This document shows, in pieces, positions 1-64,000 of a stretch of DNA of 64,000 bases. Each line of letters starts with the position of its first letter. The stretch's first letter is position 1. The position numbers and the translations under genes are program-made. The notes beneath the pieces are model-generated. The model did no database searches and had not been told where the DNA came from. It worked only from the letters and a program-made list of their open reading frames with translations. Source of the DNA: Mustelus asterias (taxonomy: Eukaryota); contig NW_027590120.1 in NCBI RefSeq assembly GCF_964213995.1, positions 1,364,001-1,428,000 on the forward strand, written 5' to 3'.

Positions 1-12044: not shown

Positions 12045-13250
12045 ATGGAGAAACCGTGGAAATGTGGGGACTGTGTAAAAGGATTCAGATATCCATCTGC
12101 ACTGGAAACTCATCGACGCATTCACACCGGGGAGAGACGATTCAGCTGCCCTGTGTGTGGGAAGGGTTTCACTGTTTCATCGAACCTGCGCACACACCAT
12201 CTCACTCACACCAATGAGAGACCGTTTAAATGCTCTGACTGTGGGAGCGGATTCAAAAGCTCTGGAGAACTGGTGTCCCACCAGCGCATTCACACTGAGG
12301 AGAGACCGTTCAGCTGCTCTCACTGCTCAAAGAGATTTAAAACGTCATCCAGTCTGTGGGAACATCAGCGAGTTCACACTGGGGAGAGACCATTCACCTG
12401 CTCTGTGTGTGGGAAGGGATTCACTCAGTCATTCCACCTGCTCAGACACAATCTCACTCACACCAATGAGAGACTCTTTAAATGCTCTGACTGTGGAAAA
12501 GGATTCAAAAGCTCTGGTGAACTGGTATCCCACCAGCGCACTCACACTGAGGAGAGACCGTTCAGCTGCTCTCACTGCTCAAAGCAGTTTAGAACATCAT
12601 CCAACCTGCGGACACACCAGCGAGTTCACACCGGGGAAAGACCATTCACCTGCTCTGTGTGTGGGAAGGGATTCACTCATTCATCCAGCTTGCTGAAACA
12701 CAAAGTCACTCACAGCAATGAGAGACCCTTTAAATGCTCTGACTGTGGGAGCGGATTCAAAACCTCTGGAGAACTGGGGTCCCACCAGCGCATTCACACT
12801 GAGGAGAGACCATTCACCTGCTCTCACTGCTCAAAGAGGTTTAGAACATCATTCAACCTCTGGAGACACCAGCGAGTTCACACTGGGGAGAGACCGTTCA
12901 CCTGCTGTGTGTGTGGGAAGGGATTCAATCATTCATCGAACTTGCGCGCACACAATCTCACTCACACCAATGAAAGACCGTTTAAATGCTCTGACTGTGG
13001 GAGCGGATTCAAAAGCTCTCAGGAACTGATGATCCACCAGCGCATTCACACTGAGGAGAGACCGTTCAGCTGCTCTCACTGCACAAAGAGGTTTAGAACG
13101 TCATCCAACCTGCGGACACACCAGCGAGTTCACACTGGGGAGAGACCATTCCCTTGCTCTGTGTGTGGGAAGGGATTCACTCAGTCATCCAGCCTGAGGA
13201 ACCACAAAGCCACTCACTCCAAGGAGAGCCCCTTTAAATGCTCTGCCTGA
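12045..13250 (+). CDS. C2H2 (Kruppel-type) zinc-finger protein, 14 fingers, 401 aa
   Basis: ACCATGG start, MEKPWKCGDC..., 14 CxxC-x12-HxxxH fingers with TGERPF/TNERPF/TEERPF linkers. The exon acceptor is at 11702-11703 (TTACAG); the upstream part of the exon, 11704-12044, holds a remnant finger region interrupted by stops. Confidence 0.88.
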   Translation: MEKPWKCGDCVKGFRYPSALETHRRIHTGERRFSCPVCGKGFTVSSNLRTHHLTHTNERPFKCSDCGSGFKSSGELVSHQRIHTEERPFSCSHCSKRFKTSSSLWEHQRVHTGERPFTCSVCGKGFTQSFHLLRHNLTHTNERLFKCSDCGKGFKSSGELVSHQRTHTEERPFSCSHCSKQFRTSSNLRTHQRVHTGERPFTCSVCGKGFTHSSSLLKHKVTHSNERPFKCSDCGSGFKTSGELGSHQRIHTEERPFTCSHCSKRFRTSFNLWRHQRVHTGERPFTCCVCGKGFNHSSNLRAHNLTHTNERPFKCSDCGSGFKSSQELMIHQRIHTEERPFSCSHCTKRFRTSSNLRTHQRVHTGERPFPCSVCGKGFTQSSSLRNHKATHSKESPFKCSA

Positions 13251-13632
13251 GAGGCCGGCTTCAGAAGCTCTCAGGAACTGATGATCCCCGAGCACATTCA
13301 CACCGGGGAGAGGCCGTTCAGCTGCTCTCACTGTTCAAGGAGGTTTAGAATATCATCAACACTGCTGAAACACCAGTGAGTTCACACCGGGGAGAAACCA
13401 TTCACCTGCTCGGTGTGTGCGAAAGGATTTACTCAGTTATCCAGCCTGCCCAGACACAACATCATCACCCCCAGGAGAGACCCTTTAAATGTGGGCGTGG
13501 CTTCAAAAGCTCTCGGGAACTAATGTCCCACCAGTGAGTTCACACCAGGCAGAGGCTGGTCACCTGCTCTGACTGGGAAGGGATTCACTCAGTCAGCAAA
13601 CTTGGTGAAACACCAGTGAGTTCACAAGTGAT
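13251..13632 (+). pseudogene. Degenerate continuation of the zinc-finger array (about 4-5 dead fingers) after the premature TGA
   Basis: The same finger and linker sequence continues (CACACCGGGGAGAGGCCGTTCAGCTGC...) with CGA>TGA stops and indels. Confidence 0.8.
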
Positions 13633-14309
13633 TACAGTTCTGGGATTATTCTTGTGAATCTTTCTTGCCCCTTCTCCAGTGCCTCTATTTCCTTTTTCTA
13701 AATGGTAAATTGCACTGTTGGTAAATTTGAGATATTTTTACTCATATTACTATGAGATCAAGTCCAATCATTCCCCGATCCCATTCACACAAACCCGCAG
13801 ATCTCTCAGGAGAACAAGGTCATCAATCTGTATTTTAAATGCTCCAGATCAGTTAACTGTGTGACAGACCACACCTTTCAAAAGTGATTAAATATCAAAG
13901 GCAGACTCAGAGTTGTCACATGTTGAAGTTGCTGGGTGAATAATATTGACTGACTGAAATGTTTTCCCAGTCGAACCGCATCTCAATTCTGAGTTGGGTG
14001 ATTACTTTTTCCCGGTGTACTTAAAACGGTATCTATTAATTATCCTCTTGCACTGGGCACTCAGTACTTGTGCATTAGACAGACGTCAAACTATCGGCAT
14101 CATTTTTCAGCTTAATTCGGGGAAAGATCGACCTAAAGAAATATACTGACATTGAGTTTGAAGGAAAGAGAGTTGAACCGAGAAAGAGACAGAATGACTG
14201 ATAATGTGACAGAGAACAAGAGGATGAGAAAGACGCACTCAGCCTGGGCTACAATTTGATTGGAGAAAGCCAGCTGCACTTCGTCGTCAACTAACAGTGA
14301 TAGGTCCAA

Positions 14310-14473
14310 AGCTAACGTCATCTCAGGCAGACTAGCCAATCGCAGCACTGAGAAACGCCCGCCAGTTTCCCAATAATTGCAGTTGCCTCTGATCTAAGTT
14401 GACTCTGTGATATAAGAATAGAAGCAGCAACATAGTTTCAACAGTGTCGCTGTTTACTATCCAATCAGGAACC
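14310..14473 (+). promoter_or_regulatory. Putative promoter of TCR V segment 1
   Basis: CRE-like TAACGTCA at about 14313-14320, CCAAT boxes at about 14336 and 14461, TATA-like GATATAAG at about 14409. Confidence 0.5.
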
Positions 14474-14909
14474 ATGTGTTCCCTGTGTGCTTTACTGATA
14501 ATAGTGCCCATGCTGCCCGGTGAATCTGAGCTCAGATCCTCAGTGTGTGTTTCATCGGTTATATTCACTCAGATTTCACACACATTCTATATGTTGTTAC
14601 AGGAACCAATGGCCAAGATTCAGTTTTCCAGGACCTGCCCGAATTCACGGTCCAGGAAGGACAGACGGTAATATTGAACTGCAATTTCACAACAAAATAC
14701 ACTGGCGAGACTCTCTTCTGGTACATTCAATATCCCGGGGAAGCTCCGAGATATTTACTGAAGAAATACGGCAAGGGACAGGGGGATAAGTCTCCAGATT
14801 TTCCTGACCGGTTTTCAGCTGAATTGGCCCAAGACAAGAGAACAGTTCCTTTAACTATCACCGGGGTCCATGTCTCTGACTCTGCCGTGTATCACTGTGC
14901 GCTGAGCCC
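14474..14909 (+). CDS. T-cell receptor alpha/delta-type V gene segment (V1), germline and open
   Basis: Leader exon 14474-14519 (MCSLCALLIIVPMLP-G), 83-nt GT-AG intron, V exon 14603-14909 GTNGQDSVFQ...VILNC...LFWYIQYPGEAPRYLL...DSAVYHCALS. The conserved Cys, Trp and Cys are present. Confidence 0.9.
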
Positions 14910-14948
14910 CACACTGCTACAGAGGCACAGTCAGCCCGTACAAAAACC
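14910..14948 (+). promoter_or_regulatory. 23-bp-spacer recombination signal sequence of V1
   Basis: Heptamer CACACTG 14910-14916, spacer of exactly 23 nt, consensus nonamer ACAAAAACC 14940-14948. Confidence 0.93.
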
Positions 14949-15411
14949 GGCAAAGGCACTCTCGCCTCCTCTTACTGAATCAGATCTGTGAACTGCATTG
15001 TGGATTTGTAATTTGTAATTTAACCCAAATCATATAAAGACCAGCTTGGCAGAATTCTTCCTTTCTGTGCTACACAATGAGTCATTATACATCAAAGCTC
15101 TCTTTATATCGGCGGCGAGGGTTTTTTCATTTTCAGCGAGCAGCTCTTAATGGAAAACTCCAACCATGATAACACAACTATTTAAACTATTACCCATTAC
15201 ATACACGTCCAATTTAAAGATTGACGCTGTTAATGAAACCATATTGAGTTTAATACTCTAATTATTCTCTACCCCACAGAGCAGTGGTTGTGCAGTCGCT
15301 GGGTTTATTTAGAACCGATGTTAATAGATTTGTGGATATTAAGAGTAAAATGGGACTTCGGGTAGTGCAGGAAGGTGGTGATAAATAGACAGGTAGACAG
15401 AAGGGACATGT

Positions 15412-15694
15412 CCTCTTTTTAGGTCAAACCAAACCAAGTAAACAAACTCAGATTAAATCAGGACAAAGTAAAAGGGGCAGCTCCCCAAAAAGGAGGGGGA
15501 ACAGCCCGAACAGAAATCAAAGCACAAAGGAAACTTAAAAAACATCAAATTAAAATGTGATTATTAGGGTCAATAATGCACCCCAACCCCTGCGGTGCCC
15601 AGCGGGCGCGGAAAGCGTCAACCTCGCCCGTGGACACCACATGCTCCCTCTCCAGGGACACCTGGCCGCGAACGTAGCCGCGGTAGAGGGGTAC
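15412..15694 (-). mobile_element. 3' end of a Tx1-like non-LTR retrotransposon with target-site duplication
   Basis: PLYRGYVRGQVSLEREHVVSTGEVDAFRARWAPQGLGCII resembles Tx1-type ORF2 C-termini. It is flanked by the direct repeat AAGGGACATGT at 15401-15411 and 15695-15705. Confidence 0.65.
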
Positions 15695-15950
15695 AAGGGA
15701 CATGTTCCAAAGGCAAAGTGGCCACTGCTGGTCTTTCATCTGCCCAGCTCACTGACGTCACAAACTACGTGTTGATTGGATGAAATATGGGACAAAGGAG
15801 CAGTGAACCGATTGGTTGTCACCTGTCGCTCTGTCAGGAATAGACCAATCGGGTTGCCGGACCGGATGTCACTGCACATCTTCTGAACTCTTACCTAAAA
15901 CTATTGAGCTCAAACTCACTGAGTTCAGATCCAGCATCAGCTCTGTGAAC

Positions 15951-16505
15951 ATGTTGGGACCTTTTACTCATTCTTCACAGCTACTGGTCTCCTAACTGGG
16001 AGCTCCTAAGTTAAACAATTATCTGTTGTTAATGTTACTCACAGAGTATTTTTACTTTTAACCGTGTGCTTCCTGCATCTACAATATATTCTGTTAATTT
16101 GATAATCTTGGTTGTAATAAAATGATAACAAAATGTTCTCTATTTCTGAAATAGGACAGATATTCCTGCTGCAGACTCGGTCGCACAGGGGCCGGTTACA
16201 GCGACACAGTTCGAAGGCGACTCTGTGATCATCAATTTCAGCTATTCCACCACTGCTACTTTCTACTCATTGCAGCTATACCGTGAGAATCGGGACAAAG
16301 CTCCCTCGCTCTTAAGCTACATTCCACTTGTTGGGGAAGCTTTCAGAGCAGAGGGTATAGGAATTCGATTTTCTTCATCTTTAGACACTTGAAAAAATGA
16401 GGGGAATTTGACTATCCGTGAGCTGCGGCTGATTGACAGCGCGATGTATTTCTGCGGACTGAGATGTACAGTGACAGGAAGCTGAGGGACCCTCGTACAA
16501 AAACA
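15951..16505 (+). pseudogene. TCR alpha/delta-type V pseudogene (V2) with defective 23-RSS
   Basis: Perfect CRE TGACGTCA at 15753-15760 upstream. Broken leader from ATG 15951. V exon from 16160: DSVAQGPV...VIINFSYST...LQLYR...LDT*KNEGNLTI...DSAMYFCGLR (first Cys>Phe, Trp>Leu, TGA 16390-16392). RSS TACAGTG 16467-16473, 23-nt spacer, ACAAAAACA 16497-16505. Confidence 0.88.
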
Positions 16506-17623
16506 CTTCCGCAATGTGACAGGGTGTGTGGGATAGGGGCAGGGTGGGGAGAAACCTTGTCTTTCTAACCTATCAGCAGAATGTGCTGGTTTCAAATAAA
16601 TGTCAATAAATTCCAAGCCGAGAGTAACAGATTTGGGGAAGTTTTCCGCTATTTCATTTACATCAAACACATTTCGGACATAATCCAAACTGTCTGAGAG
16701 AATTTACACAATTTTGTAAAATTTGCAATATAGACATGGGCATGGCCTGAGACCAGTAACAACCAGCAGCGTCTCTAATAGTTTACAAGGCAAGTAAAGT
16801 TGAAGGAAGGAGACAACCCGAGTGTAATATAAACAGGCACCGGATCCAGTGACATTAGGACAGACATATGGGCTCAGTGTAGTAATAGCTGAGACACTAG
16901 TTTGTGCCCTGTGAGAAGAGGCATGGTCTAGACAGTTGTTAGCCAAGGCATGGCCTTGTGTATTCGAAAAAAGGAGATTATCTAATAAAATAATACATGA
17001 AACATAGTTTAATGTTACAATAGCAAAAAAAGAGCATAAAGTATTATAAATAGAGATAAAGTTCAGTACAGCACTTATACCGAACAACGCAATTATTTAA
17101 TGATAAGACAGCTTTGGTGTAATCTTTTGAATTTCTTGCAAAAGTAATTCCTGAACAATAATGTTCTGAACTGAACTGAACATCACGGGGATGTTCTGAA
17201 CTCTCCCACATGGTGGCAGCAAACGCTCAGAATCTGCTGACATCGCAGCGCAATGTTTGGTTAATATTTTCATGTTATTTCACACTGAAGGACAATTAAC
17301 ACGTTTCATTTAATTATCAACATTTTCACCTGATGTAACCCGTCTCCATTGCGGATGATATTTTAAACCGAGTGTTACTTTCCTTTTAACACATTTCACT
17401 GCATCGACAGAGCGGCAGGAGTTTGTGTTGTTCATGGTGGGCAGCAAATGTCGCAACCACGCAGTAAATGTAATAACCATGTAAAATCCCACCGTTTCTG
17501 GTGGGATTTCTGCTGATTGATCTTGGGATGTGTGCGCAGGAAACTATTGATGTGCCAGTGTGTGTGACCGGCTGTTATAAACAGCCCTCAGCAAAAACGG
17601 GCTGTGACCCAGAAACCTGTGGC

Positions 17624-17966
17624 CGTTTTTGTACGAGGACTAAACTCGTTCCCATCTCCGCGAGACTCTGTGCACGGTAATAGACCGCGGTGTCAGACAG
17701 CCGCAGATCCACGATTGTCAATCGGTACAACTTGTCTGACTGTTGGACTCTATCAGAAAACCGGTTCTGAGCGAAATCTGCTTTGAATTCAGAACTGCCG
17801 CCAGTGTCCCTGCGGACTGCAAACTCGGTCTGCCTGCCTGGGTACTGACGGTACCAGAATCAATAATCGGTATTGTCGGTAAAGGTGCAGCTTAAAGTGA
17901 CATATTTTTCCTCTGGCGGTGTGAGTGAGGAATCCCGCTGAGTAACAGAATCTCCATCGCTCTGAT
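17624..17966 (-). pseudogene. Inverted TCR alpha/delta-type V pseudogene (V3) with degenerate 23-RSS
   Basis: Minus-strand V exon 17966-17663: DGDSVTQRD...VTLSCTF...DY*FWYRQYPG...RFS...LTIVDLRLSDTAVYYRAQS (TGA 17862-17860, second Cys>Arg). Heptamer CGCGGAG 17662-17656, 23-nt spacer, nonamer ACAAAAACG 17632-17624. Possible degenerate leader at 18140-18083. Confidence 0.88.
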
Positions 17967-19277
17967 CTGGAACACATGGTTAAAAAAACGGAAATAATCA
18001 ACTGAACTGAACTGAAAGTGACAATTAGTGGTCAGTATTACATTGAAAAAAATGGAGTTCAGACCTTTGAAAAAAAACTTGCCACAAAATTGATCTGTGT
18101 CGGTATTACATCCGAAAGAGCGTAATTCGCCTGACTTCATCTCACTCAGAGTTTTCATCCATTTCTTTCTCCATCATCTCTATATTTGGCTTCCCTTGTG
18201 GTAATGATGTACAGATTATAAACACACGCTGTGTAGGGAGACATGTCCACAATGCCCTTTTGCATCCATTTGGACCATTACATTTATCATATTCAATGAT
18301 CCAGAAGTGAAAACAACTCTGCAGCACTAACCTATTAACCACCTTTCAATCACATTTGAAGACCTCTGTCAGGCTGTCCCTCCAGCGTCGCTTTGCGAGA
18401 TCAAATAACCTCAGCCAGCACAACTATTTCTGATAGCTATTTCATGTCACTTGCGGTATCACCTTCGAAAAGATTTTTTCTCATTAACTCCTGTGCCTTT
18501 ACATCTTTTCCTAACAATCCTCATGTGGTCGGAACACGTTTCAATACAAGTGTTAAATAGACTATTCACTTTTCAAATCCAATTCTCTGAAATTAATCTT
18601 AGAAGTTTTAAATTTCTCACCGACGCTGAAAGCTGCCCAGAGCACAGCGAGAACGGGGATCCACATCGCTGCTGCTGTGTCAGAACGGTGCAGAATAGAG
18701 ATTTGCAAAAGAGCAAATGTCACCTGCTGCACGACAACACAGACTCAGACCACATTTCTGATGTCACTTCCTGCAGGGTGTCACACGGATGGAGCTATCG
18801 GAGTTGCCTCTCACCAATTTGATGTTTCTTAACCAGGGGTACGTGTTTATATAGAGGAACGCAAACATAACGCCATATCCCACTGATCATCGGTAAAGGT
18901 TTCTGAGTGCAGACAGCTGGATATCCAAGATATATAAGCGGGAAAATCACAAATATGCGCTCCCACACTAACACAACAAAAGCGATAATTCAACGACCAC
19001 CTAAAGATACAATGACCAGCAAAGGTCTATGAAGTGACGTATAAGAGCTAGTAAAAGGGATTATGAAAGGAGACTTGCAAAGCAGATCGAGATCAATAAG
19101 ATAAATATTGGTTACATAAAGGAAAAGAGGGGATCAGGAGCAATTTCAGTCCATTGGAGACTGAAAGTGGTGATATTGTTATTGACTGTGGGAAAAGGGG
19201 ATCCGTAGTTGCCCTTTAGAATATGGCGCTGAGCTGCTGACTTGCACCGCTGCTGTCCGAATTACACAAATAGAAAT

Positions 19278-20592
19278 AGTAAGTAATCTCACAGCACCAG
19301 GTTAAAGTCCAACAGGTTTATTTGGTAGCACGAGCTTTCGGAGCGTTGCCCCTTCATCAGGTGAGTGAAGAGTTCCGTTCACAAACAGGGCATGCATAGA
19401 CACAAACTCAATTACAAGATCGTGATTGGAATGGGAATCTTAACAGGTTATCAAGTCTTCACCGGTGCGGACAATGTGAGTGGAGGGAGGGTTAAGCACA
19501 GGTTAAAGAGATGTGTATTGTTTCCAGACAGGACAGTTAGTGAGATTTTGCAAGCCCAGGCAAGTCGTGGGGGTTACAGATAGTGTGACATGAACCCAAG
19601 ATCCCGGTTGCGGCCGTCCTCATGTGTGCGGAACATGGCTATCAGTCTCTGCTCAGCGATTCTGCGTTGTCGTGTGTCATGAAGGCCGCCTTGGAGAACG
19701 CTTACCCGAAGATCAGAGGCTGAATGCCCTTGACTGCTGAAGTGTTCCCCGACAGGTAGGGAACTCTTCTGCTTGGTGATTGTGGAGCGGTGTCGATTCA
19801 TCCGTTGTTGTAGCGTCTGCATGGTCTCCCCAATGTATCATGCCTCGGGGCATCCTTTCCTGCAGTGTATCAGGTCGACAACGTTGCCGAGTCGCAAGAG
19901 TAGGTACCGTGTACCTGGTGGATGGTGTTCTCACGTGAGATGATGGCATCCGTGTCGATGATCCGGCACTTCTTGCAGCGGTTGCTGTGGCAGGGTTGTG
20001 TGGTGTCGTGGTCACTGTTCTCCTGAAGGCTGGGTAGTTTGCTGCGGACAATGGTCTGTTTGAGGTTGGGCGGTTGTTTGAAGGCAAATAGTGGAGGTGT
20101 GGGGATGGTCTTGGCGAGATGTTCGTCTTCATCGATGGCATGTTGAAGGCTCCGGAGAAGATGTCGTAGCTTCTCTGCTCCGGGGAAGTACTGGACGACG
20201 AAGGGTACTCTGTCTGTCATGTCCGGTATTTCTCTTCTGAGGAGGTCTGTGTGGTTCTTCACTGTGGCGTGTCGGAACTGTCGATCGATGAGTTGAGCAC
20301 CATATCCTCTTCTTACGAGGGCGTCTTTCAGCGTCTGTAGGCGTCTGTTGCGATCCACCTCATCTGAGTAGCAAACTATCTAGCCTTCAGGAGAACAGTG
20401 ACCACGACACCACACAACCCTACCATAGCAACCTCTGCAAGACATGCCGGATCATCGACACGGATGCCATCAGCTCACGTGAGAACTCCATCCACCAGGT
20501 GCATGGTACATACTCTTGTGACTAGGCCAACGTAGTCTATCTGATAGGCAGCAGGAAAGGATGGCCCGAGGCATGGCAGATTGGCGAGACCG
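19278..20592 (-). mobile_element. Penelope element (GIY-YIG 3' region and terminus) with an inverted 5' segment (20370-20592, plus)
   Basis: DRVPFVVQYFPGAEKLR...AFKQPPNLKQTIVRS...PCHSNRCKKC...MQTLQQRMNRHR...LPVGEHF...RRIAEQRLI. The segment 20370-20592 is an inverted duplicate of the internal region, a configuration typical of Penelope insertions. Confidence 0.9.
19329..19363 (-). ncRNA. Minimal hammerhead ribozyme motif in the Penelope terminus
   Basis: Reverse complement CAC-CUGAUGA-A-GGGGC-AAC-GCUCC-GAAAGCUC-GUG: intact core, stem II, palindromic AGCU stem III and a UC cleavage site. Confidence 0.7.
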
Positions 20593-20725
20593 TGGTTCGA
20601 ATTGGAACTTTCCACTGCGGGCAAACGGTGGTTGTTGAAAACACGGAGAGCCCGGATGCCGCTCTGTATTACTGTGCGATACAGCCCACACTGAGAGGAA
20701 AGACGCTAGTCACTGTACAAAAACC
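20593..20725 (+). pseudogene. 3' remnant of TCR V segment (V4) with intact 23-RSS
   Basis: ...VVVENTESPDAALYYCAIQ followed by CACACTG 20687-20693, a 23-nt spacer and ACAAAAACC 20717-20725. The 5' part is replaced by the Penelope insertion. Possible orphan leader at 18789-18838 with CRE-like TGATGTCA at about 18759. Confidence 0.85.
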
Positions 20726-21009
20726 TCACGCCTGTTTTCAGTTGCTGCCGCAATCCCACAGATAGTACAGCAGGCAATAGCTGCCAGAACCAGAGCAGGA
20801 AATGGAGCATATGAGCGGGGTTGCCCGGGGCTTTGCAATTCCCGACAGCGACTTTACTTTTCTCACACATATTGACAGTCATGATGTAACTCATCCGATT
20901 GAAGAAACAGTCGCTCAGTGAGTGTGGGCTTTATGGTGAGGAAATCATCCGCATTCTTTAATTTAAGCATGATACTCCACTGTCTCGAATCAGACATTTG
21001 GTCTATGGC

Positions 21010-21785
21010 CAAATACAGAAAGACCTGGACAATATTCAGGTTTGGACTGATAAGTGGAAGCAACGTTCAGGTCACACAAGTTCCAGGCAATGACCATCTC
21101 CAAAAAGAGAGGACCTGATGAACTTTCCTTGATATTCAAAGGCATTACCATCGCTGAATCCTCCCCCTGCTCTCCCCTTCCTCTCCCCCACCCCCAACAA
21201 CATCCTGGGAGTTGACCGAAAACTGAACTGGACCGAGGAATATGAATATCGTGGCTACCGGAGCCGATCAAAGGTTAGGAATCCTGTGGTGAGTAAATCG
21301 CCTCGTGACTCCCGAAAGCCTGTCCGCCACCTACAAGGTGCAAGTCAGGGGTGTAAATGGAATGCTCCATACTTGCTGGATCAGTGCAGCTCCAACAACA
21401 CTCATTATGCTCGACCAGATACAGGACAGGGCAGTCCGCGTGATTGCTAACCATTCCATAAACATCTCTTCCAGTCACCACCGACGAACAGTGGCAGCTG
21501 TGTGTAATATCTACGGATATACTGCAGCAACTCAACAAGGATTTTTAGGCAGCACAATCCGAACACATGAACACTGCCATGTAGGAGGACAAGGGCAGCT
21601 TTCACATGGGAACACCTCAATCTAGCGGTTCCCTTCCAATTATTCCACATCCTTACTTTGAAATATATCGCTGTTCCTTCACGGTCAATGAGTCAACACC
21701 CTGGACTCCCTCACTAACAGCACAGTCGGTGTACCTGCACCTCGGGACCGCAACGCTTCAAGAAGGCAGCTCACTACCACACAAT
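21010..21785 (+). mobile_element. Degraded non-LTR retrotransposon 3' fragment; the same family occurs at about 57060-57450 and 62220-62800
   Basis: DLDNIQVWTDKW...LSATYKVQVRG...LDQIQDRAVRVI...HRRTVAA resembles a LINE RT C-terminal region. Confidence 0.7.
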
Positions 21786-21790
21786 ACACC

Positions 21791-22265
21791 ACGGATTGTC
21801 CCGGATTTACAATAACAGTCGTGTTGCTGGGTAAGTCTCTGTGGCAGTTATTCTACATCTCATTTGTTAAATACGGCAACAGATTTTGATCCGTTTTGCA
21901 TTTCGTTTCAGGAACGAGTGCCGAGGAGTCGGTGTCCGTGGGCTCATTTGAGTTAACGATGCTGAAAGAACAGCCTGTAATTTTCTGCCATACTTACTCC
22001 ACTTCTGAGTCCATCCTCAGCTCATGTTTTTTTGTTTACTACATAAATTGCGGCATGGGAAAATCAGCAATATTCCAGCCCCCACTGTCCAAACCCCCTG
22101 CCAGCAGAAAGCACTGGATATTTTGCTCTGTGTGTTTTCTTAGAAATGGTGAAGAGTAAATATTCAATATTTTGATTGATACCCAGTTCCGTTCACATTC
22201 AACAATAACTTGATTTCGGAAACATCGGAGCAGTGAGTTTTGATAATGTTTCTGCCCCGTGACAG
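21791..22265 (+). pseudogene. 5' part of TCR V pseudogene (V5), truncated
   Basis: Leader 21791-21830 starts ACG instead of ATG (-DCPGFTITVVLL-G), GTAAGT donor, 81-nt intron. V exon from 21912: GTSAEESVSVGSFELTMLKEQPVIFCHTYSTSES. No recognisable YYC or RSS; the sequence joins the tRNA-Leu unit at about 22266. Confidence 0.65.
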
Positions 22266-23273
22266 TGACAGTGATTTTTCCAATCAGCTGACCATCGTCA
22301 TTTTAGCCATTGTCTTCCTACAGGTCCGTCACCCGAAAGACATGTTCCTCATTAAAAAAATCTCCGTTTAATTCCAGATTTGTCACATGCCAGCGAGCCC
22401 ATTGTCGTGAAAACAATGTCTCTGAACCATTGGACCACCCGGGCTCCGCCATCACCAGCTCAGTGTTGCCTTTTCCATCATTCCTTGCGTCAGATAATCC
22501 ATCCTCCCTTGTAGTCTGTGACGAACCATATCTTCTGCCATTTTTAAGAAGTGACCCCGATTTACAATCTGAAAATGCAGAGAAAACTCAGCAGACTAGT
22601 TGAGATTTAACAAATATATGAATAATATAACTCTTCCCTTAGTCGGCAATGAAAAGGATTTGGAAATATTTCTGCCCAGTTTCCAGCCATGGGAGGCGGA
22701 CGTGATAACTGCAGTGGAATGTTTGCTGTCATTGGTTGAACACATCACTGGTGTTAGATCCAGAAGGGGCCATTTTGCAGGATAAGTTTGTGGTGAAAGC
22801 GGTCTGGTGTGAAAATTAAAATAACAAAAAGGTCATGAAAAAAGCAATTGTAAAACACGCTGTAATCTGCTGCTCTGGCGGTTAGAGTTTGACACTTTCG
22901 CTGCTGTGTTGATTGCAGGGCAGGAAATGAAGATTTATTGCTCTCCTCCAACCACGAAAACAGTTATTTCCCGGGAGAACACAGAAATCCCAGTCTCGCC
23001 TTGTATCCTATTATTTCTGAAGTGAATACCCTGAACAAATTCAACAGCAAGTCATGGTGTCCTTTCTGGGAACCAGACAAAGTTGAGGACAATTTAAATG
23101 GTGCCAGCGCTTCACTGCAGTTCATTGCGTTTCTAACTGGAGATGATCGTTGTTTGTTACAGAGTTCAGGATCATCTGATTCGGTGAAGATTTCCTGCTG
23201 GCCCATCTCCACGGATTCTGGAATATTTCAGTATCAATACAAGAAAAGGACATGATTGCTACGTCTGCCTCGT

Positions 23274-23355
23274 GGTAGTGTGGCCGAGCGGTCTAAGGCG
23301 CTGCATTTGGGTTCTAATCTCTTCGGGGCCGTGGCGTCGAATCCCACTGCTACCA
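23274..23355 (+). pseudogene. tRNA-Leu pseudogene (paralog of 29089-29170)
   Basis: GGTAGTGTGGCCGAGCGGTCTAAGGCGCTGCATTTGGGTTCTAA... with a broken anticodon stem and B box. Confidence 0.85.
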
Positions 23356-23434
23356 GAATTGATTTCAATTTTTGTCCTTACAGTTGAAGTCCAACAGCTC
23401 ACATTGAATGCAGGAGTGTGTGCAGTGTGTTTTT

Positions 23435-23670
23435 GACAGACGCCTTCGTAAGAACAGGACGTGGCTCTCGACTCATCGATCGACAGTTCCGACGCGCCAC
23501 AGCGAAAAACCACACCTATCTCCTCAGAAGACAAACACGGGACACGGCCGACAGAGTGCCCTTCGTCGTCCTGTACTTCCGTGGAGTGGAGGAGCTACAA
23601 CATCTTCTTCGGAGCCTTTAACATGTCATTGATGAATACGAACATCTCGCCAAGGCCATCCCCACATCCC
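23435..23670 (+). mobile_element. Penelope fragment at the same position as the insertion at 29250
   Basis: LTDAFVRTGRGSRLIDRQFRRA...ADRVPFVVLYF. Confidence 0.8.
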
Positions 23671-25126
23671 CAAAACCAGACAGCAATATTTCCAAATGCC
23701 ATTCAATACAGAGTGAGGGAAAAGTTTCATAATTTATGTTTTTGCTAAATGTTAACTGATATGCTGAGTATTTCCAGCATTTTCTGATTGCGAAGTCAGG
23801 AGTCACTCGGTAAAAACAACAAAAGTGAAGGTCTGTAGCAGAGAGCAAGGTAGGATGGATCAACGGACAAAGGAATGCTGGACAAAGCAATATTGAGCAG
23901 GTGATGCTGGAGGCCGGGTGGTCTAGTTTTTCAGAGTGAAGGCTTTCACCGCCAGGGCCCAGGCTTAATGACTGGGGACAAATTGTGAAAATAGAATTTG
24001 TGATGAAAATATTGTCTCTTTCTCATTCCTGATCAACTAATCACAATTGCTGTTTAAAAGCAGCATGCCAGGACGAGTAACCTCTTCCTGTGCTGTAATG
24101 TTCTATAATTGTTTCATTTTCATCCACACTGCTGCTGCATTTAAAGTTTAGTAGTTTATTTTTTTATTGCCACAAGTAGACTTACATTAACAGTGCATGA
24201 AGATACTGTCAAAATCCCCTAGTCGCCTCACTCCGGCGCCTGTTCGTGGACACTGAGGGAGAATTTAGCATGGCCAATGCACCTTTCCAGCAAGTCTTCG
24301 GGCTGTGTGGAAGGAGTGGAGCAAGTTAGTGTGGATGCTGGAATTGGAAACAAAAAGGGAAAATGCTGGAAAATCTCAGCATGTCTGGCTACATCTGTAA
24401 GAAGAGAAGAGAGCTAACGTTCCGAGTCCAGATCACCCTTTGTCAAAACTGGGCGGAGTGGAGTTGCTCCGATAGAGAATACAAACGGGAACACAGGCTG
24501 AATGGTTGTCTGCTGATATAAACAACAGATCGCAAACATTGAGTCTGCAGTCCCGGCCCAGGGGATAGATTGGGACTTTCTAACTGAGGCTCAAATCTTG
24601 TCATGTCCGCTTCCCGTCATTCCTCATTGTGACTTATTTTTATTGAAAGTTATTCAAAATAAAGCAATGAATACAGAGATGATCAACTCATTGCAAATCT
24701 CTCACATCAGCGTCACTGAGGGTCCAGTGATCAGGATCAGCGCCGTGACGCGGTTTAGATTCCCAGTCACGGAGTGAATAACTTTTTGTTCAATTCTTCA
24801 TTTAATGAAAACACGCCTCAGAGCGTCTGTGAAGGGAGCAACATCTAAATCTTTCAGCCGGATGAACTTGCATCTCAGTTGGAAAAGTCAGAGATGTAAC
24901 ACTAACGATAAACTCTGAAGAAGATTCACATGACACGCACAACATACATGTCAGATACACACACAGCACACATGTCAAATCATGTCACTTTCAAGTTCCG
25001 TCTTTTAACCTCCTGCTCTCCACCTCAGACATTTCCACATTCATCAAAAATCTCCAAACTCAAACCCCACCCTGTGCCTTAATCCATTGATAATGCTACC
25101 CGTACCGCAAGTACTTTGCAGCATTT

Positions 25127-25199
25127 GGCTCCATAGCTCAGTGGTTTGAGCACTGGTCTTGTAAACCAGGGGTCGCGAGTTCAATTCTCACTGGAGCCT
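25127..25199 (+). tRNA. tRNA-Thr(TGT), near-intact
   Basis: GGCTCCATAGCTCAGTGGTTTGAGCACTGGTCTTGTAAACCAGGGGTCGCGAGTTCAATTCTCACTGGAGCCT, 73 nt. It has A21>T and one C:A mismatch in the T stem. Confidence 0.75.
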
Positions 25200-25429
25200 G
25201 CCGACAAAACTTTGCTAATATGAGCTGTAGGGAAAAGGCAGATCGAGTGGGAGGCCTTATGGGTCGAGGGGCAGATTGGGTGCAACTTTAGAAAACAAAA
25301 ACGTATTCTCATTCGTGCAAAAATAGAAAGAGCAGAACATACTTGACGAGCTAAAAAATGTAAATATTGATATTAAGAATAGAATAGATGCGTTTGTACT
25401 CGAATGCATGAAGGTGAAGCAGATAATTG

Positions 25430-26478
25430 GAAGGGAAATTACATTTTGGTCTTTCTTGCCGGCAGACTGGAGTTCAAGAATAACAAGGTGTTTCTGCTGT
25501 TGCATTGGGTTTTGTTGAGACCAGGTTGAATATTCTGTGCAGATGTGATAGTCACATTTAAAAAGGGATATGCTTGCATTGGAAGCGGTAAAGAGAAGGT
25601 TCACCAGATTGCTCCCTGGGGTGAGGGAGTTGTCCTGTGATGAAATTCTCTGGAGTTTAGAAGAATAAGAGGCGATCTCTTTAAACCTACACAGTTCTGA
25701 TTAGGTTTGACAGGATGGAGACTGAGAGATTTTTTTTCTGCTGGTCGGGAATCTAACCCACTGCGGCACAGATAAGGGGCTGGTCATTTCGTGCGAAGAT
25801 AAGGAGCAATTACTTCACTCAAAGGGCGAGAATCTTTGGCATTCTCTGTACCTGACAGTTATGTATGCCCCCCTCATCGAGCACATTTAACGCTGGGATA
25901 AACAGGGTTCTGATCTCTTGAAGAATTTAGCGATATGGGGAGCTGGTGGAAAAACAAAGTTGCAGCCCAACATCAGCCATGATGGTATTGAATGGTGGAA
26001 ATCTCGATGGACCGAGTGGTCTGCTCCTCCTCCTATGATTCATGTTAGAATAAAAACAGAAAGGACTGGAAGTTCTCAGGAGGGCTTGCAACAAATGTGG
26101 AGCAAAACAGAGAGTTAAGTTTCCGAGTTCAATATGACTCTTTTCAAACCAGTAGCCACGTGTGAATTATATGATTCCAAAATCACGAGGGGTGATCACG
26201 AGGGGTCACGGGCTCAAGCTGAGAGGGGCGAAGTATAACTCAGATATCAGAGGGACGTTTTTTACACAGAGGGTGGTGGGGGCCTGGAATGCGCTGCCAA
26301 GTAGAGTGGTGGAGGCAGGCACGCTGACATCGTTTAAGACTTACCTGGATAGTCACATGAGCAGCCTGGGAATGGAGGGATACAAACGATTGGTCTAGTT
26401 GGACCAAGGAGCGGCACAGGCTTGGAGGGCCGAAGGGCCTGTTTCCTGTGCTGTACTGTTCTTTGTTCTTTGTTCTTA
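25430..26478 (+). mobile_element. Two CR1 3' fragments (old 25430-26045; young 26185-26478)
   Basis: TRGHGLKLRG...FFTQRVVGAWNALP followed by a (TTCTTTG)n tail. Confidence 0.8.
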
Positions 26479-29088
26479 TAACAACTAGCACAACATCCAG
26501 ACTGCGAATTGAATTGGATCCAGGCAGTGAAAGCCTTGAATTTAAACTGCTGCAGGATTTATGTTGGAAAATTGTTCAGGAAAGTGAGCTGCCAACTGAA
26601 AGTTTGGAGGTTTGAGAGCACCCCGAGCCGAATAGACTCCCTCTATTTCTGTTTCTACTTATATTCCAACAAAGATATTCTTTGTATCCTTCTGCAATAG
26701 GGAAATATTGTCCAAACTTTGCCAGTCTTGCTAATATTCACTAAATTGTCATACAAATCGATCGATGAATATTCATTTCAAATAAAACGAGATACCATTA
26801 GGTCATGCTGTTGTATATTTCCAACCTATTAGAAATATGGGATTCACAGTAACTGAGAGAAATTGATGCTGTAGTTGCAGATATAGAACTGGAACGCACC
26901 ATCACACCGAGTGAATCCACTGTCTGTTTAAATGTTGATCAGTGAAAATTTCAATCATCCTCTGCTGTGTAACACACGGCCACGGAGTCAATGAGCAATA
27001 GCCAGTCAAAAGAATCCTGTATCAGTCAATCTTTCTCGCAACTTTCAAACATGTTGTTATTCTCTGTACCATTTGCCATTGAGGTACATGAATAAGTGAA
27101 CGCAGTTTGTGATGGTAAAAGATGTGTTCACCCCTTCTGGGAACTGAATCACATTGATGCACAGAGGAACACACACAGACACCGAGAGTCACAGAGGGGT
27201 GACGAGACACAAACACATGTCACTAACTGGGTTCAGTTTTGTTCCATTTCTGGCTGGGGTTTTGGTGAATTCTAGCTGATGAACAGAAATGAAGGAACGT
27301 AGAAGTGAAACAGGAAAAACAGATGGGAATACTTGAAAGATTTTGATTCCATTGAACGAATAATTAATTCTGCAGCCACCTAAAGGAATGAATGCTGAGC
27401 AGCGCAGTGGGTGAGGTTCAAATCTTCGTGAGAAAACAGCAATTTCAAATCCACCGCCTGAGCCGCTTGGCCACCACTGCAACCGATGTCAATGTGTTAG
27501 TGTCACTCAGATCAAACCATTAAATAGTTACAGCAACAAAAGGGAACATTCGGTCCCAGGAGATCACGGTGCACCTTTCATCCCTCTTTTTTCTTCCTTA
27601 CAAAATGCCACACGCCGAACAGACAAACAAGCTGCACATTTTGGCAGTGGTGGCATTTAAACCCACAACTTTTGAGATATTGAAGCTTTGATTTAGCAAC
27701 TAAAACCATTCGGCCCCACTGCCAGTCGAAGCCACGTGCTAACCGTTGCGCAGAGTGATATCTGCAACGGATGAGAATATAATTGGGATTTTGGATGGAA
27801 TATTTCGCCCCTCAAGCCCCTCACAATATTTTGGAATCATAGCCAAGCACTTGTTTTCCATCTGTTTCATTTCTGACTTTTCTAGCTCTGATGAAAGATC
27901 CAGATGCAAGATTAGCTTTGTTTCTCACTCCACAGACGCTGCCAGATCTGGTTTCATTCAATGAGGGTTTCCTTTTCATGGTGTCAGTTCACACAGCAAT
28001 ACAAACGAATTACTCTCTGGCTGGGGATTGAATCCAGTCCAGAGTGATGAAAGTGCCAAATCCAAACCACTGGTCCAGCAGGGAAGCTGACAGTGACTTT
28101 CCCAATCAGCGGATCATCGTCATTTTAGCCATTCTCTTCCTTCCCTTCCGTCACACAATAGACAGGTTCCTCATTTTTGAAAAACAATACTCTGCTTCTT
28201 ACCACATTTGCCACCTGCCATCGAGCCCATGGTCGTGAAAACGATGACGTTGCACCATTGGAATACCCGAGTTCCACCATCACCAGCTCAATGTTGCCTT
28301 GTCTATCATTCCTTGTGTCAAATAATACATCCTCCTTTGTTTTCTGTGCCGAACCTCACCTTCTGTCCTTTTTATAGAGTGACCCCTGACTTCACAATTA
28401 GAAAATGCAGGAAAAACCCATCAGACTAATTAAAATTTGCAGATATATGAATAAAATAACTTTTCCCTCAGTCTGCAATGAAAATGATTTGGAAAAAACA
28501 AATCTGCCAAGTTTCATACCATGGCAGGCGGACGCGGTAACTGTCATAGAATCATTCCTGTAATTGGCTGAACACTTCTCTGGTGTTGAAACAGAAGTTG
28601 CCATTTTGCAGGAGAGGTTTGTGGTGAAAGTGGTCTGGCGTGGAAATTAAAATAACAAAAGGATCGTGGCCTGGTCTGGTGGTTAGAATTTGACACTTCC
28701 GCTGCTGTTTTGATTGCAGGTCAGGAAATGAAGATTTATTGCTCTCCTCCAATCCGTGAGAACAAATATCAGTTATTTCCCGGCAGAACGCACAAATCTC
28801 AGTCTCGCCTTGTGTCCTGTCCTTTCTCAAGTGAAGACCCTGAGCAAATTCAACAGGAAGGCATATTGTCCTTTCTGGGAGACAGACGAGCTTAAGGACA
28901 GTTTAAATGGAGCCGGCCCTTCACTGCAGCTCATTGTGTTTCTGACTGGAGATGATTTTTGTTTGCTACACATTTCAGGATCATCTGATTCGGTTACGAT
29001 TTCGTCATGGCCCATCCCAACTCCATGAGTTTTGATATATTTCAGTATTAATGCAATGGAACGACATGATTAGGGTACTTTCTTGTGT

Positions 29089-29170
29089 GGTAGCGTGGCC
29101 GAGCGGTCTAAGGCGCTGGATTTAGGCTCCAGTCTCTCTCGAGGCGTGGGTTCGAATCCCACCGCTGCCA
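29089..29170 (+). tRNA. tRNA-Leu(TAG), intact
   Basis: GGTAGCGTGGCCGAGCGGTCTAAGGCGCTGGATTTAGGCTCCAGTCTCTCTCGAGGCGTGGGTTCGAATCCCACCGCTGCCA, 82 nt with a variable arm, and a TTTTT terminator at 29184-29188. Confidence 0.93.
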
Positions 29171-29249
29171 GAGTTGGTGCAAGTTTTTGTCCTTGGAGCT
29201 GAAGTCCAACAGCTCGGGTTGAACGGAGGAATCTGAGCGGTGTCGTTTT

Positions 29250-30486
29250 TGACAGATGCCCTTGCGAGAACAGGATATTGCGCTTGACTAATCGATCGAC
29301 AGTTCCGACAAAAAGAAATTGCCCCTTAGAGTCCTGGGATGTGTAGGTTAGAGGGATTAGCGGGTAAATATGTGGGGGTAGGGCCTTGGTGGGATTGTGG
29401 TCGGTGCAGACTGGATGGGCCGAATGGCCTCCTTCTGCACTGTAGGGTTTCTATGATTTCTATGACACGCCACAGCAAAAACACGCACCGACCTCCTCAG
29501 AAGACAAGTACGGGACACAGCCCTCAGAGTGCCCTTCCTCCTCCAGTACGTCCCCAGAGTGCAGAAGCCAAGACATCTTAGGAGTGGAGAAACTATGACA
29601 TCTTCTTCGGAGCCTTCAGCGTACAATCGATGAAGACGAATATCACGCGAAGGCCATCTCCACGCCCCCACTACTTGCCTTCAAAAAACAGAGCAACCTT
29701 AAACAGACCATTGTTCGCAGAAAACTACCCAGCCTTCAAGAGAACAGCGACCACGACACCACACAACCCTGCCACGGCAACCTCTCCAAGATGTGTTGGA
29801 TCATCGACCCGGATGCCACCATCACACGTGAGATCAGAATCCACCAGCTGGACGATACATACACATGCAACTCGGCCAACGTTGTCTACCTCATACGCTG
29901 CAGGAAAGGATATCCCGAAGCATGGTACATCGCCGAGACCATGCAGACGCTACGACAACAGATGAATGGACACCGCTCGACAATCACCCGGCAAGAGTAT
30001 TCCCTTCCTGTCGGGGAACACTTAAGCAGTCAAGGGCATTCAACCACCGATCTTCGGGTAAGCGGTCTCCAAGGCGGCCTTCAAGACGCACGACAACGCA
30101 GAATCGCTGAGCAGAAACTGACAGCCAAATTCCATACATGAGAACGGCCTCAACCGGGACCTTGCGTTCATGTCACACGACTTGTAACCCCCACCATTTG
30201 ACCTGGTCTTGCAATACCCTACCAACTGGCCTGGCGTGAGCCAATTCACACCGCTTTAACCTTTCATTGTCCCCCTCTCCACTCGCATTGTCTGTACCTG
30301 TAAAGACTTGATTCGCTGTTAAGACACGCATTCCAACCATTATCTTGCAAATGAGTCTGTGTCTTTCTATGCCCTGTTTCTAAACCCAACTCTCCACTCA
30401 CCTGATGAAGGAGCAGTACTCCGAAAGCTCGTGCGACCACGTAAACTGATTGGACTTTAACCTAGTGTTGCGAGACTTCTTTCTGT
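29250..30486 (+). mobile_element. Penelope element 3' portion (GIY-YIG) with a nested HE1 SINE tail (29310-29465)
   Basis: YTCNSANVVYLIRCRKGYPEAWYIAETMQTLRQQMNGHR...LPVGEH...RRIAEQKL. The terminus matches 19278-19370. Confidence 0.9.
30399..30433 (+). ncRNA. Minimal hammerhead ribozyme motif in the Penelope terminus
   Basis: CAC-CUGAUGA-A-GGAG-CAGUA-CUCC-GAAAGCUC-GUG. Confidence 0.7.
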
Positions 30487-30789
30487 GAGGGAGATCAACA
30501 ATGATTTTACTGAATCACGGAACAGGCCCTAATGAAGGAGCAAATGGTTCATTGCAACACCTCTTCCCTATTCTCTGATGTTCTTCTGTACAGCTCATTG
30601 TTCTGAGAATAGATTCAAATTGTTCCTGCTCCTCTCTCTGACGTCATGAATTGAAGAATGAAGACACTCGGCGCTGGTTGGGTGAAATGTAGGATAAAGG
30701 AGCTGTGAGCTGATTGGGTGTCTCCTGCTGGATAGGAATGAACCTATCACCATTGGGGCCGGATATTACTCAACATTTTCTGAACTTTG

Positions 30790-33700
30790 AGCTAAAACAA
30801 TTGAGCTTTAACTCATTGAGTTCCCTTGGGCATTTACTGGAGGAACGCTTTTTAATTTGGAATTACAAGATGAGTTGATACATCAGGTTGAAAGTAACGA
30901 GTGTTTTCTTGTATTAAGTGGCATGGGGGGTTCTGAATCTAACCATGCGAACCAGCACGAACACAGTGCAGTTGAGCATTGTAGTCAGGCCGATTGGGGG
31001 CGATGTGCTGTCATTTGTTTCTGTAGTGCAGTGCTTGTAAAGGACCCGGGTCCGAAACCGGGCAGAAGAAAACATTAAGATGTTTCATGTCGGGTGAGAG
31101 AAATCTGAATTAATTCAGTTTGTTGCTGAACATTATCCGAGTCTCGATTCATGTTATCTTTGCTTGACGTCGGCCTCAAATGCTTCCTGTAAAATAAATG
31201 CTGAATATTTTGACGCACTGACAGGAAAGAAACGTTTCTATTTTGACAACATGCGCATATTAGCATTTCGTTCAGTCTACACCAGAATTTAATGGGTTAA
31301 TAGGTGCAGACTAACATAGTGAATCACTATCTGAAACATGCCTAATCGTAGTGTGTGCTCAAAAAGACAGATACAAGTGAAACGGTAAGTGAGCACTGTC
31401 AGCTGTTCCTGTAGTGTAGTGGTTATCACGTTCGCCTCACACACGATAAATTCCCAGTTCGAAACGGGCAGAAATGCTGTTGGATCGTTCGCATTAAGCG
31501 TGAGCGGAGTCTGCACGATGTAGGTTCGTTGCTCAACGTCATGCGAATCCGATATAATCTTATATGGTCATGTTATATGGGCTTTGACGTCGGCCTCAAA
31601 TGCATTTACGAAAATCGGAACTGATGCATTTTAGGACGCAGGGAATGAAGAACTCTATTGTTTGTTCATATATTCGCAACTCGTGCAGTCCACAAATGTA
31701 TTCAATGGGTTTTTGGTGCAGACTAACATAGTTAATCACCATCTGAAACATGTCAAATTGTATTGTGTGCTCATAAAGAGAGACACAATTGAAATTGGAA
31801 CTGAATTGGAGTAAATGGCGCGCATTTCGCAGAAGCACGTTTTTAAAATTGCTCTTCACAATAAAGAAAAAGCTAAAACCACTCAGACCCATGTGGAAAT
31901 CGAGATTCAGTGCGGACCTCCTGGACTTCCGATAGATGAACGTGATTTAGGCGCCAGAATACTTCACAAACAGAATAGCGGGGATTCAAGTATATTTTAA
32001 AGGATGAATGTTGTCAATCTCAAATAAGCACCATGGCATGTGTATTACGCAGTGACTCTATTTCTTTTGTTGGTCAGTCATGTTTGCAAGAAAATGTTGT
32101 ATATTTCAGAGGTATCCAATTCAGAATGAGGACATCTGTGTTAAATAAACGTACTGAAATTAAATATTGAATAACTACAAATATTTGATATAATTGTTTG
32201 AAATTATTTGACGGGAGATGAGAATGATGTATTAATGATTGAGCGGAAATCGTTGCCGCCTGAGACATTTGCCTGACGAAGTTCAAGATAAGTTGAGATA
32301 TCAGGTTGAAAAATCGGATTTGTTCTTCTATTAAGTGACATGGACCCTCAATGTGACCAGGAGAACCTGCAGCAACACAATGTAGTTCAACATTGTAGTC
32401 AGGCCAATTGGCGGTGCGGCGCATTCTCTTGTTTCTGTGGTGCAGTGGTTATCACATTCGCCGAACACGTGAAATATCACCGCTTTAGAACCGGGCAGAA
32501 CATACATCAGCTTTCCCATGTAGGGTGAGGGAAGTCTGTATGATTTCAGATCGTTGCTGGACATCATCCAAATCTCGATGTTACATCTTTGCTGTGAGCT
32601 CGGCCTCAAATATTTTCTGTAAAATAAGAAATGCTGATTCTTTTGACGCACTGACAGGAAATTTTCAATTTTGACAACCTGCACATATTAGCATCTCTTT
32701 CAGCCTATAACAGAATTTAATGGGTTTATAGGTGCAGACGAACATAGTTAATTATCATCTGAAACATGTCTAATAGCAGTGTGCGCTCAAAAAGACAGAC
32801 ACAAGACATAGTGCAAGCGAACTAGAGGAAATGACGCACGTTTCCTGCAGCCTTTTTTTGAAATCGTTCTTCATAACAAAAAAATAGGAAAAATCACTCA
32901 GCCAGATGAGGAAATCGAGACTCAGTGCGGATCTATTGGACTTTCCTATAGATAGCCGGAATTTATGCGCCTGAATGTTTCACACCCATAATTAAAAGGC
33001 TCAAGTGCAACTAACAGATATATTTTCAATCTCTTCCATTTAAATGTAGTTGATTTTGTTTAACATCAGCGTTTGTTCAAGTTCAAAATTGCGAACTGCA
33101 TTGCCCGGTGACTCGCTTCCTTCTGTTGGTCAGTTATGTTTGCAATTCATGATATTCAATTTCAGAGATATTCAAATCATAAAGAAGATCTATGTGTTAA
33201 ATAATGTACTGACATTAAATATTGGATAATGAAACACATACTGAGTACAATTGTAAAATGAGCTTTGACGAATGTCATCTGGACACGGAACGTCAGCTCT
33301 TTTTTCTCCTTACAGATACTGCCAGACCTTACGAGATTTTCCAGCATTTTCTCTTTTGGTTTCAGATTCCAGCATCCGCGGTAAATTGTTTTTATTACCG
33401 AGTACAATTGGTTGAGATTATTCGAAGCAAGATGAGTATGATGCATTAATGCATGAGCAGAAATCATTGCTCCCTTAGATATTTTCCAGACGAACGCTTC
33501 TAAGGTTTGAAGATAAATTGAGCAATCAGATTGAAAGTAACGGCTATCTTCCTGAAACATGGGGGGCGGGGGGCGGGGGGGGGGGGGGGCGGAAGGGGGG
33601 GGGGCGGAGGAGAGGGGGCTCTCTGTCTAACCATTTGAACGTGCAGCACCACAGCGCAGTTGAACATTGCAGACTGGCCGATTTGCTATCGGCTCGGTCA

Positions 33701-34060
33701 GCTGTTTCTGTAGTGTGGTGGTTATCAGGTTCACCTGACACGTGATAAGTCCCTGGTTCAAAACCAAGCAAAAACGTTCATTAAGCTTTCTCATTAAGAT
33801 TGAGGGAAATCTGTATCATTCCCGTTCGTTGGTCAACATTATCCGAATCTCGAGATTACAGCCACCTTACCTTTGCTCTGACCTCGGCCTCAAATGTTTT
33901 CTGTAAAATAAGGGATACTGATATTTCTTTGACGCACTGACAGGAAAGGAACGTTTCGATTTTGGCACCGTGCACATATTCGCATCGCGTAGTGCAGTGG
34001 GTGTCATGTTCGACTCACACGCGAAAGTTCCCGCTTCAAGACCAGGCAGAAATATTTCCA
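30790..34060 (+). pseudogene. Array of five tRNA-Val pseudogenes (about 31017, 31405, 32431, 33704, 33982) in an inverted copy of the 3.0-5.1 kb Val unit
   Basis: GTTTCTGTAGTG... heads with mutated arms. The flanks are reverse complements of 3000-4100. Confidence 0.8.
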
Positions 34061-35194
34061 AATATTGTTATTTCAAAATGATTCAGATTTCAGAATTATT
34101 CTCGTTTCTCACGAAACATTAATTGAGCTGTTGAGTTTTTGCGGGATTTATGATGGAGAACCTTCAGTAAAGATATTAAATGGAAGGTCTGTGATAGAAA
34201 GCTAACAGGATGGATTAACTGACACAAAGAATGATGGACAAGGGCAACATTGGCTGGTTCTCATTATTTTTGAACTTTTACTGCTTTCCTGGGTGAACTC
34301 CAGCTCCCCATTCCTCTGGCAATGTCACCGCTCAAACTGAATCTTTCTCCATCCCGCTTTGTTAATCTCACTGTTCCTGCTTTCTGAATGAAAACTGCTT
34401 GCAATTAGTCGAAGACAAATAGTTTACTGGTGAATTCAGTGAGAAGTTTTCTTGTCATTTCGCCCGAGATTTTTATCCAGAAATGAATGATATTTCTGGC
34501 AGTGCAAACGGTCCAATCTGACAATTACCATCCAGATTTGCCTTGTATCACCATTTCCATCATCAGCACTTTGCGTCCGATCAATGTCCTTCACTATCTG
34601 TGTTTGTTCTTGACCTGTTGTCCACGTGACATTTCCAATTCGGAAGCAAAACTGCAAATCTCACTCCACTGATTCTGACAGAGCTGCTTTGGACCAGGAA
34701 GCATTGCTGGTTTGTTTGTAAAAAATATTAAATCTTAATATATCGATGGCAGTCTGTAACCCTGAAAGCGCCGAACCCCTAACCACGAGGCCACCAGGAT
34801 CTCTTTTGCCCGATTCTCCCAGATACTGATTACAGGAATGTACACAGCGCCCAATTATCCGCAGCCACACTATCCTTCCTTTCTGTCCAGATATGAAATT
34901 GTTCACATTTTCACACTGGTGTGACGAAAGCAGAGCTGCGATAAGCTGCTGTTCAGCATTTTTACCACAATATGGTTTCCATCAGTTCGATGCTAACATT
35001 GCTCTTTGAATGTGATGAGCGACAGTGAAATGTAATGCAGTTGAAGGTAGAGTACACATTTTGACAGGAGGAAAACGTGAATATGAATTGCAGTGGGTAA
35101 TTGACGGGCTTGTGGAATGGGGCTGTTATTTCTGCCTGCTGTTCAAATTGGTACAGGTACTGAACGGCCATTTTCAAACTGCAGTCGCCCGCTG

Positions 35195-35516
35195 TGTTCC
35201 GTGGTGTAATGGTGAGCACTGTGGACTGTGAATCCAGCTCTCCGAGTTCACATTTCGTTGGAACCTCTCTTTCCGTTTGCCAATGCCGATGATTGATTTG
35301 CTGAAGGACATTTCGTTTAGTTTTTTTACGAAGTTCGAATTGAGAGGACAATTTGTCAGCCAGTTCAACAGCTATTACAATGTACATTGCTGAGCCCCTG
35401 GCGCCAGATATCTGCAACACCAGCATTTTTTCATCTTTTCGCTACTCTTTAACTCCTAAGTTGAAAGAAAGGAGAAGTTGGTTTCATCCAATAACAATTA
35501 TTGGCAGTTATTGAGC

Positions 35517-35550
<34 letters not shown>

Positions 35551-37672
35551 CTGATTTGAGAGAAAGGCCTAGTGTCTGAGGTCAGTGTGCTGTCGGTTGC
35601 ATGGTGTAACTGTTAGCACTCTGGACTCTCGCATTCAAACTCTTTCTAAGCTTGTGACATAACTGAGTGACTGACACATGTGGATGGACCTCATGCCCAC
35701 TGTGGCTCCCCTGCCTCTCAACGCTTTGTATTCTTGAGCAGTCGTCCTCTGGTGCTGAAGCAATGACGCCAAGAGAGTCATTCGGTGCATTGGACGCAAG
35801 TGCGGTGGAATTTGTTGAAGTTTCCTCAGTGTTTAGATTTGCACTGACTGAGAATTTTGAATAAAATGCCAACAGGAAACCCATCAGCGGCTTAAGCAAA
35901 GCAACGCAAGTCTCTGACGCTATTTGAACTCGAATCGCTGGATTCAGAGTCCAGAGTACTCAGCTTCACATCACAGATCCCAGAACACACTGACCACCAA
36001 AATGGTCCCTCGAAGAATTTGACCTCTTTCGTTCAATGTGGCAGCAACAGCAAGTGCGACAACAACGTGTCGTTATTCGCCACCATTGATAGGAGTGAAG
36101 CTCAGAAGACATAGTCCCCCAATCTACAGCAAATCATTTCCTTTGCAAGCCGTATCGGAAGACATCAGCAGAAATAATCATGTTTTATAGGACATTTACA
36201 GCTTACTGCTGCGTCCTCTGTTCCGTGGTGTAATGGTGCGCAAACTGGCCTTTAAATCTGCCAATGGAAATTCAGATCTCGGCTGAACCTTACTTTTCTT
36301 TGCAATGCTGATGATTATTTGCTGAAGGACATTTCTTTTAGATGTTTCACAAATTTCGAATCGATAGGAGCATTTGTCAGCCAGTTCAACTGCTATTACA
36401 ATGCACATTGCTGAGCCTCTGACGCCAGATGCTTGCAACATCTGTGATCTTCTATTTCATGATGTGGGGTTACCGGCGTTGGACTGGGGTATTTTTATTT
36501 ACAAACAGGACATAAATAGAAAGAGACGCAATTGCAAGGTAATGGTTGGAATGTGAATCTTTCGGGGTAATCAAGTCCTTACAGGTGCAGACAATTTTCT
36601 TTTTCATCTTTTCGCTGCACTTTAACGCTCTGGCGAAAGAACGGTGCAGTTGCTGTCAAAGAACAACAACCCTTCGACTGGATCGTGACTATTATTGAGC
36701 AAGCGTGTAGATGTGTGAGATCTAGGTGAAATGCCTCCTGCCTTCGGCGGACGTCCTGTTGGTTCTGTGTTGTAACGGTGAGCATTCTGGACTTTGTATA
36801 CAAAAATGAGAGTTCGAATCTCGCTGGAATGAGTATTCTCATCGGACCAACACTTGTTTAACTTGGGAAGATGACTCAGTGAATGGTATCAGTAGGGGAA
36901 CCATTTTGTGCCACGGTGGCACAGTGGTTAGCACTGCTGCCTCATAGTGCCAGGGACCGGGGTTCAGTTCAGTGAGGCTTCGGGTGACTGTGTGGAATTT
37001 GCACTATCTCCCCGTGTCTGCGTGTGTGAAGGAAGTTGATCACCCGGCACACAATGCAATGATTTGCGCGTTAGTTTGATTGGTCATGTTTTAATGCCCC
37101 CAGTGTCAGGGGGACAAAAAGCCAAAAATGTGGGATTACGGGGATAGGGCTTGTGTGTGACTGTTGTCGGTGCGGGCTGATGGGCCGAATGGCTTCTTTC
37201 TGCAGTGTAGGAATTCTAAGATTCTGCCTCTGAGCACTTTTTATTCTTGAGCAATCGTCCGCTGGGGCTGAAGCGTGCTGAGAGTGATCCGTTGCAATGT
37301 GACTGCGGTGGAATTTGCTGAAATTTCCTCGGAGTAGAAAATTCCACTTCCCTAGAATTTTAAATAAAATGCCCTTCAGCAAACCAATCATCGGCTTTCG
37401 CAAAGAAAAGCAATGTTTCATCGAGATCTGAACTCGGACAACTGCATTCAGAGACCAGAGTGCTCAACATCACGCCACAGAACCAGGAACACAGCCGCGA
37501 GCTGCAAATGGTCACTCAAGGACTGCGACCTCTTTCATTCAATGTGGCAGCAACAGCAAGTGGGTCAAATGCGTTGAGCGACTATTTGCAGCTGGCTGCT
37601 GTATTCTGGGTTCTCTGGTCTAATGGTGAGCACTTGAATCCAACGAGCCGAGTTCAAATTTAGGCCGATCCT
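35195..37672. pseudogene. Cluster of tRNA-Gln pseudogenes: 35195-35266 +, 35596-35640 +, 35908-35980 -, 36219-36290 +, 36761-36831 +, 37413-37484 -, 37609-37672 +
   Basis: Mutated versions of GGTTCCATGGTGTAATGGTTAGCACTCTGGACTCTGAATCCAG... with shared flanks. An HE1 SINE lies at 36910-37222 and a Glu half-gene at 34755-34800 (minus). Confidence 0.75.
35520..35547. repeat. (GT)n microsatellite
   Basis: About 14 TG units, directly visible. Confidence 0.95.
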
Positions 37673-38701
37673 TGCTCTCCTTTGCCATTGCTGAGAGTTG
37701 ATTTTTTGAAGGACCTTTTGTTTAAATTTCTCACAAAGCTGGAATTGGGAGGGCAATTTGTCAGACAGTTCAGCTTCTTTTACAATGCACATTGCTGAGC
37801 TTCTGGCGACAGGCGCTTGCATCAGCAATGTTCTTTTCATTTTTGCCGCTCTTTAACTCCTCTTTTGAAAGAAAGGAGCGGTTGGTGTAACACAACAACA
37901 ACTGTTCGACTGGAAACTGGCAATTACAACAACACTTATCACTTTTGACTTTCGCCGTCCCACTTTCTGTTTAAATTGGAACAGATGAGTGACTGAATGT
38001 CACCTGTAGGTTGACCCCCTTCAATATATATATTGACTTAGTAACATCTTTTGAAATGAATAATCCGCATTTTGTTTCATTTTATGTTAATCAGGGTGAC
38101 ACGTGCTTGTATCTTACTATTCAAAACCTCAACCCCTTAACGATTTAAACAGGTAAGGTTCAGTCGAAGAAAACTGATTCAAATTGAACCAAACATTGTT
38201 ACTGGAGTTGTTGCAAATCGCAACTCAAAAAAGACCATGTTGGCAACACTCAGCAGGTCAAACAGCGTCTATTGGGAGAGAAACAGAGTGAGTGTGTAGG
38301 GTCGCTGACCTTTTATCCAAACTGGGAGAATTTCGAGATTTAATGGTTTACTAAAAAATACAAAATAAAGGGAAATAGAGAGCGAAAGGATGAAAAGTCA
38401 AACTCCCTTGTGATAGGATGTAAGGCTGGAGTGATTAAAGGACAATGGGGATTGTTGTTTCCATTGACACAATCTCCCAGGTCTGGGTTCCAAATTCGAG
38501 CAAAATGAGAAGAAACCTACTCACTGAATTAAGCACTAAACACTTCGAATTCCAGGGAAGCAAAGATAACTTTAACTCAGAAAGCAGTAACGGTGAGATC
38601 AACAAAGCGGGATGGAGAAAGACTCAGTTTGAGCGGTGGTAGTGCCGGAGGAATGGAGAGCTGGCGTTTACCCAGGAATGGGGCAAACTTTAAAATAATC
38701 A

Positions 38702-38766
38702 CGCCCGACGTGGGGTTCGACCGTGAGATTAAGAGTCTCATGCTCTACCGACTGAGCTAGCCGGGC
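38702..38766 (-). pseudogene. tRNA-Lys(CTT) pseudogene with an 8-nt deletion
   Basis: GCCCGGCTAGCTCAGTCGGTAGAGCATGAGACTCTTAATCTCACGGTCGAACCCCACGTCGGGCG, 65 nt, with the 5' side of the T arm deleted. Confidence 0.88.
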
Positions 38767-39516
38767 ACATGTGGGCCCCAGCACTCCATATCCAAAAATG
38801 TGTGGAGGCAAATAAAGCGTTTCCATCTGGTGTCTCAGCTTGTTCTGATTACAAAGTTTATAATTATTCAATCTACGGAATCCCCGAGGTTACAATGCAT
38901 TCCTCTCAATCATCAATAACTTCATTCACATCTTCCACTTCTTAGCTTCACCTCTTTTCAAACATTGCACAGTCTTATATTTTTCACCTTAATATTTTTT
39001 GATCTGAATATTCCAACCACTTGGGGAAAGAGCGTTTCAGTGTGTCCGAAGTCAAACTGTCTCGCCATTTTCAGGCTTTCCAATCCGATCACCTCTCATT
39101 ATTCTAATCTACAGAGCAAACAGATTCATTCCACTGAATCTCTCCTCCCAGGACAACCGCATCATCACAGAAATCAATCCAGTGAACCTTGATTGAACAC
39201 AGACAACGAAAGAATAAAGGGAATATAGAGCAAAAGGGGGAACAGTGATTGATGAACTGACAGAGAGACAGAGAGTGAAAGAGCCTGAGACAGGTATACA
39301 GCAACAAAAAAGACACGGAGAGGGACAGAGAGTGCGGCAGAATCGAATAAACACAAAGCAGCTGTCTGAAACCAGAAGAATGCGGTCCTCCGAGTTGGTG
39401 AATGAGGATTAAGTGAATTTCCGAAAGCATAGTCACCTTTTGAAAATGTCTTGATTCTTTGTGAGTGTGTTGTGCTGACAGAATCCCTGCATTGTCTGCT
39501 CAGGTTCTCAAATCAA

Positions 39517-41289
39517 GGATGAGATGTGAAGGCATAGGACCCTTAAAAGGTGAAGGGGGAAAAGTTTGTGCGGAACCGTTAGAAATGGCGGAGCTGCTTA
39601 ATGAATACTTTACCTCGGTATTCACGGTGGAAAGGGATCTGGGTGGTTGTACTGCTGGTTTGCGGTGGACAGAAAGGATCGAGCATGTGGACATAAAGAA
39701 AGAGGATGTGTTGGAACTATTGAATGGCATCAAGGTTGGTAAGTCGCCGGGACCGGATGGGATGTACCCCAGGTTACTGTGGGAGGCGAGGGAGGAGATT
39801 GCGGAGCCTTTGGCGATGATCTTTGCATCGTCGATGGAGACGGGAGAGGTTCCGTAGGATTGGAGGATTGCAGATGTGGTCCCTATATTCAAGAAAGGGA
39901 ACAGGGACAGCCCGGGAAATTACCGACCGGTGAGTCTAACCTCAGTGGTTGGTAAGTTGATGGAGAGGATCCTGAGAGACAGGATTTATGATCATCTAGA
40001 GAAGTTTAGTATGATCAAAAGTAGTCAGCACGGCTTTGTCAAGGGCAGGTCGTGCCTTACGAGCCTGGTTGAGTTCTTTGAAAATGTGACCAAACACATT
40101 GACGAAGGAAGAGCGGTGGATGTGGTCTATATGGACTTCAGCAAGGCGTTCGATAAGGTCCCCCATGCAAGACTTCTTGAGAAAGTGAGAGGGCATGGGA
40201 TCCAAGGGGCTGTTGCCTTGTGGATCCAGAACTGGCTTGCCTGCAGAAGGCAGAGAGTGGCTGTGGAGGGGTCTTTCTCTGCATGGAGGTCAGTGACCAG
40301 TGGAGTGCCCCAGGGATCTGTTCTGGGACCCTTGCTGTTTGTCATTTTCATAAATGACCTGGATGAGGAAGTGGAGGGATGGGTTGGTAAGTTTGCTGAC
40401 GACACCAAGGTAGGTGGTGTTGTGGATAGTTTGGAGGGATGTCAGAAGTTGCAGCGAGACATAGATAGAATGCAAGACTGGGCGGAGAAGTGGCAGATGG
40501 ACTTCAACCCGGATAAGTGTGTGGTGATCCATTTTGGCAGATCCAATGGGATGAAGCAGCAGTATAATATGAAGGGTACCATTCTTAGCAGTGTAGAGGA
40601 TCAGAAGGACCTTGGGGTCCGGGTCCATAGGACTCTTAAATCGGCCTCGCAGGTGGAGGATGCGGTCAAGAAGGCGTACGGCGTACTGGCCTTCATTAAC
40701 CGAGGGATTGAGTTTAGGAGTCGGGAGATAATGCTGCAGCTTTATAGGACCCTGGTTAGACCCCACTTGGAGTACTGCGCGCAGTTCTGGTCACCTCATT
40801 ACAGGAAAGATGTTGAAGCCATTGAAAGGGTGCAGAGGAGATTTACAAGGATGTTGCCTGGATTGGGGGGCATGCCTTATGAGGATAGGTTGAGGGAGCT
40901 TGGTTTCTTCTCCCTGGAGAGACGAAGGATGAGAGGTGACCTGATAGAGGTTTACAAGATGTTGAGAGGTCTGGATAGGGTAGACTCTCAGAGGCTATTT
41001 CCAAGGGCTGAAATGGTTGCTACGAGAGGACACAGGTTTAAGGTGCTGGGGGGTAGGTACAGAGGAGATGTCAGGGGTAAGTTTTTCACTCAGAGGGTGG
41101 TGGGTGAGTGGAATCGGCTGACGTCGGTGGTGGTGGAGGCAAACTCGTTGGGGTCTTTTAAGAGACTTCTGGATGAGTACATGGGATTTAATGGGATTGA
41201 GGGCTATAGATAGGCCTAGAGGTGGGGATGTGATCGGCGCAACTTGTGGGCCGAAGGGCCTGTTTGTGCTGTGGCTTTCTATGTTCTAT
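39517..41289 (+). mobile_element. Young 5'-truncated CR1 LINE with a complete RT domain
   Basis: One frame with a single TAG (39855-39857). Motifs PGNYRPVSLTS, YMDFSKAFDKV, GVPQGSVLGP and FADD; (TTCTATG) tail. Confidence 0.95.
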
Positions 41290-41376
41290 ACCCCATGTAA
41301 ACAAATCCTGCCATGTGCACGGGAAATAAACTAACAAAACCCTCCTCTTGTCCAATGCGAAACGACAGCTTAATGA

Positions 41377-41465
41377 GGGCTTACCCAGAATTTGAACTGG
41401 GACCTCACGCAGGCTTGCGGATTTTAGCACCCAAAGCGAGAATCATACCCCGAGGCGAAATAGCA
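41377..41465 (-). pseudogene. tRNA-Pro(TGG) pseudogene with an 18-nt insert at the canonical intron position
   Basis: Reverse complement ...GGGGTATGATTCTCGCTT-TGG-G-[TGCTAAAATCCGCAAGCC]-TGCGTGAGGTCCCAGTTCAAATTCTGGGTAAGCCC. The insert is 41429-41412. Confidence 0.8.
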
Positions 41466-41737
41466 ATCGTGATGAATGCAAGTCAACTGAATATATTTTC
41501 ACTGCCATCCAAAGCGGATCATACACCTGCACTGAACGGTGATAATGCTGGAAAAATCTCAGGAAGTAATACAGAGTGTGCACAGGAAACAAAGCTCATC
41601 TTTCACCTCCAAGACTTTTCATTAACATTGGGAATGGTTAGAAATGTAGGAAGTTTAAAACAAGTGAAATCCAGCAGGGAGGAAACATATCCGAGCTGTT
41701 AGAATTCTGCCGAAAGGACCAAAACTTAAATTGACTC

Positions 41738-41826
41738 TGACAGCGGTGGGATTCAGACTCAAACTCACACCGCCTCAGAAACTGAAGCCTTAATCCAGCG
41801 CCTTAGACCGTTCGGCAACAGGAGCA
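41738..41826 (-). pseudogene. tRNA-Leu(AAG) pseudogene in a third, inverted copy of the Leu unit (to about 42490); Glu pseudogene at about 42745-42817 (-)
   Basis: Reverse complement ...CCGAACGGTCTAAGGCGCTGGATTAAGGCTTCAG...CCCACCGCTGTCA. Its flank is the reverse complement of 28450-29030. Confidence 0.78.
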
Positions 41827-43939
41827 GAAAAATAATCATGCTAATCCTGCGATTTACTGATATTGTTACTGAAATACATTGGAAGCAACTGTGTTGGGAA
41901 AGGCCGTCAGGAGCCTGCACCTTCACTGAGTCAACTCATCCTGAACTGTTCAACAAACAGAAATCATCTCCAGTCAGAAACACAATGAGCTGCAATAAAG
42001 GCCCGGCACCATTTAAATTGTCCTTAGCCTCGTCTGTTTCCCAAACTCCTGATAGAAATGACAAGAAAACTTCCTGTTGGAAGTCTTCACTTCCGGACAC
42101 GAGGCGAGATTGTGTTTGATATGTTCCACCAGGCAATAACTGACATCTGTTTTCACGGTTTGGATGCGAGGAATAAATCTTCATTTACTGACCTGCAATC
42201 ACAACATCAGTGAAAATGTCAATCTCTAACCCCCAGAGCAGCAGTTTACAGTGTGTTTTAGAATTTGCTTTATCCACGCTACTTTTGTTATTTTTGTTTT
42301 CATACTTTCACCACAAACAAGTTTTTCCTGCAAAATGGCACATTCTGCTTCAACACAGTGATGTGTTCAACCAATGAAAACACACAGCAATCAATCCACT
42401 GCAGTTAACACTTTCGCTTCCGACGGTTCGGAACTGGACAGAAACATTTCCAAATGTTTTTCAATGCAGAGTGAGGGAAACATTTCATATTTCGCTGACA
42501 GTGTAATCGGTAAAAATCTGGCCAATCATAATCCAGATTTTCCCTTGCATCACCATCTCTATTGCTCGTGCTTTGCAGACCATCACTGCCCTTCTCTTTC
42601 TGTGTTTGTTCTTGAACTGTTGAACATGTGACATTTCCAGCTCTGATGATGTAAACTTACAATCCTTACTCGGCTGATTCTAGTAGATCTGCTTTCGATC
42701 AAAGAGTAAATCACCTTATTTTTAATCGTTTGCTGAGAATATTTTCTTCTTGAGCGAGAGTTGAAACCAAATATCACTGGGAGAGTGCTAAACACAAACC
42801 AGTGGACTACCAGGGTAACTGGTGAACTGAGGTTTTCGAATTATATCCCTTTGCTTATTATTTTCATCCCTGATCGTTTTCACTCGAGACAAGTTTCTCC
42901 TTCAAAGTGTCCTGTTTGTATGGAACATAGGTACTTCCTTCAGCCAGTGAGGACACCAATTAAGTTCGCTGGGACAAGAAATTGACAGTGAGTGAAATCG
43001 TCCCACCAGATGCTGAAGTGATCGAGGTATATAAAATTTTAAAAGAATTGATAGAATAAATGTAGACCAAATGTTTCATCTTTTCGGGCAATCGAGAAGA
43101 AGAGGTCACATGTATATTAAAGCAAGATACTGTGGGTGCTGGACTCTGAAAACCCCCCAGGAAAAGCTGGAAAATCTCAGCTCCTCTGACAGCCTCTGTG
43201 GGGAAAGGATAGAGCCAATATTTCGAGTCGAGATGACATTTTGTCAGAGCTAGTGTTTCATATATAGGTTGAGAGGCGGTGGACTTAAAACTGAGATGCT
43301 GAGTAACCACGTATTGCTGACAGTCGTGGATTTGTGGAATTTGCTGCCCCATAGCATGGTGGATTCTGAATCTTTAAACGTTTTCAAGAAAGAGAACAGG
43401 TGGGAACGTAGATTTGTGACCAGGGAGAGATCAGTCATGAACTGATTGAATGCAGGCTCGAAGAGCTGTATTTGCCTACTTCTGATCTTAGTTCCTATGT
43501 TCTTAAGTGTAATTGTCAATTTTCAAAACCCCCAACCACATCAATGTGACAGGTGTGCAATCCACGTACAGCACATCCACAGGTTCCCCTTTAGCCCTTG
43601 AGTCCTGTAAAGAACTTTGGACTGGCCTCATTCTATGGTGGAATCACTTTGTGATATTTTTTTTTTGTGTCTCCCATTTAATCTCTCCTGACTTCCACCT
43701 CATCAGCTGTTGTTATGTTTCTTCCCTCCTGGATGTCACTTGTTTAAAACGTCGTACATTTCTAACCATTTCCAGTTTAAATTACACGTCACGGAGGTGA
43801 AAAATTGAACTTTATTTCCCTGTGCACAGAAGAGTCCTGACTTCCCGCCTTTTTTTCAGCACTTTCACTTTCACTGCAGATGTCTGATCAGATTTTGATG
43901 GCAATGGGAATGTAATGCCTAAACTGCTTTCCTCTCGGT

Positions 43940-44017
43940 GGCTCGTAGGTCTGGGGGTACGATTCTGGCTTTGGGTATTAAGATCCACAAAGTCACAAGA
44001 GGTCCAGAACAAGTCCT
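43940..44017 (+). pseudogene. Second tRNA-Pro(TGG) pseudogene with a homologous 18-nt insert
   Basis: GGCTCGTAGGTCTGGGGGTACGATTCTGGCTT-TGG-G-[TATTAAGATCCACAAAGT]-CACAAGAGGTCC... The T arm is partly deleted. The insert is 43976-43993. Confidence 0.78.
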
Positions 44018-45285
44018 CATTTAGCTGTTGTTTGCGATAGGGTTTGTGAACAAACCGTTGGGTTTGTTAACTTACTTCCCGTGCACACGGCAGGATTGGT
44101 TTACATGGGGTTTGGTTTGAGAATCCGAGCACACGCTGCAAGGATTCTATCAACATAACATGCTCACAAATAAATCAAGACATCTTTAAAAGATGTGGAT
44201 ATTCACTTTATCTCTATTCGCCAATTCAGAGAAACCCATGCCTGTGGGTTCAGAAAGCTGATGTGCGTATAGCCATGATGTGGAGATGTGACGTTGAACA
44301 GGTGTGGGCACATTAAGAGGTCTCAGAACACCAAGTTAAAGTCCAATAGGTTTTTTTGTTATCACAAGTCTTCAGAGCCATCATCAGGTAAGTGATATGT
44401 ATTGGGGTATCACGGTGGCAGAGTGGTTATCACTGCTGCTTCAGGGACCTGCATTCGATTCCCCGCTCGAGTAACTGTCTGTTTGGAGTTGGCAAATTCT
44501 CCCCATGTCTGCGTGTGTTATTTCTGGGTGATCCAGTTTCCTTCCACAGTCACAAGAGTTGCTGGTTAGGTGCACTGGCCATGCTAAATTGTCCCTTAGA
44601 GTCTGGTAAATGCATGGGGTTATTGGGATAGTACTTTGGTCGATGCAGACTCGATGGACCGAATGGCGTCCTTCTGCACTGCAGTAATTCTACAGGACTA
44701 TCCATGGATTGTTGATGTCTGCTCTGTCTCTTTTTGTCACTCTATTACCGTTTCTAGTTTCTTTCAGTCTCTGTCTCTATTCTCTTTCTATTCTCTCGCT
44801 GTATATGTGTAACCAAGATCCTCTGGATTGACTTCTATGATGAGGCTGTTCTCCTGGGAGGAGAGATCCAGTTGGATGAATATGTTCTCCCTGTAGTTTA
44901 GAATGAGAGGTGATCACAATGAAAAGTCTGAAACTGGGAGACAGTTTGACAGTATACATGCTGTGTGGCTTCACGCGCTGACTGGAGTATTTCAAACAAG
45001 AATATTAAGATGACATAGAGTCATAGAGGTTTACAGCATGGAAACAGGCCCCTCGGCCCAACTTGTCCATGCCGCCCGATAGAAGTAAGAAGAGTTTTCA
45101 ATGTTTGGAAGGACATGAATCTAAGACGTGAAAGATGAAAATGATGTTAATATTATTGAGAGGAATGCATTGTAACCTTCAGCATTCAGGAGGTCGATTC
45201 ATTGTAAACTTTGTAATCAGAACAAACTGGATAGAAATAGAAACACATATTTGTTTTGGAATCTGGAACGGCCGCCCCTTAATGT

Positions 45286-45358
45286 GCTCGGCTAGCTCAG
45301 TCGTTAAAGCATGAGACGCTTAATCTCAGGGTCATGTGTTCGAGCCACAGGTTGGACG
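45286..45358 (+). pseudogene. tRNA-Lys(CTT) pseudogene
   Basis: GCTCGGCTAGCTCAGTCGTTAAAGCATGAGACGCTTAATCTCAGGGTCATGTGTTCGAGCCACAGGTTGGACG, 73 nt with several substitutions at invariant positions. Confidence 0.85.
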
Positions 45359-46124
45359 CAGCTGTTTTTAAACCTTGCCCTTTTCCTGGGTGAACGACAG
45401 TTTTCCATTGCTCTGGAGGTGTCACCAGTCAAACTGAGTCTTTCTCCATCCCATTGTTAATCTTAAAGTTAATGATTTATGACTGAGAACTGCCTCATCT
45501 TCACTGGAAGGCGAGGAGTTTCGTGCATAATTCAGCGAGAAATTTTCTTTTCATTTAGAGTGAGATTTGGATCCAGATCTGGGAGATTGCGTCAGTGTAA
45601 ACATTAATCTTCCCCATTGTCATTCCATCACTCCAGCCTTACATCCTATCACGAGGACGTTTGTTCTTTCCTCCTCGCCCTTGCTATTTTCGTTGACTTT
45701 GTATTTGTTTGTAAATCATTAAATCTCTAAATTCTTCCAGTTTGGAGAAAAGATGAGCGACCTGAAACAATCATTCCGTTTCCCTCTCCATAGACGCTGT
45801 TTGACCTGTTTTGTGTTTCGAACATTTTCTGCTTTGAGGTGGGAGTTGCAGCAACTGCAGTATGTTGTTTTTGGGTAACAGTACATCAGTTTTCTCTGAC
45901 TGAACCTTACCTGTTTAAGTAGTTAAAGTGCTGAAGTTTTAAATAATAAGACACCAGGATACGTCACCCTGTTTGACATGAAATGAAACAAGATGAGAGG
46001 AAATCATTTCATAAAATATTGCTAATGCAATATAAATTTCATTGCGAAGGTCAGTATTTGTTGGCCATCCCTCTTTTCCCTTCAACTGAATATTTTGCTG
46101 CGCCATTTCAAAGCATATTTAACA

Positions 46125-48470
46125 GTCATAGATTCGTAGAATCATACAGGTTTAAAACAAGGAAACAGGCCCTTCGGCCCAACATATCCATGCCGCCCTA
46201 TTTTTAATGATTAAGCTAGTCCCAATTGCCCGCGTTTGGGACATAGCCCTCAATAGCCATCTTATCCATGTAACCGTCTAAACGACTTTTCAAAGGCAAA
46301 ATTGTACCTTTCTCTACGACTACCTCTGGCAGCTTGTTCCAGGCACTCACCATCCTCTGTGTGAAAAAAATGCTCATCTGGACCCCTTTGTATCTCTCCC
46401 CTCTCACCTAAAATATATGCTCTCTAGTTTTAGACTCCGCTACCTTTGGAAAGATACACTGACTATCTAGCTGATCTATGCCTTTCATTATCTAATGGAC
46501 CTCTGGAAGATCACCCCTAAGCCTCCTACGCTCCAGAGAAAAGAGTCCCAGTCTATCCAGCCCCTCCTTGTAACTCAAACGATGAAGTCCCTGTGGCATC
46601 CTCGTAAATCTTTTCTGCACTGTTTCTAGTTCAATAATATCCTTTGTATGATAGGGTGACCGGAATTGTACACAGTATTCCAAGTGTGGCCTTACTTGTC
46701 TTGTGCAACTTCAAGGAGACATCCCAACTCCTGTATTCAATGTTCCGACCCATGAAACCAAGCTTACCGAATACCCACTTCGCCAATCTGTCCACCTGTG
46801 ACTCCACTTTCAATGAGATGTTCCCTAGATCTCTTTGTTCTATAACTCTCCCCAACGCCCTACCATTAACTGAGTAAGTCATGCCGTGGTTCGATCTACC
46901 AAAAGTTATCACCTCACATTTATCTGAAGTAAACTCCATCTGCCATTCGTCAGGCCACTGGCACAATTGATCAAGACCCCGTTGCAGTCCTTGATAACCT
47001 TCTTTACAGTCCACTATGCCACCTATCTAGATGTCATCTGCAAACTTACAAACTATGCCTCCTAAATTTTCATCCAAATCATCAAAAAAATGACAAAAAA
47101 CAGTGGACCCAACACCGATCCCTGAGACAAACCGCTGGTCACAGGCCTTCTGGTTTGAAAAACAACCCTCGACAACCACCCTTTGTGTTCTGTCATCAAG
47201 CCAATTTTGTACCTATTTGGCACCTCACCCTGGATACCGTGAGAATGAACCTTACGCAACAACGTATCATGCGATACTTTGTCGAAGGCCTTGCTAAATT
47301 CCAGGTAGTCAACATCAACTGCACTTCCTCATGTACCTTCTTGGTTACGCCTTCAAAAAACTGCATTAAATTTGTGAGAAATGATGTTCCACTCACAATG
47401 CCTTGCTGATTCTCCCTAATCAGTCCTTGCCTCTCTAAATGCCTATCGATCCTGTCTCTCAGAATGCCTTCTAAAAACTTACCCACTACAGATATGAGGC
47501 TCATCTGCCTGTAGTTTCCAGGCTTTTCTGTGCAGCCCATTTTAAGCAAATACGCAACATTTGCCACCTTCCAGTCTTCAGGCGCCTCAATATGGCTGGC
47601 CATGATTCAAATATCTCTGCAAGGGGAAAGTCAATTTCCTCTTTCGCCACCCCCCCCCGCCGCCCCCCCTCCCCCACAACGTCCTGTTATACACTTCATC
47701 AGGTCCCTGGGATGTATCTAGCTTGATGCACTTTAAGACATCCAGCACCTCCTTCTCTGTTACACGCCTCAAGACATCACTATTTTTTTCCCTAAGTTCC
47801 CTAACATTTTTTGCCTTTTACAACACTAAATACCGATAAGAAATATTCATTTATCATTTCACCCTTCTCTTGTGGATCCGCACATAAATTACCTTGTTGA
47901 TTCTTAATAGGTCCTACTCTCTCCCCTAGTTTCTCTTTTACCCTTCATACATTTGTAGAAACTCTTTGCATTCTGCTTTGCCCTATGTGCCAAAGCATTC
48001 TCGTGTCCTCTTTTTGCTCTCCTGAATCCTCTTATCTCTACTCCTACGCCCTCTATATTCTTCAAGGATCCATTTGATCCCAGCTGCCGGTGTATGACAT
48101 ATATCTCATTCTTCTTCTTGACCACGGCATCAATATCCCCAGTTATCCAGCGTTCCCTCCTTCTACCAGCCTTGAACTTCACGCTAAGATGAATGTGCTT
48201 GTCCTGATACCTGGTTAACAGACTGTTGAAAGCCTCCCACTTACCAGACGCCTCTTTGCCTGCCAACAAATTCCCCAATTAACTTTTGAAAGTTCCTGTC
48301 TGATAACATTAATATTGGCCTTGCCCCAATTTAGAATTTTAACTTTTGGGCCAGGCCTATCGTTCTCCGTAGCTATCTTAAAACTAATGGAATTATGGTC
48401 ACTCGTCCCAAAGTGATCCCTCACTCTCCTTCTGTCACCTACTCTTCCTTATTTCCCAAGAGGAGATCAT
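46125..48470 (-). mobile_element. Degraded CR1 LINE (endonuclease end through RT and 3' UTR)
   Basis: Fragmented frames HFGTSDHNSISF, PEDWKVANV...PGNYR, GLSQGSVLGP, EYCVQF and FFTQRMVSAWNKLP. Confidence 0.9.
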
Positions 48471-48499
48471 GTTTGTCCCCCTCTCTCGTCGGAACATTC

Positions 48500-49245
48500 A
48501 CATACTGAATGAGAAGTTCCTCCTGAATAAACTCGAAATGGATACAGGGATAGAAGGCAACATCGCCACATTTGCAGATGACGCAAAAATAGGCGGGACA
48601 GTAAGTTGCAAGGAGGAAATAAGAAACTTACTAATGAAAATAGGTACGTTAGGAGAGTGGGCGAAAATGTGGCAGATGGAGTTTAAGGTGAATAAGTGTG
48701 AGATCATGCATTTTGGGCGTAAAAATGGGAAGACGACTTACTATCTAAATGGGGAGAGATTTTGGGGTACTCCGGTGCAGAGGAATCTGGGTGTCTTCGT
48801 TCATGAGTCACAGGAATCTGCCATGCAGACAGCAGATAAATAAAGCGAAAGGAATGTTGACAGTTATAGCTAAAGGAATAGAATATAAAGACAAGGAAGT
48901 ATTGCTGCAACTATACAAGGTATTTGTGAGGCCGCACCTGAAGTATTGTACGCAGTTTTGTTCTGCTTATTTGAGGAAAGATGTCGTGGCATTGGAGGCA
49001 TTTCAGAGGAGGTTCGCAAGATTGATTCCAGAGATGAAGTGTTTGTCGTATGAAGAGGGATTGAACAGTTTAGGTCTATACTCTCTGGAATTGAGAAGAA
49101 TGAGAGGAGATCAAATTGAGGTGTACAAGATGATAAAAGGCATGGATAGAGTAGATGTGGAGCGAATGCTTCGGCTGGTGGGGCATTCTAAGACGAGATG
49201 TCATGGACTTAGGATGAGGGGGAGCAAATTTAAACAGAGTTGAAG
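48500..49245 (+). mobile_element. Degraded CR1 fragment
   Basis: FADDAKIGG...WAKMWQMEF...LYKVFVRPHLKYC. Confidence 0.85.
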
Positions 49246-49264
49246 AGAAGAGTTAAAAATTTAA

Positions 49265-49490
49265 ACATGGTTGCTTGGATTCAGAGCGCTCACCATTGGA
49301 CCAGAGAACCTCGAACATTGCAGGTGACTGCAAATGGTCGCTCAAAGCATTTGACCCACCTGCTGTTGCTGCCACATTGAATGAAAGGGATCACGTGCTT
49401 TGAGTGACCATTTGCATCTGGCTTCTTTTGTAATGGCCAGCACCCTGGACTCTGAATCCAGCGGTTCAAGTTTAGATCTCGGTGGAATCT
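49265..49490. pseudogene. Divergent pair of tRNA-Gln pseudogenes (inverted copy of 37413-37672)
   Basis: 49420-49490 reads ...CTGGACTCTGAATCCAGCGGTTCAAGTTTAGATCTCGGTGGAATCT. The spacer is the reverse complement of 37485-37610. Confidence 0.72.
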
Positions 49491-52400
49491 TGTTTCGCTT
49501 TGCTAAAGCCGCTGATTGTTTTTGCTGAAGGGCATTTTAATCAAAATCCTCAGAAAGTGGTTCACTGAGAAAATTTCACCAAACTCCACCAAAATCACAC
49601 TGCAGACGGTACAGCGAATGACTCTCCTGGCGTCATTGCATCAGCCCCAGAGGACGATTGCTCAGAATACCAAGAGTTCTGTGGCAGAAACATAAAAAGC
49701 CTTGCAATACAGAAGGTTCGGCTCATGGAGCCTGCACCAACAACAGTCCCACGCAGGCCCCATCCCCGTAACTCCACATATTTGCCCTGTTTGTTCCGTG
49801 CCACTACTGGCAATGCAACATGGTCAATCACCCTAACCCGCACATCTTTGCATTGTGCGCTGGATGCTCGGTTTCTTTCCACACACGCAGACACGGAGGG
49901 AATGTGTGAACTCCACATAGACAGTGACCAGAAATGAATTCTGGACCAATGCACTGTGAGCCAGCAGTGCTAATTAATGTGCCACCGTGCCAGAAAAGCC
50001 ACAGGGGGCAGGGAGTTCCCCATACCGGTGTCATCCACTGAGTTATCTTTCACAATTTAAACCAAGTATTAGGACGATGAGAATAGTGGTTCCTGCGGAT
50101 TGAAGGAACGCATTGGTTAGGTTTTTGGAGTCGCCTTTTCTTTGTTTTCTGACACTTTGCTTTCGGCCCACGTCCAACCCTTGATAGCCTCTGTGATGCA
50201 TTGCCATTATATTTTGGCTTGTTGTCTTCTTGTCTCCGAGGCCTTTTCCTTTTTTTATATAAATATGATTACTCTTGTTAGTTTTTTCGTTTGCGGGTTA
50301 TGTTGTGGTTTGAAGGATCGCTTGTTGTCTTCCCATGTCTTGACACTTTCGCCTCCTGTGTGTGTCTGCAAGGGTAGGCGGGGTGAACGGGCTCCCGCAC
50401 CTGTTGGGAGGGAGTGACCTATTATTTGTGAGCATTTTATGTTGTGGTGTGCAGGATGTTGTTGTGTGGATTCGGGTAGTGTGTGTCGGGTTGGTTTGGA
50501 GGCATTGTTTGGCGGAGCGAGGGAGTCTCGGGACATCCTCGTTTATTTGGATGGTTTATGGGTTTGGCATGAGGCAAGAACTTTTGGCAGTTATTTATTT
50601 CTTAATTAGTGTCCCTATAGGCTTACATTAACGATGCAATTAAGTTACTGTGAAAGGGTACACTGAGGGAGAATTTATCACGGACAATCCAAATAAAATA
50701 CATATCTTTGGAGTGTGGGAGGAAACCGCAGCACCTGGAAGAAACCCACGCAGACACGGGGAGAACGTGCGAACACCGCACAGTGGTCCAAAAGTCAAGA
50801 ATTTAGCCCGTCCTTAAGCGCTGCGAGGCAGCAGTGCCTACCGCTGTGTCACTGTCCCGGCCCATAAATTAATGATTTCGCATGTATTTTATTATTTTAA
50901 AGTGATCCAGTGGGTTAGTTGTTGCCCTTCTTAGGAGAGTACCTTTTGTCAATGATAGTGTGTTACTCGGTGTCCAGGGTTCTTTCCATTATTCAAGGTG
51001 ATTCAGGGAATATAGACATCCGCATGTTTAAGGGAGTGCCCTTTTCTTAGTTGGACGAGTCATCCTGTGTTCACGTTTCTCCTATTGTTTCCGGTGATCG
51101 AATACTTAATGAGTTGCATTTTCCCTAAACCTGCCCGTGGATTGTACAGAGTCGCCATGTGGCCAGTGTGTCCTCCATTTTATATCTTGCTTGAAAAAAT
51201 ACAGATTTATATTTTGGTTTAGTGTTTACATTTCTCCAAGTGGATTATTTCGACCCCTCTAATAGGTCCCTATGTGTTTTGGATTACCCCCATTGATTAA
51301 GGTGAACCTATATCAATCCTCGACAGTGTCCAGGACACCGTCCAAGAGTCCTTAATTTTGTGTGGATGTAGAAGATTCACTCACCCTCGGGCTGCAGGGA
51401 TCGAGACCAGATTAAGCTGAAGTTCATTGAGCTCCCGTTCGTCCCACTTCCAAGGCTGGCTGTGAATAGCGTCTGGCCATTCTTACCTTTCCTCTCCAGT
51501 CCCAACGACTTATTTAGCTTTCATCCCGACCGGTTTCGCTGCTTCCTTACGCTTCATCAAGAGAAGGGAGAGTTGTTCCCACTGTCCTGTCCTTTGTGTG
51601 CTTTTCGTTGCCATTTTCGGATGTTGTTTCGTCCAACTGTTTTCGGGTGAGTGAGTGTTCTGTGTTCAGCCCGTGTTCCTTGCTACCTCTGCGGGTAAAG
51701 GAAGTTTCCCCTCTCTACATGTCCCGCATATGGGCTTAAATTTCGCCCCTTCTTGTCCTCGAGTGACAGGAAGTTGTTGCAACTCATTGGTTCTTTGTGG
51801 GTTTGGAATTCGCCCCCTTCCAATCATTGACTGAGAGGGAAACGGCGTGCTGTGTTCTCAGTTTTGTGTTCCCTCAATCTATGGTTCTGGGGGTACGGCG
51901 GGGTAAGAATTTTTTTAGCTTGGGTGGGCGGGTGTTTGGTTTTTTGGATCTGCTTTCGAATCTCTGTTGTCCAGTTTATGTCCTGTGTGGTAACCCCTTT
52001 TAATCTTTTGATCCCTGGGTCAGTCTTTGCGTTCCATTCCTGCTGTTTGTGGGGGAGGGAGACTCCTTTTTTCCCCTGTGATATTTTGTGCCGGTGGTGG
52101 GCTCTTTGTCTCTTTTTGGAGGTTTTGACAGTGTCTGGCAGTGGATAAGTCTTCAGGTGTCGCTGCCTTTCGTCCTTGTATATGTTCTGGTCAGGAGCGA
52201 GGGGGGTAAGGGAGAGAAGCTTCTTCGCGTTTTTTCTTCCTGATTCGTGAGGGGGGAAGTGGAAGGGTCGAGGTAGACAAGGAAGAGGGTTAGTGGGACG
52301 TCTTCGGTAGTGGTGTTGGGCTTGGATAGAGGGGTGTTATTTATAGGGCGGGGGTCTTTTTGCTGTTTTTGGGTACGTGTAGTGTTATGGGGGGGGGGCG

Positions 52401-52614
52401 GTGCGTGGCGGGTGCTTCGGATCATCTGGGTCGTGTTGGGTTCTGGGGGATGCAATGAATCTTTTTGTCTGTAGGTTAGGGAGAGATTAGTATCTGTCTA
52501 CGAGGCTGTTTGCTTCTTAAGTGGTGGGATATTTTCTTTGTTTTGTTCTGGATTCTTTCCTTTCCCCTTTTTTAAGGCCCCATATTCTTGTTTTTTTACT
52601 GGCTCTATTTTACC

Positions 52615-52699
52615 GAGGGTTAGGGTTAATGTTAGGGTTAGGGTTAGTTTGGTAGATAGGGTTGGGGTTAGGTTTAATGATAAGGTTAGGGTTAGGTTT
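52615..52699 (+). repeat. Degenerate interstitial telomeric repeat (TTAGGG)n, about 14 units
   Basis: GGGTTAGGGTTAATGTTAGGGTTAGGGTTAGTTTGGTAGATAGGGTTGGGGTTAGGTTTAATGATAAGGTTAGGGTTAGGTT, with 6-nt periodicity. Confidence 0.85.
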
Positions 52700-52944
52700 A
52701 AAATTTGCACACTCCACGCAGACAGTGACCCAAGACCGAAATTGGACTCGAGTCCCTGGCGCTATGCGGCAATAATGCTAACCACTGCGCCACCTTGCCG
52801 TTGTTGCAATAATCTGTTTGTTCTCTTAAATTTACTTAATGCGAAAGATCAAGAAATCTAATTATATCCCTAGAGCCTGACATCTGGTATAAATATGACA
52901 ATTTTTCAATGTCGTGCAGACCGCGATCAGCGCTTCTGAAAGAA

Positions 52945-54936
52945 ATGCACGGAATACCAAGAGGTCTAGTGTTTGCCATTTATTATCCAGTCATAGCAGC
53001 TATCGGAGTTTCAGGTAAAATATAACAGTTATTTAGTAGCTGCCATAAAATATTGTTTGGTTGCATCAATTCTCCCAATTTATCACCACCTTATCTCTGC
53101 AGCACCAAGGTCCTCCTTTGATTGAAAGGGATATATATTTCCCCGTCCAAGTTCTGTTGTCTTTAACATATTCCTCGAAAGTGTCCCGTTCCTACCTCAG
53201 CAGACAATTCCTTATTTGGCATTATAATTCATTCAATTCCCTGACATAATTTTTCGATGTTCATTCCATAAATTCGACAAACTTAACGGTATAATTTCAC
53301 GTCTTTACCACCGTAGTTTCTTCACGTTAAATACAGGATTTCACCGTGTTAACCTTATACAACCGTGCTGTGAGATGTACCATTTCATCAGTTGGTAACA
53401 TAGCCTGGCCCATTCACCAGTAACATCTGACAGTGGAAGTTTTATTCTGTTATTCATTCTGATTGATTTACCGTTCTGTTATAATCGTTAAAACAATTAA
53501 ATTTTGTTATTTATAAAGCTGTGTGTTATTATGATAGTTGTGTTGGCGTTGACAATATTCCTCTGGGCGAATTCTCAAAGTGAGCAGCAGAGGGGCACTG
53601 TGGTTGGCACTGCTGCCTCACAGCACAAGGAACAGGGGCTCAATTCCAAATTTGGGTTGTTGTCTGAGGGGAGTTTGCACATTCTTCGTCTGTGTGCGTG
53701 GGTTTCCTCCAGGTGCTCGAGTTACATCCCAGAATCCAAAACTGTGCAAGTTATGTAGATTTGCTGTGTAAAGAAGCACCTTAATGCCCAGGGGTGTGTA
53801 GGTTAGTTGGATTAGCAATGGTAAATGCGCGGGATTACAGGGCAGAGTGGAGAAAAGGGCTTGGGTGGGATGTTCTGACCGAAGTACGTAAAGCCTCCAT
53901 TGGTGGATGGCCTCTTACTGAACTGTCGGGATTCTAATCCATGGTTTTATGTGATCACAGCACAAATTGAGTCCTTGTGTGTTATTTGAACAGTTGATTA
54001 TACTGATTTATTAAACTGCTGTCACAGTAATAACATGAATCTATTGTGCTGCTGAAGTTGAAATTAGAGAAACAATCCCACAGATGTATGAGTTGAAAAC
54101 ACTGAACCATCGAAGAACACCAAAACTAATGTACTGAATGCATCCAAGAGATTTATTAGGCACGGACATGTAGAGACCTTATATAATGCGAACAGTTATC
54201 ATTTGATGAATGTTTGTTATTTATCCCCAACTCACAACAACCTGTGCCTGCTTTCAGTGCCAAACACTCATTGGCTCATTCCAGGAATCCTATTTCACAT
54301 TTACTGCTGCTGACTGCTGGATTCCATTCTGTCCCAGAACCCAGCATAGTTTCAAATTGTTCTGTTCTCTGTAATAAATCAACCAACATAACTGGTCAAA
54401 TCTCTCGTATTTAGAGTATTGTTTTACATATCACCGGATATTTCAGATGATTATCAGGGATCCAATTTAGTCTTGGCACTGCTTCCTAAGTCTCCTGCAA
54501 GTTCAGACAACTATTAATAATTGTCCTTTTATTGACCTTTGTTGAGGATTTATTCGAGAAAATTCACTGCAAACGTTTCCAAAAGTAAATAACTTTGCTG
54601 TCATTCATGAAGCCATATTTAATACCCATTGAAATATAATCCGTGATCTTATTAACTTATTATTATTTATTATTTGTTATTTATTATGTCTTATTATCAT
54701 TTATCATTGGCTATTTTCCAATTTACCTTTTCTGTAATTTTTTAAATTACATATCTATATGTCATTGTATTGTGCATTTAATTATTCAGTGCTGATTTTG
54801 ATGTGCTTTGCATTTGGCATTGTTCCTCTGTCAGTTCTCAATAAAAATACAGTCACTTTCGTTAACATTCCTCCTTATTAAATAAAAATATTATTTTCAA
54901 GCAGAAACAATTCTCCCTGAGATCAGGTATAAATTT

Positions 54937-54992
<56 letters not shown>

Positions 54993-56017
54993 ACAGAATG
55001 CAATACCATGCATTGTTTTGTTGCGATGAACTTTTCACTTTTCATTCTTTCTCATGCACAAATTCTCACAATCTCTTTCCCTCTATTACAGCTAACACCG
55101 CAGTCATTATGATCCTCGCGAGAAGAAGTTGTGGTCTCTCCAGATGTATCACGTATTACCTGGTGTCTATGGCGGTGGCGGATCTCCTGCTCATAATATC
55201 TGCTGTAATATTAAACCGGATTGCTGGAATGTTTTTTCCATCCAGCTTCTTGTCTGTAACACCAGTTTGCAGCTTCCGTACAGCCCTAAATTCTGCCGCC
55301 ATGGACAGCTCTGTCTGGTTAACCGTCGCTTTCACATTTGATAGATTTGTGGCTATTTGTTGCCAGAAGCTCAAAGTTAAATATTGTAAGGAAAATGTGG
55401 CGACGTGGGTCATTGGAATCGTGTCTACACTGACCTGTGTAAAAAATATCTTTCTGTATTTTATTTATGAGCCCATGTACATAATTGACAATGTACCCTG
55501 GCTCTGCAACATAAAGTTAATATTTTACACATCCCCTTTCTGGGCTGCTTATGACTGGATGCGTTGCATTGTAACTCCTATCCTTCCATTCATTTTGATT
55601 TTGCTGCTGAATGCTCTTACAGTAAGACACATTCTAGCGGCCAATCGAGCCCGCAGGAGACTCCGGACCCAGGGCAATGGAAAGAATCAGAGTGACCCAG
55701 AGGTGGACAAGCGGAAAAAGTCAATTGTTTTACTCTTCACCATTTCGGGAAATTTCATCCTGTTATACCTGTTATTTTGTATAACGATCATCTATGTCCG
55801 AATTGTGAAAGTAACTTATTTCTCAGGTTCTGGTTTCAGTGATACATTTAATCTTGAGGAAACTGGATTTATGCTTCTGTTTTTGTGTTCCTGCATTAAC
55901 CCATTGATTTATGCTGGGACTCAGAGTAAAATCAGAGCCGAGTTAAAGAATTTGGTGAAATATCCAGTAAAACAATTTGTTATTTTTAAAAATAATTTTG
56001 TGCATAGGATGAACTAA
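52945..56017 (+). CDS. Class A orphan GPCR, GPR139/GPR142-like; two exons, 331 aa
   Basis: TATAAATA at 52888-52895. Exon 1 52945-53014 (MHGIPRGLVFAIYYPVIAAIGVS-, GTAAAA donor) splices in phase to exon 2 55092-56017 (TTACAG acceptor). Seven hydrophobic segments, with motifs YLVSMAVADLL, WLTVAFTFDRFVAIC and CINPLIY. No stops. Confidence 0.88.
54940..54989. repeat. (TA)n microsatellite in the GPCR intron
   Basis: About 25 AT units, directly visible. Confidence 0.95.
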
Positions 56018-56054
56018 TATGAATGTAATTTATTCTCAGTCAGTGAAATGTTCC

Positions 56055-56582
56055 TTTCCGTCCGTTCATTCCTCCGTCCGTCATTCTCTCTCTCCCCATC
56101 CATCCATCCGTCCATCCGTCCATCTGTTTGNNNNNNNNNNNNNNNNNNNNNNNNNNNNNNNNNNNNNNNNNNNNNNNNNNNNNNNNNNNNNNNNNNNNNN
56201 NNNNNNNNNNNNNNNNNNNNNNNNNNNNNNNNNNNNNNNNNNNNNNNNNNNNNNNNNNNNNNNNNNNNNNNNNNNNNNNNNNNNNNNNNNNNNNNNNNTC
56301 CGTCCGTCCATCNNNNNNNNNNNNNNNNNNNNNNNNNNNNNNNNNNNNNNNNNNNNNNNNNNNNNNNNNNNNNNNNNNNNNNNNNNNNNNNNNNNNNNNN
56401 NNNNNNNNNNNNNNNNNNNNNNNNNNNNNNNNNNNNNNNNNNNNNNNNNNNNNNNNNNNNNNNNNNNNNNNNNNNNNNNNNNNNNNNNNNNNNNNNNNNN
56501 NNNNNNNNNNNNNNNNNATCCGTCCATCCATCCCTCTAACCATCTATCTATTCATCTCTCTCTCTCTTCTCTCTCTCTCTCT
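56055..56582. repeat. (TCCA/TCCG)n tetranucleotide tract with two N blocks
   Basis: CCATCCATCCGTCC flanks. N runs at 56131-56298 and 56313-56517. Confidence 0.85.
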
Positions 56583-56729
56583 ACTTCTGTATCCATCTAT
56601 TTGTCTCGCACATTTCACCACATTCGAGTGAGAGTGTACAACCTTTTAAGAGGAGAGATAGCCTTTAAAAGCAATGCAGTGTTTTGGGAGTGGTGTGGCA
56701 TGCTTCTGTATGTGGAACATTTCTGGTGA

Positions 56730-56970
56730 ATTAAGACTTCCTGTTCTGTGCCTGCGAGGGAAGTATCATTTTGGACAGAGTGTACTGCAGTGAAGGATGT
56801 TTTACACACCTTCATCCAATTTAGGAGTAGGTTCTTGTAGATTTGTGCTGATGATCCACTGGAGGGTTCAGACCGGGAGAGGGTTATTCAAGTGCCCTAT
56901 GTGCCGGAAGGAATTCACTAAGTTCTCCATCTTTCTCAGCAACCATGGTGTTCACACAAACGAGAGGATA
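56730..56970 (+). pseudogene. Highly degraded C2H2 zinc-finger remnant
   Basis: LMIHWRVQTGRGLFKCPMCRKEFTKFSIFLSNHGVHTNER retains finger spacing and linkers. Confidence 0.6.
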
Positions 56971-57469
56971 GCTACCCTTTCGTTTGTCCCCATTTTAATC
57001 GGAAAAAATACCTCTTTTCACATTGGTGTTTAGTACTTGATGGGCACCATGTTCCCAAGTATGCACTGCACACAATAAAGAGGATAAATCCAACGCTGCC
57101 AATTATGGGCCCATTTGTCTACCCTCAAACACCATTGCAGTGATGGAAGTTCTCTTCAACAGTGCTATCAAAGTGTAATTGCTTAGCAATAACCAGCTCA
57201 GTGTTTGCCAGTTTGGATTCATCCAGGTTCACTCAGCTTGTTATCCCCTTGGTTCAAAGATGGACAATAAAGCTGAAATTCAGAGTTGAGGTGAAAGTGT
57301 CTTCATAACCAGGCAGCATTTGTGGAATCAAGAAGCGCTCTCAAAATTGGAGTCAATGGGAATCAGGGGAAAACTCGTTTGGGCACTTAGCACAAAGTAC
57401 GATGATTGTTGTGTTTGAAGGTCAATCTTCCCAATTCGAGGAGATCACAGTATGAGTTGATTGTCACGA

Positions 57470-60110
57470 GAGAAGGAGAGTATTCGGCCCATCGTGTTTG
57501 CACCGGCTCCCCAAACCAGTTCACAACTTATTGCCATTCTCCTGCCTTTTCTCCGCACCACTGACACTGTTTCAAATAATCATGCAATGGCATCTTGAAT
57601 GCTTCGATTGAAACTGCCTCCATCACACTTTCAGGCCCTGCATTCCAGACCAAAAACATTAATGTGTGTGAAAAATAACTCACCTCTGATTTCCTTATTT
57701 TGCAAATCATTTTAGTCTGTGCCCTCTCGTTCTTGATAGTTTTACGCATGGGACGATATCTCCTTGTGTACTCTTCCCAGGCCCCTCATGATTTTGTTCA
57801 TCTCCGTCAACTACTAAAGTACTAATTTAAACAAAAAATTCTTAAAGTCCTCAGGACTTTCGTTTTTTACCTATCAGTATCATTTCATGTCCCCTTTACT
57901 CTCTTCATTTAAGTTTGGTCTTGCACATTCTATACGCCTTCAGGCCTTGTATTGTTTTGTGCCCCCGATGTCTACCACACGCCTCCCTTTTACTCGTAAT
58001 TCAGTGTGGTGTATTCCTCCATATGCAGGATTCACTCGATTAAAATTTCCTATCGCTTTACTCTTTTGGAACATGTTAATCCTGCAACCTTCCTGTTTCG
58101 ATTATGAACACTGTTCTGCCACAGATTTACATAAAAATGTCTGCTCCGAGTATATTTTAATTAAAATCAGAATAGACTCGGAGCCTGATCTGATCTGATT
58201 AAAATCACTTTGATTTCCGGCCAATACCTGTCCTTTCCCACAACAATCTTGAATCTATCTGAGTTATCATCGCTGTCTGCCCCCCACGAATATTGCAATC
58301 GCATGCCTGGGGTCCTTACCTGAAACTAATTACAGGAACTTCTATGCTCAGGTTTAATGCTTCCACGGGAAGTATTTTGAGGAGAGTTCTGCTCCCTCTA
58401 AACCATGAACACCATAACTCCCTCCGTTAACGTTTTGAAAGCTGAAATTCCCCCACTATTCCTGCCCTATTTATTTTACTCTTCTCAGACATTTGTCTAC
58501 AAATCTGCGCTTGTACTTTCCTCAGACTGACAGAATTATAGACTCCCTACAGTGCAGAAGGAAGTCATCAGTCCATCAAGTCTGCACTGACTCTCGGAAG
58601 GGGCTTGCCACCCAAACCCTCCCCTGCAACTGATCCCCATAACATGACACATTTATCCTGCGTAATCCAGCTAAACTATGCATCTTTGCACACGAAGGGA
58701 CAACGTAGCATGATCAATCTGCACAACATTGGACTGTGCGAGGAAACTGCAACATCGGGAGCAAGCCAATGCAAACACAGGAGGAAGTGAAATCTCCACC
58801 CAGACTGTCACCCAATTTAACCTGGTTCCCTGGCGCTGTCAGGCAGCAATGCTGATCACTGGGCCATCGTACCATCCTCGAAAATGGCTTCGTCAGCCTT
58901 TTAATATGTCATATATCCTTACTGCTGGAAACGATTCCCTGACACCCCTCCACTTTAACCATCTTCCCTGTCCCACCTGAGCATGATATTTCCTCAAATG
59001 TTGATCTTCCTATCCTACCCCTCTCTGAATCATGTCGCAGTGACATCAATGACAGTACACCCCCATGTTTAATTTCTGTTTCAACTCATCTGCTTTGTTC
59101 TTGTACGTCAGAGTCCATGTATTGAACTAAATACAATCCAGTCTTGCCAAATTCCCTTCTGCCTTAACGGGCCTAGAAATTCTATATCTTCCTCACTGAC
59201 CCGTTTCGTCTTCTAATTTAGGCATTGCAAGACCTCCTGCAAAACCTTCTCTCGCGATTCCACTTTCCTACTAGGTTACTTTACACTCTCCTCAACAGCA
59301 TGAGCCGGTGCATGAGCAAACCTCCCTGCAAAGACGTTGGTCCCATTTCATTTCAGCTCCTTCAGCCTTGCTCAGGATGCACCGTCCCCAGAGGTGGTCC
59401 CAATGTCACAGAGATCTAAAATCCTCCCTTCTGCACCAAGTCTGTAGCCATGGGTTGGACTGACCTGTTTATTTCTAAACTCACTAGCATGTGGCACCGT
59501 AATTAATCCAGAAATTGCTACCGTGTTTCTGCTTGCACGACCTCACCACGTTTTCCACTGTTATCACTGCTACCAGCATGTAACATGATACCTGTCTGTT
59601 TGCCCTCCAGTTTCAGAATGCTCTGCAGCCGTCTACCTCTGGCACCTGGGAGGAAACATACCATCCTGAAGTCTTTCTTGTGGTCCCAATTAAGCTTGTC
59701 TGCTACCCTTACAATTAAATTCCCTCTAGCTATAGCACTGCCCTACTACATCCCCTCCTCTGTTGTGGAGAAGACGCACCCTTGGTGCCTTGACGTTGGC
59801 TGCCACTGATTACCCCAACAAGCCATTTTCCCAAACGTATCCAAAATGTTGTGTCTGTTAGAAAGGGGGCTAGCTTTAGGGGACTTCTGCGTTCCTTGCT
59901 TTCCTTTAGTCTGCCTGGTGGGCACACATGTCTTTCCTGTGTGTTCAATCTTAAACTGCGCTGTGACCACTTCACTGAACGTGTTATCCATGACTTGCTT
60001 AGCGTCACGGATACTCCACAGTGAATGCACCCTCAGCTCCAGCTTCGAAATCTGGTTCGACAATAGATGCATTTAGACGCCCTTCCTGCCAAAACAATTG
60101 TGGACAGTTT
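57470..60110 (-). mobile_element. Old fragmented CR1 (3' end, endonuclease region and ORF1) with a nested SINE at 58535-58875
   Basis: LVWNAGPESVMEAVSIEAFK (ORF2 end). QISKLELRVHSLWSIRDA...SPLSNRHNILDT resembles CR1 ORF1. Confidence 0.7.
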
Positions 60111-61417
60111 GTACTGTAGTCAAGACAAAAAATTCTGAAAGGGATTGGTGCAGAATCCTGCATTGGATTCCCTGTTAAAAGTGGAAGCTTTGATCGAAAC
60201 TGTAATTTGGAAAACCTTGTCTGGATATCGAAAAGCAAAGAGCTAAGGGAAGACATTAGGATGAGAAAAGATTTTAAAGCGGGTTTTTTGGGAGAGAAGC
60301 TTGAAAGCTCTCATGTGACAATCATTTGTGGGTATTCAGAGGAGAAAAACCCAAGCTTTAAATTGCTGCCAGAGCGGGGACTGTGCATTTTACAACAGTC
60401 GATCTCTGTAATTCAAAGAGACTCTGTGGTAGTGAGAACATTGTAGCTTCCGATGAACATTGTAATCCGTCTTACTCATGAAATCTCTGTGCATTTATAA
60501 ACTAAGAGGGGAATAAATTAACATTGTCCATCAATCCAACTTTTCACGTTTAATATAGTTTCCTTGTTAAAACTAATTCCTGGTACTGTGATACTGCTCC
60601 TCCACGTTTTATGGACAAAAAGAGTAAAACTTACGATATTTGAGCAATGGTTCCTTTCTGGGATCTGGCCATCCAGTTATGCCATCAGCTCGGATTATAA
60701 CAAACTGAGCAAAACACGCATTTTACCTTTCTTTCAGTTGCAAAAGATCGCACGTTTCAGCAACTTGTTGCTACCAACACTGCTCAAAAATCTTCACCTC
60801 CTTCCCTTCTCTGCGAGGAGAATCTTTTACTGGATTCTCATGCCTTTTCATCGACCGTTTTAAATTTCCCAACTCACCCCGACAGCTTTCTTTTGAAAAA
60901 CTGCCTCAGTTTCATTACTTTAGGACCCTGCCTCAGTGGCCATCGATCATAGCTGATTGAACTGAGGGGGAAGTGGAAAAAATGTAGCAAACTTGATGAA
61001 GTACAGCCCGCAATCTGCTTAGACCACAAGTTGCTTTAATATCCCGCCCAGGACACCGAACAGACCCAGAGTAGGATGGTAAAGGGAAAACAATGTTATT
61101 TTAATCCCCCAAGGCGTGCATTCTCTGTGAGAAAAGGTGTGTTTGAGACAGCAGTCCCAAATCGGCTGTAACCCAATGTAATAATGCCTTACTGAAAGAA
61201 TGATAACCCATCAACCCCTGCCCCCTCTCTCCACGCCTTCCCGTTGTGAGGAAATGACATTGCACCACCTTAGCATTAGCCACGGGCATCTAAACAAACA
61301 TGCTACGATCGTTATCGTCAGCTTCATCTCGGCTACATTAGGATATATGTCAATGAGCATTTTATTTTAAGGATAAATCAAGTTTTGGTAGCATTGTGTA
61401 ACTGCTACCAAATGCTA

Positions 61418-61725
61418 GCCACGGTGGCAGAGTGGTTAGTACTGTTGGCTCACATCACCAGGCAACGGGTTCGATTCCCAGCTGGGTCACTGTCTGTGTG
61501 GAGTTTCCACATTCTCCTGCGTGGGATTCCTTTGGGTGCACCGGTTTCCTTCCACAGTCCAAAGATATGCTGATTACGTTGATGGCCATGCTAAATTGAC
61601 ACTGAGTGCCAGGGGGATTCGCAGGGTAAATAGGAGGGGTTATAGTGTTAGGGCTTGAGTGGGATTGTGGTTGGTGCACGCTTGATGGGCCGAATGGCTT
61701 TCTCCTTCGTTGTGTGATTCTATGT
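61418..61725 (+). mobile_element. HE1-type V-SINE (further copies at about 24140-24310 -, 44405-44695 +, 49700-49990 -, 50590-50865 -, 52702-52800 -, 53590-53950 +)
   Basis: tRNA head with GGGTTCGATTCCC, V domain and CR1-like tail, matching 9508-9838. Confidence 0.8.
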
Positions 61726-64000
61726 TCAATCAGCTAAATATTTTCACAGTGTCAGAGAATCATAGAAACTACACTAGCCCAATTCGTTCTCCGAGATTGG
61801 GCGTGCTTATGGCGTTTGCTCGTCGCAATAGGCGAGGAGAATCGTGCTGGGGGGATGTTAATTATTCTTATCAACACAAAGCTCTTTTGTCAGACCGCAG
61901 TAGGGAGAGGGAGAATTCGGCAGAGTGCAAATCATCATCCGGTTCAGGAATTAGGGACCAATAAGAGGATGTAAAGCATACTTTGTGCTGTGGAAAACCA
62001 TTCAGCAATAGTAAGCTGAACACTCTCATGCGACGATAGGGGTGAGCGTGATTGGTCTCAACTTGAAGTAAATGCACATTAGCTGAGATTGCTCTCCACA
62101 CAGCCAATAACGTAATACACTGTGCAGACAAAAAAAAAGATGAGGGGGCTTCATAAGCATTAAAAGAAAGTGATAGATAAATTGAAACCGCTCAATGAGC
62201 AAGGAGCACCTTGTGTTTGAAAGGACGGGACAGAAGCTGGATTTGGACAGCGGATCAATGATGGCACAATGATATTGGAGGATTGGTAGCTCTCCTCTGT
62301 TTACTGAACAAGCACAATCTGATGACGACTGTATTTCCAACAACACACAAGGTTGACATCAACAGGGAAAATAATCCATCCATATACAACAGCATTCAGT
62401 GCCCCCACCTTGGACTGACAGTGGCAGTACCGTGCAGAATCTACAATTTCCATTGTACCAACCTAAAAGGTCCCCATGGACAGCACCATTCAATTTTGTG
62501 CCTTCTATATTTTCGATGGACAAGAATAGCAGATGCATGGGAACTTCATCGCCTGCAGGTTACTGTCCACATCACACAGCATCCTATATCAGAAAAATAT
62601 TGCCCTTAATCTATTATTGCTGGGTGAACATCCTGTAATTTATTTCCTCGCCAGTGTGTGTGTGAACGTATAACACATGGTCTGCCAACATTCAAGAAAG
62701 CGGCTCACTGCCACTTTCAAAAATGTCAATTAGGGATAAACAATAAATTCTGCCCTGCTCAGCGAAACCTACATCACGTAAAATAATATAAATTTCGGCA
62801 CACCTCTTGTTCAAAAATGATTATCTTGCACTTAGTGGAGCCTTCGATGTCTCTTTCAACACAGCAAGTTGTGTATGGGGAGAATCATCAATTTCGAAAT
62901 GTAAAAGTGCACGGAACTGTTTCCCCATCAGAAATCCATGTTGGACCCCGTTCTCAAATTATTAGGTTTGCGTATGGTATTGACTTTCTGCTTTGCAGCA
63001 GACCACATATCTGTTCTCCTGAATGGCCCCTGTAACCCTCCGTTCTGAAAGTGTTTGTCCATGTATTATGTGACACTTGATAGAAGGCTTTTTGCAAATG
63101 TTGATAAAATGCATCCATATTACCATTTACTTGAATGCATGTAAACGCCACAAAATATCAATGAATTCGCTCAAAAAAACGCTTTCCATTTCGAAACTGG
63201 CGTTGCATATTAAACACAACATATCTGTGTTTTCTATCTTGCCACATTTTCCCATTGATGAATGATTTCGCTGGTTTCTCCCCGAGAATGATAAACTGAT
63301 CCATAGACACTGGTTATCATGCATGTGTTGTATTTTTGCATAGAGACATAACGTGTGCAAACAATATATTCTCCACACGACACTTGCTCCAGCCGAATTA
63401 TTAAATATATGCAGCACTGCCTCTTCTATCGCTTTGCTCGATGAGTATTAAATAAACAGATGAAACGCGCCTGGGTCAGATGTCTGATCACTTCAAGTTT
63501 CATTTCTAAACGCATTGCATTTGTGCTTTAAGTTATTTTACTTGATATTTTCCTTCGACCTTTTTATATCATGTCAACCTGGTTTGTTCCAAGAACAAAT
63601 ACGCACATGTTTCGTATTGCTGCAGTTCTGCTGTTGCTTCTTGTGTTTTTATCTGACCAAGGTTTACAGACCAATCTCCATCGATAACTTCGGTATTTCA
63701 AAATACTTCTTGTTCATTTGATTTCTCTTTTACTTCGGAATCCTCATTATCCAGACTTGCATACTTGTTCCCGCTTCTCATTATCACTTCGACTGTGCAT
63801 ATATGTGTTAAGTTGCGTTCAGTAGTAGCACTTTGTGCATTAAGTCATATATGAATGTGTAGTAGACGATCGTTTACAGTCAGTCATGTAACTGTCCAGT
63901 GCCGCGAATGACCTTGTGCTTCTAACAGCAACTATAGCATGCAAGAACTAAAGCAGGACATGCAGTTAGATAGCATAGAGATCTGCAGTTAATTTGAATA

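Follow-up and report, generated by a model that had tools for sequence, protein, structure and literature searches.

A probable duplicated cassette of five TCR alpha/delta-type V segments, mostly dead, in the antigen-receptor complex of the shark Mustelus asterias

In the 64-kb stretch of Mustelus asterias DNA that was analysed (hereafter the window), five V-derived segments, V1 to V5, were identified between positions 14474 and 22058, in mixed orientation with V3 on the minus strand, which bears out the original prediction of five such segments within about 8 kb. The island has as its left neighbour a plus-strand C2H2 zinc-finger (ZNF) exon with 14 fingers (12009..13250), and tRNA genes flank it on both sides; a tRNA/ZNF setting had also been predicted. 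ARAGORN at its default threshold reports five tRNA genes in the window; a relaxed threshold gives 12 calls, which probably include tRNA-derived repeats. No further V, D, J or C was detected in the window by protein HMM, DNA HMM and J/D scans, in line with the claim that the island has no D, J or C nearby, and neither V nor J segments were found within 20 kb past either end of the window.

V1 is the only segment that combines an open frame with a leader and a usable 23-RSS. On the plus strand, its leader exon (14474-14519) and intron (14520-14602) precede an open TCR alpha/delta V domain exon with both cysteines and the tryptophan (14603..14909) and the signal CACACTG-23-ACAAAAACC (14910..14948). 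The open frame, cysteines, tryptophan and CAC heptamer of a functional gene are thus present, and the deviation lies in the leader splice donor, which reads GTGAAT, whereas GTGAGT is seen in all 13 distinct paralogues whose leader could be read; the change is G to A at position +5. About 160 bp 5' of the start codon there is a plus-strand CRE-like site with one mismatch (14313..14320), which is not the same in the paralogue on scaffold C420. Compared with its paralogues V1 showed pN below pS in 10 of 10 cases, a weak signal since each comparison holds 3-11 changes and the ancestry is shared.

V2 (16160..16505, plus strand) is a pseudogene with a stop codon at 16390-16392 that has lost its first cysteine and the tryptophan. 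Its 23-spacer RSS (16467-16505) has the broken heptamer TACAGTG, and the gene is broken in all six close copies. A perfect CRE, TGACGTCA (15753..15760, plus strand), is placed 5' of the degraded V2 leader, and positions 15412..15694 are a 283-bp insertion that is missing from the C182a, C104 and C124 copies of the island. The inverted V3 (17624..17966, minus strand) is likewise a pseudogene, with a stop codon at 17860-17862, the second cysteine changed to arginine and a 23-spacer RSS (17662-17624) whose heptamer is broken (CGCGGAG); intact paralogues of it exist at about 85% DNA identity. The minus-strand stretch 18650-18960 was considered as an exon start and rejected, as it matches only the island's own copies.

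V4 is preserved as a plus-strand 3' remnant (20587..20725) in which 7 bp are deleted and the 23-RSS (20687-20725) is intact. It is 92% identical to intact paralogues and matches the DNA V model with an E-value of 4.5e-18. Its former 5' part is replaced by an interspersed repeat with an internal inversion (19271..20594), which has copies on six large scaffolds at 87-92% and no Pfam match, and which is presumably a Penelope-like family. V5 is a plus-strand 5' remnant comprising the leader end, the intron and the exon start (21797..22058), with neither RSS nor CRE. It matches the DNA V model weakly (E 0.005), and the donor copy described below runs on into a V-like 3' part. V5 does not reach 22265, the end first proposed: a deletion of about 2.2 kb truncates it at 22057/22058 and also took out an inverted intact V retained on scaffolds C104, C124, C315 and C420. 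Positions 22058-22270, considered as the 3' end of V5, derive from the far side of this deletion. A RAG-mediated origin of the deletion was rejected, the breakpoint being about 150 bp from the nearest donor RSS.

The four 23-RSS with good nonamers expected for this island do exist, but the CAC heptamer is kept only in V1 and V4. Such signals are not due to chance, because 515 perfect 23-RSS were found genome-wide against 16 in a reversed control. The CREs expected upstream of several V segments were recovered for V2 and, with one mismatch, for V1; the one-mismatch site of V3 is about 500 bp distant. A one-mismatch CRE is expected by chance 0.1 times per 350 bp.

V1 to V3 exceed the Pfam V-set cut-off. 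The best single-domain PDB matches are TCR alpha chains for V1 and V3, while V2 matches light chains and alpha chains with little difference between the two. In a tree whose beta, gamma and light-chain outgroups were labelled from locus context, V1 to V3 stand apart from the in-genome beta, gamma, IgL and IgH-like V with support of 91/82. The V profile was built from a representative-protein search. For V1 to V3 these lines of evidence agree with the TCR alpha/delta identity originally assigned, and an Ig light-chain or non-rearranging V identity was rejected on the PDB matches, domain/RSS scans and tree. The arrangement of split leader, V exon and 23-RSS is complete in V1, with 23-spacer signals in V2 to V4 and none in V5. 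Judged by their sequence, all five are genuine V genes of TCR alpha/delta type, V1 being potentially the sole usable one.

The island block is present in six genome copies at 94-99% identity, one on the window's own scaffold C88, two on C182 (C182a and C182b) and one each on C89, C104 and C124, and these differ in breakpoints, insertions and deletions. At 99% identity or more, some of the copies may represent the two haplotypes or duplications introduced by the assembly. The C182 and C124 copies carry an extra V segment upstream of the equivalent of 13708-13724, in place of the ZNF exon. The plus-strand right flank (23769..33901), which bears tRNA genes for Thr (25127), Leu (29088) and Val (33703), is 99.8% identical to C182a across 10.1 kb and partly present in C182b, C89, C104 and C124; it was duplicated together with the island. 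Since the V1 equivalents are lost or broken in the other five island copies and the splice donor is altered here, we consider the actual use of the window's V1 in rearrangement possible but doubtful.

A search for a colinear donor of the island was successful: V-dense scaffolds contain colinear counterparts at 88-95%, and the arrangement V1-V4-V5-inverted V was found twice on C315 and once on C420. These donor arrays are mostly intact; the V4 counterparts are open and full-length, and V5 had already decayed there. The suggestion of a copied block therefore holds as far as the V-dense donors are concerned, but that of a unique orphon is not supported, the block being present six times. The V family itself is large, all 150 scored candidates (of 1673) matching V1 at E 3.5e-26 or better, with V1-like matches spread across dozens of scaffolds, among them C71, where they range from 4.5 to 19.2 Mb. 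One RSS pattern gave 260 matches against 1 in the control, and only 3 of the 260 fall on scaffolds with numbers lower than C71; with a looser pattern background swamped the signal and C88 was missing from the list. Intact V matches amounted to 44/61 for dense scaffolds against 15/55 for sparse ones, in non-independent samples taken around known matches.

Scaffold C88 (2.9 Mb, unplaced) contains six further V islands, all six RSS sites examined having proved to be such islands, and these include two NAR-TCR-type V pairs (NAR-TCR cassettes). The nearest ones found are about 130 kb to the left and 180 kb to the right of the island. An IgM cluster (V-D-J-CH1-4) is located at 158-172 kb, and the interspersion of alpha/delta V and NAR-TCR V with an IgH minicluster is a trait of the elasmobranch antigen-receptor complex. 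Constant-exon searches gave no match to TRAC or TRDC on C88, and no alpha J was found on it. C88 nevertheless resembles C71 in its V islands, whose RSS spacers fall into the same families, in its NAR-TCR cassettes and in its IgH constant exons, and this shared content suggests that V1 is in cis with an alpha J or a delta D. The original prediction that this is an undescribed locus is not upheld, given the six copies, the neighbouring islands and minicluster, and the similar small, mixed-orientation V groups tabulated over megabases in other sharks and a ray (PMC12227049 Table S1).

Outside the window, 19 TCR-delta constant exons were found in the assembly, all open, with splice sites checked in all of them, in separate cassettes that sit among IgM clusters, V islands, ZNF and tRNA genes. 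J segments were seen in 10 of the 10 cassettes read and D in 9, with 2-4 J each and some with germline-joined V-D. The TRDC exons form about 8 sequence groups with 84% to about 99% identity between groups. Three copies lie megabases apart on one scaffold, 98% identical and with differing D/J/V content. Homolog searches with a delta constant exon brought up ten proteins annotated as Mustelus asterias and a single whale shark protein. Pfam PF09291, the mammalian TRAC domain, has no match in the genome, and TRAC was found via the J array. Two TCR-alpha J-C modules were recognized, both with open TRAC exons, with constants 74% identical as protein and different J sets. The TRAC and TRDC exons agree with the signatures CLXTD(X)F and CLXXXFXP given in the literature.

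One alpha module is on C71, which carries 33 J along with three delta cassettes. In the 202 kb upstream of its first J there is no TRDC, D, V or gap, and the module therefore likely depends on distant V islands. The other, on C546, has a large J array and no TRDC on its scaffold; a gap 8 kb before the array separates the V and J regions. The canonical order of TRDC, TRAJ array and TRAC (outlined in PMC10322711) fails for the C71 module; for the C546 module, with its gap, it may still hold. The rule of a single TRAC and a single TRDC fails in this genome, and with it the premise that such segments normally lie in one translocon. We found no published account of multiplied delta constants or uncoupled alpha modules; Deiss 2019, Ott 2021 and Criscitiello 2006, which lay beyond the search, may bear on delta copy number.

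We propose with good confidence that the island is a mostly dead five-V cassette that originated in a V-dense array and was multiplied, tRNA flank included, within the antigen-receptor complex of the shark. V-dense arrays likely gave rise to the cassette, segmental duplication would then have multiplied it together with the flank, and such islands would form a margin of the V pool that is subject to birth-and-death turnover. Following the 12/23 rule, RAG would connect V1, through deletion or inversion, with an alpha J or with a delta D on the same chromosome, at a distance of at least hundreds of kilobases, and the alpha/delta receptor modules likely draw on scattered V islands such as this one. 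More tentatively, with the balance falling just short of even, the locus may have dissolved into chromosome-scale Ig-like clusters: at least ten functional delta V-D-J-C cassettes per haploid genome (some with V-D germline-joined) and two delta-uncoupled alpha J-C modules, supplied across distances of hundreds of kilobases to megabases from V islands that ZNF/tRNA segmental duplications carry along and multiply, V1 being one such long-range V.

An orphon V is a V gene outside the main locus that is unable to rearrange in cis. That the island is a true orphon, moved by tRNA/ZNF duplications away from any cis J, with a decaying V1 that never rearranges, is unlikely. The lack of alpha J or TCR constant exons among the finds on C88, the four dead segments of five and the state of V1 and its copies would fit it; against it stand the likeness of C88 to C71, bearer of J-C modules, and the similar scatter on J-C-bearing chromosomes in published shark and ray complexes (PMC12227049 Table S1). 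It is very improbable that the multiplicity is largely an assembly effect, in which a single ordinary alpha/delta locus would be represented by unpurged haplotypes and duplicated contigs. One delta pair is 100% identical over 3.3 kb, several others are 99.3-99.9%, the island flanks reach 99.8%, most copies are on unplaced scaffolds, and C546 has its V-J gap, but 19 copies exceed two haplotypes, and neither the divergence of their groups, the three unlike cassettes on one scaffold, the dissimilar alpha modules nor the distinct insertions and deletions of the island copies would be expected from it. That the island is the distal edge or interior of one continuous translocon split by assembly is largely refuted, since the naming of shark TCR loci as translocons and the conventional-looking V-dense scaffolds and C546 J array are outweighed by the V-free 20 kb past both window ends, the IgM cluster and ZNF/tRNA DNA on C88, and the misfit of 19 delta cassettes and a second alpha module.

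Returning to the multiplied cassette, the island by itself shows only the usual turnover, rich in pseudogenes, of a shark arrangement already known. The wider significance lies in its context, since in published descriptions sharks have their antibody genes in miniclusters but their TCR loci as translocons. If many delta cassettes and two uncoupled alpha modules prove genuine and are expressed, TCR delta would have shifted to a cluster organisation beside the IgM clusters, which raises the questions of how a single T cell restricts itself to one delta chain, whether delta is still deleted when alpha rearranges and how far RAG reaches across ZNF/tRNA DNA. The private substitutions of the island V genes make long-range use checkable by repertoire sequencing.

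Like classical orphons the island is a duplicated block without local D, J or C and made up mostly of pseudogenes; unlike them it lies in DNA that is antigen-receptor complex by content, and many such islands share scaffold C71 with J-C modules. The elasmobranch complex outlined by Flajnik et al. 2025 (PMC12227049), in which TCR alpha/delta is described as a translocon, also has small alpha/delta and NAR-TCR V groups in both orientations, some of them pseudogenes, between IgM clusters and over megabases, as in the great white shark, where V exons between IgH clusters are reported across 8.2-17.1 Mb. It differs, as there described, in that the islands here are segmental-duplication cargo and the delta and alpha constant modules are multiplied; its Table S1 names no more than one delta constant gene model for any species, and zinc-finger or tRNA genes go unmentioned in its supplements (0 matches). 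Newts, with separated or duplicated TRA/TRD loci, and flounder and Galliformes, with additional TRD loci (PMC12698447), offer comparable cases in having a TRA module without embedded TRD, two TRA modules and extra TRD loci, although those cases involve one or two extra loci, against the 19 delta constant exons seen here. A further parallel is provided by the IgH miniclusters of cartilaginous fish as described in PMC6795676 and PMC12227049, which also consist of repeated V-D-J-C cassettes, some with V-D germline-joined, on the same scaffolds; the present cassettes encode TCR delta with several J each, and could also accept a distant V such as V1.

In the window, which covers C88:1364001-1428000, five V-derived segments (V1-V5) were found, all within positions 14474-22058, as had been claimed. 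The noted lack of D, J and C nearby also holds, with no additional V, D, J or C detected in the 64 kb and no V or J within 20 kb past either end. The Pfam V-set cut-off is passed by V1, V2 and V3; V4 is a 3' remnant (92% identity to intact paralogues) and V5 a 5' remnant. V1 retains a leader, an intron, an open exon and the recombination signal (RSS) CACACTG-23-ACAAAAACC; its splice donor is GTGAAT. Of the distinct paralogues, 13 have a leader that can be read, and all 13 carry GTGAGT. V2 is without the first cysteine and the tryptophan, carries a stop and has a heptamer beginning TAC. V3, on the minus strand, has a stop and an arginine in place of the second cysteine, and its heptamer is destroyed. 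The 5' part of V4 is gone at an interspersed repeat, and V5, truncated by a deletion of ~2.2 kb, was already decayed in the donor blocks. Given this state of the segments, one of the five could be a working gene.

The assignment to the TCR alpha/delta type is supported. Among single-domain PDB entries, V1 and V3 match TCR alpha chains best, V2 being less clear. A tree was built from 107 V domains, which a 90% identity filter brought down to 64 rows. In it V1-V3 group with V of the alpha/delta scaffolds, one zebrafish alpha V and one V of whale shark linked to a delta-type constant; the in-genome V of beta, gamma, light-chain and IgH-like type lie apart (support 91/82, the outgroups being labelled by locus context).

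When the genome (3.68 Gb, 5313 contigs) was searched with the island DNA, 23 of 28936 candidates were scored, and these included island copies at 94-99% on contigs C182 (two), C89, C104 and C124. The colinear donor that had been sought is represented among the same 23 by older blocks at 88-95% on C315 (two), C986, C1506, C1620, C178 and C420; on C315 and C420 the gene order is V1, intact V4, decayed V5 and an inverted intact V. The tRNA flank was copied together with the island, matching one C182 copy at 99.8% across 10.1 kb; private insertions and deletions distinguish the copies, and V1 is absent or broken in the five others. These data indicate that the block is probably a mosaic drawn from V-dense arrays and multiplied afterwards, the order of events following from parsimony. 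A V2 query gave exactly six close copies, every one broken. The island is real, and the proposal of an undescribed locus gives way to a further case of a known arrangement.

An 874-bp inversion (C89:71501-72374) splits V2 in the C89 copy. Window positions 39515-41289 recur at 99.7% within the C104 copy. Reverse-transcriptase-like frames lie at 6207-6926, 39465-41213 and 46631-49243, which we take to belong to LINE-type repeats, and one long open frame (54866-56017) encodes a rhodopsin-family GPCR (Pfam 7tm_1, E 3.5e-19).

One RSS pattern gave 260 matches genome-wide versus 1 in the control; among 100 of these that were listed, 37 fall on C71, six on the host scaffold C88 and three on scaffolds numbered below C71. 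All six C88 sites are small V islands of mixed orientation, partly decayed, two of them with NAR-TCR-type V pairs; the closest detected lie ~130 kb and ~180 kb from the window island. C88 also bears an IgM minicluster (158-172 kb), and genome-wide exon searches placed neither an alpha nor a delta constant gene on it. Intact V made up 44 of 61 matches in dense versus 15 of 55 in sparse scaffolds, in fetched DNA sampled around known matches and with copies that are non-independent. A single intact V with a perfect RSS also stands between two zinc-finger (ZNF) genes (e.g. C71:15161063-15168252); on the four scaffolds examined, of 13 equal-scoring matches, the copies of this unit share 99.3-99.8% identity. 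Head-to-tail stacks of 23-RSS with 61-bp spacing occur at C71:12229725-12229885, C87:2180780-2181001 and C106:637685-637906.

The alpha constant exon has two copies, mutually 74% identical (57 of 57 candidates scored). Alpha J arrays, located via a 12-RSS pattern, lie on C71 (33 J, 18.37-18.42 Mb) and on C546 (137-235 kb, sampled in part). Around the C71 module, neither V, D nor delta constant occurs in the 202 kb upstream, which is also free of gaps, and 96 kb downstream held no V; the surroundings searched contain ZNF and tRNA-like genes only. Six intact V in tandem, inverted (C71:19363811-19378842), ~0.95 Mb downstream, are candidates for inversional joining. The alpha constant gene has an intron that consists of a ~12 kb simple-repeat array (C71:18419840-18431750).

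The delta constant exon is present in 19 open copies (118 of 118 candidates scored), three of which lie on C71. Splice sites are present in every copy, and over 3.3 kb the copies share 84-100% identity and form about eight groups. Both constant exons match published signatures, and proteins labelled Mustelus asterias show 81-99% identity to one constant exon of the genome. Ten copies were read over 22 kb or more of upstream sequence; all ten have 2-4 J and nine have D, five free and four fused to V; four further copies have J within 10 kb. In three cassettes (C119:553382-553720, C96:1455124, C436:213429) the 3' end of D is fused with a NAR-TCR supporting V, and the 23-RSS of D is kept; the junction is the same on each of these scaffolds, which indicates that this join is inherited. 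At C71:11023484-11023820 a C90-type cassette has its D fused to a broken alpha/delta-type V, with 100% identity over ~500 bp downstream; as it was met once, either a germline or a captured somatic join would account for it.

V cassettes have been duplicated with tRNA/ZNF DNA, most of the cargo has decayed, and J-C modules lie without nearby V. By the rules of V(D)J joining, a 23-RSS V joins the 12-RSS of an alpha J or a delta D by deletion or inversion. The islands may represent a dispersed V pool drawn on at long range, of which V1 would be a putative member, a membership that we consider possible if somewhat doubtful.

In publications, alpha/delta V exons are described between IgH clusters and, in the great white shark, over 8.2-17.1 Mb in both orientations, the locus being termed a translocon despite the interspersed V exons (PMC12227049); shark TCR is likewise described as translocon (PMC6795676), and the canonical gene order is given (PMC10322711). 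In the nurse shark, BACs yielded just 17 germline V (PMC5931798), and receptor locus duplications are rated as uncommon, the cases listed having one or two extra loci (PMC12698447). A literature survey at listing level, with incomplete coverage of key shark studies, gave no report of many shark delta cassettes. The multi-module architecture around the island differs from the published translocon picture and, rather than the island itself, is the part deserving follow-up; assembly redundancy and unplaced scaffolds are among the main risks to this reading of the architecture.
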